Virus record (IMG/VR): IMGVR_UViG_3300037484_000235
Span: 160,001 to 224,000 of that record
Direction: 5' to 3' (one strand)
DNA length: 64,000 nt
Source: a virus
Taxonomy: Duplodnaviria > Caudoviricetes
Shown here: positions 1 through 64,000 of the stretch, one piece after another
Layout: every line of letters begins with the position of its first letter
How positions within the stretch are numbered: position 1 is the stretch's first letter
Program-made: the position numbers and the translations under genes
The notes under the pieces: model-generated
What the model was told of the DNA's origin: nothing
The model's database searches: none
What the model saw: the letters and a program-made list of their open reading frames with translations, nothing else

Positions 1-29
1 GTCCCTACGGCCAGTCGGCAGCTCCATCT

Positions 30-1139
30 ATGCCAACTGAGGCAGGTGGACACCCAGCATCGAAGGCTGCTTCGCGTGACGTCAGGGCGGCCATGGAGCA
101 CAAGGCTAGCAAGTGCATTCGTGTCGCTCAGTCGATGCTTGGCCGTAAGGCAAGCGTAGACATGATCGAAGATCAGGCTCTTGACCTCATGAACCTCACG
201 GATCGTCAGATTCAAGCGATGCTCACACGTATCGCTGTGGACGAAGATGAGACCGAGGAAGAGGATGAGGACGTAGCGGAGCCTGTCGCTGCCAAGAAGG
301 CAGACGACGAGTCCGAGGACGAAGAGGAAGATGAGGTGGAAACAGCAGCCAAGAAGGCCGCTCACTTCACTCGCCTTGCTGCCTTCTGGACGGATGCAGC
401 CAAGAAGTCCGCCAAGAAGTCTGAGGACGAGGATGATGAGGATGAGGATGAGAAGATCCTCACCGCCATGCTCAAGGAAGAGTCCAAGAAGGCTGCTCGC
501 AAGTCCGCCAAGAAGTCTGAGGACGAGGATGAGACCAAGGACGAAGAGGCTCCCAAGAAGGAAGCTAAGAAGTCTGAGGACGAGACCGAGACCGAAGACG
601 AAGAGGCCCCCAAGAAGGAAGCCAAGAAGTCTGAGGACGAGACCGAGACCGAAGAGTCTGAGGACAAGGCGGACAAGACAGCCTGCGGCGAAGACGAAGC
701 GCTTCTAGCCAGCATGGTTGCGGACATGGACTCGCCAATGGCCGACGACATGGATCCAATGGACGACATGGACCCAATGGACCCCATGATGGATGATCCA
801 ATGGCTCTCATGGACTCCGATGACATGGGTATGAGCGACGACGACATGGGCCTTCTTTACGGAAGCCGCTTTGCCAAGAAGTCTGAGGGCGACGAGCCCG
901 ATGGCGACGAAGCAGAGGAGCCAAAGAAGGAAGAGCCGAAGAAGGATGAGGCCAAGACGGCTGCTTCCAGGACCGCTGCGGCCAAGCGCACCGCTGCACT
1001 CAAGCCACAGCCCCGCCTGGCATCAACAGGCGTTCGCACCCTCGGTACGGTCACCAAGACCGCATCTTCGACAGAGATCACTGACCTCTCAAAGCTTTGG
1101 GAGTCCGCTCCTGATGTATCGAAGGTATTTGGGAACTGA
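30..1139 (+). CDS. Acidic low-complexity capsid scaffold/prohead core-like protein (probably 5'-truncated by the window)
   Basis: The frame is open back to position 3. The protein is very D/E/K-rich with repeated AKKSEDE units and a short conserved-looking C-terminus (LSKLWESAPDVSKVFG). It lies two genes upstream of the major capsid gene. Confidence 0.65.
   Translation: MPTEAGGHPASKAASRDVRAAMEHKASKCIRVAQSMLGRKASVDMIEDQALDLMNLTDRQIQAMLTRIAVDEDETEEEDEDVAEPVAAKKADDESEDEEEDEVETAAKKAAHFTRLAAFWTDAAKKSAKKSEDEDDEDEDEKILTAMLKEESKKAARKSAKKSEDEDETKDEEAPKKEAKKSEDETETEDEEAPKKEAKKSEDETETEESEDKADKTACGEDEALLASMVADMDSPMADDMDPMDDMDPMDPMMDDPMALMDSDDMGMSDDDMGLLYGSRFAKKSEGDEPDGDEAEEPKKEEPKKDEAKTAASRTAAAKRTAALKPQPRLASTGVRTLGTVTKTASSTEITDLSKLWESAPDVSKVFGN
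412..660 (+). repeat. Degenerate tandem AAGAAGTCTGAGGACGAG (KKSEDE) repeats in the scaffold
   Basis: At least four copies; two 60-nt units are near-identical. Confidence 0.8.
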
Positions 1140-1175
1140 TTTCCCGCAACAAAATAGCCTAAAAGGCTGATCGTG

Positions 1176-1215
1176 AGGGGCTGTGCGAAAAAATCGCACG
1201 GCCCCTTTCGTTTTT
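1176..1215 (+). terminator. Intrinsic terminator-like hairpin
   Basis: GGGGCTGTGCG-AAAAAAT-CGCACGGCCCC stem-loop followed by TTTCGTTTTT, just after the scaffold stop. Confidence 0.7.
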
Positions 1216-1342
1216 CCGCTAATAGCAATCACTTATACTGACAGGGCAATGATTGCCAGGTCCCACTCACAAGGTGTGGGTGGAGTTCTAGGTCACGATC
1301 CAACACCACTCCCCGAACAGGGAGCAAGACAGGAGCAAGGCT

Positions 1343-2023
1343 ATGCCATTGCTTGGACAGGCGAGCGGTGGGTGGACGGAAAGCTCTTCAGCTCTGAGGA
1401 TTCTCCACGTCGGTATTCGCAATACCGTCGGAGTCCTCTCGGATGACGCGTTTCGTCAGGTAAATCCACCCATCACGAGCACCGCAGGAACAGTCAGCAC
1501 ATCGCCCGGAGCCCTCACTGAGGTCTTCGGAGTCCTCTCGGGTTCGGTCGCGTTCACGCGTCCAGACGCGGGAACCAACCACATCGGCGGTCCCGTGAAC
1601 GTCGCTGTGTCCGGTGTGACCGCAGCACAGGCGCTCAACACGCGCCCACTTGGTTGCTTCATCAACAACGCCGCAGGAAACCCCTACGAGAACCTCCCAG
1701 CGAGCGCCTCGAACAAGGGTCCCTACGTCGCCGCGATGGGCACGTACGGAAACCGTCTCTACGAGACGCAGCTGCTTCAGGCAGCGGCCCCTCTCGGCCA
1801 GGGCGACGCGATCCCCTACCTCACCGGACAAGAGCTGATCTCGTCGATGAACGGGTATCTCATGCCACGCGGGTACGACAACGCAGGTGCGTTCGTCTCC
1901 CTCGACATCGCGACGATCGCGATTGAGCCCGAGAACGGCACGGCGGTTTCGCACCTCCTTGGCGTCCTCAAGATGGTCCCTGACTCCGTAATGACCGAAC
2001 TCGTCTACGACGCTCGCGTCTGA
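1343..2023 (+). CDS. Putative head decoration/minor capsid protein
   Basis: The 226-aa ORF is small-residue and beta-rich, sits between scaffold and MCP, and has a strong RBS (AGGAG). The call rests on synteny. Confidence 0.55.
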   Translation: MPLLGQASGGWTESSSALRILHVGIRNTVGVLSDDAFRQVNPPITSTAGTVSTSPGALTEVFGVLSGSVAFTRPDAGTNHIGGPVNVAVSGVTAAQALNTRPLGCFINNAAGNPYENLPASASNKGPYVAAMGTYGNRLYETQLLQAAAPLGQGDAIPYLTGQELISSMNGYLMPRGYDNAGAFVSLDIATIAIEPENGTAVSHLLGVLKMVPDSVMTELVYDARV

Positions 2024-2034
2024 GGAAACCAGCC

Positions 2035-2913
2035 ATGACCACCACAGTCAACAACGCCGTCAAGCAGAAGATCATCAGCGACTACCTCAAGACAGCTTCG
2101 GGCCGTAACAAGCTCGCAGCGTCGATGACGCAGCCGCTCCGCACTCGCCGCGACTACATGAGCGTCGGTCGCAAGACCTTCCTCGTGGAGCAGCTCCCCG
2201 ATGGTGCGCTTCCGATCTACGACAAGGACCCGGACGTCACCGCGTTCGTGGTCGGCGAGGAAGGCGAGAACATCCTCGCCATCACCAAGCCACGCCGTGT
2301 GATCTTCCCGCTGTTCGAGATCGCATCGAACCCGGAAATCCCACTCACGCAGATCAAGGAGCGTCGCTTCGATCTGATCGAACGCGCCCAGGATCTTGCG
2401 CGTGCGCAGATTCAGGCAGCAGAAGACGAGCGTGTCTTCGCAGTGCTTGACGCAATCGCAGTCAACGGATTCGACTCGCTTCCCGGCGGGACGAACGCTG
2501 ACATCCCGGTCATCGCACCGATCACCGGCGCGGTACTCGCAGACGCCTTCTCGCTCATCGAGCGCCACGACCTTCGGGTTGCTCGCGTTTACATGAACGC
2601 GCGGGACTACGCGGATATCCGCAAGTTCGGTCGGGACATCCTGGACATCGAGTCCCAGGCCACCCTGCTCAAGACCGGACTTCAGGCCACCCTCTGGGGC
2701 GCCCAGGTCATCACGAGCCGTCTCGTCCCCGTCGGCACCGTGTACGTGTGCTGCGAGCCCGAGATGTTTGGACGCATTCCCGTACGTACGGAACTCACGG
2801 TCCTGTCTGCCGACGACCCGAAGGCCCGCACGATTGGATTTTCGGTCTTCGAAAATTTGGGCATCGGCGCATACAACCCACGTGGGTTGGTCCGACTCAC
2901 GATCACTCGCTGA
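2035..2913 (+). CDS. Major capsid protein (HK97 fold)
   Basis: 292 aa with segments typical of large-phage MCPs (PLFEIASNPEIPLTQIKERRFDLIERAQDLARAQIQAAEDERVF; GFSVFENLGIGAYNPRG). Highly biased codon usage, RBS GAGGA and a downstream terminator support the call. Confidence 0.85.
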   Translation: MTTTVNNAVKQKIISDYLKTASGRNKLAASMTQPLRTRRDYMSVGRKTFLVEQLPDGALPIYDKDPDVTAFVVGEEGENILAITKPRRVIFPLFEIASNPEIPLTQIKERRFDLIERAQDLARAQIQAAEDERVFAVLDAIAVNGFDSLPGGTNADIPVIAPITGAVLADAFSLIERHDLRVARVYMNARDYADIRKFGRDILDIESQATLLKTGLQATLWGAQVITSRLVPVGTVYVCCEPEMFGRIPVRTELTVLSADDPKARTIGFSVFENLGIGAYNPRGLVRLTITR

Positions 2914-2941
2914 TCGTAAACCCCTGTAAAATAGGGTGACT

Positions 2942-2981
2942 GAGAGGCTCGGTTCCGAGAGGGACCGGGCCTCTCGTCTTT
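2942..2981 (+). terminator. Terminator hairpin after the MCP
   Basis: GAGAGGCTCGGTTCC-GAGA-GGGACCGGGCCTCTC followed by GTCTTT. Confidence 0.7.
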
Positions 2982-3031
2982 AACTCGCTGGGATCGGCCC
3001 AGTCCAGAAATACTTTCCGATCCTTATAGCT

Positions 3032-5626
3032 TTGGCCTCGTCCTGTGTTATGGTACCGATAATCACCGACGGGGCATACTACTTGGAAACCTCTCCGAAG
3101 AACTCCCCTAACAAGGGGTGGGCAAAACAGAATGGGCTTGATAGTAATCTTCTCAGGACTCTCTATGAGGAGATGACAGACAAAGAGATTGCGATTCGCT
3201 ATGCAGTGAGTGACGCCTTGATTTCCTACTACCGTAGGAAATGGGGCATCCAAACAAAGACGACCCGACAGAGGGTTGATAAGTCTCGGGTAGGTCAACC
3301 GACTCTGGATGACCTGACACCTGTCACCCTAGCGGACCTTTATGCGCAGATGGGTGATCGACAGGTTGCCAAGCTCTACGGGGTCCAAAAGCCTGCCATC
3401 ACAAGACTCAGACAGAAGTGGGGTATCTCAGCGCTGTCTAAGGGGGATCGCTCCGCAAATCAGTCAACTGGATTCACTGAGGTCCAGAAAGAGGCATGCG
3501 TTGGTACCCTTCTTGGGGATGGGCATCTCCTTGAGCGTGGGGTTCTGAAAGTCACCCACTCACAGGCTCAACTTCCCTACTTGATGAGGCTTCATGCTTT
3601 TCTAGCCCCCCATGTTCTCCCGATCTTCTACGAGGAGAAAGACATGGTGGAGAGCGGGCAGGTCGCCTACGCTTTCGGGTTTCGGACAGTGCAACACCCG
3701 TGGCTTGCAACCCTACGTGGTCTTTTTTACCCAGAGGGTCGAAAGGTGTTTCCGGAGGCTGTCCTATCGGCTCTTTCCCCACGATCCCTAGCTTACTGGT
3801 ATTGGGACGACGGGCATCTTGACTCCGGATTGCCCTCATTTGCGCTTGGTAACATTACAGAGTCTGAGGCTAATAGGGTGGCTCAACTCGTTGGTGAACG
3901 ATTCTCTTTGGACACCTACGTGAAGCCGCAATCCACGGAGACATGCAAGCTCCTTGGCATTAGAGCCCGTACCGCTGACGTGTTATTCTACCTGATCCGA
4001 GAGTTTGCGACGGTCGATCTCCTTTACAAAATGCCACAGAAGCATTGGCCACCTGGGATGGTCCCTAAGGTGCTTCCTTTGACCAAGGAAGCTCACGCCC
4101 TACCCGCCCCCTTAGTAGAGAGGTGTAGCGGATGGGGGAGCCTCAGTGAGGACCAGCGTGCAACCTTGTTGACTGATCTGGAGCAACACTGGCATACGAT
4201 TGGATTTCCTCACCCAGAGCCAAGACCGGAAGAGATTGGTGTGATTCACGCACTCAATCACACCCAGGTCATCCAGGATGGTGTAGTCAAGAACAGACAG
4301 GTTGGGCAGGCAACGTGTCATGCTTTTGCACCACATATCTGGAAAGCACGGTCCTATGGCGCGTCGTCAAGCCCGGATGACATCTTCCAGGATCCAACGC
4401 TTCTACAACAGGCATTCAAGTTGTGCCTCAATGGAGGGGGGATACCTAACGGCGCACGACTCAGAGGGGTTCTCAGGCTCCTTAGGCGATCTGGCGTCTA
4501 CAACTTTCGCCCATCAGCAGCTAAGGCGCTCACTGACCGTTACTGTCGTGTTGGGGGGACTGTGTGGGATCCGTGCGCTGGTTACGGGGGCCGCCTTCTG
4601 GGTGTAGCGCTCTCATCCGCCCTTCCCCATTACATCGCGTGTGAGCCCCAGAGCGAGACCTACACCCGACTTCACCATCTCCGGGATTGGGTTGACTCCT
4701 ATGTTCCTGGGGTTGCTTCCAGGGTGTCACTTCACAATGTACCTGCTGAGGAATTCGACGTTCCAACAGGAGTTGATATGGTGCTTACCTCCCCTCCTTA
4801 TTGGAAGCGGGAAACATACGGGAATGAGCCAACTCAATCCGGAATTCGTTACCCTACTTATGCAGCATGGTTGGAAGGATTTTGGAGGGTGGTGCTCACA
4901 AAGTCTGTACAGGCCCTACGCCCTGGGGGGTGGTTGGTACTCAACGTAGACAACTTCAAGATCGGGGGACAAGAGTACGGTCTCGTGGGAGACACAACCT
5001 TGCTCGTAAGGGGGTTTGGTTTCGGGGAACCAGATGTGTTGCGGTACGCGATGCCAGCCCCTGGAGACTCAGATAACGCTGAGTATGTTCTATGTTGGCC
5101 AAAGGCAGGTGTTTCATCCCAGGCGGTTCCAGTTGAGCCGATCAATGTGTCCTCGTGTTCTGGGTGTGGCAAACCGACACCGTTCTCACAGCTTTTAGGC
5201 GGGGAATGTAGTCGGTGCCGAACATTGAAGGGCGTAACAGTCGTGTGTGAGGGATGCGGGAAGCCTTTTGTGTCTCTCCGGTCTGGGACACGATTTCATA
5301 ACGAAGCCTGTTATGCTAGATTCAAACGACGGAAGTATCGGGAGGCAAATCCAGCAAAGACTTCTCGCACGTTCACCTGTGTGACTTGCGAATCCACATG
5401 GGAGACTGATCTGCATGGGAATTTCCATACTTGTCCTACGTGCCGTGAAGCCGCTGAGGTAGCAGGTCGAACGAAGATTTGCGTCTATCGGCACTGTGGC
5501 AAGTCTTTCGTGGATACATCTCCGAAGAACGGGATGAAGTTCTGTGCTCCTGAGTGTGGTAGACGGGAAAAGATGTTCAGATGTGGGAAGGCTATGGACG
5601 AGTCTTACTTCCGAGTCCGGGCGTGA
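3032..5626 (+). CDS. Fusion protein: two HTH repeats + LAGLIDADG-type endonuclease + SAM-dependent DNA amino-methyltransferase + C-terminal Cys-rich zinc fingers
   Basis: HTH-like repeats (LYEEMTDKEIAIRYAVS..RRKWGI / LYAQMGDRQVAKLYGVQ..RQKWGI), LAGLIDADG helices GTLLGDG and YWYWDDG, MTase motif I DPCAGYGG, motif IV TSPPY, and several CxxC pairs after about 5150. The exact start codon is uncertain. Confidence 0.8.
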   Translation: MASSCVMVPIITDGAYYLETSPKNSPNKGWAKQNGLDSNLLRTLYEEMTDKEIAIRYAVSDALISYYRRKWGIQTKTTRQRVDKSRVGQPTLDDLTPVTLADLYAQMGDRQVAKLYGVQKPAITRLRQKWGISALSKGDRSANQSTGFTEVQKEACVGTLLGDGHLLERGVLKVTHSQAQLPYLMRLHAFLAPHVLPIFYEEKDMVESGQVAYAFGFRTVQHPWLATLRGLFYPEGRKVFPEAVLSALSPRSLAYWYWDDGHLDSGLPSFALGNITESEANRVAQLVGERFSLDTYVKPQSTETCKLLGIRARTADVLFYLIREFATVDLLYKMPQKHWPPGMVPKVLPLTKEAHALPAPLVERCSGWGSLSEDQRATLLTDLEQHWHTIGFPHPEPRPEEIGVIHALNHTQVIQDGVVKNRQVGQATCHAFAPHIWKARSYGASSSPDDIFQDPTLLQQAFKLCLNGGGIPNGARLRGVLRLLRRSGVYNFRPSAAKALTDRYCRVGGTVWDPCAGYGGRLLGVALSSALPHYIACEPQSETYTRLHHLRDWVDSYVPGVASRVSLHNVPAEEFDVPTGVDMVLTSPPYWKRETYGNEPTQSGIRYPTYAAWLEGFWRVVLTKSVQALRPGGWLVLNVDNFKIGGQEYGLVGDTTLLVRGFGFGEPDVLRYAMPAPGDSDNAEYVLCWPKAGVSSQAVPVEPINVSSCSGCGKPTPFSQLLGGECSRCRTLKGVTVVCEGCGKPFVSLRSGTRFHNEACYARFKRRKYREANPAKTSRTFTCVTCESTWETDLHGNFHTCPTCREAAEVAGRTKICVYRHCGKSFVDTSPKNGMKFCAPECGRREKMFRCGKAMDESYFRVRA

Positions 5627-6034
5627 ATGTCAGTTGAAGTGCGTAAGGGTGCTATGGCCACCAAACCAGAAACTCCAAATCAGTTTGATGCATGGGCGGC
5701 TCCCCGTTCCAAGTTCACTCCCTCCGTGGAGGAGGCAAAAAAGAACAGTGGGATTGAACAGGTCTCTAAGGGGTATGCCGACCTGATAGCCGCAGGAATC
5801 CCGATTGCCATGAGGATCTGTGAGGAGAGGGGGAGAGTGACCTCTGTTGAAGTGGAAGCGGAGATGTTGTCAGACTCTCGTTATGCATCGAGGATGGCTG
5901 AAATCCCGGTGGGGGAAACTACGCCCGAGAGACGTTGGCTGGGGCATATCTTCCAGAGAGGTGGTTGGAAGCGTTTTGGCTACGAACCAACTGGATCTCA
6001 TGGCCGCCCTGTGTCCATCTGGAAACGTGCCTGA
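5627..6034 (+). CDS. Hypothetical phage protein
   Basis: 135-aa ORF abutting the upstream stop; an alternative start lies at 5654 after AAGGG. Confidence 0.6.
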   Translation: MSVEVRKGAMATKPETPNQFDAWAAPRSKFTPSVEEAKKNSGIEQVSKGYADLIAAGIPIAMRICEERGRVTSVEVEAEMLSDSRYASRMAEIPVGETTPERRWLGHIFQRGGWKRFGYEPTGSHGRPVSIWKRA

Positions 6035-6069
6035 CTGGGTCGGTGGCGCCCCTATCATTCTCCTAACGT

Positions 6070-6255
6070 ATGCAAGATGAGGATGGGAAGCCGCCAGACC
6101 CACGATGGATTCGTGCAGTAGACATCGTCTCTTGTGTGATTGTCTGCGCCTTTGCCCTCGCCGGTCGTTACAAGATCGCAGATAGCATTGACGACTTCAT
6201 GCACCCAGTGCTCGTCAGGGCCCGGGCCCGTGCTCGTGCAAGGAGGACTACGTGA
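6070..6255 (+). CDS. Small hypothetical membrane protein
   Basis: 61 aa with a hydrophobic stretch (IVSCVIVCAFALAG). Its stop overlaps the next start (GTGA). Confidence 0.35.
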   Translation: MQDEDGKPPDPRWIRAVDIVSCVIVCAFALAGRYKIADSIDDFMHPVLVRARARARARRTT

Positions 6256-6431
6256 CCGTGATTACGCGTTCCCAAAAAGCTGCGGATGCTGCGGTGGTTG
6301 TGGTCGATGCTGCACGCCGCCTGATACACAACAGGCATAAGGAGGGGCTCCCACGCGCCACAGAGATTGCTTTGTATGATGCACTAGAGCAGGCGGTGTT
6401 GTTCTATGAGGAGTGCAGGTCGGTAACGTAG
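6252..6431 (+). CDS. Small hypothetical protein (59 aa, not in the supplied ORF track)
   Basis: GTG start preceded by a perfect AGGAGG; reads MTVITRSQKAADAAVVVVDAARRLIHNRHKEGLPRATEIALYDALEQAVLFYEECRSVT. Confidence 0.55.
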   Translation: MTVITRSQKAADAAVVVVDAARRLIHNRHKEGLPRATEIALYDALEQAVLFYEECRSVT

Positions 6432-6453
6432 AGCAACCCGTACAGGAGCCCTC

Positions 6454-7023
6454 ATGGATTTCATCAAGAGCTGGAAGTTCGCTGTGATCGTGTTCGTTGT
6501 CATCGCCTCATTTGCCATCGTGGGTGTGATTTACGGGGTGGCTACACACACCGAACCCGGCCTCATGGAAGATGCCCCTCAATGGCGTCCTACTGATTTT
6601 CCACTGGCCACCTGTCAGCGGGCCTATGTGTCTGGCGCCACAACAGGTATTGATGTCCAAAAGGCGATCCAGACAATCAACTCCCGTTTGGGATTTCAGG
6701 CTTTCGTTAGCTCGGACTCTTCGTGCCGGGTGGACATCACTCTGGGTGTGCCTGCGGAGATGGGGTGGATGGACCCGGGTGGTGACGCCCGATTCACCGA
6801 CAGCATGAACACCATGCGGTGCGAGGTTCGGACCTCAAACGTACAGGGTGAGCTTCTGGGCCTGGTTCTACAGCACGAGCTTGGCCATTGCTTGGGTCTG
6901 GCTCATGATGACTACGAACAGAGCATCATGCGTCGGGTGCAGAACCACACCGTCCGTGGGTTGCCCCCGTGGATTTCAGACTCGGACAAGAGCCTTCTCG
7001 TGGGTCTTTACGGTCCAAGGTGA
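6454..7023 (+). CDS. Membrane-anchored matrixin-like (metzincin, M10-like) zinc metalloprotease
   Basis: N-terminal transmembrane/signal segment, HELGHCLGLAH (HExxHxxGxxH) and a Met-turn (SIM); RBS AGGAG. Confidence 0.8.
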   Translation: MDFIKSWKFAVIVFVVIASFAIVGVIYGVATHTEPGLMEDAPQWRPTDFPLATCQRAYVSGATTGIDVQKAIQTINSRLGFQAFVSSDSSCRVDITLGVPAEMGWMDPGGDARFTDSMNTMRCEVRTSNVQGELLGLVLQHELGHCLGLAHDDYEQSIMRRVQNHTVRGLPPWISDSDKSLLVGLYGPR

Positions 7024-7178
7024 TGGGGTCGACTCAGAAACCCGCAATCGACACCAGCATGGCCATACCCACACATGAGGGGATCCGTATCTCAGTGCCT
7101 ATGGGGACCTTAATGCTGAGGTTTGACGTGCGTGAGTTGGTCCTACGCCTTACGATTCAACGGCTGAATCGGATGTGA
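7023..7178 (+). CDS. Small hypothetical protein
   Basis: TGATG overlap with the protease stop; 51 aa. Confidence 0.3.
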   Translation: MGSTQKPAIDTSMAIPTHEGIRISVPMGTLMLRFDVRELVLRLTIQRLNRM

Positions 7179-7180
7179 TC

Positions 7181-7516
7181 TCAGTCGTCGTCGTCGTGTC
7201 GTGACTGGACTCGGACCCTACGAGCGCGGATCCTGGCTGACTTTCGGGTGATGGCGCGGGCGACGGGGTCTGGGTACTCGGGGTTCAGTCGCACCTCTCG
7301 ATCAACGGTGGCGGTGATGTTGCGGTGAGCGCGGTCGCCATTGTCGATGAGGTCCATGGATTCACACCATTTCCAGGCGGCCCACTCGTTCGCTTGGAGT
7401 GGGGTGGTGTACTCATCGATCAATTCGGGTTCGTGGGACATGACGAAGGCTTCCCCGATAGCTTCGAGGATTTCTTCAAAGCGCTCGTCAGTGACAGTGG
7501 ATTCCGAGATTGTCAT
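7181..7516 (-). CDS. Hypothetical protein
   Basis: 111-aa ORF coupled to the upstream minus-strand gene by an ATGA-type overlap. Confidence 0.6.
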   Translation of the reverse strand: MTISESTVTDERFEEILEAIGEAFVMSHEPELIDEYTTPLQANEWAAWKWCESMDLIDNGDRAHRNITATVDREVRLNPEYPDPVARAITRKSARIRARRVRVQSRHDDDD

Positions 7517-7908
7517 GGCGTCTCCTCGTAGTTGTAGCGTAGTGCCCAGGCTTCATCTTCGTTCGATCCAACATCAGCATGGTGCTTGTCGAACGCATAG
7601 CGGTTCTCGTAGGCAGCAAGGATTTGTTCCTCCTTACGCTGCTGCTCTTCGCCCCAGTGCGTCCCGTAGAACTCGGATCGGAAGTCATCCCACGCCTTGT
7701 CTTCCTCGCGTCCACGAGCTGAGCGCAGGCGGTCGCCCTTCTCGCGCCGCCCCTTAGCGACGACTTTGAACGTATTCAGGGGGACGCGGGCGAAGTGCTC
7801 GCAGTCGCACACCCAGCAGTAGTCCACGGCCTTCCCCAGCTGCGTACAGCCGTTCGGGTTGTGGACGGTAGGAACGTTGGCGCCCCATCGAGTCGTTGCG
7901 TTAGTCAT
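7513..7908 (-). CDS. Hypothetical protein with Cys cluster
   Basis: Likely start at 7908 (MTNATTRWG...) with CWVCDC. The longer annotated frame runs antisense into the tmRNA and is unlikely. Confidence 0.55.
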   Translation of the reverse strand: MTNATTRWGANVPTVHNPNGCTQLGKAVDYCWVCDCEHFARVPLNTFKVVAKGRREKGDRLRSARGREEDKAWDDFRSEFYGTHWGEEQQRKEEQILAAYENRYAFDKHHADVGSNEDEAWALRYNYEETP

Positions 7909-8033
7909 GCCTGAGAGACGCCCGGCCATTTGGGTTCCTGACAGAGACGGGGAACTTTTTGATCGGTCCGGTGATTTAGTGGTTGCACTCCGTTCTGGGT
8001 GGGCGTAAGAGCCTGGGGATAGGAAGTACCAAC

Positions 8034-8418
8034 GGGCTCGAAAGGTTTCGACAGGGAGGTGAAGAGAGAGGGTGCGCGCCTTGGTCGGTCGAAGGGCCAA
8101 GTAAAAAATCGACCTACGACAGCTGCCAACGATAACAGCTACGCTCTCACGGCAATCGCCGCGTGAGCCGTTCGCGGAGAGAGTTTCTCAGGTAGATCTC
8201 TTCGCGAGCGTAAAAGGAATCTGAGAGAACCTCGGGCCAGACCATCGAGGCTAAACATGGCGGTGACGGATAGACTCTGGGAAACCAAGAGCCTACCCGG
8301 TGGAAGGGCGCCAGGGACCGCAAGCCTACCGTAAGTGGCTTGGAATCCTGGAGACGCGCGTGGTGCCTGATCTTTAGTAATCGCTCTGGACGTGGTTTCA
8401 ATACCACCGAGTCCACCA
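8034..8418 (+). ncRNA. ssrA: tmRNA (transfer-messenger RNA)
   Basis: The 5' GGGCTCGAAAGGTTTCGAC pairs with the 3' CGAGTCC-ACCA as an acceptor stem, including a G3:U wobble as in tRNA-Ala. T-arm is GTGGT-TTCAAT-ACCAC. The internal tag frame 8125-8166 reads ANDNSYALTAIAA*. Length is 385 nt and CCA is encoded. Confidence 0.93.
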
Positions 8419-8426
8419 GTGGGGTA

Positions 8427-8462
8427 GGGGTAGGGGGTCAGCGTACACTGACCCCCTACCCC
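8427..8462 (+). terminator. Perfect 15-bp hairpin 3' of the tmRNA (terminator or processing signal)
   Basis: GGGGTAGGGGGTCAG-CGTACA-CTGACCCCCTACCCC; no U-tract. Confidence 0.55.
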
Positions 8463-8490
8463 CAAGGAACCCTGCCCAAAGTCCACCACA

Positions 8491-8949
8491 TTGAACACCA
8501 CACCCTACTCGGAGAAGCTCCTCGTTCAGGCACTGGGCGTGGTCCTTTGCAGTGGGATTGTATTCAAACAGAACGCTCGTCCCAGGTTCCTCAAGAATCC
8601 GGCCACCGGGACGAATCTTGAGCTTGACGTGTACCTTCCAAAGCTGCGTCTGGCTTTTGAGGTGCAGGGTCCGCAGCACCGCAAGGATGCCCAGCAGGTG
8701 GCTCGGGATGCCCTCAAGGCGGGTCTGGCGGAGGCCCGTGGGGTCAAGGTCATCCCCTTGCGCCTCGACGAGCTACGGGCTGATGGTGTGTGGCGGTGCC
8801 TTCATGCGAGGGCCCGGGAGATCGGTGTCTCCCCGTGGAAGGTTGTGCAGCCGCTCGGGTTCATCCGTGAAGGGATGCAGCTTCAACACGAGGCTGCGAC
8901 CAAGTACACCGCTCACCTTCTTGAGAAGTACGGACCGTTAGAAGTCTGA
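8491..8949 (+). CDS. PD-(D/E)xK (Vsr/DUF559-like) endonuclease
   Basis: LELDVYLPKLRLAFEVQGPQH motif; the same motif family occurs in the C-terminus of ORF 57690-58976. Confidence 0.7.
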   Translation: MNTTPYSEKLLVQALGVVLCSGIVFKQNARPRFLKNPATGTNLELDVYLPKLRLAFEVQGPQHRKDAQQVARDALKAGLAEARGVKVIPLRLDELRADGVWRCLHARAREIGVSPWKVVQPLGFIREGMQLQHEAATKYTAHLLEKYGPLEV

Positions 8950-8964
8950 TAGTCCGCCAATGGC

Positions 8965-9582
8965 ATGGCGTCCCTCAGGTCCAAGGTGATTCGACTAGCA
9001 CACTCCCGGCCGGAGCTTCGCCCGGCTCTTCTTCCTCTGTTGAAGGCGGCTTCCGAAGAGGAGAACGAGAGTGAGGCGCAGGCCAGGGCTATTCTAGAGA
9101 AGAACCTGGAGCCCCTCAAGAGAGGCTTCTGGAAGCCCCCACACAATCTGGCCCTCAACTTTGCACTGATGGGCGCGAACCTGTGGACGTTCACCATCCT
9201 CCCGCTCTTCTGGAAGAAGCAGGGTTATCGGGCTGACCTCAACGGGATTGTGATCCAACCCCTCTGGCGGTCCGTGCAGAGTGGCACCACCCTCGGGTAT
9301 AGGAATACGTCGGGATTTGCTATCCTGACTCCTGATGTTGCCCAGAGCATCGTGAGTCTGATTGGACGGGCGGAGTCAATCCAGGACACAGTCCGGGAAG
9401 AGCTTCGGCTCATCGAGACTCACTTCGGGATTGAGATTCCAAGTCAGATCAAGACGTCCCTTGCATCTACCGACATGCTGAAGGTTGCAAAACGCCGTTG
9501 GCGTGTGGACACCCTCAAGCTCAAGAAGCGCCTCATCCCATTTGATGGCAGCAAGCCTAGAGACCTGGGCTCGTTCGATTGA
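8965..9582 (+). CDS. Leader-bearing putative head cargo protein 1
   Basis: Starts MASLRSKVIRLAHSRPELRPALLPLLKAAS; the rest is unrecognised. Confidence 0.7.
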   Translation: MASLRSKVIRLAHSRPELRPALLPLLKAASEEENESEAQARAILEKNLEPLKRGFWKPPHNLALNFALMGANLWTFTILPLFWKKQGYRADLNGIVIQPLWRSVQSGTTLGYRNTSGFAILTPDVAQSIVSLIGRAESIQDTVREELRLIETHFGIEIPSQIKTSLASTDMLKVAKRRWRVDTLKLKKRLIPFDGSKPRDLGSFD

Positions 9583-9613
9583 ACCAACCTCGCGTCGCAT
9601 AGGACCCTCAAAA

Positions 9614-9937
9614 ATGGCTACTCTCTCAAGCTCTGCTTCTCTTCGACTTGCTGATGATACGAGCAGGACAATGCTCTTGCCCATTTCCACTGACGCTGGT
9701 GCTGCTGCACTCGTTGTGTCGGTGCGTTTCGGTCCATTCGTTCCTGGAGATCCCATCATCGTCGTATCTGACGCGGCGTTTCACATGGTAGCTGGCACCG
9801 TGACGATTGATGCGACCGTCGCAAGTCCAAAATTCCTCGCAGGGCTCTATGCTTTTACGATGCCTGATGATTGCACCCACGTGGCGATGATCCAGTCTGT
9901 AGCTGGTGCTGCGGTTGGCCAAGCATACCGTGGCTGA
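9614..9937 (+). CDS. Small hypothetical beta-rich protein
   Basis: Likely start ATG 9614 after AGGA; 107 aa; directly precedes the SGNH gene. Confidence 0.5.
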   Translation: MATLSSSASLRLADDTSRTMLLPISTDAGAAALVVSVRFGPFVPGDPIIVVSDAAFHMVAGTVTIDATVASPKFLAGLYAFTMPDDCTHVAMIQSVAGAAVGQAYRG

Positions 9938-9949
9938 GCGAAGAGAACC

Positions 9950-11395
9950 ATGCCCTCTTTCATCGACACTGCCCTCCGCCGTTACGCGTCTGGTTTTTCC
10001 GCGCGTAGTTCCGGGAATGGGCGTCGGCCGGGGCGTGGCTCGCGCAGGGGCGGGGGCTGGGGAGTCAATCCTTCGCTGCTCGACGCCCTATTCGGCGACG
10101 GTAGTGGTCCGCGCGTGTTGCACGTCACTGGCGACAGCACGTCCAACGATCCGATCGACTGGGCGTACAAGCTCGGCGTGCTGCTGGCCGCTCACCGGCC
10201 TGACTACGCCCTTCACTACGCCTTGTGGAACGCCGCCTCGCAGCGAATGGGGTCAACGGCGCAACTACAGAACCCGTCTGGTGCCGCGCGAAGCAGCGCT
10301 CTAGGCAGCACGGCGGCAGCGCGATTCAATGCGACGATCAACACCACCGCACTCGTCGATCTCGATGTGCGAGTGAAGCTCGCGGCCACGGACTGGACCC
10401 CGGCCGCGATTGCTGCGGTGTGTGGTGCTGACGCAGCCGACCCAAATCGTTTGTTCTGGTTTCAGATCCTGACGAACGGCAAGCTACGACTCTCGTGGTT
10501 TCCTCTGGGCACCAACGCCTCTGCGATCAATGTCGACTCAACCATAGCGACTGGCGTCGCCGATGGCACTGCCAAAGTCATCCGCGCGACGCTCGACGTT
10601 GACAACGGCGCCGCCGGATACACCGTCACGTTCTACACGAGCGCGACCAACAACTCGTGGGTGCAGCTCGGCGATCCGGTCGTCGGCGGCGCCCCAACGA
10701 ATCTGCACGGAGTCGCAGCGAGTAATCTCACCGTGGGTGGACGAGGCACCACCAACGGCGTGCCCGGCGTGTACTACTGGGCCGAGGTGCGGGACTCCAT
10801 TGACAGCGTGGGGGTGACGGCGCTGTGGGACGCGAGCGACTATGCTGGCAGCGGGACCATTACGGGCGTCGCGGGCGAGACATGGACGCCAACGGGTAGT
10901 CCCGTCACGACAGGTGCCTTTGCACTGCGCGTGATCAACGCGTCGCAAGCTGGCCAGACGTCAGTTGGGTGGGCCACGTCGCCCGCTTTTGAGGGCGGAC
11001 ACCCCGTCGCACCGGCTGTCCATCTCGTGAATCTTGGACACAACGATGGCGCGGCGGTAGACATCGTGAACTATACAGCACTCATCGACGATCTCGTGAC
11101 GCGCTGGCCGTCCGCAACTCGTGTACTCGTGCGGCAAAATGATCAGCCTCCGACGGCCGCAAATCCCACGGAGCACGCGATTCGGCAAGAGTTGATTCGC
11201 TCCCTCGCGGTGTCACGGCGATACGAGCTGCTCGACGCTGATGCCTCGCTGCGATCATACACGGCGGGCGACTGGACGACCGATCTCATGGAGGATTGGG
11301 CGGGCGGCAATGTGCACATGAATGCTGCGGGCGGGACTTGGATCGCAGCCACCTTTGGCGCGCGTTTTGTGGCACCTCGGGTGTTTGTACCATGA
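9950..11395 (+). CDS. SGNH/GDSL hydrolase with an inserted ConA/LamG-like beta domain
   Basis: Block I VTGDSTS, block II NASQAG, block III NLGHND and block V NVH. A beta-sandwich-like segment of about 200 aa lies between blocks I and II. Confidence 0.7.
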   Translation: MPSFIDTALRRYASGFSARSSGNGRRPGRGSRRGGGWGVNPSLLDALFGDGSGPRVLHVTGDSTSNDPIDWAYKLGVLLAAHRPDYALHYALWNAASQRMGSTAQLQNPSGAARSSALGSTAAARFNATINTTALVDLDVRVKLAATDWTPAAIAAVCGADAADPNRLFWFQILTNGKLRLSWFPLGTNASAINVDSTIATGVADGTAKVIRATLDVDNGAAGYTVTFYTSATNNSWVQLGDPVVGGAPTNLHGVAASNLTVGGRGTTNGVPGVYYWAEVRDSIDSVGVTALWDASDYAGSGTITGVAGETWTPTGSPVTTGAFALRVINASQAGQTSVGWATSPAFEGGHPVAPAVHLVNLGHNDGAAVDIVNYTALIDDLVTRWPSATRVLVRQNDQPPTAANPTEHAIRQELIRSLAVSRRYELLDADASLRSYTAGDWTTDLMEDWAGGNVHMNAAGGTWIAATFGARFVAPRVFVP

Positions 11396-11443
11396 CCCCA
11401 CACACGACGATCAACGCCTGACAATTTCAAGGAAACTAGGACC

Positions 11444-12526
11444 ATGACCACCACCAAGATTGCAATGCCTCGCGAGCGCCACTTCTCCTACAACGACCCC
11501 AAGGCTCCAGGGTCTCCGTGGGGTTCAACTCAGTCGCTTTACGATCATCCCACACTGCGGGGCGTCCGTATCGTGAGCACAGCAAGTCATGGTGGTATGG
11601 GTATCGCGGGTGGTATTGCCCGCAAGGTGCTCTCTCCGGCTGCGTACAAGATCGGGGAGAAGTACGGTGGGTACGTTTGGTTTGAAGAGGACGTTGGGAT
11701 CAGCATCCCCTACTACGAGCACCCTGAGTGGTATCCGCTCCTGGTGGGGAAGCCACTTACGGATGCTGTGAAGATGGACCTGGAGCGTAGTATCCGCCAA
11801 TCGTACCCTCGGTACTTCAAGATGCGGGAAGAGGGCTACAAGCTTCCTGAAGCACTTCGGGTCGGTGACACCCTCCGTGTCATTCTGCCAATCCATCTCT
11901 CTCGTGGACCTGGGCTTGCGGTTGGGGATTTGCTTTTGGTCACGAAGCTGACTGCCACGTATTTCTACGCATCGTCGCCCACAAGGACGAGCTTGCGGAT
12001 CAAGCTCCCTGTTGGGTACTACCTGGGTGCAACTGGGTGGGGCACCACGGAAGACAAGATCTACGTAGAAAAGGTGCCAAGCCCAGCTCGGGTCGCTGCC
12101 CTTAAGCTATCTGGAAGGAAGGAGAAGCCGCCAGAGACGCATGCTGTGCGCATGGAAAAGATCCTCAAGGATTTCGACAAATCAGTAGCCAAGCGCTGGC
12201 CTGGTGTAAAGCATGAGAAGGCGTCCTTTGGAAAGATTGAGGATGACACACCGATCATGCCTTGGGTAGTGGCGCAGTCTGTTATCGAGGAGGCCCAAAA
12301 GGAAACGGGGGCCTCGTTGAATGTCCGTAATCTAGTGCGGAGTCTCTCAACTCGGGCACAGACCACCTACGAGCACAATGAGGATTTTCGTAAGAAGGTC
12401 CGTGGTCGTGGGGACTCTGGTCGTGATACTCTCTATGCTTTTATGCGACACTGGCTAGCAGCCTACCTTAAGAAAGAGCAACCCGACGTCTTTCGAAAGC
12501 TTCCAGGTGACTGGTTTTCAAGGTAG
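11444..12526 (+). CDS. Multidomain protein with an N-terminal DUF7007-like domain
   Basis: SPWGSTQ...VSTASHGG...WFEED pattern recalled for DUF7007; a second domain follows SPARVAALKL. Confidence 0.55.
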   Translation: MTTTKIAMPRERHFSYNDPKAPGSPWGSTQSLYDHPTLRGVRIVSTASHGGMGIAGGIARKVLSPAAYKIGEKYGGYVWFEEDVGISIPYYEHPEWYPLLVGKPLTDAVKMDLERSIRQSYPRYFKMREEGYKLPEALRVGDTLRVILPIHLSRGPGLAVGDLLLVTKLTATYFYASSPTRTSLRIKLPVGYYLGATGWGTTEDKIYVEKVPSPARVAALKLSGRKEKPPETHAVRMEKILKDFDKSVAKRWPGVKHEKASFGKIEDDTPIMPWVVAQSVIEEAQKETGASLNVRNLVRSLSTRAQTTYEHNEDFRKKVRGRGDSGRDTLYAFMRHWLAAYLKKEQPDVFRKLPGDWFSR

Positions 12527-12580
12527 GTAAGGCAACCTTGGTAGAGTATCCCCGGAGACACAACCTCCGGAGGCTCTGCA

Positions 12581-13750
12581 ATGGCTGCTGATACCGCTGA
12601 GATCAAATTCGTTCCTGGGACGTTCCAGTCATTTCGAACTACCACCAAGATTCACCTTGGGAAGATCATCAAAGACCTCAAGTTAGGTGATGTCGTCCAA
12701 TTTGATGGACAGACACTCAAGGTCGAAGGGGTGGATTACGCCTACCCAGAGTTCCGAGCTGCTTTCAAAGCTGGTGTCGGCTGGGCTGTTCCAGAAGTGG
12801 ACAACATCTCAAGCTACACGGCCAAATCCACGGATGCAAAGGTGCGTCCCGCTCTGGATTCCAAGAAGAATCAAGGTAAACACGTTCCCATCACGGTCTC
12901 CGATGATGAGAAGGATGTTGGCCCGGCTCGTCGTGTGGTCAAGGCGGATGATCCAGACGAGGCAAAGGTGGTCGGCTCCTTCAGTAAGAAGATCCAGAAC
13001 ATGGATGACGTAGAGAAGCCTGTTGGTCCGTCGACCAAGAGAGCAATGGAAGTGAAGTCTGACTCAGTCGGCAACGAGGATGCTGTCACCGTTGGGAAGA
13101 TTCGTACTCCCGCAGTGATGAAGACAGTGGTCTCTGATGGGGCGCAAGCAGCTCGCGAGGCTGCAAGGCTTGATGAGGTCCCACCGCCCAGAGCTATTCT
13201 CAACTCCCCAAAGGGTGAGATTCACGCGGCCGAGTCCGAGGATGTGGGGTCGATCATTGACTCCCTCAATCCGGAAGACCACGCACGTATGGTGCGGGAT
13301 CAGCGCAAGGCACAGCCCCCCAAGACGGAAGCGCAAGACCACGGGTCTGTGGATTGGGCAAGTCAGGTGGCAGAGGCCAGACAGATTCTGGCAGAAGATG
13401 CACGCAGGTGGGAGGCAAAGGTGGCAGAGGCCAGACAGATTCTGGCAGAAGATGCACGCAGGCCGGCAGTAACAACAGCCTCTCCTGTTTCTGTAAGGAA
13501 GGAAGCCCCCAAGCACCCACGAACCCGCCCGGTTACAGTCGAGGAAGTCATTATGCGGGGAACTGACATCGACCTTGGTGACGGGGTCATGTGGGACAAG
13601 AATCTTCATTGGAAGACGCGGGCCAAGATTGCGGCCGAGCAGTACAGGGATAACCCGAAGATCTTGGCGGCTATTCGCCAAGCGGAGTCCCCAGCGGTGA
13701 ACGCCCTGATCTCCGAACGCATCACGGCCATCACTGGCAAAGCGGCCTAA
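12581..13750 (+). CDS. Hypothetical protein, charged/low-complexity centre
   Basis: 389-aa ORF with RBS GGAGG; contains an internal tandem duplication. Confidence 0.7.
   Translation: MAADTAEIKFVPGTFQSFRTTTKIHLGKIIKDLKLGDVVQFDGQTLKVEGVDYAYPEFRAAFKAGVGWAVPEVDNISSYTAKSTDAKVRPALDSKKNQGKHVPITVSDDEKDVGPARRVVKADDPDEAKVVGSFSKKIQNMDDVEKPVGPSTKRAMEVKSDSVGNEDAVTVGKIRTPAVMKTVVSDGAQAAREAARLDEVPPPRAILNSPKGEIHAAESEDVGSIIDSLNPEDHARMVRDQRKAQPPKTEAQDHGSVDWASQVAEARQILAEDARRWEAKVAEARQILAEDARRPAVTTASPVSVRKEAPKHPRTRPVTVEEVIMRGTDIDLGDGVMWDKNLHWKTRAKIAAEQYRDNPKILAAIRQAESPAVNALISERITAITGKAA
13365..13462 (+). repeat. 44-nt perfect direct repeat, 54-nt period (VAEARQILAEDARR x2)
   Basis: AGGTGGCAGAGGCCAGACAGATTCTGGCAGAAGATGCACGCAGG at 13365 and 13419. 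Confidence 0.9.
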
Positions 13751-13816
13751 TAGGGCTCGTTCGGTAACTCTCGGATAATGTTGGCAGGTGAGGAGCACCT
13801 TGCTTCTCCAGCCAAC

Positions 13817-14590
13817 ATGAAACGAACTAAGACAGCTTCGAGTCAGGTCGCATGGTCCCTTCTTGCGGAGGGTGTGACCCAGGCTCGTGTAGACATCCAT
13901 CGTTTGAGGCTCTTGATCGATAGAGCACAAGCCATGGTCGAGAAGTCCGAGGAACGAGAGCACATTTGGCAGGTGGCAGGTGACGTGATTCAGGGGATCC
14001 CTGATACGTTGTCCTCTGCGGAACGTGCTCTTGATCGAACCTCCTACGCCCTATCCGTTATGGGAGAGGATTTCCTACGTGGCAGATTATCATTTGATGA
14101 TCGTGCCAGAGTCGATGGCGCCGTGAAAACTTCCCCGTTCTCAGGAAATCGTGGGAAGGACTCAATGGCGTCCAGGGTAGCCCGTCGGTATCTTCTGGTT
14201 CAGGGTGTTGGTGGGAGGGGCTCAATGGAGTCCCGGGTGTCTCGCCGATACCTTTTGGCTCAGGGTGTTGCCCCAAGCGCAGAGGCCTACTTCTTCCACA
14301 ATCCGGAAATGAGGGAGGTCAGGCAACTCAGTGAGTCCAAAGCTATCTCTAATGACACCGGTGTGGCCGTCAATACGGTAAAGGGGTTGGAGTCTCCGGA
14401 TAGAACTGTATCCAAGGCACGTAGTGAGTCAAACAAGGCTCCGCCTACTCCGGATCAGATCAAGAGGATGCCAGGGGGTGCTGAGTTCTCCACTCTCAAT
14501 CGGTTCCTTGTGGAGACAGGACAGCCTGGGGTTCACGGTGTACCCGAAGGTCATTGGGAAGTCCCTAAACACCCTAAGTTGAAGCGGTGA
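13817..14590 (+). CDS. Hypothetical virion-associated protein with duplicated SRVxRRYL motif
   Basis: Likely start MKRTKTASS (alternative start 13778). Contains SMASRVARRYLLVQGV and SMESRVSRRYLLAQGV at a 60-nt period. Confidence 0.65.
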   Translation: MKRTKTASSQVAWSLLAEGVTQARVDIHRLRLLIDRAQAMVEKSEEREHIWQVAGDVIQGIPDTLSSAERALDRTSYALSVMGEDFLRGRLSFDDRARVDGAVKTSPFSGNRGKDSMASRVARRYLLVQGVGGRGSMESRVSRRYLLAQGVAPSAEAYFFHNPEMREVRQLSESKAISNDTGVAVNTVKGLESPDRTVSKARSESNKAPPTPDQIKRMPGGAEFSTLNRFLVETGQPGVHGVPEGHWEVPKHPKLKR

Positions 14591-14597
14591 GGCCCTT

Positions 14598-15170
14598 ATG
14601 TCTACCGCAATGAATCTCACAAGCAATGAACTCGATGTCCTCAAGGCGGGAGGCAGGCTTGCAGCTACGGCTGGTCCTCTTCTTCGGGCAAGTGGTTGGC
14701 GTGCAGGTCAGTGGGTCATGTACGCCACAACCCAATCCCCTCCTGTGTCTGAGTTCACCGTTGAGAAATCCAACGGAATCTACGCGGCCGGATTCATCCT
14801 GTGCGAGAGTGAAAACTATTCTGACCCCAGGCGCTCCACGTACCGAAACTACACGTCCTATCAGAACGCTGGTTCCTTTGCTTCGGCTTCGTCCGGAGCT
14901 AGCGTCATCACTATTCTGACGGACGGCGGGCGATATCTCTTTCAGCTTTACGAGACAATCGCCCTGGACGCCTTTGGGGTTCGAACCGGTGGGCCCGCAA
15001 TTTACAGCGTGAATCAGCAGCTCAAGGTCAGTGAAAACGGGATTCTCTGCCAGGATCTGGATGCCTCTCTTATTTTGGCTACGGGCGGTACCAGTGTGAT
15101 TGAGGTGGGTGTGTGCAGCAAGGTGCCAACTACCGATGATCCGCGTCTTGGGCTGGACAATCAGTTCTGA
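14598..15170 (+). CDS. Putative second head decoration-like protein
   Basis: The C-terminal half resembles ORF 1343 by eye (QQLKVSENGIL vs QELISSMNGYL; GVCSKVP vs GVLKMVP). Confidence 0.45.
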   Translation: MSTAMNLTSNELDVLKAGGRLAATAGPLLRASGWRAGQWVMYATTQSPPVSEFTVEKSNGIYAAGFILCESENYSDPRRSTYRNYTSYQNAGSFASASSGASVITILTDGGRYLFQLYETIALDAFGVRTGGPAIYSVNQQLKVSENGILCQDLDASLILATGGTSVIEVGVCSKVPTTDDPRLGLDNQF

Positions 15171-15177
15171 GTACACC

Positions 15178-17214
15178 ATGCGTGAGATCGTCCTCAAATG
15201 TGCGGACCTTAGCCCACCACTGGGAACAGGGGGTCCGTGCCGAATTGTGGATCGTATCCTCAGGGAGAAGCTCCGTCCGGATGCGAGAGAAGAGCTGATT
15301 TCGATCGTTGAGAACGACCAGTCTCTTTCTAATCCACAGGCTGATGAGATCTATGACCCTCTGGCCGAAAGGGGTCCGCACCCATTTAGCCAGTTCGTAC
15401 TGACGCCTCACGCGCAATATCGTATGGATTTGCGGGGGGTGACGGTCAAGGATTTGAAGGAGTCCCTCCTCAGATTCATGGTCCAGGTCCAAGAGTGGAA
15501 GAGAAAGAATGATCCGCGCTATGCCCAGCTGACTCAGGCTGGCAGCTCCAAGATCTCATGGGAAGACCCAAGGAGTGGGCTGTTCTTTGTCTTTGGCTTC
15601 GGCCGTCATGACGGGACCCCAACGTTGATCACCACCTATTGGAAAGGGGAAAGAGATCCATCCATCCCATCCGAGGGTTGCCAATCCAGACAGGCTGGGC
15701 ACTCCGCTCCAGCTGGTGGACTCTTCGGGATCCAGACCTTCATAAGTGAGAAGCCCGCGAAGGGTATCGAAGACCCTTCTGGGGACTCAATCTACCATCC
15801 CCCTGGAGAGTCGCCTAAGTCCGATCGGGACAGGGCAAAGCCGCAGCGTACGGATACCAAAGATAACCTCACCAAGCATCCACCTAAGCCCCCAGTGTTC
15901 AACACCCCGGGACCTTCTGAACCTGGGAACCCCCCCATCAAGGTTAGGTCCCCAGGAACTCCTGGTGAGGAGTATGGGCACCCCTACAAAGAGAACGTCT
16001 ACCCTCGTCGTACGGAGGGATCGTTTGCCATGGACTTGGATGAGGTAGCGGATACCCTGAGATTGGCTGGGTTGTATCCTTCGTTCTCCCAGAGACAGCA
16101 CAAGCAAAAGGGTCAAGCGAAAAGGTACTACCAGAGGTATTACAGGGCGCACAAGGGCCGAGCCAAGACAAAGGCGAAGCGCAGATACAAGAGGATTCAC
16201 AACAGCCCGGCTTTCAAGCGTCGTCGACGACTGCGCAATAATCCGAAGTTCAAGAATCGATTTCGTAGGCTGCCAGCAGGTGGGGCACGTTCTACATCGG
16301 AACGCGCAAAGAACTATCGCAAACGCGCCATGGATCCAATGAGCTTTTTCCACCTTTCCTTGGGGTGGGGTGACGTCATTGACTTCAACGATGAGGGTGT
16401 GGTTGTGCACCTGGACGGTGAGAATGAGGATCCTCTTACGGTTCCCCTTCAGACATTCATTCGTGGTGCAGTATTTGAGTCCGAAGAGACTACGGACGCT
16501 TTCTTCAACACTATCGATGAAGTGTACGGGGCGCCAGACCCACGTGCTGTGGTCACTGCATTCTACAGGGAAACCTTTACCCCTGGTTACAACATGGATC
16601 CGGGTGATGGGGTCCGAGACCTTGGCCTTCCTGGTCCGGAAGACGTTGAGAATCTAGGCTTCTACGAAGACAAGCACGATAAGCGGGCCCCAGGTCACAA
16701 GCTTGACATCCGGGAATTTGATGGTGGCGGAGGCTCCGCTAAGGTCATCCCTTCTGGGCATGACTTTGCCAACAAAGAGGCTTCAAGAGTCCCGTCAGCT
16801 GTTCGAGTCGCCAAACGACTTGCAGAGATGCTTGAGGAGACTTCTGGGGCAGTGATTCAGAGGTCCACTTCAATCCATCCCAAGGGAAAGAGGTTTGACC
16901 CTAAGAACTCAATGTTCTCTTTCTCGGTTCCGGGGTCTGGTGGGAAGACCTACACAGTGAGGATCAAGGTCATCCGCAAGGGCAATGCCACGAAACTCTC
17001 GAAGATGCACCTTCTGGTGTCGTGCTCTTGCGAGTTCTGGCGATGGCAGGGACCCGAACACCATGCGATGAAAGAGAACTACCTTTATGGAAAGCCTCGT
17101 GGAACGGCTTCAATCCCACATATCATGGATCCAAAAGGCAAGCATAGGGTGTGCAAGCACCTAGCCGCATGCCTCAACTCGATCAAGGAATGGGAACTGG
17201 CCGCCCCCCGGTAG
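15178..17214 (+). CDS. Polyvalent protein: DUF4258/RelE-like domain + Pro-rich linker + Arg/Lys-rich segment + acidic domain + SWIM zinc finger
   Basis: LTPHAQYRMDLRGVT...LITTYW; a very basic run (KRRRRLRNNPKFKNRFRR); C-terminal VSCSCEF...CKHLAA. Likely start ATG 15178. Confidence 0.65.
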   Translation: MREIVLKCADLSPPLGTGGPCRIVDRILREKLRPDAREELISIVENDQSLSNPQADEIYDPLAERGPHPFSQFVLTPHAQYRMDLRGVTVKDLKESLLRFMVQVQEWKRKNDPRYAQLTQAGSSKISWEDPRSGLFFVFGFGRHDGTPTLITTYWKGERDPSIPSEGCQSRQAGHSAPAGGLFGIQTFISEKPAKGIEDPSGDSIYHPPGESPKSDRDRAKPQRTDTKDNLTKHPPKPPVFNTPGPSEPGNPPIKVRSPGTPGEEYGHPYKENVYPRRTEGSFAMDLDEVADTLRLAGLYPSFSQRQHKQKGQAKRYYQRYYRAHKGRAKTKAKRRYKRIHNSPAFKRRRRLRNNPKFKNRFRRLPAGGARSTSERAKNYRKRAMDPMSFFHLSLGWGDVIDFNDEGVVVHLDGENEDPLTVPLQTFIRGAVFESEETTDAFFNTIDEVYGAPDPRAVVTAFYRETFTPGYNMDPGDGVRDLGLPGPEDVENLGFYEDKHDKRAPGHKLDIREFDGGGGSAKVIPSGHDFANKEASRVPSAVRVAKRLAEMLEETSGAVIQRSTSIHPKGKRFDPKNSMFSFSVPGSGGKTYTVRIKVIRKGNATKLSKMHLLVSCSCEFWRWQGPEHHAMKENYLYGKPRGTASIPHIMDPKGKHRVCKHLAACLNSIKEWELAAPR

Positions 17215-17224
17215 AGTGTTCTGT

Positions 17225-17611
17225 ATGCCAATCTATGAGTACAACTGCCCAAAGTGTAAGTCTGAGTTCGAGCGCGTGTTGCCCCTTGCTCAGTACCTGA
17301 GTCGGCAGAAGTGTGATTGCGGGGCTGTGGCGAAGAAGGTCATCCCATCCTCTGTGGGCGTCATTTTCAAGGGTGATGACTGGGTTAGCAAGGCCAACCG
17401 GGTCAATGGCCAGATGGCCAAGAAGAACCGCAAACTCGATGCCCGCCAAGCCGAGCGGAAGAGGGACGGGGCAGGGGTGTCCTTGGTTCCGAACGTCGGT
17501 GGGGAGTCTGTTCGGACTTGGTCCGACGCACAAAAGCTCGCAGCCTCAAAGGGCAAGAACGCCGCTTCCTACGCACCAAAGGTGCGCGAAGAGCAATCAA
17601 AGCGTCGTTGA
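17225..17611 (+). CDS. FmdB-family zinc-ribbon protein
   Basis: MPIYEYNCPKC...CDCG...VIFKGDDW signature. Confidence 0.8.
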   Translation: MPIYEYNCPKCKSEFERVLPLAQYLSRQKCDCGAVAKKVIPSSVGVIFKGDDWVSKANRVNGQMAKKNRKLDARQAERKRDGAGVSLVPNVGGESVRTWSDAQKLAASKGKNAASYAPKVREEQSKRR

Positions 17612-17641
17612 CTTCCCGATATTTCTTTGTAGGGGACTCCC

Positions 17642-18400
17642 ATGACACGTCAACGAGACATCCCATCCATCCAGTACCGCAGCCCCGGCGTCCTCAACAT
17701 GACGCTGCCCCAGGTTGCGAACAACATCGAGTACTACGAGGTTCGAGGGGCAGCCCGTCTCGTCGATGCCTATGGACCCGTAGCAGGTGTCCCAGGATTT
17801 GGGGCACTTCCAATGTTCCGTGTTGCGAATGGTGGGGACTTCCGGTCCCCAGCCATTCACGCAAAGAAGCTCTCCATCGAGGAGTCCAATCGAAAACTGA
17901 CGAGGATGGTCATCGACCTAGATGACTACGCAACCCCTGTTGTCGTGGGCGCTTCGTACCTGGCGAGCGACGAAGTGACCTCGTTTCTTCGGGTAGCCGC
18001 GTTCGACCATGTCACGGGTCTTTTTCTGGCAGAGGGGCCGATCGTGTGCGTCCCTCCCTACGACTTCTTCTCCACGAAGGGTCCAATCTTCACAGTCACT
18101 GCCAAAGCCCCCAACCTGGCTACAGGGGCTTTCCCTGGGGCGGTCCCTCCGGACTCCCTGCCTTCAACGGTCATGAATTTCATGCTCCCGGCGTACACCT
18201 CGACGATCTCCGTTACGAACCTGGAGGCCGCTGGTGGCCCCGCCTTGTTTGTCTCTTTCCACCCGGGCGTGCCTCCAACTGTGGTCATGCCGACCCAAGA
18301 GATCTCACTCACGGGAGCAGGATCCCCCGAGTTCTTTGTGGCATCCCCCAGTGGAAACCCTTACTTCACCGTCAGGTGCGCAGTCGTGAATAGCGCGTAA
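17642..18400 (+). CDS. Putative virion structural protein
   Basis: 252 aa, beta/Pro-rich, within the structural operon. Confidence 0.55.
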   Translation: MTRQRDIPSIQYRSPGVLNMTLPQVANNIEYYEVRGAARLVDAYGPVAGVPGFGALPMFRVANGGDFRSPAIHAKKLSIEESNRKLTRMVIDLDDYATPVVVGASYLASDEVTSFLRVAAFDHVTGLFLAEGPIVCVPPYDFFSTKGPIFTVTAKAPNLATGAFPGAVPPDSLPSTVMNFMLPAYTSTISVTNLEAAGGPALFVSFHPGVPPTVVMPTQEISLTGAGSPEFFVASPSGNPYFTVRCAVVNSA

Positions 18401-18507
18401 TCGAAGATTGCTCCGTTAGTGGGTTTATGGAACCCACTCTACGGAGAGAGCAACAGTTCTCATTTTTCACCCCGCCAATGCGGCGGGTTCATCTCAGGGA
18501 GATCCTA

Positions 18508-19197
18508 ATGCCTTTCATTTGCAAGCGCCGCGCAGACATCCAGAACGGGGTTCTTCAGATCACCGACTTCTGGCCCAACGCTTCCCAGCGAAATCAGAGC
18601 ATTGATCCGATTGCTCAGGGCCCCCGTTACATCAGCGCACCGGTGACTGCAACCGTTTCCCTGGGTACCACGGGTGGCAACGAGCGCCATCTTCTGGCCG
18701 CTGCCACCGGCCTTGCTGCATACCTCATCGCGAACGTTCAGGTTGGCGCAGCGGGTCCAGCACTCACCCCGACTCAAGCCAACACGGCGGCTGCGGCACT
18801 CATCGCGGCCATGGTTGCAGGGGCCACCATGGATCTTGCGGCGATTAACGTCATCCTCAACGCCACGATCGCTACCGCAGACCTCACTGCGAACACCTCG
18901 ACCGGAACGGTCATGGACGTGCTCCGAGTTCTTTCTGGCGCTACATACACAGTTCCCGCTGGCACTGTCGTCCAGATCAACGCAGGCGCGGATTTCTTCC
19001 CACAGGTGGGCCCAGCCGCTTGGAATGCCGCGAACTTCGACTACGATTCCTACAAGGACATCCTGGTTGCGGACACGTCTTTCTACATCTCGCTTGCTGA
19101 GGGCCAGATCAATGGATTCTCGGGCACAGCTTTCAGCTACCTGGGTGTCGTAGGTCCCGCAATCGTCGTGTACGACAACACGGGTGTGGTTCTCTGA
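18508..19197 (+). CDS. Putative virion structural protein, paralog A
   Basis: MPFICKRRADIQNGVLQITDFWPN...; collinear with the next gene; start after AGGGAG. Confidence 0.7.
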   Translation: MPFICKRRADIQNGVLQITDFWPNASQRNQSIDPIAQGPRYISAPVTATVSLGTTGGNERHLLAAATGLAAYLIANVQVGAAGPALTPTQANTAAAALIAAMVAGATMDLAAINVILNATIATADLTANTSTGTVMDVLRVLSGATYTVPAGTVVQINAGADFFPQVGPAAWNAANFDYDSYKDILVADTSFYISLAEGQINGFSGTAFSYLGVVGPAIVVYDNTGVVL

Positions 19198-19271
19198 TTT
19201 TGAGGGGTTCCCACGACGTGTTGGGAACCCACTCGGGAAATAAGTTACTAGGTCAAACCCAGGAGTAGAAG

Positions 19272-20324
19272 ATGCCTTTCATTTGTATGCGCCGAACAGA
19301 CATTCCGGAAGGGGTCCTCCAGGTCACCGACTTCTGGCCCAATGGTTCCCAGAGGAACCAGTCCATTGACCCGATGCCCCAGGGTCCCCGCTACCCACAC
19401 ATGCCGTCGTCAAGCACGGTTGTGCTGAGCAGCACGGGTGCCACTCAGAGGTATCTTGCAACAGCCCAGTCGGGCCTTGCAGCGTATCTCATTGCGAACG
19501 TGGAGGCTGCGAACCTTGCGGCTCTCACGCCCGCACAGGCAGACACGATTGCTGCATCCCTCATCGCTACGATGCGGGCAGCCGGTGCGGTAACTGCCAC
19601 AGCGATCAACACAGCCCTTACGCTGGCTGCTGGTGTGGCTTCTACGGCTGTTCTAACGTTCGGCGGCGCTCCCGTCAACAACGAGACAGTCACGATCAAC
19701 GGCAAGGTCTACACCTTCCGAGCGGTCATCAACGGTGCGTCCGTAGACGGTGACGTTCTGAACACCCTTGTCGCGTCTACTGCGCTCGACAACCTGATCG
19801 CAGCCATCAACCTTGGCGCAGGTGTGGGTGTTACCTACGCCACGGCCATGACGCTTCACCCCACGGTGTCCGCTGCTGCTGGCGCAGGCGACACGATGGT
19901 GGCTACGGCCAAGGTTCGCGGCTTGGCTGGTGATGCACTCACCAACGCCACGAACGTAACCCTCGGTGCATGGGCTCCTGTCGGTACCTTCACGGGCGGT
20001 CTGGATGCCTCCCTTACCGCTGGTAACTCGACCGGAACGGTCATGGATGTGCTTCGCGTTCTCGCGGGTGCAACCTACACGGTTCCCGCCGCCACCATCG
20101 TTCAGGTTGTGGTTTCGACGTTCAACCCGCAGGCCGGTCCTGTGGCATGGAACGCCGCAAACTTCGACTACACGACCTTCAAGGAGATCCTGGTCGCGGA
20201 CTCGTCTTTCTACATCAGCCTTTACCAGGGGCAGATCAGTGGATTTGCGGGCGTGGGCTTCCACTACCTTGGTGTTACAAGTCCAGCGCTTGTTGCCTAT
20301 GATAACACGGGTGCGGTTCTCTGA
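19272..20324 (+). CDS. Putative virion structural protein, paralog B, with an inserted domain of about 120 aa
   Basis: MPFICMRRTDIPEGVLQVTDFWPN...; the insertion at about 19641-20003 is shared with the tail sheath. Confidence 0.75.
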   Translation: MPFICMRRTDIPEGVLQVTDFWPNGSQRNQSIDPMPQGPRYPHMPSSSTVVLSSTGATQRYLATAQSGLAAYLIANVEAANLAALTPAQADTIAASLIATMRAAGAVTATAINTALTLAAGVASTAVLTFGGAPVNNETVTINGKVYTFRAVINGASVDGDVLNTLVASTALDNLIAAINLGAGVGVTYATAMTLHPTVSAAAGAGDTMVATAKVRGLAGDALTNATNVTLGAWAPVGTFTGGLDASLTAGNSTGTVMDVLRVLAGATYTVPAATIVQVVVSTFNPQAGPVAWNAANFDYTTFKEILVADSSFYISLYQGQISGFAGVGFHYLGVTSPALVAYDNTGAVL

Positions 20325-20394
20325 GTCCTAGTTCAGGTTAGGTTCTCAGCGGTCGGGCCTCTCACGGTATAGTCCGAGAGAGGCCCGAACTGTT

Positions 20395-20625
20395 TTGGAA
20401 GACACAACCTACCGTACAAGTGATATGTATTTCAGCGCCTTTTTAAGGGTTGCTGGGGTCAAGTTCTTGGACTCAGTTCGTGAGGGGGGTCGGATCTTCT
20501 TCCTCTTCGAGAACGGGGAGGGCATCCGAGACCTGAAGAGGGAGTACTTCAATCGGACAGCCAAGGTGAGTGCCTTGGATTACGCGGACGAAATTCGCAA
20601 CATGAAGGCCATGATTCACCAGTGA
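20395..20625 (+). CDS. DUF5659-like small protein
   Basis: YRTSDMYFSAFL..G......R...RIFFLF pattern; TTG start after GAGAGG. Confidence 0.55.
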   Translation: MEDTTYRTSDMYFSAFLRVAGVKFLDSVREGGRIFFLFENGEGIRDLKREYFNRTAKVSALDYADEIRNMKAMIHQ

Positions 20626-20698
20626 GTCTATAGACCTTGGTATGCAGTAGGGGTGGTAGCTCACCCCTCCAAAATCGAGACAGTAAGAGGATACCTAA

Positions 20699-21112
20699 AT
20701 GGCGAACGCTTTGTACGACACAGGAAGAGCTGCTTTTCTGAATGCCGGTGTAAACTGGACTGCGGATAACATCAAGGCTGTCCTTGTGGACACGGCCCTT
20801 TACCCTCTCTTCAATATCAACACAGACGCCTTTCTGTCGGACATCCCGGCTGGGGCACGTATCGCGATTTCTGGGAACTTCGCTGGAAAGACCAGCGCTG
20901 CCGGGGTAGCCGATGCCACCGACTTGACATTTACGGCAGTGGGCCCCGCTGCCTCTGTGGAAGCCCTTGTCATTTACAAGGACACTGGGGTTGAGGGGAC
21001 AAGCCAACTCATCGCGTACATTGATGTTGCAACGGGACTCCCTGTGACACCCTCTGGCGGAGATATCCTCGTCGTTTGGGATTCAGGGGCGTCGAAGATT
21101 TTCAAGCTGTAA
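20699..21112 (+). CDS. Conserved phage tail-associated protein (MANALYD family)
   Basis: MANALYDTGRAAFL...NWTADNIKAVLVD...LIAYID...LPVTPSGGDILVVWD resembles a widespread phage minor tail protein family. Confidence 0.7.
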   Translation: MANALYDTGRAAFLNAGVNWTADNIKAVLVDTALYPLFNINTDAFLSDIPAGARIAISGNFAGKTSAAGVADATDLTFTAVGPAASVEALVIYKDTGVEGTSQLIAYIDVATGLPVTPSGGDILVVWDSGASKIFKL

Positions 21113-21135
21113 CATCTTCATGTAGGGTGTGACCC

Positions 21136-21354
21136 ATGATCCAACCAACAGGCATTGGGAGTTCCGAGTCGTTCGGACTAGCCCAATTGGATCAGGAGAT
21201 CACTTTCACCACACCACTGGTGAGTGGCATGGGGGCCAGAACTGAGCCCATCGCCTCTTCAGATCAGTTCATTTACACGACCGGAATTCCAAGTGCCGAG
21301 GTTTTCGGTTCTCAGATCCAAACTCCTGTGGGTCTGGTGTCCAGATTCTTTTGA
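21136..21354 (+). CDS. Small protein with PxGIxSxExFG repeats
   Basis: QPTGIGSSESFG and TTGIPSAEVFG; the same motif is repeated at the start of ORF 25077. Confidence 0.55.
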   Translation: MIQPTGIGSSESFGLAQLDQEITFTTPLVSGMGARTEPIASSDQFIYTTGIPSAEVFGSQIQTPVGLVSRFF

Positions 21355-21366
21355 TGAGCTGAGGAA

Positions 21367-24300
21367 ATGACTATATTCAACATAGCCGCCGACGCTACCT
21401 GGGATGACGCCGCTTTTGCGACACGAGCAGGCAATGACACCTATACGCTCATCGCCACAGCAGCCGCCAAGCTCACGCTGACCATCGACACAGACACCCG
21501 GTATTGCGAGAACTCTGACGCCACGAAGGGCGCCATGGGCAACGTCAACCTTTCTGGCGGCGGAGTGCCCACAGCCGGACTCTGCGGCGAACTCCTGATC
21601 GACGGCTCGAAGGTCCGGCTCATCCCCTACGACACTGGTGCTGGATTGGTTCCTGCGTACCCAACCGCGATCACACAGGGTGGTGTGTCCGCTGTGTTTC
21701 TTGGGGTTTGGAGCGCGTTCAATGTGGCACCGACCGCCGCTGGTGCAGCGATGCCACTCACGGGCTACATCAAGGTCAAGAATGTCACCGGTGGCGTGTT
21801 CGCAGCGGGGGCTCTGGGTGGCATCGGAGCAAATGCCACGGGCGCTGATACAGTTGGTTGGATTGAGGTCGTGGGGACAGAAGCTTTAACTCTTACGGCA
21901 AACGGAAATAACAAGTTGAACATTCAAGGAGAATGGTTCGAGCATAGCACATTGGTTACAACTGGATTGTCCGGCAGCACATATCAGCTTCCAGCTTCAC
22001 TGGCGAACACTTACTTCGGCGGAGTGTGGGTTGAGACTGCGGCTGCATCTGGCGTCTACGATTTCTATCCCTCGGCCGGGTCTCTCGTCGCCGCTAACTC
22101 AGTCGCGTCCGATGCTGTGCGGGGGAAGATCTGTTGGATCTCCTCGCAAGGGCTCGTGCGTCTGGGATCGGATGGAACGAACACCAACGGGTATTTGCCA
22201 GTCGTTGGTTGTAAGATCCGTATTCCAAACATTATTACACTAAACTCGGTTGCAGCGGCGTCAGTAAATGCCGTGCCTAATGCGACCATCACACAAAGAT
22301 TCGAGACGGCATTTACGGCCGCTGGCATTGTAGACATCAACAGGGTAACGGGGGCTTGGTACTTCAACTTCCAACAGGCAAGGTCACTTACTATCCAAAA
22401 CTCGTCGTTTCTGGACGGGATTTCTGTGGTCGAGATTGGCTCTCCCTTCACCCTGACACAGGTGGGAGTGGCGCCATCCCTGGCAGGCACTACGGCTCCG
22501 GTGCAGTTCGTGGTCAATCGTTTTGGAGGAACCGTCACCGATTGCTGCTGGGTCAAGCCTACGCACGTGGCCTCGGTGCCTGCGGTGCTTATGACGAATT
22601 GCTCCGGCATCGACTTCGTTCGAGACCGAGTTTTCTATCTTGCCGAACGAACGCTGGCCACGGCGCACACGCACACGATCACTAGCTGTGATGACTGCAC
22701 CTGGACCGATTGCACGTACGGCACCAGCGACATGCTGTTTCAGTATTCGTACGATCTGACGATAACAGATCTCATCTGGTACGACGTTCTGTACGGACGG
22801 ACGCCTGGCGTGACCAACGCCAACGGCATCTTCAGCATTGGTGTAGGCACCCACGACTGCCTCTTCGATGGCCTGAGCTTCGGCGGACTAGAGGCGGTAG
22901 CACCGGCGAGTCACATTTGGAATATGCCAGCCGTGAGACCGGCCCGCATCACAATCCGCAACGTCGGCACCCCGGCAGCCCCCTTGGACCTGGGCGGTCC
23001 GACCGTAGAGGATGTGTCCTGGACCAGGGTCACCACGACAGCGACAATCACATCGGTGGGCCACGGCCTTCAAACTGGTGACTCGATCTATGTGAGCATC
23101 TCCAGTGTCCCCGCTGCAATCATTCTCGGGCTCAAGCTCAGCACAGTCATCCGGCTCACGGACGACACGTTCACGATTACTTGCCTGAATGCAGGGGCCG
23201 CTAGCGGAACACTGTCCTACAATCTCGCCATTACCAACAACGCATTTCCGATGAATGGGTCGGCGAACGGAATAGAGAGCATTGTTGTCCAGCGAGTCTA
23301 CCTCAGAGGTGCCAAGACCTCCTGTCTCCCGCTCATGCTCAACGATCAATGGGGATTTGTTCTCGACAACGTGTGGGGGAATGAGTGGAACCCCTGCCTG
23401 CCGACGTCCAACAACATGGCAGCCAGGGGCATGCTTGGCAGCCCCACGCTTGCAGCTCAAACGGCAGTGCGGGGTACCCACTGGATCGATGGGTTCAATA
23501 GCCGATTGTCCCCGACAACAACCGCTCAAGCGTGGACCCGAGTCACTACCACAGCGACGGTCACGAGTGTCGGACACGATCTGCACACAGGAGACGTTAT
23601 CCACGTTACAGCCTCTAGCGATGAAGCAGCGATCACACTGCTCAATGCCGCTGCCACACAGACTGTCACGGTCATCGACAGCAACACCTTCACGATCGTG
23701 TGTCTCAATGCAGGCGCTGCGGCAGGCACCCTAGACTACGAAAATCTTAGCGGCTTTGTTGGTATGCAGATGAATGAGTGGAGTGCAGAAACCGTGGCAC
23801 AGGTCTCGATTGACGCGGGCACTCCAAGATTTACAAACGTGGGCACAATCTCCATGCCAACGGTCGGCGATCAGGTTACCTGGACAATGCCTGATTATTG
23901 CCTGGGGCACACCGCATTCCCGGACGTGATCCCTTGGAGCACCATCACCCAAGCAAACTGGGCGAACTTCGACTGGCAATATCAGATTGACAAGAACGAT
24001 GGGGCCGGATTCAGTGGTTGGAAGAACGCACTCTACAACCAGACGGGCGACACCACTCTTGGTGGGTTCACGATCTTCAACATCCCCGACACGAGTCAGC
24101 TAGCCGTCGGTGACTATGTCTTTCGCAGCAACGCACCCACGTTCACCTTTGGTGTGAACGCTAAGATCGTTTCGATTGACAGCCCCACGCAGGTGACACT
24201 AGACCAGGCAAATGCGCAGACCGCAGTTGGCATACCAATATTGTTCCGCCAGTATCCCAATGAGGTGTTGGATGCGCAGCTCGGTTTCAAGCTGAAGTTT

Positions 24301-24450
24301 CGGTGTACTACGTGTGCAGCAAACACTGTGCTACAGGCGTTTTTTGCTCTCCGCACTTCGAGCACGGCGGTGAGCAGGGCTCTCCAGTATCCTCTGATCC
24401 CGCCAGGCCCATACGGACTGTCTGACCCTGGGGTCACTTACATCAGCTGA
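21367..24450 (+). CDS. Large virion/tail fibre-like protein with beta-helix-like region and two FCCH-like (HGLxTGD) modules
   Basis: 1027 aa, T/A/G-rich. Contains the duplicated module WTRVTTTAT(I/V)TSVGH(G/D)L(Q/H)TGD at about 23020 and 23533. Confidence 0.6.
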   Translation: MTIFNIAADATWDDAAFATRAGNDTYTLIATAAAKLTLTIDTDTRYCENSDATKGAMGNVNLSGGGVPTAGLCGELLIDGSKVRLIPYDTGAGLVPAYPTAITQGGVSAVFLGVWSAFNVAPTAAGAAMPLTGYIKVKNVTGGVFAAGALGGIGANATGADTVGWIEVVGTEALTLTANGNNKLNIQGEWFEHSTLVTTGLSGSTYQLPASLANTYFGGVWVETAAASGVYDFYPSAGSLVAANSVASDAVRGKICWISSQGLVRLGSDGTNTNGYLPVVGCKIRIPNIITLNSVAAASVNAVPNATITQRFETAFTAAGIVDINRVTGAWYFNFQQARSLTIQNSSFLDGISVVEIGSPFTLTQVGVAPSLAGTTAPVQFVVNRFGGTVTDCCWVKPTHVASVPAVLMTNCSGIDFVRDRVFYLAERTLATAHTHTITSCDDCTWTDCTYGTSDMLFQYSYDLTITDLIWYDVLYGRTPGVTNANGIFSIGVGTHDCLFDGLSFGGLEAVAPASHIWNMPAVRPARITIRNVGTPAAPLDLGGPTVEDVSWTRVTTTATITSVGHGLQTGDSIYVSISSVPAAIILGLKLSTVIRLTDDTFTITCLNAGAASGTLSYNLAITNNAFPMNGSANGIESIVVQRVYLRGAKTSCLPLMLNDQWGFVLDNVWGNEWNPCLPTSNNMAARGMLGSPTLAAQTAVRGTHWIDGFNSRLSPTTTAQAWTRVTTTATVTSVGHDLHTGDVIHVTASSDEAAITLLNAAATQTVTVIDSNTFTIVCLNAGAAAGTLDYENLSGFVGMQMNEWSAETVAQVSIDAGTPRFTNVGTISMPTVGDQVTWTMPDYCLGHTAFPDVIPWSTITQANWANFDWQYQIDKNDGAGFSGWKNALYNQTGDTTLGGFTIFNIPDTSQLAVGDYVFRSNAPTFTFGVNAKIVSIDSPTQVTLDQANAQTAVGIPILFRQYPNEVLDAQLGFKLKFRCTTCAANTVLQAFFALRTSSTAVSRALQYPLIPPGPYGLSDPGVTYIS

Positions 24451-24471
24451 GTCCTAGAGAGAGCAATCCAA

Positions 24472-24993
24472 ATGTCTGTACGCCGCAACGCCACCCTCAC
24501 CGTAAGCTTCAAGGCTGTTGACCCAACTCTTCGTCCCTACCGAAAGAGCGGGCTCGTTATTGCCAACACTGACATTTGGATCAGTAAGGACGGTGGGAAT
24601 TTCGCCAACGCTACCAATGGGGCTACAGAGCTGACGGGTGTTTTGGGTCGGTACAGCATCGTGCTGACGGCGGCCGAGATGGATGCCTCATGGGTGCACA
24701 TCGTCGTCGTCAAGGCGGGCATGGACGATGCGGATATGGTGCTGGGTACGGCAGGCTCCCCCAGTGGCCAGGCCATCGCTGGAACCCTTACTACCTCTAC
24801 GTTCACTTCTGATCGTGCTGAGGCCACAGACGATTACTGGAAGGACGCCATTGTGCTGTTCACTAGTGGGGGACTCGCTGGTCAGGTCAAGAAGGTCTCG
24901 GCATACACAGGCGTCAGTAAACTCTTCACTGTAAACGGGGCATTTACGGCAGCGCCTGTAAACGGCGACCGTTTCATCCTGATTAACATTTGA
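24472..24993 (+). CDS. Putative virion structural protein
   Basis: 173 aa; ends with FTAAPVNGDRFILI, typical of phage fibre-associated beta domains. Confidence 0.55.
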   Translation: MSVRRNATLTVSFKAVDPTLRPYRKSGLVIANTDIWISKDGGNFANATNGATELTGVLGRYSIVLTAAEMDASWVHIVVVKAGMDDADMVLGTAGSPSGQAIAGTLTTSTFTSDRAEATDDYWKDAIVLFTSGGLAGQVKKVSAYTGVSKLFTVNGAFTAAPVNGDRFILINI

Positions 24994-25076
24994 ATGGCTA
25001 TCGATCTCACTACTTCATAGGTAGAGTCACCGTTCTGTAAGGTCCCTTCTACCTCTGAGGGAAGTAAGCAGACTAG

Positions 25077-28000
25077 ATGTCTCGGATTCTCTTTGAGTTC
25101 TTTGGTGCGGATGAGGTCAAACCCTCTAGTATCGCCAGTGGAGAGGCGTTCGGCACAGCTACAATCGTTTTCGTTGTCCAACCTACTGGAATTGCCAGTG
25201 CAGAGGCATTTGGTGCGGCCTCAGTCGTTCTTGTTGTCCAACCATCTAGCATCCTCAGTGCAGAGGTGTTTGGGGCTGTACAACTCAATCAGACCCTGTA
25301 CTTCACTGGAATTGCCAGTGCAGAGGCATTTGGAACCACTACATTTGGTTCTTTTATCATTCCGCTTGGGATCCCAAGCGGGGAGTCCTTTGGGATTCTC
25401 TCTCTGCAACCGGCCCACATCCAGAGTGCTCCGGCACTCTTTGATGGGTACTTGCTGCGTGGGGCAAAGACCTCTCCCACCAACGCAACCACGAGTGCTC
25501 CGGCAGACTCTGGTGTTGCCAGGGACGTCACTGCGATTGACGCTGCGTTGTATCCGAGTGGCCAGCCTGCGTTGGTTGAAGCGCGTGGAGATCAGTACCG
25601 GTCTGCTGTGCTTCTGGGATCCACTCAGGCGGAGCAAGAGTTCCTTGTTTGGGCTGCGAACACGGGCACCCTCACAACTCTTGAGGGGGCGGCTTGGGCC
25701 GTGTCTGATGGGGTGGGGAGGATCCCACAAGGGTCTATCCCGGTTCTGGATACGACTTCTCCCACAGGACAGTCCACGGACGGGTCCTCTCGTGTCATCG
25801 TCACGGATGATGGTGGTAGAGACATTGCGGGGGTGGTATCTATCACGGTTGTTCGTGGGGACAGCCCGACTGTCTACACACTCACTTTGGTGGGCGGGGA
25901 TTTCTCGTTTGTGGCGGGCTCGGGAGCCCTCAATCTCTTGCCGACGGCAAACACGTTGGCTGCGACGCAGCCCGTCTCGCCCTCAGCCCCTGCGTTCTCC
26001 ACGGTGCGCGGAGATCAAGTCACCGCAATCTCCTACTGGGTAGCAGCGGCCCGCTTCTGGTGGACCAGAAACGACACCTACGCCCACCGCTTTGGGTGGA
26101 ACGGGGCGACCTCCAAATGGGAGCCCTACCGTGGTAGTGCTCCCCACCTGCTCGGGAAGCTCTCATCTGATGGACGGGAGTACACCCTGGACCCGCGCCC
26201 TACGGCCTCCGTAGGGTCTTTGCTTCCAGGATCTAGCCTGGGGGACTCCTACGCTATGGTCCGCCTAGGACCGTCCCCAGATGCCACCAGTTACCCTGTC
26301 GCAAGCCGGACCGTGGGCGATTACTCAGGCATCCTGGTCGTACCGGACACGCTGGCGAACACCGCCTACAACTTCGCGAGCACCTCACCGCCTTTGGCTG
26401 GTGTTCTTGGGGCGGGTGCCGGGAAGATCGTCTGGAACCCGGCCCTCATCCAGACCTACGAGGGGCTGGATGTTTGGTACATCCCACGGACGTTCACCGA
26501 GAAGTCATCGGGTGTCATCGGCACCGTACTCGACGCACAGACCACAGCCCTTTACCTGGCCCCAGTACCTGGACCAGGGGAGCGACCCATCGTGCGCCTT
26601 GGAAATCGGCAACCACTCACGGTGCTGCCGTTCGACACTGAGGCGGCACTATCTGCGGCGACGGTCCTTGAGGGTGAGGTGGGTTTCGCGCTCTCTACGG
26701 GCAGGATCAAGCTTTCCACGGCAGACATCTTGAAGGCGGATCCTGGCACGCGTGCCGTACCAAATTCAAGCTTCGACAAGCTCTACCTGGGGGCAATCGT
26801 TCGGTACGATGGGGTCACCCTCAATCTGTACCCACAGCCCCTCAAGGCTCCGGTGCTTCTCGTCGATGGTGCGGGGCTGCCCGTCTCTAGCTACGACCCT
26901 GCGCAGGAAGTTTTCATCCCCAATGCAGAGACGCTTCCCGCGCTGGGCGCTTCAGGCATTCTTCAAGTGCCCGATGGTTTGGGGAACCCTCCGGTTGTTG
27001 GGGCAGTTGCCCCACGTCCCGGGAACTCCGGCCTGATTCGAAAGCTCTCCTCGGGTATCGGTGATGCGATCCTCTTTACGGACGGGAGGGCTGTCACCAA
27101 GATCACCACGGTTTCGTTCGAAGATGAGCTTCCAACAGACGCATTCCGCGTACCGGGAGACGTTGCCTACGTAGCCTTGGAGAAAAGGGCCGGTACAGGC
27201 TCTCTCGTTATGTTCGGGAGTGTGCCCCGCAAGCAGCTTACGGGAAAGCCTGTCTACTTCCGTCAGGGCGAGTTTGTCCCGTCCGGATACGCGGATAGTG
27301 CCCGGCTCTTCTCCCGTCTACAGGACACGTTCGTTCTGGACGGGACCGAGATTCTCAAGTTCCGTGTGGGTGCGGTATCCGTCACATGGGTAGCAAGTCC
27401 ACTCGGTGCTGGCACATGGACTGCGGCTCAGGTTGCGGCCAACATCAACACCGCAATCACGATCACTGGCGCACCGGGATCGTGCTACGTTCTCTCAGGC
27501 AGGTTGGTGATTGCCCACAACGACCTTGTGAACGGACTCGTGAGCATCGGGTTCGGAACCAATGGGATCTGGGATCTCACGGGGTGCAGGGCACTGGGGT
27601 TCATCCCAGGATGGGTGGCCTCCCCACCAGGGGGAGATCAGAGCGCAACAGACTTGAACTGGCTTCCTGATTACGGTGGGGAGTTGGGTTTCTACCGGAG
27701 TCCCAGGGATATCGATGGATCTCAGGGCCTTCCAGATTACCAGGACAAGTACAGGGTCGATGAACGGACCCTCACTGAGAACATCAATCCAGTCCCCTAT
27801 CAGTTCCTTGACTTCCCACCTCGGGAGGACATCGCGGGTTACGACGAGGGTGTGTTCTTCACGTTGTCCGCTGCGGGTGCACCTGGAATCGCACCGGTGG
27901 CCGATATGCCACTCCTTCCTTGGGTGGACGTGCAGTACCGCTTCGAGGACAAGAAGTTCGCCTGGTTGGCCTCAGGCGGCAGTACAGGGCAGATCCTCTC

Positions 28001-31000
28001 CCCTGTGGCCGGGATCAATCTTGGTGCGGCAGGGATCGTTCCGGACAGCCTCATTGCCCCACTCAATGGGTTTGTGCGTGTCTCCGAAGGCGGCCCTCTT
28101 CAGTACCTGGAGCCGGACGTGGATTTCCTTCTGCCGAACTCCGGTGGAACGGGAGAGGCCACCCTCATCAATCGTGTTGGGGAACTCAAGCTCTCGGGCG
28201 CTCGTGGTCACTTCACGGCTGGGACAAGCACACTCACGGACACGAGCATCAGCTTCGCTGGTGTTTCGGTTGGGGATCGGCTCAAGGTCATCTCGGGGGA
28301 TGCCCTGGGATCGTATCTTGTCTCGTCTGTCCCCAATCCCACTTCGCTGGTGGTGAGCCCCAACTTCCTCGTGGGTGATGCGGGCAAGAACGTCTCTTAC
28401 GAAGTGTACCAGGGCGTTGCTCCGGGTGTTGTGGATGAGGCTCTCGTGGCGGATGTGGTCTTTCAGGACTTCAACCACCTTGCGTCTGAGCCCTTCGAGA
28501 TTCGGGTACTCACTCGTTTGGGGACCGCAGGTGGTTCACTTGCACCTGCCAATGCCTCTAAGGACATTGAGCGTGGGCGCCCCATCTTCGCACGCATCTC
28601 CCAGGTGGGTATAGACCTCCCACTCACGTTGCTCACGCAGTCCGATTTGGGCGTGGTGGCAAATGGCTCTTTGAGCGTTCCCACAGTGGGGGCCCGCTTC
28701 ACATCGGGCGCATTCAATCTGAGGATCGGAACCCAGGAGTTCACCCAGGGTATCGAGCTTCTCCCAGTGGCCGCCTTCTCCCCGAGCCCCGCGAACATCG
28801 AGTACATCAACACGGGCATCAATGCTGGTGACTTGAAGTTCAGCGCTGCGCTACTTGATGAGTACCAGTCTGCAACTGTTCTCTATGTCGAGACTCTCCT
28901 TCCGGCTGCGGACCTACTCTCTGGTCAGGCGGAAATCGATCCAGACTCTGGGTCCCTCTCACTCTCCCAAATCGATCTCACGGCGGGGTCTGGCAGTCCT
29001 GTCTACTTTGTGTCCCAACTTTCCACAGAGGGCACCACAGACGTAACTGCAAATCCCATCCTTGGGTCGTTCACGTTCCTAGCCAATCCGATCCAAGCAT
29101 CCCAGCTTGTGGAGGCGGTCTACTACAGGGCTGTCCCCAACTCCGGGGATCTGTTCCTAGATGCCGATGGGAACCCCGTCCAGATGCGGGAGTTTCTCCC
29201 TCTCTACATTCGGGCGGAAGTGGCAACTCGGATTTCGAGTCAGCTCTATGCGTTCAATCCAACGGGACGCACTGTTGACCAGATCGTGGATCCTGTTGTC
29301 TACACGGGATCTAGGCAGCAGACTTATGGCGCCCCTAGTGGGTGTTCGATCGACTTCAATCGGAATACGATTTCGATCAACTCCGAAGTCTCCGAAGCCA
29401 CGAACGTCACCATCTCGTACGCGGTGTATGAAGCCTTTGGAGGGGAGACTTCCTATAGCGTGTCGCTGCCACCTGTGTGGCGCCCACCGTTCCGAATCGA
29501 CAAGAATCAGACCCAGTTCCTTCTGGATACGAACCGGACAAGTGACCTGCTTGCGGGCAAGGTTCTGCGCGTGGGGTCATTCACCACCTATGTCCGAAGT
29601 GCTACCTACGACGTCATCAGTGACACAACTCTGGTCACAGTCTTCCCGTCTTCGGTCTACGGGGCTGGGTCGCTCAATCCAGGAGTAAATGCACTCTCTC
29701 TTCTCACTGATCGAACGGTCGCAGTTACAGTAGACCCCTTCGGTGTGCCCGTATCTGTGCCTGGGTCGGATCCAGGCTTCCTGCCAACCATGGCGCAGGC
29801 ATTCACCCTGGCTTCAACCCCACACTTTGAGACGGTCACTAAGGGTCAGGTCGAGATCAAGTTCGATGGAGATCTCACCCAGTATGCCGTTGCAGGGCAT
29901 CTCCTCGAACTGTTCGGGAAGCCCTTCGCAATCGTGAAGTCCGTCTTCTCTCAGGACGGCCGGGTCACAACGGTATCCGTCAGTTCTCCCTTCCCAGAAG
30001 ATTTCGTGTGGTCCTCTGGCCTGTTGGATACAGCAGCCCGAATCTCGGTACGCCCAATCTATCCAGAGGGGGCAACCCAGTTCTTGGGGGCCGGTGGGTT
30101 CCTTTCCAGTGAGCCTTACGAAGTCGTGCTCTTCGGAGAAACTGACGACTCCGGGAACACACTCCCAGGACGAACTCTCGTATCGGGTCAGGACTACAAC
30201 TTCCTCGAAGGTAACGGGAGTCTGGCATTCATTCAGCCGCATCAGGCGGGGTTCGCCGCCGGTCAGAAGCTTCTTTTTGCCCGGACTGACGTACAACAGA
30301 TTGGCCCCAAGATGTCTCTGGGGCACGTTCAGTACCCACGAGTTTCTTCGAGCTTCCTGTACGTGGACCCGCCTTCCGCTCAGAATGGGCGTGAGGGTGG
30401 TGTTTTGCAGGGCACGTACACCTTTGAGAGTCCCGACGCGTTCTACGTGCGCGCGGTTCCCCTACTCACGTACGTGGGTGAGGTGTCCCTGGATATCCAG
30501 AAGGAAGCCACTGCCCAAGACCCTGCTAAGGGCCCGACGTATTCGAGTGGTGCGAGCAAGCTCAACTCTGACTATGGGCGTATGGGGCTGGTATCCGAGA
30601 GCCAGAATCTTGTGGACCGGGACCGGGCTGCCCGCACGTTCCTCGGCTTCTACAATGCAGTTGTCTCGTCGTTCGAACAGATCGAAGAGACGCTCAATGG
30701 GGCCTTTGTTGGTGAGCGTGATGGTAAGCTCCGCCTCTACGTAGGCAAGGGAGACCCATGGGTTCCGCCCGGCTACGAGGATGAGATCACAGGTGCTCTG
30801 AATCCTCGTGTGCTCTGGTTCGATGCTTGGATGTCCGCCCGCCAGGGACTTCCAACGATCCGCCTCATCGCAACAGACCCCGTCACGGATCCCCTCAACA
30901 CCACCACGGACGCAAACGGCCGTCCTGTCGGATCGTTCCAGGACTCGTCGGGATTCCACGCACTCACAGACTACCAGGACATTCTCATCAAGAACGATGT

Positions 31001-34000
31001 GGATGACGTGGTGCTTGTCACCCGGAATAATGTCCAACGCAAGATCGCTGGATTTATCCACTTCAAGGTCACTGCCACTGGCCTGTTCTCTCAACTGAGC
31101 GAGGCCAATCCGTTCTCCCGGCTGTTCCCTGAGCGCACGTCTGGGTTCACGACCCTCGGACCTGGACTCGACGGTGACGAGACTCTCGGAAACCCGGGTG
31201 TCTACTCGGCTGGAAAGTTCGGACTGGATCCCCTCGGGTTCCTCTTCGGGTCATCCTTCTCGTCTCGATCCACGACGGGAACTGTCATCGGAACCCTGGA
31301 GAATCCGGTCCTCGGAACAATCCAGAACATCCTGGGTGTCAAGGCCCGGGACCGTCTCGCGCGTGCTCGTATCTGGTCGTACTCTGCAACGGGATTCCCC
31401 GAAGTGGATGTGCTCTCGACGGGCCTCCCGAGCTTCATCGCAACCCCACTACCACTGGTGGACTTCCCCATCCTTTCGGACACGGGTCTTCCGGACACCT
31501 CGCAGCTTGCCTCACAGAGCATCACTCCTCTGCCAACAGGGTTCAACGATCTCCTCACCGGAGACCCTGACCTGCACACCCCACCGTTTGCCTCGGGGGC
31601 TCAGCTCGCACTCGGATACCCCAAGGGCAATGCAACCGAGCTTGGATATGCAGACCCCACAACCATCATTCCCGTGGGTGCGTCGTTCCGGTACGCTGGC
31701 GTCTTCGTAGACCAAATCCTCAAGGGGTGTGTCATCACCCTCAAGAGCAAGAACACTGCGGGGGCGGACGTGCCTGTCACGGATCCTACCCTGCTATTGG
31801 CGTTGACCGGGGCCATGTCGGGAGACCCCGTCAACCCAGAACGTGGCGACACTCTGTTTGTGGTCCCAGGAACAGGCAGCGTACTTCCTGTCACCGCCGA
31901 TCCACCAACGATTGCACAACTTCAATCGTTCACAGCGGCACTTCCAGGGTACCGCACAGGCACGGACTTCAACTACACGCCACGTACCGGTGAGATCACC
32001 GACGCAACACTCCCCTCGTTCTCAGACCCCACGATCTTCGGTCTGAAGGAAATCACGGGTCAGAGGCCACCATCCCCGCTCTCTACAATCGAAGCCCAAA
32101 TCTCATTTCAGAATGGGTCTCGGTTGCCTACTAGGATCCCCGCACTGGATGGTGACAAGACCCTGGACTCAGGGGACTACTCACTTCCATACTACGGGTC
32201 GACCTTGAACGAGTTGGAACTGTTGGGTGAAACTGCCACCCTGATTACAGGGTTCATTCGAGCGGACAGCCCAGACCCGGCCCCCGTCGCCGTCCCTCAG
32301 GTTCTTCCCTATACGACAGAGGCCGTTTTCCCAGATGAGACACTGGGAGACGCAGGTGTAGTCTCCACCAACTCTGCTCTTTTGGCGACTCTCTCCACCT
32401 TCGAAGACCTCAGCAGGAAGACAACTTCTGGTGCTTACCCACCACCTCCGGGACACGCTGGGGTAGGGGATGTGGAGCCCTACGATCTTGTACTGGTTCA
32501 GGCGCCCAACACAGCGACCCCGGGCCCTGCTGGATTCCCTGCGGGAGCTACTGGCATCCACTCTATCGCTGATATTTCTCTTGGAGCCCCAAATCAGGTT
32601 GATCTACCTCGATTCACGACGGCTGTTTCCGAGGGAACCAGTCTGAATTATGACATTGGAAACGCCATCGCGTGGGTGGACTTCCCAGCTTATGCCTCTG
32701 GGGTTGTCGTCAAGGAAGACACCAATCTAGTCCCCACCGAAACGACATTTGATATTGTCTCGGTGGGTGCTGCCAACATCGTCCTCGATGATGGGCTGGG
32801 TGGCGGACTACTCCCTATCCCCGTTGGTGGTTTGAACGATGTGTTCACCCTCAACGGAAAGGGGAGCCAACTTATCATCAAGCTAATTAACAAGGCAACG
32901 GGGCAATTCGTTCCTGGAAGTATCGTGACCGTCGAGAAGGATGCTTCTGGACCAAATATCCTTGCTTGTACCTTCCTTGTCTCTGGGGATGGTACCGCTC
33001 CTACTATCCCAGTGGCGGCGGGTGGTTTCTACTTCCTGCCGGACAAGATTGTCATCAAGACCACAGCCCCCGATGTGTTCTTTGATTTTGTCCCTTTTGA
33101 TCCTGTCGCTGTACCTCCGCCAGGGACTCAGTTGACCGATGGGTTCCATGACTTCGCCCTTAGCGTTCATTGTCTGGGTTCCAGTACTGGATCTGTTGGA
33201 CGTGACCGATTGACTTTCAACGATCACATTGATTTTAGGTCGGCTTTGCCCCGTGGATTCACCCACCCTGCGAACATCGCAGGGTCACTCATGGAATGCC
33301 AACTATCCACCTTCCGATTTGAGTCTACTGTCTACAACACAGTTACGGCGCTCATGACGACGCGGGCCAACTTCGCAAATGACATCCTTGCCATCAACGC
33401 TGGTGTGGCCTTCACGTTCCCCGCCCGGTCGTGGATTACACCCTCCGTCAACGGGGTGGGTACATTTGCGTTGGGTCTGGGTTCTCTTCGAGCGCTAGGA
33501 TTCGAGGGGCAGGGAAACGTGCCTATCGAGGCTACGGGGATCACGTTCACTGCTATCCCATCCTCTCGTCAGGACGACCTTGGTCCGATCTACAACAGCT
33601 TGATGGTTGTTGGAGAGGACTTGGGAGCTGGGGCCCCGTTCCGATTCACCAACGAAAACGGATTCCTCCCACTCGTCACCTACGAGGGTGATTTGAGCCA
33701 AATCCAATCGGGAGATATTGCGGTCGTCAAGGGCTTCGTGGATCCCACCCTCTTCCCAATGGTTTTGGATGGAAGCGGAAAGGTCGGAACCTACCTCATC
33801 CGTGCAGCGGTTGCACCCACAGTTTCGACGCCTGGCCACCAGCTCGATTTGACCATGACCCTGGGATCCACCGGGGACTGGATGGACTTCACCTTCCCAC
33901 AGGTGGTCAACTTCGACCCGCTCGGACCAGACCTCACAGTCACATCGCTTCTCCCGCTGCAACCCCTCCAGGATGTGACGGGCGGTATCATCCCCGCAAG

Positions 34001-36371
34001 CGCCGCGTTCCCAGCGGCCGGGCGTGTATACGTGATCTTGGACGCAACCGCTGTGGGGCTTGCGTCCAGTGCGGTCTCTGCGGCATATGCCTCTCTGAAT
34101 CTCGGGGGCAACACCTTCGTCAATCTCTCTGGATACCAAGATGGTGTCGGGGCTGCGATCACACTTGCTCAGTTCCAGACAGCAGTTACAGCGGGCTTGT
34201 TTGTCTCGGGCATGACGGTTGTGCCCGTATCCCCATATAATGATGATGTGCCGGTGAACTTGCCCGGGTACACATTCTGGCCAATACCCGTTCCGGGAAC
34301 CGAGCACTACTTTGGGTTCCGCACGGTCACCGCGACTCGGACTGGATCCGTTACCTATGATGCAGCTGCCCTCAATCTTGTGGGCGTAGCACCGGCTCCC
34401 GGCCAGATCTCAGCCTACTCGAAGGTAAAAGTGCCCTCCACTTCGTTCATACAGTTGAACGAGCCCGTCTACGACAACATCCCAGGTGCAATGGATCTGA
34501 CAGAGTTCAACTGGGCAGGCATTCATGGCGCGGGCCCCGCGTGCATGCTGCCCGGGGACATTTGGGATCTTGAGTACCACGCACGGCACGGAATATTTAT
34601 CGAGCCCTCGTTCCCGGTATCGGGCAACGACCTTGGCCGTGTAACTGCAAATGTCGTGGATGCGACGCACACTTTAACAGCCCCTGAAGTGGGTTCCCGA
34701 GACGCCGCAATCTACCTCCTCGGGGGCCCCCCTGGCGGTTCGTACTTGGAGTGGGCACAAGTCGAAGTGCGTCGTATCCGCCGGTTTCACCCACTGCTCA
34801 ATGAGCTGGTGAGCGCGTTCCTGAGACTCCGGTTCGTTTACGAGATTCGTCGGGGCATTGTCCAGACGTTTACCCTGTTTGGTAACACGGGGGTTTTGGT
34901 CGCCGAGCCTGTAGACACCCAGCTCGTCCCTTCTCCCCTGGTTGGGGGCACTGCAACACAAATGGGAGACTTCACGGATACCGATATGGGTATTCGGTCT
35001 GGGGATCAGGTCCGGTTCCTCGATTCTCTTGGGCGGGTGGTTTCTGAAGCGGATATCTTGGTTGTCGAGACGGACGGTAAGACACTCACTCTCTCGAAGA
35101 ACGCACTCACTCTAGTCTCTCCGGGAACTAGATTTGAAGTGTACCTGCGAACGGCGCCTATTCCCCATGAGCAGTCTTGCGCAGAACTCCTCGAACTCGC
35201 GACCGATCGTGTGCTCCTTGACCGGAAGGCAGACCTGGTCACGCAAGACGGTGGCAAGGTTGACTACATCGCAGACGCAAATCAGCAGACCGCCTACGAC
35301 CAATCGATCAACGTCCTATCGGACACTGACGGGGGCATCGACTTCACCTCCCTTGGGATCTTGCCGGGAGACATACTGGTCATCGACCCAGAGGGGGCTT
35401 TGCGCGGCCCCACAGGCTCGCCTGTGCCCCCCGAGAAGGGTTCCCGACCGTTTGGGGATGATGGCGTGCTTCCTCGCGGAGGGCCCGTCTACGTGCCAGG
35501 AAGCCCGTCCCGTACGGACGACAACCGTGGCTACTACAAGGTGGCGAGCGTGTCCCCGACTGAGATCGGGGTTGTGCCCCTTGGTGGGACACTTGCTGGA
35601 AATCGCGGGACCCCGGACGTGATTTTTGATTCCGCCTACGCGGTATACCCTACGGTGCACGGTTCCAATCTCTCGGGGGCTGGGGATGGCATCGAGGGAC
35701 AGATGGATCTGCGGCCTACGGCGTTTGCGGACGTGTCCAACTCGTTCCAAAGTGATTGGCTCTCGGTTGCCCCGTTCTCTTACAAGGTGATCCGCCCTAG
35801 CTTGTTCCTTACGGAAGAGACAGTAGAGCTGATCCTATCTACCCGTGAGCGAATGCTGTCCTGGATTGAGGAACTACAGGGGCTCTTTGAAGCTAACAAG
35901 AGCGGAACGTACTTCGAGTTCCAGCGTGATGAGCACATCTCGGATCTTGGAGATCCTTCGGATCCAGCCGATGGCCTGGGTGTTCTGTTTGATGCGTACA
36001 TCGCGGGTCTTGAGGGCCGTGTGCTCGTCAGCCCGTTCGCGAACACCTCGGATTGCCTGTCGGTTTTGGATCGTCGGTTCTGGGGCTTGGACTTCAGGCT
36101 CGATTACCTTCAGCCGCCGTTTGCTCCGCTCGACCCCCCATACAGCGACTTCGTGAATGGCGTCGGTCGCCCCGTGCTTCCAGACCGCATCGAAGAGGCT
36201 CTTCAACAGAGGGACCAACTTCGGGATTCCCGCTGGGCTTGGCTCTGCAACAGAGTGGACCGCGTGACCGGCACACTCGAAGCTATCCGGCGTTTTGAGC
36301 GGGAGATCCCTCGTCGCCGTGCTGAGCAAGAACGACTCCTTACGATGGTCAAGGGAACCAAGACGCCATGA
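25077..36371 (+). CDS. Giant (3764 aa) virion structural protein, probably baseplate/tail-associated
   Basis: Uninterrupted 11.3-kb ORF in the structural module, with N-terminal PxGIxSxExFG repeats and beta-rich composition. No catalytic motif was recognised. Confidence 0.7.
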   Translation: MSRILFEFFGADEVKPSSIASGEAFGTATIVFVVQPTGIASAEAFGAASVVLVVQPSSILSAEVFGAVQLNQTLYFTGIASAEAFGTTTFGSFIIPLGIPSGESFGILSLQPAHIQSAPALFDGYLLRGAKTSPTNATTSAPADSGVARDVTAIDAALYPSGQPALVEARGDQYRSAVLLGSTQAEQEFLVWAANTGTLTTLEGAAWAVSDGVGRIPQGSIPVLDTTSPTGQSTDGSSRVIVTDDGGRDIAGVVSITVVRGDSPTVYTLTLVGGDFSFVAGSGALNLLPTANTLAATQPVSPSAPAFSTVRGDQVTAISYWVAAARFWWTRNDTYAHRFGWNGATSKWEPYRGSAPHLLGKLSSDGREYTLDPRPTASVGSLLPGSSLGDSYAMVRLGPSPDATSYPVASRTVGDYSGILVVPDTLANTAYNFASTSPPLAGVLGAGAGKIVWNPALIQTYEGLDVWYIPRTFTEKSSGVIGTVLDAQTTALYLAPVPGPGERPIVRLGNRQPLTVLPFDTEAALSAATVLEGEVGFALSTGRIKLSTADILKADPGTRAVPNSSFDKLYLGAIVRYDGVTLNLYPQPLKAPVLLVDGAGLPVSSYDPAQEVFIPNAETLPALGASGILQVPDGLGNPPVVGAVAPRPGNSGLIRKLSSGIGDAILFTDGRAVTKITTVSFEDELPTDAFRVPGDVAYVALEKRAGTGSLVMFGSVPRKQLTGKPVYFRQGEFVPSGYADSARLFSRLQDTFVLDGTEILKFRVGAVSVTWVASPLGAGTWTAAQVAANINTAITITGAPGSCYVLSGRLVIAHNDLVNGLVSIGFGTNGIWDLTGCRALGFIPGWVASPPGGDQSATDLNWLPDYGGELGFYRSPRDIDGSQGLPDYQDKYRVDERTLTENINPVPYQFLDFPPREDIAGYDEGVFFTLSAAGAPGIAPVADMPLLPWVDVQYRFEDKKFAWLASGGSTGQILSPVAGINLGAAGIVPDSLIAPLNGFVRVSEGGPLQYLEPDVDFLLPNSGGTGEATLINRVGELKLSGARGHFTAGTSTLTDTSISFAGVSVGDRLKVISGDALGSYLVSSVPNPTSLVVSPNFLVGDAGKNVSYEVYQGVAPGVVDEALVADVVFQDFNHLASEPFEIRVLTRLGTAGGSLAPANASKDIERGRPIFARISQVGIDLPLTLLTQSDLGVVANGSLSVPTVGARFTSGAFNLRIGTQEFTQGIELLPVAAFSPSPANIEYINTGINAGDLKFSAALLDEYQSATVLYVETLLPAADLLSGQAEIDPDSGSLSLSQIDLTAGSGSPVYFVSQLSTEGTTDVTANPILGSFTFLANPIQASQLVEAVYYRAVPNSGDLFLDADGNPVQMREFLPLYIRAEVATRISSQLYAFNPTGRTVDQIVDPVVYTGSRQQTYGAPSGCSIDFNRNTISINSEVSEATNVTISYAVYEAFGGETSYSVSLPPVWRPPFRIDKNQTQFLLDTNRTSDLLAGKVLRVGSFTTYVRSATYDVISDTTLVTVFPSSVYGAGSLNPGVNALSLLTDRTVAVTVDPFGVPVSVPGSDPGFLPTMAQAFTLASTPHFETVTKGQVEIKFDGDLTQYAVAGHLLELFGKPFAIVKSVFSQDGRVTTVSVSSPFPEDFVWSSGLLDTAARISVRPIYPEGATQFLGAGGFLSSEPYEVVLFGETDDSGNTLPGRTLVSGQDYNFLEGNGSLAFIQPHQAGFAAGQKLLFARTDVQQIGPKMSLGHVQYPRVSSSFLYVDPPSAQNGREGGVLQGTYTFESPDAFYVRAVPLLTYVGEVSLDIQKEATAQDPAKGPTYSSGASKLNSDYGRMGLVSESQNLVDRDRAARTFLGFYNAVVSSFEQIEETLNGAFVGERDGKLRLYVGKGDPWVPPGYEDEITGALNPRVLWFDAWMSARQGLPTIRLIATDPVTDPLNTTTDANGRPVGSFQDSSGFHALTDYQDILIKNDVDDVVLVTRNNVQRKIAGFIHFKVTATGLFSQLSEANPFSRLFPERTSGFTTLGPGLDGDETLGNPGVYSAGKFGLDPLGFLFGSSFSSRSTTGTVIGTLENPVLGTIQNILGVKARDRLARARIWSYSATGFPEVDVLSTGLPSFIATPLPLVDFPILSDTGLPDTSQLASQSITPLPTGFNDLLTGDPDLHTPPFASGAQLALGYPKGNATELGYADPTTIIPVGASFRYAGVFVDQILKGCVITLKSKNTAGADVPVTDPTLLLALTGAMSGDPVNPERGDTLFVVPGTGSVLPVTADPPTIAQLQSFTAALPGYRTGTDFNYTPRTGEITDATLPSFSDPTIFGLKEITGQRPPSPLSTIEAQISFQNGSRLPTRIPALDGDKTLDSGDYSLPYYGSTLNELELLGETATLITGFIRADSPDPAPVAVPQVLPYTTEAVFPDETLGDAGVVSTNSALLATLSTFEDLSRKTTSGAYPPPPGHAGVGDVEPYDLVLVQAPNTATPGPAGFPAGATGIHSIADISLGAPNQVDLPRFTTAVSEGTSLNYDIGNAIAWVDFPAYASGVVVKEDTNLVPTETTFDIVSVGAANIVLDDGLGGGLLPIPVGGLNDVFTLNGKGSQLIIKLINKATGQFVPGSIVTVEKDASGPNILACTFLVSGDGTAPTIPVAAGGFYFLPDKIVIKTTAPDVFFDFVPFDPVAVPPPGTQLTDGFHDFALSVHCLGSSTGSVGRDRLTFNDHIDFRSALPRGFTHPANIAGSLMECQLSTFRFESTVYNTVTALMTTRANFANDILAINAGVAFTFPARSWITPSVNGVGTFALGLGSLRALGFEGQGNVPIEATGITFTAIPSSRQDDLGPIYNSLMVVGEDLGAGAPFRFTNENGFLPLVTYEGDLSQIQSGDIAVVKGFVDPTLFPMVLDGSGKVGTYLIRAAVAPTVSTPGHQLDLTMTLGSTGDWMDFTFPQVVNFDPLGPDLTVTSLLPLQPLQDVTGGIIPASAAFPAAGRVYVILDATAVGLASSAVSAAYASLNLGGNTFVNLSGYQDGVGAAITLAQFQTAVTAGLFVSGMTVVPVSPYNDDVPVNLPGYTFWPIPVPGTEHYFGFRTVTATRTGSVTYDAAALNLVGVAPAPGQISAYSKVKVPSTSFIQLNEPVYDNIPGAMDLTEFNWAGIHGAGPACMLPGDIWDLEYHARHGIFIEPSFPVSGNDLGRVTANVVDATHTLTAPEVGSRDAAIYLLGGPPGGSYLEWAQVEVRRIRRFHPLLNELVSAFLRLRFVYEIRRGIVQTFTLFGNTGVLVAEPVDTQLVPSPLVGGTATQMGDFTDTDMGIRSGDQVRFLDSLGRVVSEADILVVETDGKTLTLSKNALTLVSPGTRFEVYLRTAPIPHEQSCAELLELATDRVLLDRKADLVTQDGGKVDYIADANQQTAYDQSINVLSDTDGGIDFTSLGILPGDILVIDPEGALRGPTGSPVPPEKGSRPFGDDGVLPRGGPVYVPGSPSRTDDNRGYYKVASVSPTEIGVVPLGGTLAGNRGTPDVIFDSAYAVYPTVHGSNLSGAGDGIEGQMDLRPTAFADVSNSFQSDWLSVAPFSYKVIRPSLFLTEETVELILSTRERMLSWIEELQGLFEANKSGTYFEFQRDEHISDLGDPSDPADGLGVLFDAYIAGLEGRVLVSPFANTSDCLSVLDRRFWGLDFRLDYLQPPFAPLDPPYSDFVNGVGRPVLPDRIEEALQQRDQLRDSRWAWLCNRVDRVTGTLEAIRRFEREIPRRRAEQERLLTMVKGTKTP

Positions 36372-36601
36372 GTCCTGAAGAACTACGGCAAAAAATTGCC
36401 GCCTTGGGAATCGACGCAGACAACCCATCGTGGGGGAAGTCGGCGCCCACGGATCTTGGGAGGCTCCCAATCATCCAGAAGCAGCGGGACGCTCTTGCCA
36501 AGGTCAGAGATCTTCTTGCAGCCCAAGTACAAGGGGATGAGGCACAGATCCAAGCCTTGCGTGAGCAGCTGGCTAGACTTCACCGTGGCGGTGGGCAATA
36601 G
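36368..36601 (+). CDS. Small coiled-coil protein coupled to the giant ORF
   Basis: ATGA overlap with the giant ORF stop; helical heptads. Confidence 0.6.
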   Translation: MSPEELRQKIAALGIDADNPSWGKSAPTDLGRLPIIQKQRDALAKVRDLLAAQVQGDEAQIQALREQLARLHRGGGQ

Positions 36602-36788
36602 ACGCTTCGCCATACAGGATGAAGACTTTCGAGCCGTCTCCTAGATAGGCCCCTTCCGTCGCTTCAGCGATAAGGATGTGGTGATGTTTGGGAGGAAAAA
36701 CACCCCCCGGACGTCCTTCATGGAAGTGCACCTCAACAGATCCACCTACGCCGCGAAGAGCTTTACGGAGTTCTTTTACTGTGATCAT
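36573..36788 (-). CDS. Small hypothetical protein
   Basis: Likely start MITVKELRKAL at 36788, with a TGATG overlap with the DHH gene stop. Confidence 0.55.
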   Translation of the reverse strand: MITVKELRKALRGVGGSVEVHFHEGRPGGVFPPKHHHILIAEATEGAYLGDGSKVFILYGEASIAHRHGEV

Positions 36789-37627
36789 CAATCCCCCATG
36801 TGAAGATCCCAAGGAGGGTGTTCACTGCTGAATCCAGATGCATTCTTGTGGCCACCACCACCGAATCTCTTTGCAATTGTTGATACGTCGAAGTCTCCGT
36901 TTGAACGCATTGAGTACCTGAAGGTGCCATCACTCACCTGATTCCAGGCCACCGCAAAATAGTTCTTTGATGCCAGCTGGTTTACCAGGTCACTGATGAT
37001 ATTGCCACCAGCATTGACCACAGGCACGTCGGGGTACCCTGCGAACTTGCTGAGTACGGCATTGCGTTTGTAGTTGGCGATATCGATAGCTTTACTGCGC
37101 TCTATGGCCTCACCCGCACGGATGAGTATGTCGCGACTGTTTTCGCACGTGTTGACTAGCATTTGCCACAGCTCAAAATCCCCGTGAGCGTAGCTTGACA
37201 GCACCGCACTCACTGCATGTGAGTCTGGCAATGCCCACCGCCAGAGGTCCCTATCTTCGACATAGTTCACGAGTGTTGGACGTGGCTTTTCCGAGTGAAA
37301 ATAGTCCCATGCCATACCTGCACCACTTCGATGTTGATCGAAGTGGCAATAGTCGAGTTGGGCACAGGTCTCTTCCGCCGACTTGTGGTGATCGAGAACC
37401 ACACACGACTTGGCGAGACTGGTGTAGGAGAGAAGTTCTGGTAGCTGCGGGCAATAGTCGAGGATGTAGACTTCACGCCCAGCCACGTCGAATACCTCAC
37501 CTGATTGGTAGGTCGCTGGAAGGTATTCTGCGGAGTCGCCAAACTTGCGCCAGGCACACCACGCAGCGGTCCAGCCGTCGGTGCAGTTGGAGTGATAAAG
37601 GACGAGGATGCCCTTACGATCAGTCAC
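36788..37627 (-). CDS. DHH/DHHA1 phosphoesterase (NrnB/nano-RNase-like)
   Basis: YHSNCTDG, ILDY, LDHHKS, RSGAGMAW, YVEDRDLWRW and GGGGHKNASGF motifs. Confidence 0.85.
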   Translation of the reverse strand: MTDRKGILVLYHSNCTDGWTAAWCAWRKFGDSAEYLPATYQSGEVFDVAGREVYILDYCPQLPELLSYTSLAKSCVVLDHHKSAEETCAQLDYCHFDQHRSGAGMAWDYFHSEKPRPTLVNYVEDRDLWRWALPDSHAVSAVLSSYAHGDFELWQMLVNTCENSRDILIRAGEAIERSKAIDIANYKRNAVLSKFAGYPDVPVVNAGGNIISDLVNQLASKNYFAVAWNQVSDGTFRYSMRSNGDFDVSTIAKRFGGGGHKNASGFSSEHPPWDLHMGD

Positions 37628-37968
37628 TTGCTGTCGCTAATCATGAGCAGAAGAAGTGTGGAGAGTGAAGAATGCTCATCTTGAGTGGCTACATTGATAC
37701 GGCTCTGCATTCGAGCGGAGAGAAACCTGCTCAGCTTCTCTTTGCATTTGGCATCCATCTCAGGGGAGAACTCCATGAAGTCGTCGTCGTCCGTCTTCAT
37801 GAGCATGATTTCTACGGCAGGGTCACCTGGGCCCCCATCCCCCTCGTAACTCAGGGAAAGAGCCATCCCTACTGGGTGAAGGACTAGCTTGTTGATTGCG
37901 TATAGAAGACCATCATCCAGTAGGATCTTCTCTGCTTTTTCGAGTGAGACAGGGACGAGTTTGCTCAT
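37624..37968 (-). CDS. Conserved hypothetical phage protein
   Basis: GLLYAINKLVLHPVGMAL motif; coupled to the DHH gene by a GTGA overlap. Confidence 0.6.
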   Translation of the reverse strand: MSKLVPVSLEKAEKILLDDGLLYAINKLVLHPVGMALSLSYEGDGGPGDPAVEIMLMKTDDDDFMEFSPEMDAKCKEKLSRFLSARMQSRINVATQDEHSSLSTLLLLMISDSK

Positions 37969-38261
37969 GCTTCAACCATACACTCACTGCGATCCTTGCA
38001 GATGACACCAATCAGAACTTCTCTGTCGAGACTGGCTTGATTAGGATTCCTCTGACGAGAAGGATTTGCGAGAATAGCTGCGAGCAGTTCTCTGCCTTTG
38101 GGTGTGATTTTCGTTCTGGGATTCCAGATTTCCATAGGGTGTATTACGCCTTTTCAGGGTGCTGCGTAGAGCAGATTCCGCGCCAACGATGGGGCTGCCC
38201 ATACTGACGCGCCTCAAAAGTGCGTCTGTGGCGGTAGAGTCCCTTTGATTCACGGGGTACA

Positions 38262-40850
38262 ATGGCGACAACAGGCGAGTGGGGTGGTCTTCAGGTTCGA
38301 TTTGACATCCCGGAGATCCGAGATGCGGTCGATGCTGTCAACTCTGTCTTCGAGATCATCATCGTTGCGCTGGATATTGCCCTGAGCGTTCTGAACATCA
38401 TCAAGGCGTTCGTTTCCAGCCTCCTGAATCCCGTCCGGGCAATCATCCAAGAGCTGATTTCGGCCTTGCAGAACTTGCTCTTGGATTTCAGACAGGCCGG
38501 ATTCTACACCAATGGTGACTGGAATCTTCTGGGGGACACGACCCGAGAGCAACTCCGTGGGGGTTACGCCGCCTACCAGAATCGGATGCTCACCCGGCTC
38601 ACGGACCGGACTGACCTCTCTCGTCCCAACTTCTCCCCTTCTACGACCGTGCTGGCACTGTTCCTCTACACAGGGGCGGACATCTCTTTCGTGGATGGGC
38701 TGACCGATTTCAGCAAGCTGAACCAAATCAATCAGCTAGTCGAGGGTTTCGCCGGGTTCTTTGGGATTGACGTGGGCGATTCACCACTGCCTATTCCTAC
38801 AGGGCTCCGGTCGAACTTCGCTGGTGGGTCGACTAGGATCACGTCGGGGGGTGTCCCTAGTTCATCAATTTCCGACTTGCGTGCCTCTGTCTCCCGGATT
38901 GCAGGTCGGACCAGTACAATCCTCCAATGGGGTCTCGCCCCAAGCCCTGGCAGCGCAAGCACCCAGCCGACCCCCGTGGTGCCACCTGACGGGTTCCTGA
39001 TCGAACTCTCGGTCTTCGCCCAGGGTCTGTACGTGGGCTATCTGGCACCGGTCCCCAGCAGCACAGGAGGTGTCGCAGGCGTGCCCAGCGAGGGCAGCAC
39101 TACGACGCCCGCCACGTACGCGACCGGCATGTATAAGGAAGCGGACACAGGTAGGCCCCTCCAAGTCTTTGGCGGATTGGACAGCGTGAGTCTGTCTGAC
39201 GGGGTGCAATGGTCCTCAGCCTTTGATTCCAACGTGGCACTGATCCCCGGCGCCCGCCCCGCATTCTTCCTCACGGACCTGTCAAGTACCCAGCTCATTC
39301 AGACGAATGTCCTACAACCGCCGCCAGGTGCTCCTGAGGGCCGTTACTACAACCAACGCACGCTCTACGTGCCCCACTCGTCAGTCCTTGCCCAGTCGCT
39401 CGTGGGAGGCACCTACAGCTTTGAGCTGTCTTCGGCAGACTTCCCCTGGCAGACGCCCATCTCTGCGGATGGGGTGCCTGACTTCGAGGGTGCCACACAG
39501 GCGACGTCCGTGTACGTTCGAGTTCTCTCGTGCAGTGACAAGGTGTCGGCGATGAACTCATTCCGATGGAATGTGGTTCCGTTCACGACGCCCGAATCCG
39601 CCATGATCTTGCCTTGGAACGATTTGGGCGTGGCAGACCGGAGTCAATCGAGTCAGATCATTCCCGTGACATTCCCTACAGCAGAAGCCGACGCCTATCT
39701 GGGGGCACTTCAAACGGCGCTGACTGTGATGCTTCTTTCGCGATCGGATTTGGTGCTACCTAGTGCAGCACTCAATCCGGAACTGGCTCTAGAAGTCACG
39801 GGCCAGACAAGCTACACGCCGACTGGGTTGGAGACGTTCGCACAGAATCTCCTGCCTGTCTTGGGTGTGGACCCCCAGGACTACTTTTCAAGTGCGGCCA
39901 CCCCCCAAGCATTTGGCTTGGACCTGCGGGCTAAGGTTGGTGTCCTCACGGACTTGATTATCGAGCGCCAGGGGAATCTTCCACAGAATACCCTCCAGGC
40001 ACTGGCCAACACGTTTACCAGGCTCACTGAGTGGGAGTGGGCAGACTCCACGGTGGCCGGGGCCAGTGGAAACACCAATCTTGGAGTGACTATCCTGAGC
40101 AGCTTGCTTGCGACGGGGCCCGACGACGACACGGACATGGGGATGTACGTCGCGAAGAACGCTGCGTCCCTCTTCGGGTATCCCACGGCCCCTGGGGCAT
40201 CTCTGGCCAAGGTCCGGAGTAGCGGTGTGCTCAACACCTATGACCAGGCTGGATTTGGGTCTGGGATTCCAACCATGCCGGACGCTACTGAGGCAGCCCC
40301 GTTCCTCGTAGATCTAGGAGTACCTGGACGCAATACCCCGATTCGGGCTTGGTACGCACGCGACCTCATCCCCGCAGAAATCTACACCGCAGCCCAACAG
40401 GTACTCAGCCTGGCTGTAGGTGAGTCTACGGCTGCGGGGGGCTGGATTTCGGTGCGTCCTTTCCAGTCTGTAGGAAACCTGGCAGGGATTCAAAACGTTT
40501 CGGCTATCATCCAAAACTACTTGGAAGCGATTGCAGCAGGTATTCAGGGCGGGGCCGACCTGATCTTGAATTTCATCTCCATGCTTGAACAGCGTGTCAA
40601 CGAGATTCAGGAACTCATCCGGCGCATCGACACGTACTTGACTATCCCGCTCTCGATTGAGATTCCGGACGCTGTGGGGCTGGCTCTCGTAGCCAACGGT
40701 ATGGATGGGGTGGTCTCCGGTCTTGTGTCGGCGACGAACAAGCCGACGGATGGCCCGGGAGCCTACGCCGGGGGCTTAGTGGTCTTGGGGGGCGGGCTCC
40801 CCGCTCTCATCACCGACCTCATGCTCTTGCTCATCGCCCCCACACCTTGA
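38262..40850 (+). CDS. Putative virion structural (baseplate/tail) protein
   Basis: 862 aa with helical N- and C-termini flanking a beta-rich core; lies in the structural module. Confidence 0.55.
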   Translation: MATTGEWGGLQVRFDIPEIRDAVDAVNSVFEIIIVALDIALSVLNIIKAFVSSLLNPVRAIIQELISALQNLLLDFRQAGFYTNGDWNLLGDTTREQLRGGYAAYQNRMLTRLTDRTDLSRPNFSPSTTVLALFLYTGADISFVDGLTDFSKLNQINQLVEGFAGFFGIDVGDSPLPIPTGLRSNFAGGSTRITSGGVPSSSISDLRASVSRIAGRTSTILQWGLAPSPGSASTQPTPVVPPDGFLIELSVFAQGLYVGYLAPVPSSTGGVAGVPSEGSTTTPATYATGMYKEADTGRPLQVFGGLDSVSLSDGVQWSSAFDSNVALIPGARPAFFLTDLSSTQLIQTNVLQPPPGAPEGRYYNQRTLYVPHSSVLAQSLVGGTYSFELSSADFPWQTPISADGVPDFEGATQATSVYVRVLSCSDKVSAMNSFRWNVVPFTTPESAMILPWNDLGVADRSQSSQIIPVTFPTAEADAYLGALQTALTVMLLSRSDLVLPSAALNPELALEVTGQTSYTPTGLETFAQNLLPVLGVDPQDYFSSAATPQAFGLDLRAKVGVLTDLIIERQGNLPQNTLQALANTFTRLTEWEWADSTVAGASGNTNLGVTILSSLLATGPDDDTDMGMYVAKNAASLFGYPTAPGASLAKVRSSGVLNTYDQAGFGSGIPTMPDATEAAPFLVDLGVPGRNTPIRAWYARDLIPAEIYTAAQQVLSLAVGESTAAGGWISVRPFQSVGNLAGIQNVSAIIQNYLEAIAAGIQGGADLILNFISMLEQRVNEIQELIRRIDTYLTIPLSIEIPDAVGLALVANGMDGVVSGLVSATNKPTDGPGAYAGGLVVLGGGLPALITDLMLLLIAPTP

Positions 40851-41167
40851 GGTAGTCTCCGCCGCCTCGTGCACGCCAGACTCGAACTGGGGGCCGTTGC
40901 CCACCTTGCTGGATGCCGTTACATCCGCCTCGGACACGAGACGGCAGAGTTCATTGGTGCCCCGTGGCTTGCGGCTGTGGAATCCACCGACGCTGGCGCC
41001 ATCTGTGCGGCGCTCTGCACGAGAGGCGATGCGCTTCCATGCGCGTCGAGCGCCTGCTACATGCGTGCTGTTGGAACCGGAGTTAGGGGGTCCGCCCTCC
41101 CACGTAGGTCCGTTGTCTTGGTGATGGCGACCATCACGGCGCATGTTGGTTCGTTGTGACACGGGGC

Positions 41168-41635
41168 TCAATCTGACTCTTCGGGCTCTTCTGTGTAGAT
41201 CAGCGCAGCGCCCGGGGGCATGGGCTGTACCTGAATCATGGACTTGCCCAGGTAGCTCATAAGAGAGTCATGGTAGTCACATGCGGTGCATCGAACTGTT
41301 CCAGAGTATGGCCCAAACAGCCTCATCATGGATCTCTCAAGAGCGCCTTTGCATCGTGGACAGCTGGATCCCTCGGGGGCAGGAATCCAAGAGATCTCGA
41401 AGAACCTTGTGACCTGAAGCGGTATGGGATTCTTCACAGCCTCAAGTAGGAGTCTGGCTTGCTCGAAGTCTTTATGTGGTTTCATTTGGCACGACCCACC
41501 GGTGTTTGTTCTGGTCTTACGCTCTTCCCTCAGAGCGTAGACCGCAAGGTGCAGAGAAAAGGGCGTGATACGGCCTGAGTAAGCAGCCCGCAGTACAACA
41601 GCTTCAAGATTGGAGAGAGGCTGGGATTGGTTCAT
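41168..41635 (-). CDS. Zinc-ribbon hypothetical protein
   Basis: CPRC...CTAC; lies directly behind a consensus promoter. Confidence 0.6.
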   Translation of the reverse strand: MNQSQPLSNLEAVVLRAAYSGRITPFSLHLAVYALREERKTRTNTGGSCQMKPHKDFEQARLLLEAVKNPIPLQVTRFFEISWIPAPEGSSCPRCKGALERSMMRLFGPYSGTVRCTACDYHDSLMSYLGKSMIQVQPMPPGAALIYTEEPEESD

Positions 41636-41642
41636 GAGCCGG

Positions 41643-41671
41643 ACCCTAGTGGACTCGGCTCACACGGTCAA
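41643..41671 (-). promoter_or_regulatory. Sigma70/SigA-type promoter, leaderless
   Basis: Minus strand TTGACC-N17-TAGGGT-N7-ATG(41635). Confidence 0.7.
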
Positions 41672-41678
41672 GAAAGCG

Positions 41679-42749
41679 TTATCGATTTGGATCGTAGGGT
41701 CTTCCGGATGGATCCGTGATGTAGAGGTCGTCATCCTCGGCATCTGTAATCCGGAATCCAGGATCTAACCCAAGGTCTTTTTCGACCGAAGCCTGCGTCT
41801 CAAGCATCTCCAATGCTTTGTTGATGGCGCGGGCAGCTGGAGGCATGCGGGAACCGCGCAGGGCGTACATGGACACCCTTCGGAGTAAGTTCGCGAAGGC
41901 GATGGCCTCATCCTCTGGGAAGCCAGAGTTCCGGCTTGCTACGACCAGTTCCTTGGCTGACTCAAGGATTTGGGTGGTGTAGAACGTCGTTCGCGAAGCG
42001 CGGCGTTGACCGTGAGGTGAACTGTGTTCGTCTAGTTCACGCAGGACTTCCCAGGGTCGCTTGGGTGTCACGCGTGGATCGTGTGCGTCAAGTGCCAAGG
42101 CCGCCTTGTAGAGAAGGCTGGCAGCCCCACGATTGCCGCCGGACTTGGCGTAGGCCGCACAGGTCAAGAGTACCTGGTGGAAGGCTTCGTCAATGTCTTC
42201 CGTCGAGCTGCGGGCCCCATGGTGCGCGTCCAGAAGGTCTTGAACGTTGGCCTTGAGCAGAAGCGCCTTCGACGCCTGATTTGCCCGCTTGGCCACGGAC
42301 GCCTTCTTGTCGTCCTTCTTGCCCTCTTCGACCTTCTTTTCGCAGTTGTCTCGCATCCCGCCCTCGGGAAGCTTCTCGCAACCGGCGGTCTTGTCAACAT
42401 CCTTGGCCTTCTTGTCGCAAACAGCGCAACGTCCAGAAGACACGTTTCCGAAGGCTCTCGCCTTTGAGACAGCGGACGGCTTGAACTTCTTGCCGCACAG
42501 GGCGACGTTGTTCACGACGTTGGATCCGTCCTCGAATACTGCGTTCTTGAAGGCGTGGGATTCTCCGTCACGTTGGTTGCCAGGACGCGCCCAGGCAACC
42601 TCGATTTTCTCCGGCGTCTCCCCGTGCATGACGGGTTCCCAGAATGGTGCTACCGCAGCTTCCTTGAGAAGGGGGAGCAAGTCAGCCCGGAGAGCCGGGT
42701 TCTGGTGGGCAAGGCGAATGAGGCGTGAGCGGAGGGCTTGGTCTGACAT
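41679..42749 (-). CDS. Leader-bearing putative head cargo protein 2 (multidomain)
   Basis: Starts MSDQALRSRLIRLAHQNPALRADLLPLLKEAA. Contains a Cys/His cluster and segments separated by KTAG, KKAS and RRAS. Confidence 0.75.
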   Translation of the reverse strand: MSDQALRSRLIRLAHQNPALRADLLPLLKEAAVAPFWEPVMHGETPEKIEVAWARPGNQRDGESHAFKNAVFEDGSNVVNNVALCGKKFKPSAVSKARAFGNVSSGRCAVCDKKAKDVDKTAGCEKLPEGGMRDNCEKKVEEGKKDDKKASVAKRANQASKALLLKANVQDLLDAHHGARSSTEDIDEAFHQVLLTCAAYAKSGGNRGAASLLYKAALALDAHDPRVTPKRPWEVLRELDEHSSPHGQRRASRTTFYTTQILESAKELVVASRNSGFPEDEAIAFANLLRRVSMYALRGSRMPPAARAINKALEMLETQASVEKDLGLDPGFRITDAEDDDLYITDPSGRPYDPNR

Positions 42750-42832
42750 ACCACCTTGGGCCTATCAAACGATTCACGGAATCGTATTTCATCGGTAGAG
42801 TCCCGGGCCAGCTACTGGCAGGAGACCCGATC

Positions 42833-43138
42833 ATGACGACAGAAAATACGACGAATGCGGATACCGAGGTCAAGGAAGTCAACAAGCTCTCCCCTGAGGA
42901 GGTTGCCCAGCTGACTCAGTTGCACCGTCAGGCGCAAGAAATTGTGCAACAGATCGGTCAGATTGAAGTCCGCAAGCACCGTATGATGGCTTCTCTCTCC
43001 GAGATTGAAGAGCATGCTCAGGGGATCATGAATGCTGCGGCCTCACGTCTGGGGATCGCTCCTGGCACCGCATGGCAAATGGCCCCGGACGGAACTGTGA
43101 TCGTTCTGCCGAAGACTCCAGCAGCTCAGACGCACTAA
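42833..43138 (+). CDS. Small coiled-coil protein
   Basis: Start ATG 42833 after AGGAG; Q/E-rich heptads. Confidence 0.6.
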   Translation: MTTENTTNADTEVKEVNKLSPEEVAQLTQLHRQAQEIVQQIGQIEVRKHRMMASLSEIEEHAQGIMNAAASRLGIAPGTAWQMAPDGTVIVLPKTPAAQTH

Positions 43139-43169
43139 CCGAGCTATCATCTAGAGAAGGGGACGCATC

Positions 43170-44558
43170 ATGTGGACCCCCACAACATACCCCTTACCAC
43201 CAATGAACGTCATGGTGGTCAGTCCCTTCGAGAGGGGTATGCTCGACGTGCGATGGGATGATCCCTCCCTTCTAGGGGGGAACTCACCATACAACGTCCT
43301 TGGGGTCAACGTCTACAGATCGGATTCGAGTGACAGAGGACCGTTCCGTAGGTTGAATTCCTATCCTGTGGGAGGGACGTTTTTCCGGGATTTCACGGAT
43401 GTGGCCCTCGTCTCTAACGAGATCATCTCTTGGGAGGCTGGGTGGCAATCTCGTGGGGATGCCCCAAACGTTCGACGATGGACTCTGCGGACACGGTACC
43501 CCATCTACAAGCCTCGGACTCAGGGAGTCGAGGCAAATGCACCCGCTGATGTGATCGTCACAATCAACGGCATACCCGCACGCATCCACGAGGTCTTTGG
43601 ATCCTCTTGTGAGATCACACTTGGGGACGCTCCGGATATCGATCCGAGACCTGATCGCTTTGCATTTGCCCCACTTCCTACAGGAAGTGGGGATGCTGTC
43701 GTCGTCACATACTACACTCTGAAGAATCTTGTCTCCCCAGGCGTGGACAAGAAGTCGTACTACCGAGTGACAACGGTTGCAGTGGATGCCACACAGCCTG
43801 GCGGCCTTGCTGAAACTCCGATGAACGTGTCCCAGCCAGCATCTGAGACACAGATTGAGCAGCTTGACTACATCTGGCGTGAGGCCATTAGGCGCAACCA
43901 CTGGATTCTTCAACAGGGTGGGGAACGCGTTAGCCTGTTCTGTCAGAAGGTGTCTGGGGTCCCTTGCGAGTGCCGCGCAGAGATAGAGAACCACGTCCGG
44001 GTGTACTCAAAACAGCACTCAAACCGGTGCAAAATCTGTTTCGGCACTGGATTCGTTGGGGGTTTTGAAGGGCCATACAACGTCATCATGGCACCGGATG
44101 ACGCTGAGAAGCGCATCTCTCAGTCACTGACTGGCCGTAGAAAGGAACACGCTTACGAGGTGTTCATGACGTTCACCCCCATTGTCTCCCAAAGGGACTT
44201 CGTGGTGAAGCAGAACAACGATCGCTACTCGATCGGCCCTGTGCGTCGCCCCACAAATCGTGGGAACGTGATGCAGCAGCATTTCACTCTGGGGTACTTG
44301 GATTCTGGTGACATTCGGTATTCGGTGCCGATCGATGGTTCTTTGGAGTCTCCAAATCTTCCATGGCCACAGACTCGCTACACATACAGTCCACCACGTG
44401 AGACGTATGATGCCCGTGAGGATGCCCCGTGGCCAGTCACGCCTGATGCAGCGCTGCCAATGGCAACCGATGTGGCACTTGTTCCGGCTCCTGTCCAGCA
44501 GAGATACCGAACGGGAACTGGGGCAAACAACACTGGCAATAAGCCAAATGATCCATAG
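43170..44558 (+). CDS. Putative neck/head-completion protein
   Basis: N-terminal fibronectin-like segment. The C-terminal part has GGERVSLF..CEC...CKICFGTGFVGGF, as in head-closure proteins of large myophages. Confidence 0.55.
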   Translation: MWTPTTYPLPPMNVMVVSPFERGMLDVRWDDPSLLGGNSPYNVLGVNVYRSDSSDRGPFRRLNSYPVGGTFFRDFTDVALVSNEIISWEAGWQSRGDAPNVRRWTLRTRYPIYKPRTQGVEANAPADVIVTINGIPARIHEVFGSSCEITLGDAPDIDPRPDRFAFAPLPTGSGDAVVVTYYTLKNLVSPGVDKKSYYRVTTVAVDATQPGGLAETPMNVSQPASETQIEQLDYIWREAIRRNHWILQQGGERVSLFCQKVSGVPCECRAEIENHVRVYSKQHSNRCKICFGTGFVGGFEGPYNVIMAPDDAEKRISQSLTGRRKEHAYEVFMTFTPIVSQRDFVVKQNNDRYSIGPVRRPTNRGNVMQQHFTLGYLDSGDIRYSVPIDGSLESPNLPWPQTRYTYSPPRETYDAREDAPWPVTPDAALPMATDVALVPAPVQQRYRTGTGANNTGNKPNDP

Positions 44559-44570
44559 TAGGGGGAACAC

Positions 44571-45125
44571 ATGCCAGATGATGATGAGATCGTACCAGGT
44601 CCAATAGAGAACAGGGTAATCCGTGCCGGCAAGCTCATGGGCGCTGTTACTGGCATCCTTGTGGCTGTTGCAGCTGTGGTGTCTGGCATTTGGCAGGTAG
44701 GCAGCATGGTGAGCGATCTGAAGGACACCAAGACAGATTTGGAGTCCCTCAAGAAGTCGTTCAACGACTATCAAATTGAGGCACGAAAAGAGAACGAGAT
44801 CCAGAAAGAGATTCTCGTCAATCTCAGGATTGCTGTTGCCTCAATACAAACTGTCAATGGCTATCAGACCTCGGGCCACTCAACTATGGCCTCCATGCCT
44901 CCCATTTCGGCCTCTCGTATCCGTCAGGTTCTACCAAGAACATTGGGACCACTAGACGACAATCCTGAGTTTGCGTCTCTGATTCGGTCATTGCCCCCAT
45001 TGCCCCCGGACCCCACCACATCTGCTGTTGGCAATATGGATTCAAGTGACGTAATTCAGCATGAGTCGGATACGGCAGATGTGGCATTGCAGAGAGCTGA
45101 GATCCTTCAGGGTAGTCTCCAGTAA
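44571..45125 (+). CDS. Single-pass membrane protein with coiled coil
   Basis: Hydrophobic LMGAVTGILVAVAAVVSGIWQVG followed by heptads; a holin- or spanin-like role is unproven. Confidence 0.55.
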   Translation: MPDDDEIVPGPIENRVIRAGKLMGAVTGILVAVAAVVSGIWQVGSMVSDLKDTKTDLESLKKSFNDYQIEARKENEIQKEILVNLRIAVASIQTVNGYQTSGHSTMASMPPISASRIRQVLPRTLGPLDDNPEFASLIRSLPPLPPDPTTSAVGNMDSSDVIQHESDTADVALQRAEILQGSLQ

Positions 45126-45712
45126 TGGCGGGACCACCAAAGCCACCTGTCCAGTTAAAATCCTCTGTCCAGGCTACAAACAAGAAGGCTGCCACTAAGC
45201 TGCACAGCGGCCCAAAGCGAGTCATCCGGAGCCGTTACGTCTCTCCTCTGGAACGACGTGTCGGAGCCGTGCTCGACAAGTCCGATCTTCAGTTTTTCGG
45301 GCGCTGCCTCATCAAGTACATCAAAGAGGAGGCAGCGAAGGATGCTGCGAAGACGCATCAGGTGCCTGTCACTGAGGAATTTTACAAGTCTTTCACTTAC
45401 CAGGTGAAAGACAACACCATTGAGGTGTCTTCAAGTTGGCCGTGGATCGACCTGATTACCTTCGGAACAAGTGGCCCATACCCCATGAAATGGCTCACTC
45501 AAGCCAAGGGCGTCTACAAGGTGCCGTTGCGTGGTGAACATGGTGAACTGCTCATCCGCTCGACACCTCTTACGACGGACAAGGCGTGGATCCACCCTGG
45601 TATCTCTCGACATACGTTCATCGAACGAGCGTTTCGTCGAGCGCGAGAGGATTGCGTCTCCAAGTTCCTCTCGAAGAACATTGGGAAGATCATGGGTGGG
45701 GTCCTCAAATGA
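45125..45712 (+). CDS. Putative neck/tail-completion protein
   Basis: Basic 195-aa ORF (WIHPGISRHTFIERAF) positioned between neck and tail genes. Confidence 0.5.
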   Translation: MAGPPKPPVQLKSSVQATNKKAATKLHSGPKRVIRSRYVSPLERRVGAVLDKSDLQFFGRCLIKYIKEEAAKDAAKTHQVPVTEEFYKSFTYQVKDNTIEVSSSWPWIDLITFGTSGPYPMKWLTQAKGVYKVPLRGEHGELLIRSTPLTTDKAWIHPGISRHTFIERAFRRAREDCVSKFLSKNIGKIMGGVLK

Positions 45713-46341
45713 ACGAAGTCGAGTTGACTTGTGTTGGGGACACAGCCCACATCCCTGATTTAGGATTGAAGATGGTCCGAGGATCCCAGTCTTTCATCAC
45801 CCTCACAGCTCTTGCCAACTCCCGCGATCTGGTTGAGGCTAGGAAATTCGGGCTTGTCACGGTGCGGGTGATCAAGGCTCAGGTAATCAAGAGGGGTTCA
45901 CCCACCGTGTCAGTCAAACACCCCAATAATCGCCAGACGATTTTTCTCCCAGCTTACCAACCGTCAACACCTGTGAATCCACCCCCCAACATTCCGGATC
46001 CACGGGACATACCCAATAACCAGATTGCCGAGTTGATCCGGGAGATTCGTGGTCTTCGGGGGGACATACAAAAACGCCCACAGGAAGTCCTGAGTGGGCA
46101 AATGGTAGGGGCCATCTCCGCAGCTATCCGAGATGCTCTACAGGGTCTCCAACTGGGTGCAATCTCTGGTTCTCAGGTGAGGGGGCCAATTGATCCTGAA
46201 GACATGTTCATTCCTAGTGGTATCGTTACAGGAGTGAAGGCAGAGATCACAACACTGAATGAGACATCTGAGAGTACCTCTGGCCTGGACGATGCTCACA
46301 GCGCCTTGAAGAAGGCTCGAAGAGATCGCCAGGAACCATGA
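45709..46341 (+). CDS. Hypothetical protein
   Basis: ATGA overlaps on both sides; Pro-rich linker. Confidence 0.6.
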   Translation: MNEVELTCVGDTAHIPDLGLKMVRGSQSFITLTALANSRDLVEARKFGLVTVRVIKAQVIKRGSPTVSVKHPNNRQTIFLPAYQPSTPVNPPPNIPDPRDIPNNQIAELIREIRGLRGDIQKRPQEVLSGQMVGAISAAIRDALQGLQLGAISGSQVRGPIDPEDMFIPSGIVTGVKAEITTLNETSESTSGLDDAHSALKKARRDRQEP

Positions 46342-47432
46342 CAGATATTGCCGTGACTACGCCTTTGGGCGTTGAGCAAACTGATATACTGACCCTGATG
46401 AAGGAGACGCCTGTGGCCAAGGACGAATCGACAAAGACTCAAGAATCCCGTGGTGTGGGGCTTGATTGCGGAACCATGAATCTAGTTTCTGCGCGCCGTA
46501 CCCCAAAGGGAATCGAAACCCGAAGGATGCGGGACGCCTTCCTAGATCTTCCGAGCGAGTCAAAGAAGATGCTCAAGCTCTCTGGGGTGTCCTATGTGGA
46601 CCGGGGAGATGAGATTCTCATCCTCGGAGATGCAGCTCTTGACATGGCCAATGTTTTTGGCAGGGAGGCTCGTCGCCCGCTTTCCGGTGGCCTTGTCTCC
46701 GCAACGGAGTCAGATTCCCTGGAGGTGCTCGGTCTGCTTGTGCAGAACGTCCTGGGGGCACCTAAAGAGAAGGGTGAGCACTGTTACTTCTCTGTCCCGG
46801 CGGCTCCGATTGATGTGGTAGGACGGGATATTGTCTACCACAAGGGAATCTTCGACAGAATCGTGTCCGAGTGTGGGTACACACCGCACTCCGGAAACGA
46901 GGCCATGGCCGTGATCTATGCGGAGTCCGCCAAGGATGGGTTCTCTGGGGTGGCGCTATCTTTCGGGAGTGGAATGTCCAATGTGGCGCTATCGGTCGGG
47001 ACGATTGAGGGACTCTCCTTTTCGGTTGGCCGTGGGGGCGACTGGATCGATTCTGGTGCGTCGAAATCTGTGGGGTCCACACAGGCTCGAATGTGTTCCA
47101 CCAAGGAGAAGGGCTTTGACCTCAATATCCCGGAAAATCGGGACCAAGAGGCACTGGCCTTCTACTACAAGAACCTGATCGAGTACGTTTTGGATCAGAT
47201 TGCTCTCCAGTTCAAGACGATCGAAGGGAAGTTCTCGCTTCCCAAGCCTATTCCAATCATCGTCTCTGGGGGCACGTCACTTGCTGGAGGGTTCCTGGAG
47301 TTCTTCACGAAGGTATTTGAGAAGAAGCGCAAGAAGTTCCCTATCAATGTGAGTGAGATACGGGCTGCAAGTGACCCACTCAACGCCGTCGCACATGGCC
47401 TACTGATTCAGGCACTCCAGGAGTACGAGTGA
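46338..47432 (+). CDS. Actin-fold ATPase (MreB/ParM/FtsA superfamily)
   Basis: All five actin/Hsp70 motifs are present in order: GLDCGTMN, NEAMAV, SFGSGMSNV, IVSGGTS and DPLNAVAHG. Confidence 0.85.
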   Translation: MTDIAVTTPLGVEQTDILTLMKETPVAKDESTKTQESRGVGLDCGTMNLVSARRTPKGIETRRMRDAFLDLPSESKKMLKLSGVSYVDRGDEILILGDAALDMANVFGREARRPLSGGLVSATESDSLEVLGLLVQNVLGAPKEKGEHCYFSVPAAPIDVVGRDIVYHKGIFDRIVSECGYTPHSGNEAMAVIYAESAKDGFSGVALSFGSGMSNVALSVGTIEGLSFSVGRGGDWIDSGASKSVGSTQARMCSTKEKGFDLNIPENRDQEALAFYYKNLIEYVLDQIALQFKTIEGKFSLPKPIPIIVSGGTSLAGGFLEFFTKVFEKKRKKFPINVSEIRAASDPLNAVAHGLLIQALQEYE

Positions 47433-48241
47433 TGGTACGCGTAATGCGCGAGGTGCATATGGCAGAAAGGGCCTGTGCGGAGCTTTCAAAGGTGTGTCAT
47501 CGATCCGGCGCCTCCGAACAGCCATGTTGGGGTCGAATAGAGCCACTCGCGGATCCTGATTGGAACGGTAGCAATGATGCCCTAAAGTTCGCTTGTAGGG
47601 CTCATCGGACTTCTCAGTACAAGGCAAAGTCTGGGATTGACCTGGATATGGACTACGCGGCGGCTCAGGCCTTGGGGATGGACCCCAGGATCGTGGGAGA
47701 TGAGTCCCACTCCTTTGCTCCAACCTTCTCTGGCAGAGAAGAGCTTGCACGAATGCAGGGTACCATGGAGGTCCCAGAAGAAATTCAAAATGTATTTGAC
47801 CTTCAAGAGGTGGTAGACGCCTCTTTAGCCCAACAGGAATGGGCCAGAAGGATGGTTGAGGGCAAAACGGGTCGGGTTGAGAACCTCTTTTATGTGCCAC
47901 GCGTCAAGATATCCACAGAGGCCGTAGAAAACCTGACTGCCAAGATTCTAGAGTACTTGGCACAGATTGAAGTACTGAAGCATAGGATCAATCAGCATCG
48001 ATGTGAGTTAGCTGGGTTCCCGCCAGAATTTGCTGTTGGCATGGGCGACCCTTGCCACAAGTACGAGCCTGAGCAGAACACACATCACTGTTTAGAGTCC
48101 GTCAACGGACCCGGTGACGTGACCACTATCTGCTGGTGTGAGAGTGCCACAACACGAACCAGGCCCATTGATGTTGAAGCCTATGTGGTGACTCCCGGTA
48201 GATTCCGGGTACGCGAAACTCAGGATCAGACGAAAGACTAA
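47429..48241 (+). CDS. Hypothetical protein
   Basis: 270-aa ORF overlapping the actin stop; several Cys/His clusters. Confidence 0.5.
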   Translation: MMVRVMREVHMAERACAELSKVCHRSGASEQPCWGRIEPLADPDWNGSNDALKFACRAHRTSQYKAKSGIDLDMDYAAAQALGMDPRIVGDESHSFAPTFSGREELARMQGTMEVPEEIQNVFDLQEVVDASLAQQEWARRMVEGKTGRVENLFYVPRVKISTEAVENLTAKILEYLAQIEVLKHRINQHRCELAGFPPEFAVGMGDPCHKYEPEQNTHHCLESVNGPGDVTTICWCESATTRTRPIDVEAYVVTPGRFRVRETQDQTKD

Positions 48242-48248
48242 TAGTTTC

Positions 48249-49370
48249 ATGTACTTCCACATGGCAGAGGCGACGCGCCGAAGACTCATCAAAGAGCTTC
48301 GAGCCTATTGGTCCTTGAACCCAAGGTACCAAGACCTCATTGACAACATCCAGGGGAAATACTCGTTCCAAGAGAGGCCCCAGTACGGGATCATTGTCAA
48401 GATGGGTTCCGCCTCAAAGGTCCAGTTCTCCGCTGACAATCTCATGGGGACGATTCAGAGTTACGTGACATTGGCTAGGATTCCAGGGTACTCGGGACTG
48501 TCTGTTGAGTGGGTTAGGGAGGATGCCTATGCCATCCAGGGCAATGGTGGGGTCTTCCCGTCGCAAGCTGGCGTCTATTACTGTGAAATGTCCTCTGCGG
48601 ATGAATTCTACGTAGACCCATTGCTCGACGTACGTGATGAGCGGGTCACGATGACTACCAATTCAGAGGGCATCCTTCAAGGTGTCCCATTCTCCGAAAG
48701 CTTGCGTCTCTTTGAGGTGCCTGGCGGCCGACTCCTTCAGCTCGGTACAGACTACTCAGTGGATGCAGACGGTGTTACAATCTACTTGGCAGTGCCGCTG
48801 GCCAATGGGCAGGCCCTCTCAGCGGACTACCGTGTAGCAGGGACAACGACTGGGCCATGGAAGGTAGAGGCACAGGCGGGGCTTCACAAGATCATCCCCG
48901 GAGTCGTGATGGTCTTTGGGCGGAACTATGTACAAGGTGATCGTTGGGCTATTCTCGTTTCTTCGATTCGGGAGCCTGCATACATGGAGTACGGCGGGAA
49001 GTGGGAGATTGGTGTAGACATCGACATCATAGCTAGGGACGTTAATTCCCAGGCAGAGATTGCAGATCAGACGGCGATGTTCCTGTGGGCCATCTTGCGA
49101 CCGAACGTCATCGATGAGGGGATTGATATCCAGGATGTGTCCATGGGCGGGGAGTCTGAAGAAATATACGACGAGAACGGGGACGACTACTTCTACAATG
49201 CGTCAATTTCCCTAACAATTCAGGCGGATTGGTTCCTTCATGTTCCGATCCTACCGAGAATTCTATCCTACCAGGAGGATATCAAGGGGCTTCCGAGGGA
49301 GCTGTCGCTCTCTCCGTTCAGAGACCCATTCTTCGCATTGAAGTCGGAACACTTCGAAAAGATCTTGTGA
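48249..49370 (+). CDS. Putative tail terminator/sheath stabiliser
   Basis: 373 aa with an acidic C-terminal domain (EEIYDENGDDYFYNASISLTIQADW); located upstream of the sheath. Confidence 0.5.
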   Translation: MYFHMAEATRRRLIKELRAYWSLNPRYQDLIDNIQGKYSFQERPQYGIIVKMGSASKVQFSADNLMGTIQSYVTLARIPGYSGLSVEWVREDAYAIQGNGGVFPSQAGVYYCEMSSADEFYVDPLLDVRDERVTMTTNSEGILQGVPFSESLRLFEVPGGRLLQLGTDYSVDADGVTIYLAVPLANGQALSADYRVAGTTTGPWKVEAQAGLHKIIPGVVMVFGRNYVQGDRWAILVSSIREPAYMEYGGKWEIGVDIDIIARDVNSQAEIADQTAMFLWAILRPNVIDEGIDIQDVSMGGESEEIYDENGDDYFYNASISLTIQADWFLHVPILPRILSYQEDIKGLPRELSLSPFRDPFFALKSEHFEKIL

Positions 49371-49415
49371 TCCGTTGGCCCCTCTATACCTATCCCTTGT
49401 TGAAGAGAGGCCACC

Positions 49416-49892
49416 ATTCCTGTTTTCAGATACCAGTGCGACTGCGGATTGAACTTCTCGACTCGTGTCGCTTCGGCAGCGAGTCCGGTGAAGTGCTCCT
49501 GCGGGTCATTGGCGAAACAAGATCTCCCCCGATCTTTTTCGGTGGGCACGTCTGTTCCTACGAATGGACTCTCTGCCCCATCAACAGGCCTATCGTCACA
49601 TGACTATGTGTTTGACAAGGTTGTGGGAGAAGATGCCAAGGGCAAGTGGGACAAGATTGCGGCCCGCCACAAGGACAAGGTTCGGCTTCTTGAGCAGACT
49701 GGGGCCACAGGATTCGATCTCACCAAGCAGCATGACGGTTCCTACGCCATCATGACCCCCCAGCAGCGGGCTGCCTCTGAACGGACACGGGCATTCCACT
49801 TCAAGATGGATGCTGCGGGTCCGGCTCAAGCCCGAAAGAAGCAGATTGAGGCAACAAGTTTGGTCCCTAAGGATCACAAAAGCCATGTCTGA
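49416..49892 (+). CDS. Second FmdB-family zinc-ribbon protein with apparent ATT start
   Basis: GAGAGG-N5-ATT CCT GTT TTC AGA TAC CAG TGC GAC TGC reads (M)PVFRYQCDC...CSCG. An in-frame TGA at 49401 precludes an upstream ATG. Confidence 0.65.
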   Translation: MPVFRYQCDCGLNFSTRVASAASPVKCSCGSLAKQDLPRSFSVGTSVPTNGLSAPSTGLSSHDYVFDKVVGEDAKGKWDKIAARHKDKVRLLEQTGATGFDLTKQHDGSYAIMTPQQRAASERTRAFHFKMDAAGPAQARKKQIEATSLVPKDHKSHV

Positions 49893-50574
49893 ACTTCGAA
49901 GTAAGCTCATTCGTTTGGCCAACTCTAACCCAGAGTTGCGATCCACATTGCTACCTTTGCTGAAGGAGGGCGCCGCCGAGAAGACCGGGTCCTCTGTCAC
50001 CTATGCGATGGCTGTGAGGGACGCTTCTCTGGAGTTGATTGGAGCGTCAAGAGGAAGTGATGTTACAGACGAGGGGCAGATGCTCATTCTGCTTCTTGCT
50101 GCATGCTCCACATTCGTCAAGAAGGGCAGGATTGGAAGCAATCAGACCGCTATCCTCATCAAAAGGGCAGCCGACTCGTTGTACAAGGAGATGTTCGGGG
50201 AGAGTCCTGATGCGGTGTCACCAGTTGTTGCCGCTCCGACCCCCAGGGATCTGTTCTTTGGTTCGGGCAAGCTAAGTGGGTATGCCCTAGAAGTCATCCG
50301 TGGGATGCAGATGTTGGATGGTGACATCCACACCAAAGGCAAAGTAAATCCCAATGGCTCGGTGGAGTTCATGCATGGTGGTGTCTACGGCACAGTTCTG
50401 GTTGAGATGGGATTGTCCAATGATGCCCGTGCGTGGGTATCTGTGTACACGACTGGGCGTCGGCCCGCTTCCATCATGTTTCCCTCAACCTTCGATGTGA
50501 AGAGCGTGGCTGGGTCAAAGTTTCCCAGGATGCTCCTGAACAAGCTCTCTGACCTGAGTGCTTGGGCTGAGTAA
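49885..50574 (+). CDS. Leader-bearing putative head cargo protein 3
   Basis: Starts MSELRSKLIRLANSNPELRSTLLPLLKEGAA. Confidence 0.75.
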   Translation: MSELRSKLIRLANSNPELRSTLLPLLKEGAAEKTGSSVTYAMAVRDASLELIGASRGSDVTDEGQMLILLLAACSTFVKKGRIGSNQTAILIKRAADSLYKEMFGESPDAVSPVVAAPTPRDLFFGSGKLSGYALEVIRGMQMLDGDIHTKGKVNPNGSVEFMHGGVYGTVLVEMGLSNDARAWVSVYTTGRRPASIMFPSTFDVKSVAGSKFPRMLLNKLSDLSAWAE

Positions 50575-50699
50575 GATTTCCCTCCCGGTGCCTTAGGGCC
50601 CCGTGGTCCACAAACATACCTAACATCCTGCGCTTTCATTTTCTCTCCTTTATTTAGGAGAGGTTGATTCACATCAGTTCTCTCAGGAGCGCGCGAACC

Positions 50700-53600
50700 A
50701 TGCCAAGTCTTCTCCGTGGCGGATACACTCCCCCAGGTGTTTACACCCAGACCACTTTCGGAGTCCCACCGACCCCGACTCCGATTCCAGCTCGTATTCC
50801 CGTGTTCGTCGGGACGGGCACTGAGATCCTCTCTCGGTCGAGTCTCCCTGTCGTGCGTGGCAGTTCCAGCACCATTGACCAACAGGTCGTGGACGAGGAT
50901 GAGGCTGGTCGTGGCGTAGTTAGCGTCACCTCAGGTGGCCTTGTCACTCTTGGGGACTTCGATGGCCTGCTCACGAAGTTCCAGGTCCGCAACCTTCCCA
51001 TCGTCTCTGGCGATGGGACTGGCACCGTTGCGGTCGATACCAGCGCAGTCTCGTGCAAGATCAACGGATTCCCCGTTGTGGTTCTTGGACTTGACGCAGC
51101 CGAGGGCATCGTCGAGCTGTCGGTAGCACCAGTGTCTACGGACGTGGTCCTCTGCACTTACTTCTTCGACCGCACAGACACTCTGACGACGGATGACGTG
51201 TCGGATCAGGTCACTGCTGAGGCGGCGATCATCGATGGCCTTGCGGGACAGAGCTTCGCGTTCGCACTTGCCGCGAACGACGTTTTCTCCCTCTCGGTAG
51301 ATGGATTGGCGTTCGTGAACATCACGATGCCCTCGTCCGCCCCATCGGTGAGCGGCGCAGTGGTAGCAGCAACCATCAACGGCACCGCAGGAATTGGCTC
51401 TCTCGTCGCCACGACCTACGTCAACAACCTTGCTCAGACTTGCATCCGGCTTACGGCCGACAAGTCCATCACCATTGGAACGGGCACGGCGAATACAACC
51501 CTTGGGTTCACGCCTGGTGCAACGACCTCTCGCAATCGTGTGTTCTACACGTTCCAGGGTCCGATCGTCGATGGTTTCGGCGGCGGTACCACAACGACGG
51601 ACCCTTCGTTGGTTGTTGTCCTTGTGGACAGCGTCCAGGTCATCCCAACAGCGGTCAATGGGTCGTCCCGGTCGATCACCTTGCCCTACGCTCCGGCAGT
51701 GGGCTCTACGGTTACGGTCCGCTACTACTTTAACACCTGGCAGGACACGTTCGATTACCTTGCCAACATCGGTGTGACGGAGATCACACGCGCAGCCCTC
51801 ACCCCTGACGGAAGCGTTGCGGGCACATACGTCCAGGGTGTGTCATACGTTCTCAAGGACGACGTGATCGTGTGGGGCACAGCGGCCCTCGTTTCCTCTG
51901 ACGTGCATACAGAGGGTGGGACGACTCTAGGCACCTCGCAAATCCAAGCGATGTTGGTAGACAACCAGGTCTACCTTGCCCCCTGCGCAACGACCGTGGA
52001 CAGCACAGGCCCAGTCTCGGTTGCAAGTCGTACGGTCTTCCAGCTTCCATACCAGCCCACGACGGGTAATGGACGGGGTAATCCCCTGGGTTCGACGCTG
52101 TACGCGTCTGTCGCCAACGGGCGGATGGATCTCCCAACGAATCGCCCCGACCTCATCACAGCCTACTGGGGCTTCGGCGTTCAGGATGCAGTGGATCGTG
52201 GCGCGGTTGCGGTCCTCAAGGTGGACAGCGAGACTTCGCAGATCACACTCGGTTCGAGTGTGCCTGAAGGTGCAAGCGTCTACGCCTCGTTCTACTACAA
52301 CACGCTTGTGGACATGGCGAACATCGGTTCGAGCCACGCATACACACTAACGTGTGTGACGCCTGGACCTGGCGGAATCGGAACGTATTCCATCGCTGAT
52401 GGTGAGGGAGTCCTGCTTTTCGGGGCGAGCCTTACAGCCAAGGGAAGCGACCTCACGACCGTAGACGTGATGTTCCCTTCGGGCTCCGAGTTCTTCCCAG
52501 ACGCGCATGTCTCGGGCGGGGCGCCTGTCGAGGAGACTGTCACAGTCCAGTTCGCTACGTCGGACGTGACACCTGCTCGGTTCACGAACCTCGGACCTGG
52601 CCCGTACTACATGATCGACAACACCTCGGATCGTCTCCGGGTGACGTTCGATGCGGCGGCACAGCAGACGGGTCTTGCGGCTGGTATGGACCTCTCCGCC
52701 CCAACGCTGGGCACACGCGCCGGTGCATTCGCCTCTCTTCTGGGTGAAGAGATTGCGTACACAGCGGCCTCCGGTGAAACCACCTACGACCTCACCTCCG
52801 GTGTGGATGATGCCCTCGATCTCATCGTAGACGGTGTGCCCCTGACCGTAGCAGTCGGTACTGCCCCAGGTACAACGGCTGCGGGCTTTGTTACGGCCAT
52901 CAACGCAGCGGCCGTCGCTGCGGGCAATGAGCCCTACTACGACACCGCGGGTACGTTCACGAGCTTCATTGTCACGGTGAACGAGTACGACCAGCTTCGT
53001 CTTCACTACACGGGTGGCACCAACGGTGCGTCCGGTGTTGAGACGATCACCATCACCCCTGGTACCTACGCATCTCTCGGTGCGCTTGTTACCGAGATCA
53101 ATGCGCAGCTTGCGCTGATCAACGGTCTGTCCAGCACCGCTCTGTTCGGTTGGGTGACGGCTTCGGCTCTCTCTTCCGGCAAGATCCGATTCACTCTCGA
53201 AATCGGAAAGGGTATGGATACCCTGACCTTCGGTGGTATCCCAATCGCGGGTGAGACTGTTACGATCAATGCCAAGATCTATACGTTCCGAGCGGTCATC
53301 AACGGAGCATCTGTAGACGGTGATGTCCTCATCGGAACGGCGAGCGGTTCGCTCGACAACCTGATTGCAGCCATCAATCTCGGTGCAGGCTCAGGCGTCA
53401 CCTACGCAGCGGCAATGACTCTTCACCCCACGGTGTCTGCGGTTGCGGGCGCAGGCGTCACGATGATCGCATACGCCAAGGCAGTTGGAACTGCGGGCAA
53501 CGCAATCACCGATGCAACCAACGTTACACTTGGTGCATGGACGAACGCAGCTCCCGCTGGATTCTTTGCGGGTGGCGATGACACGGGTTACCTGGAGTTC

Positions 53601-56027
53601 ATCGCAAACGCCACACCAGCTCGGGACTTCGCGATCATCGCGGGTATTGACACTGGCACGGCAATCAGCCTCAACCAGACCAAGATCTACAATGGTCCAA
53701 TCGCTCGCCGCTTCACTGTGGCTACGACAGCGGGCCGCTTGCCCTACGACCGGATCATCCTCCGCAATCGTCTCTTCCCAGGTGGGGCTTCGCTGTCTTA
53801 CGTACCTACCCTTGCACAGACTGGAATCACCCTTCAGGGTGGGACCGGTGCAACCAAGGCCGGGCTTCTCAATGGGGAGACGGCTGAGGCTGTGTTCGGG
53901 GCAAACGTCAAGAATCCTACCATTGTCGCCCTCACGGGATGGGCTGGCGGACAGGTAGCAACGGCTACCTACGGTGACGCACGGGACGGCCAGGCAAATG
54001 TCACCTTCTACGATGGGACGGACCCTGCCAATCCTGCCAACAACCTCATGACTTTCACCGCCGGTGGAAGTCTCGTGACGGTGACCTTCACGGCTTCGGC
54101 CTTGGGTACGGCTACGGCACTAGGCCCCGTCACTGTCGCGGGCTCTGTGCTTGGTCAGATCAACGCGGCCATCGTGGCTGCAAGCCTCACAGCGGTCGTC
54201 TCTGTCCAACAGGAGGGTGCGGCCATCCGCCTTGTTGGCGGCGGCGTCGGCCCCGCAGCAACCCTGGTCATCGGGGCAGGAAGCGCGAACGACACACTCG
54301 GATTTGTCGAGGACGACTCGGCAGCTCCGGTTCCAGTCTCCACCCGCCAGCTTGCTTCGGCACTCATGGGTGCCAGCCAGTCGAGCGCAAACTTCACTGT
54401 CGCGATGCTCAGCTACTCGGCACCGGACGCAGCGTACTTCGCAGGTCGAGCCCTCGCCGGAATCAAGGTGGACTCGACGGGCAACGTCTACCTCTACCTC
54501 CAGAGCCTGACCCTGGGCACTGCGTCGAGCATCGACTTCGGAGACGCAACCTCGAACAACGCCCTGGTGACAGGGACCTTGCTCCTCATCACGTCGGCGG
54601 ACGGATCGTCTGGCGAGGCAGCCATCAACGGCTACTTCGTGACCAGCTCGAATCCCGGGCTGGGCTCGGGTTCGGCCGATACCTCGGTGTTCAACTCGGG
54701 TACGGGCCAAGACGGTGTGGTTGGACAGACGTATGTCGATGACGTGTCTGGCTTGACCTTCACCATTCTGCCTCGCTCGGGTGGCATTGCCTACCCAGTT
54801 GGTGTGAATGCCACGCTCAACTTCCGTGTGAGCAAGACGTTCACGACGGATGGCAACATCCCCACTCTCGCAATCCCCGGAGTCGAACTCACGGTCACGA
54901 ACACATCGGGTGTGGTCGCGCTGGACTCGGCCTTCGTGGAGACCTTCAAGAAGACGGGAGACGAGCCTACCAATGGGCAGATCTACTACGTCAGCTACAA
55001 CTACGCGAAGCAGGACTTCACCCCAAAGTTCTTCTCTCGCCTCTCGGAAGTCGTCACTGAGTACGGGCCTGTCAGCCCTGACAACCCGCTCTCTCTGGCA
55101 GCCCACATCGCCTTCCTAGGCGGTTCGTCTGTCATCGCTACCTATCAGGTGCTCAAGACGACTGGGTCGTCTCAGGCGAGCGAGCAGGCGTACTTGGATG
55201 CGCTTGTAGCTCTTGAGGGCAGCTCACTCCCAGGGAACATCATCCCAACAGTGCTGGTCCTTCTGACTCCAGCCACAGCAAACCTAGCGAAGCAGACAGC
55301 CATCCACTGCGACGTGCAGAGCAGCATCCGCTACCGTGCGGAGCGTACCGCGGTCTTCGGTTTCGCTTCGGGCACCCAGCCTTCCCAGGTTGGCACAATC
55401 TCCCAGGCAACAGGATCGACACGTGTTCGGTTTGTCTACCCAGACATCTGGACAATCACGATCACCGATGTACTTGGAACCTCCAAGGCATATCTCGTGG
55501 ATGGTCGCTACATGGCAGCCTCCGTGGCAGCCTCCACGACCGCACCCTCTATCGACTCTGCAACTCCATGGACTGGTCGGCTTCTCCCAGGCTGGACTGC
55601 CAGTGGGCGGTCTCTGGACGCTGTGGAGGCAAATCAGGTCGCGTCCAAGGGCGTGACCGTGATCGAAGAGAAGTTGCCGAACATGCGGATTCGGCATGGC
55701 CTCACGTCAGACATGACCAATGTCCTGACGAAGATCCCAACGGTCATTCAGATCGCTGATGACATGCAGCGTCGTGCACGCGCAGTGCTCGACCAGTTCG
55801 TGGGTGTCAAGTTCCTCCCACAGATCCTCGGACAGATCGAGGGACAGCTGAGCGAGATGTTCAAGCGCGCCGTGCAGGAACAGATCATCACGAGCTTCAC
55901 GGGTATCAGCGTGGTTCTCGACCCTGAGGATCCCACTGCCACTCTGGTAGAAGCCTTCTACCTCCCCGTCTTCCCTCTTTTGTATCTCCAGCTAAACTTC
56001 AGGGTGTCTTCACAGTCGAACATTTGA
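50700..56027 (+). CDS. Tail sheath protein with large insertions (about 1775 aa)
   Basis: N-terminal YTPPGVYT and a C-terminal sheath domain (VTVIEE...IRHGLT...IADDMQRRAR..LDQFVG...EAFYLPVFPLLYLQLNF). Start ATG 50700 after AGGAG. Confidence 0.9.
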   Translation: MPSLLRGGYTPPGVYTQTTFGVPPTPTPIPARIPVFVGTGTEILSRSSLPVVRGSSSTIDQQVVDEDEAGRGVVSVTSGGLVTLGDFDGLLTKFQVRNLPIVSGDGTGTVAVDTSAVSCKINGFPVVVLGLDAAEGIVELSVAPVSTDVVLCTYFFDRTDTLTTDDVSDQVTAEAAIIDGLAGQSFAFALAANDVFSLSVDGLAFVNITMPSSAPSVSGAVVAATINGTAGIGSLVATTYVNNLAQTCIRLTADKSITIGTGTANTTLGFTPGATTSRNRVFYTFQGPIVDGFGGGTTTTDPSLVVVLVDSVQVIPTAVNGSSRSITLPYAPAVGSTVTVRYYFNTWQDTFDYLANIGVTEITRAALTPDGSVAGTYVQGVSYVLKDDVIVWGTAALVSSDVHTEGGTTLGTSQIQAMLVDNQVYLAPCATTVDSTGPVSVASRTVFQLPYQPTTGNGRGNPLGSTLYASVANGRMDLPTNRPDLITAYWGFGVQDAVDRGAVAVLKVDSETSQITLGSSVPEGASVYASFYYNTLVDMANIGSSHAYTLTCVTPGPGGIGTYSIADGEGVLLFGASLTAKGSDLTTVDVMFPSGSEFFPDAHVSGGAPVEETVTVQFATSDVTPARFTNLGPGPYYMIDNTSDRLRVTFDAAAQQTGLAAGMDLSAPTLGTRAGAFASLLGEEIAYTAASGETTYDLTSGVDDALDLIVDGVPLTVAVGTAPGTTAAGFVTAINAAAVAAGNEPYYDTAGTFTSFIVTVNEYDQLRLHYTGGTNGASGVETITITPGTYASLGALVTEINAQLALINGLSSTALFGWVTASALSSGKIRFTLEIGKGMDTLTFGGIPIAGETVTINAKIYTFRAVINGASVDGDVLIGTASGSLDNLIAAINLGAGSGVTYAAAMTLHPTVSAVAGAGVTMIAYAKAVGTAGNAITDATNVTLGAWTNAAPAGFFAGGDDTGYLEFIANATPARDFAIIAGIDTGTAISLNQTKIYNGPIARRFTVATTAGRLPYDRIILRNRLFPGGASLSYVPTLAQTGITLQGGTGATKAGLLNGETAEAVFGANVKNPTIVALTGWAGGQVATATYGDARDGQANVTFYDGTDPANPANNLMTFTAGGSLVTVTFTASALGTATALGPVTVAGSVLGQINAAIVAASLTAVVSVQQEGAAIRLVGGGVGPAATLVIGAGSANDTLGFVEDDSAAPVPVSTRQLASALMGASQSSANFTVAMLSYSAPDAAYFAGRALAGIKVDSTGNVYLYLQSLTLGTASSIDFGDATSNNALVTGTLLLITSADGSSGEAAINGYFVTSSNPGLGSGSADTSVFNSGTGQDGVVGQTYVDDVSGLTFTILPRSGGIAYPVGVNATLNFRVSKTFTTDGNIPTLAIPGVELTVTNTSGVVALDSAFVETFKKTGDEPTNGQIYYVSYNYAKQDFTPKFFSRLSEVVTEYGPVSPDNPLSLAAHIAFLGGSSVIATYQVLKTTGSSQASEQAYLDALVALEGSSLPGNIIPTVLVLLTPATANLAKQTAIHCDVQSSIRYRAERTAVFGFASGTQPSQVGTISQATGSTRVRFVYPDIWTITITDVLGTSKAYLVDGRYMAASVAASTTAPSIDSATPWTGRLLPGWTASGRSLDAVEANQVASKGVTVIEEKLPNMRIRHGLTSDMTNVLTKIPTVIQIADDMQRRARAVLDQFVGVKFLPQILGQIEGQLSEMFKRAVQEQIITSFTGISVVLDPEDPTATLVEAFYLPVFPLLYLQLNFRVSSQSNI

Positions 56028-56053
56028 CCTGTGTAGGGACCGGATGAAAGCTG

Positions 56054-56099
56054 AACTAGAGCGGAGTCGGGGACAAAATCCTCAGGCTCCGTTCTAGTT
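56054..56099 (+). terminator. Long hairpin after the sheath gene
   Basis: AACTAGAGCGGAGTC ... GGCTCCGTTCTAGTT inverted repeat. Confidence 0.55.
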
Positions 56100-56130
56100 T
56101 CTAGCCTATCTCACACGTCTGGAAAGAGCT

Positions 56131-57378
56131 ATGTCCAATCCACTCTCCAAACTCGTCCGGTTGGCACAGTCAAATCCAGAGCTTGCCACCATCTTGAAGC
56201 CAGAGCCATTGGCTTCTCGGGTTGCGGACGCAGCTAGGAAGGCGGGGATGCTGGGCCGCACTTCTCTTGAGGCATTCGTCTTCAAGAGGTTTCCGCCTGA
56301 CAACAAGATGAAGGGTGGGGGGCGGCTGATGGTGATGCTTACGGGCAACACCGCAACAGCAGTTGGTGTCCCCAACTACACCACTAGGTACTTGGACCAG
56401 CTTGACGACGATCAGCTCAAGGCCCTCGTGGATGCGGTAGATCCTCACGGACATGGTTATCGCCTGGCGGGCTACGGGCGAGGCTACGGATCGTCCTACA
56501 AGGGTGACCCCAGGTGGATGGAAGCCAAGTACCCTGGCGTGGACTCCAAAGGCAACTCTTTCCGTAAGGGAGAGGAAGTCCTCTACTGGCCTTCGACAAA
56601 GACCTTCATGACGGGCCCTGAAGCCAAGGCGGCTTGGCAGAAGTTCCTGTCCGAGAAGGGCGACGAAGAGGGCAATCCATACGCTCGTGCGGCTTCTGCT
56701 AAGCGGGTTGTTGCCACTTTTCTTCCCACATGTTCGGATGGCACCCCCGCAGAGTATGATGATGGGTTAGACGCTTATGCGTGTCCATCGACTGGGGAGG
56801 TTGGACCAAACGGACCTGCCTACCAAAAGTGTGCGGCTCACGGTGCGGTTTCTGTCAGGCGGGTAGCGGGGGAAATTGACCACTCAATCGCTCGCCGACA
56901 GGCAGCATTGGTGTTGAAGGGGCTCAGGCCCTCTACTCGTGCAGGAGTTCTCAAGGAACTTCTTGCAAGGATCACGGGGGATGCTGTCCTCATGGATTAT
57001 CTCTACCGGGAGACCGTCTCTGGTTCCTACGCAGGTAAAGACGGCAAGCTGAATTACCACATGATGGGGGACCTGTTTGGGGGGCCCGTCGCACAGTGGA
57101 AAGAGCGCAATGAGATTGAGGACAATCCCGCCTATGAAGAGTTGTCTCTTGACCCCAAGCTTGCAGCAGGAATTGAGAAGGCACTCAAAACCTACCGCCC
57201 ACAGAACCCAACTATCTCCAAGGTTGACTCCATCGACTTTGATAGTGTGAGGATGAAAATCCGCTTCGATCTGACAGACAAGATCAAGCGCCTTCAGGCC
57301 GGAAACAGCACGGACCCCGCTGGAGACGCAGCGGAAATCGCCCGCATCTTCGAAGAACTAGCAAGGATGTTCAAGTGA
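56131..57378 (+). CDS. Leader-bearing putative head cargo protein 4 (multidomain)
   Basis: Starts MSNPLSKLVRLAQSNPELATIL. Small domains are separated by RKAG, RLAG, RAAS and RVAG. Confidence 0.75.
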   Translation: MSNPLSKLVRLAQSNPELATILKPEPLASRVADAARKAGMLGRTSLEAFVFKRFPPDNKMKGGGRLMVMLTGNTATAVGVPNYTTRYLDQLDDDQLKALVDAVDPHGHGYRLAGYGRGYGSSYKGDPRWMEAKYPGVDSKGNSFRKGEEVLYWPSTKTFMTGPEAKAAWQKFLSEKGDEEGNPYARAASAKRVVATFLPTCSDGTPAEYDDGLDAYACPSTGEVGPNGPAYQKCAAHGAVSVRRVAGEIDHSIARRQAALVLKGLRPSTRAGVLKELLARITGDAVLMDYLYRETVSGSYAGKDGKLNYHMMGDLFGGPVAQWKERNEIEDNPAYEELSLDPKLAAGIEKALKTYRPQNPTISKVDSIDFDSVRMKIRFDLTDKIKRLQAGNSTDPAGDAAEIARIFEELARMFK

Positions 57379-57683
57379 CTACTCTCCGCAACAAAGTCAT
57401 CCGCCTCGCTCATGCCAAGCCTGAGCTTCGGGCTCAGTTGCTTCCTTTGCTCAAGGAAGCTGCCTATACCTATGAGAGCTACTCGAAGGGGCTCAATCTT
57501 CGTGGTGAGATCCGCAAGCTAGAGGCACTCGCTAGCACCCCCTTGGAAGCTTACCTCCCCAGCGAAGACTCACTCATGGACAAGCCCGGCGGGTACGACA
57601 AGGAGTTTCGTAAGCTGAAGACCCAGTTGGAAAAGATCATCGCTCTTCGAGAGCAGTATGCGAAGGACGCCGGAAACCTCTGA
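57375..57683 (+). CDS. Leader-bearing putative head cargo protein 5
   Basis: GTG start overlapping the upstream stop; MTTLRNKVIRLAHAKPELRAQLLPLLKEAA. Confidence 0.75.
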   Translation: MTTLRNKVIRLAHAKPELRAQLLPLLKEAAYTYESYSKGLNLRGEIRKLEALASTPLEAYLPSEDSLMDKPGGYDKEFRKLKTQLEKIIALREQYAKDAGNL

Positions 57684-57689
57684 TCAATC

Positions 57690-58976
57690 CTATGGCGTCA
57701 GACCCAATGTGTTGAGTCTATCTTGGAGGAAGTTCAGATCTTCCCATGGATCGTTGTAGTGGACTACCAGGTACAAATACACCCCTACGGTGAGACGCTC
57801 TTTGAGCTTGTCTCTTTCCTGTAGGGCCCTGAACTGGTTCAGGTTCTTGATGTGGGTGGACGGAAATACCGTATGTTGCCAACCTTGGAACTCAGCTAGG
57901 AGGTTGTGATCTGGGAAGTACCCATCATATCTTAGGCGCCCACCTGTCTTTGGATTGAGGAACCCAGGTGGGTTCCACTCCTGTTCGTAGGCGAGTCCAC
58001 CGAGTGCCCGAGATACGGCGTCCAAGAATAGTTCCTGGGAGATGGCCCGATGCGCTATAGGCAGACCTAGTTGGATACAGATCTTTTGAAGTGTTGTGTG
58101 GCAGTGCCCGAGACCAGTTACGGCCTTGCAGATTGCTACCTTCCCATTCTTCAATCTGTAGGGATCGAAATCTTCTGGTCGAAGAGTGAATTTCTTGTAG
58201 TCCGATCGGGTGAGGGAATATTTCCGTGTGCATCGGAGCCCCAGCTCTTGGATGTTTCTCTTCATGGGCATGATCCCAACCCCTAGCCCCTTTACGGCAG
58301 AGTGGTGATCTACCGTCCCATCAGACTCGATGTAGGGGGTCAAATCCTTGAGCGTAAGCCTGATGATTTGAGATTCAGCATACACCTGGAATTTCTTCTT
58401 CCAGATCTCGGTTTTAGGCTTACCCTTGGATTGTGCTGAGAGTTTGCTTCGGAAGGATTTTGCTGTGATTGAAGCCCCTGGATACTTGTCCCGATACTTC
58501 TTGGAGAGTTCTGGGTGTGATCTCTGGATGTGGGATGCTAGCGACTCGGACTTGTGTCCGCACTCCAGGCACGTTACATAATCATGGAGTTCTGATTTCC
58601 CATCCCACTTTTCTTTCAGAGCTTTCTGAATCTCCTCACCTTTACACTTGAGGCATTTTGTAAATGGGGATGTGCGATACGGTACCTCATTTGATTCCCC
58701 ACAGTTGGGACAATTAGCCAACCTCTTTCCTACCTTTCGGTGACTCTTCCCTCGTCTCGATGCGCCCCTTTTTTCCTTGGATACTGAACCGAAGACAAGC
58801 GCTCCAGCCCCATACAACTCTCGATACCTGACAGCTGGGGTGTTGTGTTCCTTAACAAGGTGTCGCGTAAGGGAGACGGCTTTTTTCCCACAGATCCTGC
58901 ACCTCACGTAATCAACACCCTCAACCAATCCATTGAATTGGTCTGAACGGTCGATCTCGGACTCTTTTTTGCCCAT
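57690..58976 (-). CDS. Free-standing homing-endonuclease-like protein: two ROS/MUCR-like zinc fingers + PD-(D/E)xK nuclease
   Basis: DYVRCRICG..LTRHL..H and DYVTCLECG..LASHI..H; C-terminal LRYDGYFPDHNLLAEFQGWQH. Confidence 0.7.
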   Translation of the reverse strand: MGKKESEIDRSDQFNGLVEGVDYVRCRICGKKAVSLTRHLVKEHNTPAVRYRELYGAGALVFGSVSKEKRGASRRGKSHRKVGKRLANCPNCGESNEVPYRTSPFTKCLKCKGEEIQKALKEKWDGKSELHDYVTCLECGHKSESLASHIQRSHPELSKKYRDKYPGASITAKSFRSKLSAQSKGKPKTEIWKKKFQVYAESQIIRLTLKDLTPYIESDGTVDHHSAVKGLGVGIMPMKRNIQELGLRCTRKYSLTRSDYKKFTLRPEDFDPYRLKNGKVAICKAVTGLGHCHTTLQKICIQLGLPIAHRAISQELFLDAVSRALGGLAYEQEWNPPGFLNPKTGGRLRYDGYFPDHNLLAEFQGWQHTVFPSTHIKNLNQFRALQERDKLKERLTVGVYLYLVVHYNDPWEDLNFLQDRLNTLGLTP

Positions 58977-59146
58977 ATCGAAGGCACACTATAACACCAC
59001 AAGTGGTGTTTACCTCAATCATTCTCGTTCACCTACTTATCATGCAACCAAGATAGGTGAGGGATCCTGAAACGAGTGGTCCAGCTATCCGTTTCCGTTC
59101 CTATAGCCCAACATAAATAGGAACGACATCGTCCCACGGAGAGTAC

Positions 59147-59959
59147 ATGGCTAATCAAGATTTGCATCCCGCTAACGGTACCGCTGGTTCCAGCTACTTG
59201 TATGATTTTGGAACCTCTCCGAACACGCGGGTAGCTGTCTCCCAGAAGGTGCGTCTCCTTGCCCCAGCCTATGGCTCGGGAACAAAGGCACTCTTTCAGA
59301 TGGGTGTTGTCTCTTCGTTCAGTCCCAGCCAGAGCCGCAACATCGATACGGTGCGTGGCATTGGCTTTGGAGACATGATCGCAGAGCTGGTGCCCTCCGT
59401 GACGGAACCCGTCACAGGCAGCATCGAGCGAGCGCTCCTGTATCTTGCAAATCTCTGGCAGGCGACTGGCTACGCAGGCGGCGTAGATGGTCCCGTGCGT
59501 TCGTTGGCCCATCATCGTTGGCCCTTCGACATTGAGCACCAGCTTGTGTTCTCATCCCTTGCGGACTCGGACCTTGGTTTTGCGAACGTCGGGCACTCCG
59601 GTGCGGAGAGGAATTTCGGCGGCGGCGTCCAGAAGGTTTCCTACCCTCAGGTCAGCATCCCCAACCCGGCGCCTCCCACCTATGGTGGTTCGCAGGGCCA
59701 CTCGGCCGTCATCACGATGTATGAGGCGGCTTGGTTCACGAGCTGGTCGGCGACCTACACGCAGGATGCGGGTCAGATCATGGAGTCCGGAGACGTAACT
59801 GTCTCGGATGTACATGATTTCTCTAGCCTTTACGGCGAATTCCTTCCGAGCGGGAACGATCCTTCCGTCGACCAACTAGGGTCGATTCGTTTCGGCGGGG
59901 CTGCCGAAATTGGTACGGCTACTGGCGCAGGCGCAGTGGGTGGTACTGGAATTCGCTGA
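59147..59959 (+). CDS. Tail tube protein
   Basis: Follows the sheath module. Carries the SQSRNIDTVRGIGFGDMIAELVP...PFDIE pattern of large myophage tubes. Confidence 0.8.
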   Translation: MANQDLHPANGTAGSSYLYDFGTSPNTRVAVSQKVRLLAPAYGSGTKALFQMGVVSSFSPSQSRNIDTVRGIGFGDMIAELVPSVTEPVTGSIERALLYLANLWQATGYAGGVDGPVRSLAHHRWPFDIEHQLVFSSLADSDLGFANVGHSGAERNFGGGVQKVSYPQVSIPNPAPPTYGGSQGHSAVITMYEAAWFTSWSATYTQDAGQIMESGDVTVSDVHDFSSLYGEFLPSGNDPSVDQLGSIRFGGAAEIGTATGAGAVGGTGIR

Positions 59960-60720
59960 TGCCTAGGACGATTGAAGAGCCTGTCCCCGTTTCCGGTGGT
60001 GGGCTCTACATTCTTTGGCTCTCTGATCTCCATTACTATGGGGGTCGGGCTAAGAGGTTCAAGACGCGTTGGAGAAATCACCTGCGGGATCTTCAAGCTG
60101 GGAGACACGAGAACCCTCGGGTACAGGCCGTGTACAACAAGTACGGTCAGTTCGAACCAAGAGTGGTTCTTGATCTTGGGGAAGATGCGTCATTTGAAGG
60201 TCTGAGAGACGCCGAGCAGAAGTGGCTAGATGAGCATTTCCGGAAACCCGGGTGTGTGAATCTGAGCCCATTTGCTGATGGTGGTTGCGCTTTTCGTTCT
60301 GAAGAAACGCGACAGAAGATGTCAGCAACCAGAGCGTCCCGTCCAGATCTTGTGGGAAAAGCAAGGGAATCTCTTGCGAAGAATCGGGTCTATCTGGATC
60401 CTCAAAAGAAGTTGGATCATGCACAGATAATGTCCGAAGCAAACAAGGGGCGGAAGCAATCTCCGGAACACGTTTCAAAACGTGCCACTGCCAACAGGGG
60501 ACGGAAGAACACCCCTGAGACACTCGCCCAGATGTCGGAGTCTGCAAAGCGGAGGTCTATCGCCCACCCTACCTCTCATGATTCTGAAACCCGAGCGTTG
60601 ATCTCCAGCCAGCAAAGTGGTCGGGTGTGGATTAATGATGGGTCGAGAAACTCTCGTGTGTTCCCCGACAAGATCCCAGTGGGATGGGTAACTGGTCGTT
60701 TTGCGCGGGCCTGTGATTGA
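59959..60720 (+). CDS. GIY-YIG homing endonuclease with NUMOD3-like repeats
   Basis: GLYIL...YYGGRA..FKTRWRNH..L...H.N..Q...KYG, followed by SEETRQKMS, SPEHVSKR and TPETLAQMS; TGATG overlap with the tube stop. Confidence 0.85.
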   Translation: MPRTIEEPVPVSGGGLYILWLSDLHYYGGRAKRFKTRWRNHLRDLQAGRHENPRVQAVYNKYGQFEPRVVLDLGEDASFEGLRDAEQKWLDEHFRKPGCVNLSPFADGGCAFRSEETRQKMSATRASRPDLVGKARESLAKNRVYLDPQKKLDHAQIMSEANKGRKQSPEHVSKRATANRGRKNTPETLAQMSESAKRRSIAHPTSHDSETRALISSQQSGRVWINDGSRNSRVFPDKIPVGWVTGRFARACD

Positions 60721-60807
60721 GATCCCCTTTGAGCAACCTTTCGGCGGTATGGTACGAGGAGCTTACGCAAGTGGGCTCCTCGTTTCGTTTTTAGGAGCAC
60801 TGACGCG

Positions 60808-62007
60808 ATGGCTCTCACTCTTCAAGATCTCAAGACCGCAATGGCACCCCTCGCTGAGATCGGCAAGGGAGAGTTGACCTTCGAGGTCAGCGGGACTCTT
60901 ATCACTCTTCGGGCCCTGACACCGGATGAAGAGATTCAAGTGCAGCGGCATGCCCGGTCGATTTTGGCGGACGGTGACCTCACCGATCAGGCCAACGCCC
61001 TTGAATACCTAGATCGATTCCGCATCGCCTCACTGGGTTACAGCATTGTTCATATTGGGGCTTTGGACTTTCGCGACGTGGAATTTGTCGAGACTGGTGA
61101 GAAACTCCCAAATGGTGTGGCCATCAAGGTCAAGCGGCACGAAGCGATTCAGCAGCTCGTTGGCACATGGTCGCGCAACATGGCGGTTGCCGTCTTCAAG
61201 AAGTTTGGCGAGCTGATGAACGATGTGGAGAAGGAAGTCGACGGACTCATTGTGTTTGATCCTATCGATTATGACGGAGAGATTTCCAGGCTTGAGGAGC
61301 GCGTCAGAGAGCTTCATGAGGAAAAGGCTCGTGCTAAGGCATCTGAGGACGATCTTCGAACCAACCTACGAAATCAGGTTGCCTCTTCTGGCAAATCTTT
61401 CCGCAAGCCAAACGGGGAATCCACAGCCCAGACGGAAGACTCTTTACAGGACCAGACGAGTACACGTCAGGAGGCGGATTCGGTCACCGTTCCTTCGGAC
61501 GTTGACCGTGAGGTCATCTCTGAGGATGGCACCCCACCCGAATCCCCTGATGTACAGCCTACAGCCCCAGCCGGCCCTAGGGCTCCCGTATTCGCCCGTA
61601 GTGGTGCACGAGTTCCCCCTCCAGCTCCCACGGCTGAAATCGCCTCCAGGGCGCAGCCGCAAGACCCGGAGGTAGGAAACGACCCACTATCAGGTGTCAT
61701 GTCATCCATGGTGGATATGAACGATCCCGACATGGCGGAAAAGGCCGTTGAGGCTGAGACGCGGCGACTCATCGAGATGCGTTCTGCGGGGAGGCAGCCG
61801 CCACATCAGAAAGCCAAGCAAGTGGCACAGGAGATGGCTAAGCAGGAAGTTGAGCACCCTGTTGCTGCGGGGACCAAGAATGGTGTCGAGGTCTACAAGA
61901 TGCCCACCCAGACGCTTACAGATCGCAGGCCCCCGGAAGGGCCTCCAGCGGCCCCTGTGAAAAGCAACGTCAATCCTCGTTTCAAGCCAACCCGTAGCGG
62001 TGGCTGA
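60808..62007 (+). CDS. Tail assembly chaperone-like protein
   Basis: Lies between tube and tape measure; N-terminal TLITLRALTPDEE domain plus a low-complexity tail. Confidence 0.6.
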   Translation: MALTLQDLKTAMAPLAEIGKGELTFEVSGTLITLRALTPDEEIQVQRHARSILADGDLTDQANALEYLDRFRIASLGYSIVHIGALDFRDVEFVETGEKLPNGVAIKVKRHEAIQQLVGTWSRNMAVAVFKKFGELMNDVEKEVDGLIVFDPIDYDGEISRLEERVRELHEEKARAKASEDDLRTNLRNQVASSGKSFRKPNGESTAQTEDSLQDQTSTRQEADSVTVPSDVDREVISEDGTPPESPDVQPTAPAGPRAPVFARSGARVPPPAPTAEIASRAQPQDPEVGNDPLSGVMSSMVDMNDPDMAEKAVEAETRRLIEMRSAGRQPPHQKAKQVAQEMAKQEVEHPVAAGTKNGVEVYKMPTQTLTDRRPPEGPPAAPVKSNVNPRFKPTRSGG

Positions 62008-62015
62008 ACTCTAGT

Positions 62016-63206
62016 GTGTTTCCCTCCACCTCCAAAGAGCAGAGGGCTCCAATGTACGAGGATATTGGGGCCCTGGTTGTACCAGGGTTCCTTTCCTCGC
62101 GCGTACAGGTTGGAGACGTAACGCTAGGGCTTCGTTCTCTGTCAGTGAGTGATACTAGCCTCCTTCGTAAGGTGGCCTTAGAAGGCGGACCCGACTGGCC
62201 GTTTCACCTTGCGGCAGCAAGTATCTGGATGGTTGATGGGGTTCCGCTGTTGGAGAGTCACCCCTACTCCCAGAAGATTGCCCTCACGGCTCTGATGCGG
62301 GCCCACAAGTCAATGGTTCGGATGATATTCTCACAGGCGGTGAGTTTCTTCCGCCGTATGCGTGAGGCCAACCTCGTATTTGAGTCGTTCCTGTACGAAG
62401 AGGAGTCCAGACGGTTGTGGAACTCCACAAATCATGGGGTGCACCCTCTTTGGATGCAGGCAGGAATTCCTGGCTTGGATCGTATTGGGATGAATCAGTT
62501 CCAATCCTCTTGGGTGCAATGGAATAGGACAGAGGATGACCGGCTCGACGATGACTATTCGTGGAGCTTGACCAAGGTTTTGGTCTCCGTTCAATCTTCA
62601 AAGTCAGCCAAGAAGCTTGACGCGAAGGACAAGGCTCGTGTGGATGCAGAGAAGTCTCGCCGGGCTGAGGCTCAGAACAAGGCTTGGCACGTCTTCATGG
62701 GTCTCTATGATGAGGCCGGTAATAAGCAACACCAAATCCAACAGGTGTTCCAGCCACGTACGCCTCAAGAACTTTCGGAGGAGATGCGCCGTTGGGTCTC
62801 TGGTGAGAAGGACATTCACGACTCTGTCGTGGACGACTACAAGAACCGGGTTAAGATTGAGTTTGAGGCTCGTGAGCAAGACGCAGAAACTTCGCTTCAA
62901 CAGGCGAGAGGTCGTGCGCTGCGGGAAGAGCGAAGTCTTGGGGTGCCTAAGCCAAAGATGATTGGGTACACGGCGGATCAACTTGCCAAGCTCCGGCCTG
63001 CTTCTGGGAAGGCGGGGGCCAAGTTCGTCATTGAGGCCGATATGATCTCCCGGAACTTCAACAAGTACCTGCGTGATAATCCAGATTCTGGGGCTCTTGA
63101 CGTGTCTGGAGGGAGGGTGGTCGTCAAGAAAGGCCCTATCTTAACCGATGAAGAGGACCGGCCCACTCTCAACGAACTGATTGCGAACCGGAAGCCCACT
63201 CTGTAG
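62016..63206 (+). CDS. Second tail assembly chaperone-like protein
   Basis: Related N-terminal pattern (VTLGLRSLSVSD); immediately precedes the tape measure gene. Confidence 0.55.
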   Translation: MFPSTSKEQRAPMYEDIGALVVPGFLSSRVQVGDVTLGLRSLSVSDTSLLRKVALEGGPDWPFHLAAASIWMVDGVPLLESHPYSQKIALTALMRAHKSMVRMIFSQAVSFFRRMREANLVFESFLYEEESRRLWNSTNHGVHPLWMQAGIPGLDRIGMNQFQSSWVQWNRTEDDRLDDDYSWSLTKVLVSVQSSKSAKKLDAKDKARVDAEKSRRAEAQNKAWHVFMGLYDEAGNKQHQIQQVFQPRTPQELSEEMRRWVSGEKDIHDSVVDDYKNRVKIEFEAREQDAETSLQQARGRALREERSLGVPKPKMIGYTADQLAKLRPASGKAGAKFVIEADMISRNFNKYLRDNPDSGALDVSGGRVVVKKGPILTDEEDRPTLNELIANRKPTL

Positions 63207-63208
63207 CC

Positions 63209-64000
63209 ATGGCGAAGACTAACTCGGATCACGTAGTCAAGCTATCCGCTGATTTCACTGACTTCGTCCGCCAAGCAGAGAAGGCGAGTAAGAAGTCCAG
63301 CGAGATCATGGGCAAGGCCCTTGAGGTCGGCGTCAAGTCCCATGTGATCAATGGGTTTGAGAAATCCCTGAAGGTCTATGAGAGGCTACGGGAACGCACT
63401 GAAAAGAAGATGGATGCGCTTGTCTATGCACAGGACGCAAAGCGTGCCCATAAGGTGGCAGAGAGATTCACCGAGGTTGCCGAGAAGCTTGCAAAGCTTG
63501 ATAGGGAACTCAAGGACAAGTCTCTGGATGCAGAGGTCAAACTCCGGAAGGAAGCTGAAAAAGATCTCTACAAGCAAAAGCAGAAGTATCTGCTCAAGTT
63601 GAGTTCTGGACTTGAACTAGGTTTTGAGGATGCTGAAAGATCGCTCACTGAAACCATGGGGAAGATTACAAAGGAGCAGCGCAAGGCCACTCAGGCGATG
63701 ACCCGTACCTCGGACCAAATGGCTCGGGGAGCAGAGCGCAGTGCTGAGTTCATGAAGATGTTCCGCCGGGACGCTACAAAGGGTGCAGACGATTTCAACG
63801 AGAAGCTGGGTGGGGCCCTAGAGACATTCAAGTCCGGATTGTCGGACATTGATGTGGGGTCGATGCTTTCAGGTGGCAGCAAGGGCGTCGGAAAGGGCCT
63901 GGGTGGACTTTCTGAGATGTTTAGTGGATTGGGTGCTTCGGCGGGTACTGGTCTGGGTGGTCTGGGTGGTCTCGCAACAACCTTGGGCGCAGTGCTGGCT
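63209..64000 (+). CDS. Tape measure protein, N-terminal part (runs off the window)
   Basis: ATG 63209 opens a stop-free frame to the window end. A long charged helix is followed by G/L-rich segments. Synteny after tube and chaperones supports the call. Confidence 0.75.
   Translation, partial: MAKTNSDHVVKLSADFTDFVRQAEKASKKSSEIMGKALEVGVKSHVINGFEKSLKVYERLRERTEKKMDALVYAQDAKRAHKVAERFTEVAEKLAKLDRELKDKSLDAEVKLRKEAEKDLYKQKQKYLLKLSSGLELGFEDAERSLTETMGKITKEQRKATQAMTRTSDQMARGAERSAEFMKMFRRDATKGADDFNEKLGGALETFKSGLSDIDVGSMLSGGSKGVGKGLGGLSEMFSGLGASAGTGLGGLGGLATTLGAVLA

What the first reader, a model, noticed from the sequence alone, without database searches (positions are those of the whole stretch)
46338..47432. 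Actin-fold ATPase embedded in the neck/tail morphogenesis operon
Seen in sequence: all five actin-superfamily motifs are present. The phosphate-2 motif has Ser where Asp is usual (SFGSG). The gene is translationally coupled to 45709-46341 and 47429. Established knowledge: a few phage actin-like proteins (for example AlpC) and PhuZ tubulins position phage DNA or capsids. Inference: location among late virion genes, with no ParR or centromere partner visible, suggests a role in capsid transport or assembly organisation. The coupled upstream ORF could be its adaptor.
Basis: partly seen in the sequence, partly recalled or inferred. Interest (0 to 1): 0.6.

Follow-up and report, generated by a model that had tools for sequence, protein, structure and literature searches.

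The report
Huge-phage volactin-type actin with adaptor
A giant uncultured bacteriophage carries its own well-conserved actin-like gene, always paired with a small partner gene, so it probably builds actin filaments inside its host; I found no paper describing this, although the scan has flagged the same thing in other phage genomes.

Summary
The ORF at 46338-47432 is real. It encodes a 364-aa actin-fold protein that matches Pfam Volactin (PF25216) at 228 bits against a cut-off of 35. The window is part of a 252-kb fragment of an uncultured huge phage.

The AlphaFold model is confident (pLDDT 91.5). Its best structural matches are filament-forming actins (MamK Z 29.4, BeeR 27.7, MreB 26.8), not sugar kinases or Hsp70.

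The Ser in phosphate-2 is a subfamily signature, not a defect. The motif S-[FC]-G-x-G-M-x-N holds in 238 of 241 homologues. Inteins have inserted at three sites inside this loop in relatives.

The actin is the best-conserved gene of a syntenic block that holds down to about 50% identity. The block is a 462-aa Zn-Cys protein, a 195-aa protein, a 210-aa protein, the actin, a 373-aa protein and a 1787-aa sheath-like protein. More distant phages keep only the actin and a small upstream partner.

That partner has a variable N-terminal domain, disordered linkers and a basic C-terminal helix, like a ParR-type adaptor. The N-terminal domain is soluble here and membrane-spanning in other clades.

Best reading: a phage-built actin filament and adaptor module, probably acting during virion assembly. 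Polymerisation, cargo and timing are all inferred.

The scan has found the same thing on other DNA. Verdict: new member of a known kind, moderate interest.

The parts
46338..47432 (+). Volactin-family actin gene (364 aa). Motif positions in window coordinates: phosphate-1 46458-46487, connect-1 46893-46922, phosphate-2 46950-46991 (Ser208 at 46959-46961), adenosine 47253-47294, connect-2 47370-47405.
   Evidence: Pfam PF25216 E 2.6e-67. AF2 pLDDT 91.5, pTM 0.87. MamK Z 29.4, BeeR 27.7, MreB 26.8. More than 1800 homologues.
45709..46341 (+). Candidate adaptor (210 aa). It has a confident small N-terminal alpha/beta domain (residues 1-56), a disordered Pro-rich linker, helices at 103-122 and 131-146, an invariant FIP motif (residues 167-169) and a basic C-terminal helix (residues 194-207, ...SALKKARRDR...). 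Its stop overlaps the actin start (ATGA).
   Evidence: Alignment A3. AF2 model. Co-conserved with the actin by tblastn or HMM in L002-L014, L017, L019-L021 and L025. The basic C-tail is enriched in upstream partners family-wide.
45125..45712 (+). Co-conserved 195-aa protein of unknown function, overlapping the adaptor gene start by 4 nt.
   Evidence: 28-72% identity in 16 loci, always directly upstream of the adaptor gene. No family match.
43170..44558 (+). Conserved 462-aa protein with an invariant Cys cluster (C268, C287, C290). It is the first gene of the syntenic block.
   Evidence: 42-83% identity in 14 loci. No PDB, Pfam or NCBIfam match. hhalign to T4 gp13 is not significant.
47429..48241 (+). 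Variable Cys-rich 270-aa ORF coupled to the actin stop (GTGA). It is not part of the conserved module.
   Evidence: Found only in L002-L004, at 39% identity.
48249..49370 (+). Conserved 373-aa protein. Tail-terminator-like is a weak lead only.
   Evidence: 32-79% identity in 19 loci. ESM Atlas feature hits to SP10_terminator and Gp37 clusters at 0.86 and 0.80. No Pfam or PDB support.
50664..56027 (+). Probable giant tail sheath protein (1787 aa) with inserted domains.
   Evidence: Phage_sheath_1C matched in 4 of 9 orthologues, best E 1.1e-4. hhalign to T4 gp18 is not significant (E 0.086), though it aligns a PYDRI-LRNR / PFDRINVR motif.

Best explanation
The gene encodes a phage-made actin of the Volactin family, most like MamK and MreB. 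It probably binds ATP and polymerises into filaments in the infected cell.

It works as a two-gene module with the product of the upstream gene (45709-46341). That protein looks like a tethering adaptor. A short basic C-terminal helix on a long disordered linker would dock onto the actin, as the ParR tail docks onto ParM. A clade-specific N-terminal domain would bind the cargo or anchor.

In this huge-phage clade the adaptor domain is soluble, and the module sits inside a tightly packed block of virion-type genes next to the probable tail sheath. The most likely job is therefore to organise or move virion parts (capsids, tails or DNA-filled heads) late in infection.

Shown: the fold, family membership, conservation of the active-site motifs, synteny and the adaptor architecture.

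Inferred: polymerisation, adaptor docking, the cargo and late expression.
For: Family and fold:
- PF25216 at 228 bits against a cut-off of 35.
- A confident AF2 model.
- Best structural matches are filament protomers: MamK 5ljv Z 29.4, BeeR 8r2n Z 27.7, MreB Z 26.8.
- A profile search of PDB sequences ranks MamK 2e-12, BeeR 3e-8, MreB 9e-8 and FtsA 2e-5, far above EutJ 2e-3 and DnaK 0.27.
- The family's founding member, VolA, forms dynamic filaments in vivo (PMC10869688).

Selection on the nucleotide site:
- D43, G45, T46, E188, S208, G210, G212, N215, D238, K256, E257, G311 and G312 are each kept in 97% or more of 241 homologues.
- Canonical inteins (CL...HN|C/S) sit at three different sites inside the phosphate-2 loop in relatives.

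Conservation and synteny:
- The actin is 50-86% identical across loci where its neighbours are 27-83% identical. It is the best-conserved gene of the block in every locus.
- Synteny holds in L002-L021, L023 and LR745208.

Adaptor:
- N-domain pLDDT is 92-97, the linkers are disordered and there is a C-terminal helix.
- In 31 non-redundant upstream partners, 77% have 4 or more K/R in the last 15 residues, against 23% of background ORFs (p = 5e-11).
- The enrichment survives excluding the last 4 residues and comparing with other closely spaced gene pairs (p = 5e-6).
- N-terminal domains differ by clade: soluble here, one TM helix in L033-L037, and a multi-TM protein on Halogeometricum plasmid pHBOR01.

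Other:
- Complete relatives LR745208 (485 kb) and LR756511 (595 kb) have one volactin gene and no tubulin match.
Against: - No experiment or expression data.
- Ser208 and Asn215 replace the two acidic phosphate-2 residues found in MamK, MreB and VolA, so ATP hydrolysis may be slow or absent.
- The adaptor N-domain has no clear fold match (best Z 4.9, to ribosomal L27-like proteins and YqbF), so the cargo is unknown.
- Docking of the C-terminal helix on the actin was not modelled, because no co-folding tool was available.
- The virion identity of the flanking genes rests on weak evidence.
- In distant phages the actin lies next to NUDIX, glycosyltransferase, primase or exonuclease genes.
Confidence: 0.6

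Rival explanations
1. A ParMRC-like DNA-positioning system. The adaptor N-domain binds phage DNA, and the filaments position or segregate replicating or pseudolysogenic phage genomes, as AlpC-AlpA does for prophage CGP3.
For: Relatives at about 38-40% identity carry N-terminal HU domains (P0227, 37.7 bits against a cut-off of 22.4) or ParB-HTH domains (P0162, 27.8 bits against 22.6) fused to the actin. The adaptor architecture resembles ParR. AlpC provides a precedent (PMC4446434, listed).
Against: The DNA-binding fusions form a separate clade from all the viral sequences (FastTree). No iteron or centromere-like repeats lie near the module. The adaptor N-domain shows no recognised DNA-binding fold. 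The gene lies in a virion-type block, not near replication genes.
Confidence: 0.17
2. A non-polymerising ASKHA ATPase or chaperone (Hsp70- or EutJ-like) that helps fold or assemble the giant sheath or other tail parts.
For: The gene sits among morphogenesis-type genes. The altered phosphate-2 (Ser/Asn) could mean nucleotide binding without fast hydrolysis. EutJ and DnaK appear as weak hits.
Against: Filament-forming actins outrank EutJ and DnaK by many orders of magnitude in E-value, and the best match is the MamK filament protomer. There is no substrate-binding domain. The founding family member polymerises. In distant phages the actin is kept without the tail genes.
Confidence: 0.1
3. A host-takeover factor that co-polymerises with or displaces host MreB, reshaping or enlarging the cell for huge virions.
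For: The fold is MreB-like and carries the MreB-type RRPLxxG motif. VolA acts in cell-shape change.
Against: Identity to MreB is only 15-18%. There is no match to the MreB_Mbl Pfam model at E 0.001 or better. A dedicated phage adaptor suggests an autonomous system.
Confidence: 0.07

Closest known systems
Volactin (VolA, HVO_2015) of Haloferax volcanii; Pfam PF25216 (Schiller et al. 2024, PMC10869688)
   Same: Same Pfam family (228 bits). Same MreB-like actin fold and the same F-[ST]-G...F-G-[AS]-G phosphate-2 framework. Haloarchaeal megaplasmid homologues are 34-37% identical to the phage protein and also follow a partner gene that ends in a short helix.
   Different: VolA keeps Asp in phosphate-2 (VDFGAGT), whereas the phage subfamily has SFGSGM-N. 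VolA is cellular, probably essential and acts in rod-to-disk shape change. This protein is viral, sits among virion-type genes and has a soluble adaptor.
MamK (magnetosome-positioning actin; PDB 5ljv, 5jyg)
   Same: It is the closest solved relative by both structure (Z 29.4, rmsd 2.9 over 294 residues) and sequence profile (E 2e-12). Both would position a cargo through a separate adaptor (MamJ for MamK).
   Different: Only 18% identity. MamK has DIGAGTTD in phosphate-2. There is no magnetosome context.
ParM-ParR-parC and AlpC-AlpA (plasmid and prophage actin partition systems)
   Same: A two-gene actin and adaptor cassette. The adaptor has an N-terminal cargo domain and a flexible C-terminal tail. 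AlpC shows that phage-encoded actins exist.
   Different: ParM is not among the sequence-profile matches to solved structures. No centromere repeats were found. The adaptor gene is upstream, and its N-domain is not a recognised DNA binder.
PhuZ tubulin spindle of nucleus-forming jumbo phages
   Same: A phage-encoded cytoskeletal polymer in very large phages, proposed to organise DNA and capsids.
   Different: A different superfamily: tubulin versus actin. The complete relatives examined have no tubulin match. No function has been shown for the actin.

Membership tests
Volactin family (Pfam PF25216) | Score above the curated gathering cut-off over the full-length model | tested here: met
   228 bits against a cut-off of 35; residues 40-359 cover model positions 3-321 of 321. 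Confirmed on the genome.
Volactin family (Pfam PF25216) | Actin (ASKHA) fold with the five nucleotide-binding and hinge motifs | tested here: met
   AF2 pLDDT 91.5. Z 25-29 to actin-family filaments over residues 35-364. Motifs conserved in 241 homologues.
Volactin family (Pfam PF25216) | Forms dynamic filaments in vivo, as shown for VolA | not testable with these tools
   Needs microscopy or biochemistry.
MreB (Pfam PF06723) | Match to the MreB_Mbl model | tested here: not met
   No match at E 0.001 or better in the 252-kb record. Only structural similarity (Z 26.8, 15-18% identity).
ParMRC-type partition system | ParM-type actin | tested here: inconclusive
   ParM is absent from the profile hits against solved-structure sequences at E 1 or better. 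Absence from a list does not exclude distant kinship.
ParMRC-type partition system | Adjacent adaptor with a flexible C-terminal tail that binds the actin | tested here: inconclusive
   The architecture fits, and basic C-tails are enriched in upstream partners. Binding was not modelled.
ParMRC-type partition system | Centromere-like repeat array next to the operon | tested here: not met
   Only short two-copy repeats in 41000-51000.
Non-polymerising ASKHA enzymes and chaperones (sugar kinases, Hsp70, EutJ) | Closest relatives by sequence profile and structure belong to these groups | tested here: not met
   MamK, BeeR, MreB and FtsA rank first. EutJ scores 2e-3 and DnaK 0.27. The top 50 structural rows are all filament-type actins, MreB or FtsA.

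The most novel reading that the evidence does not exclude
A large, widespread group of huge phages lacks PhuZ tubulin and instead runs an actin-based cytoskeleton. One conserved volactin-type filament carries exchangeable adaptors: soluble, membrane-anchored or DNA-binding. In this clade the system would be wired into the virion assembly line, moving or aligning capsids and giant tails. That would make it an actin counterpart of the PhuZ spindle in bacteria.
Probability: 0.35. Interest if true: 0.75.

Novelty: new member of a known kind. Interest (0 to 1): 0.5.

Why it matters
Phage cell biology currently rests on one cytoskeletal paradigm, the PhuZ tubulin spindle of nucleus-forming jumbo phages. 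This would add a second.

- **Breadth:** the actin family is strongly conserved and very widespread. There are 1069 clusters at 50% identity, and many sit on 100-470 kb contigs.
- **Modular partner:** it is paired with an adaptor whose N-terminal domain changes between clades.
- **Alternative to tubulin:** complete relatives of 485 and 595 kb have no tubulin gene. This suggests that many uncultured huge phages organise the host cytoplasm with actin instead.
- **Testable now:** the question needs no cultured host. The two proteins can be expressed, polymerised and imaged.
- **Active-site chemistry:** the conserved Ser/Asn phosphate-2 variant offers a natural experiment on actin ATPase chemistry.

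Tried and rejected
**Family and structure searches with no result**
- PHROGs and NCBIfam gave nothing for the actin or its neighbours.
- A single-sequence PDB search gave no significant hit.
- Profile searches of PDB sequences with the 373-aa, 462-aa and sheath families gave nothing.
- hhalign of those families against T4 gp15, gp13 and gp18 was not significant.
- Pfam on the orthologues of 48249 did not support the tail-terminator lead.

**Adaptor tests that were negative or inconclusive**
- The adaptor HMM found no match in the N-terminal extensions of fused homologues, so there is no gene-fusion link between the two proteins.
- hhalign of the adaptor family against the L022 upstream ORF was weak (E 0.043). 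The shared FIPS motif and tail are therefore only suggestive.
- A fold search with the adaptor N-domain stayed below Z 5.

**Signals searched for and not found**
- Promoter and terminator scans found no more sites than in shuffled sequence.
- No centromere-like repeats were found.

- The search for related loci on genome contigs with alignment A4 failed because no stretch was conserved enough.
- The maximum-likelihood tree did not finish in time, so a FastTree tree was used instead.

**Idea rejected**
- Ser208 as a sign of a decayed or pseudo-enzyme site. It is kept in 238 of 241 homologues, together with Glu188.

Full report
**1. Observation**

The ORF 46338-47432 (+) is open and gives a 364-aa protein, P0001. 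Its ATG overlaps the stop of the upstream ORF (ATGA at 46338-46341), and an AGGAA element lies 5 nt upstream. Its TGA overlaps the GTG of the next ORF at 47429.

All five actin-superfamily motifs are present:
- Phosphate-1, GLDCGTMNLV (residues 41-50).
- Connect-1, GNEAMAVIYA (186-195).
- Phosphate-2, VALSFGSGMSNVAL (205-218).
- Adenosine, PIIVSGGTSLAGGF (306-319).
- Connect-2, SDPLNAVAHGLL (345-356).

**2. Source of the window**

The window is bases 160001-224000 of a 252.5-kb IMG/VR virus record, which CheckV rates 57% complete.
- It carries a major capsid gene at 2035-2913 (phrog_2522, E 4e-50).
- It carries a tmRNA at 8034-8418.
- It has ORFs of 3764 and 1787 aa.
- The only matches in a library of 50,697 phage records are two uncultured huge phages: LR745208 (485 kb, 69% identity) and LR756511 (595 kb, 31% identity).

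**3. Identity of the protein**

P0001 matches Pfam Volactin (PF25216) over the whole model, E 2.6e-67, 228 bits against a cut-off of 35. It has no PHROG or NCBIfam match and no match to the MreB_Mbl model.

An AlphaFold2 model built on a 40-sequence alignment is confident (pLDDT 91.5, pTM 0.87). Only residues 1-35 are disordered.
- Foldseek and VIA-align rank filament-forming actins first: the MamK filament protomer (Z 29.4, rmsd 2.9 over 294 residues), BeeR (27.7) and MreB (26.8). F-actin, crenactin and FtsA follow.
- A sequence profile against solved structures gives the same order: MamK 2e-12, BeeR 3e-8, MreB 9e-8 and FtsA 2e-5, well ahead of EutJ 2e-3 and DnaK 0.27. ParM is not listed.

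**4. The Ser in phosphate-2**

The founding family member, Haloferax VolA, has VDFGAGT (supplementary figure 8b of PMC10869688). MamK and MreB also have Asp.

In 241 full-length homologues the position is Ser in 238. Asn215 is kept in 238, Glu188 in 237 and Asp43 in 236. S-[FC]-G-x-G-M-x-N is therefore a conserved subfamily signature, not decay.

Many relatives of about 700 aa are split exactly here. P0122 carries an intein splicing domain (E 2.7e-15) plus an HNH domain. Canonical CL...HN|C/S inteins sit after S208, after G210 and after M213. Inteins typically home into functionally critical sites, so this supports a working nucleotide site. The hydrolysis rate may still differ from that of MamK or MreB.

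**5. Distribution**

- A word-index search found more than 1800 homologues. The top 120 are 68-90% identical and usually about 335 aa long. Many lie on contigs of 100-470 kb.
- An exhaustive HMMER search of 50%-identity cluster representatives found 1069 clusters at E 0.001 or better and 323 at 1e-30 or better.
- A quick FastTree tree puts the window protein in a well-supported clade made of viral contigs plus one unlabelled representative (95-97% local support). It lies apart from a 36-member clade that holds the N-terminal fusion proteins, and apart from the haloarchaeal megaplasmid homologues.

**6. Synteny**

In 22 IMG/VR loci and in LR745208 one block recurs: the 462-aa Zn-Cys protein, the 195-aa protein, the 210-aa protein, the actin, the 373-aa protein and the 1787-aa protein.
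- The actin is the best-conserved member in every locus. For example, in L013 it is 70% identical while its neighbours are 27-49%.
- The ORF at 47429 occurs only in the three closest relatives.
- The block persists down to about 50% actin identity (L017, L019). There an HNH-like ORF has been inserted between the adaptor gene and the actin gene.
- L022 (41% identity) and LR756511 (31%) share only the actin with this genome. Their neighbouring genes encode NUDIX and glycosyltransferase in one case, and a lysin-like protein, a primase and an exonuclease in the other.

The virion-gene context is thus a trait of this clade, not of the family.

**7. Are the neighbours neck and tail genes?**

- The 1787-aa protein is probably a giant sheath. 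Phage_sheath_1C matched in 4 of 9 orthologues, best E 1.1e-4.
- The 373-aa protein has only a weak language-model lead to tail terminators, and Pfam does not confirm it.
- Comparisons with T4 gp13, gp15 and gp18 were not significant.
- Genes from 43170 to 48241 are separated by 12 nt or less, or overlap. Promoter- and terminator-like sites are no more frequent than in shuffled sequence. This fits co-transcription but does not prove it.

**8. The partner gene**

The 45709 product has five parts:
- a confidently folded N-terminal domain of about 56 aa (pLDDT 92-97);
- a disordered Pro-rich linker;
- two helices;
- an invariant FIP motif;
- a C-terminal helix ending in a basic tail.

I examined 52 upstream ORFs from all the loci, which fall into 31 clusters at 50% identity and 16 families unrelated by BLASTP.
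- 77% have 4 or more K/R in the last 15 residues, against 23% of background ORFs (p = 5e-11).
- The signal survives when the last four residues are left out, since these could be encoded by the ribosome-binding site, and when the comparison set is other closely spaced gene pairs (p = 5e-6).
- Tails such as ALKKARRDR, ALKAAKKKR, DKLKKLRGK and LAKLKNLLKLK recur.

The N-terminal parts differ between clades. The domain is soluble in this clade. It is a single TM helix in L033-L037. On Halogeometricum plasmid pHBOR01 the partner is a multi-TM protein with an acidic linker and a terminal helix.

This is how adaptors such as ParR are built: a constant docking peptide and a variable cargo domain. The fold search with the N-domain was inconclusive (best Z 4.9, to ribosomal L27-like proteins and YqbF). 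Docking on the actin could not be modelled.

**9. Clues from fusions**

In a different clade, relatives are fused to other domains:
- HU (P0227);
- ParB-HTH (P0162, P0157, P0154);
- a Wzz/BY-kinase module (P0164);
- a second volactin copy (P0127).

Some family members are therefore tied directly to DNA. This keeps a DNA-positioning role alive as the main rival reading. No centromere-like repeats lie near the window's module.

**10. Other cytoskeleton genes**

The 252-kb fragment, LR745208 and LR756511 contain no tubulin match. Each of the five related virus records checked has exactly one volactin gene.

**11. Literature**

Within the searchable library I found no description of actin-family proteins in huge phages.
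- 'Actin' as a protein is absent from Al-Shayeb et al. 2020 and from two jumbo-phage reviews.
- None of the listed papers that mention volactin concerns phages, judging by title and abstract.
- Known phage actins such as AlpC belong to other families.

The scan itself has found the same gene in other huge-phage genomes. Independent follow-ups there reached similar readings.

**12. Verdict**

This is a real and well-conserved phage actin of the Volactin family, with a dedicated adaptor-like partner. In this clade it sits inside a virion-type gene block. Filament formation, adaptor docking, cargo and timing are inferred. It is a new member of a known kind (actin and adaptor cytomotive modules, phage cytoskeletal proteins) and is of moderate interest.

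Noticed in passing
L020:9983-12196; proteins P0122, P0124, P0125, P0130, P0138, P0149, P0168, P0245, P0248: Homologous actin genes are interrupted by inteins at three distinct sites within the 7-residue phosphate-2 loop: after S208, after G210 and after M213. They have canonical CL...HN ends and a +1 Cys or Ser. P0122 also carries an HNH domain.
   Followed up: partly
proteins P0227, P0162, P0157, P0154, P0164, P0127: Volactin domains occur fused to other modules: HU, ParB-HTH, a Wzz/GNVR/ParA-type BY-kinase module, or a second volactin copy. All sit in a clade separate from the viral sequences.
   Followed up: partly
window 8034-8418 (+): A phage-encoded tmRNA (Rfam RF00023, 94 bits; tag peptide ANDNSYALTAIAA).
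   Followed up: partly
L017:5526-6194, L018:9328-9996, L019:9304-9987: A 222-227-aa ORF with an HNH-like Cys/His C-terminus (…CCWCH…) is inserted between the adaptor gene and the actin gene in the 50-53% identity relatives.
   Followed up: no
L062:3791-6179 (Halogeometricum borinquense pHBOR01); also pNG700 of Haloarcula marismortui and a Natrinema plasmid: Haloarchaeal megaplasmids carry volactin homologues that are 34-37% identical to the phage protein and have the phage-type SFGAGM motif. VolA has VDFGAGT instead. On pHBOR01, the one checked, the gene follows a multi-TM protein with an acidic linker and a short C-terminal helix.
   Followed up: partly
window 47429-48241 (+): A Cys-rich 270-aa ORF is coupled to the actin stop codon. 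It is present only in the three closest relatives (39% identity), so it looks like a recent accessory insertion.
   Followed up: no
window 50664-56027 (+): The probable tail sheath is 1787 aa. All 9 orthologues show weak matches to DUF2460, and 7 of 9 to DUF4815, in what look like inserted domains.
   Followed up: partly
window 25077-36371 (+): A single 3764-aa ORF with no annotation attempted here.
   Followed up: no
LR745208.1 and LR756511.1 (whole records): Neither complete huge-phage genome that carries a volactin gene has any match to the tubulin family PF00091.
   Followed up: yes
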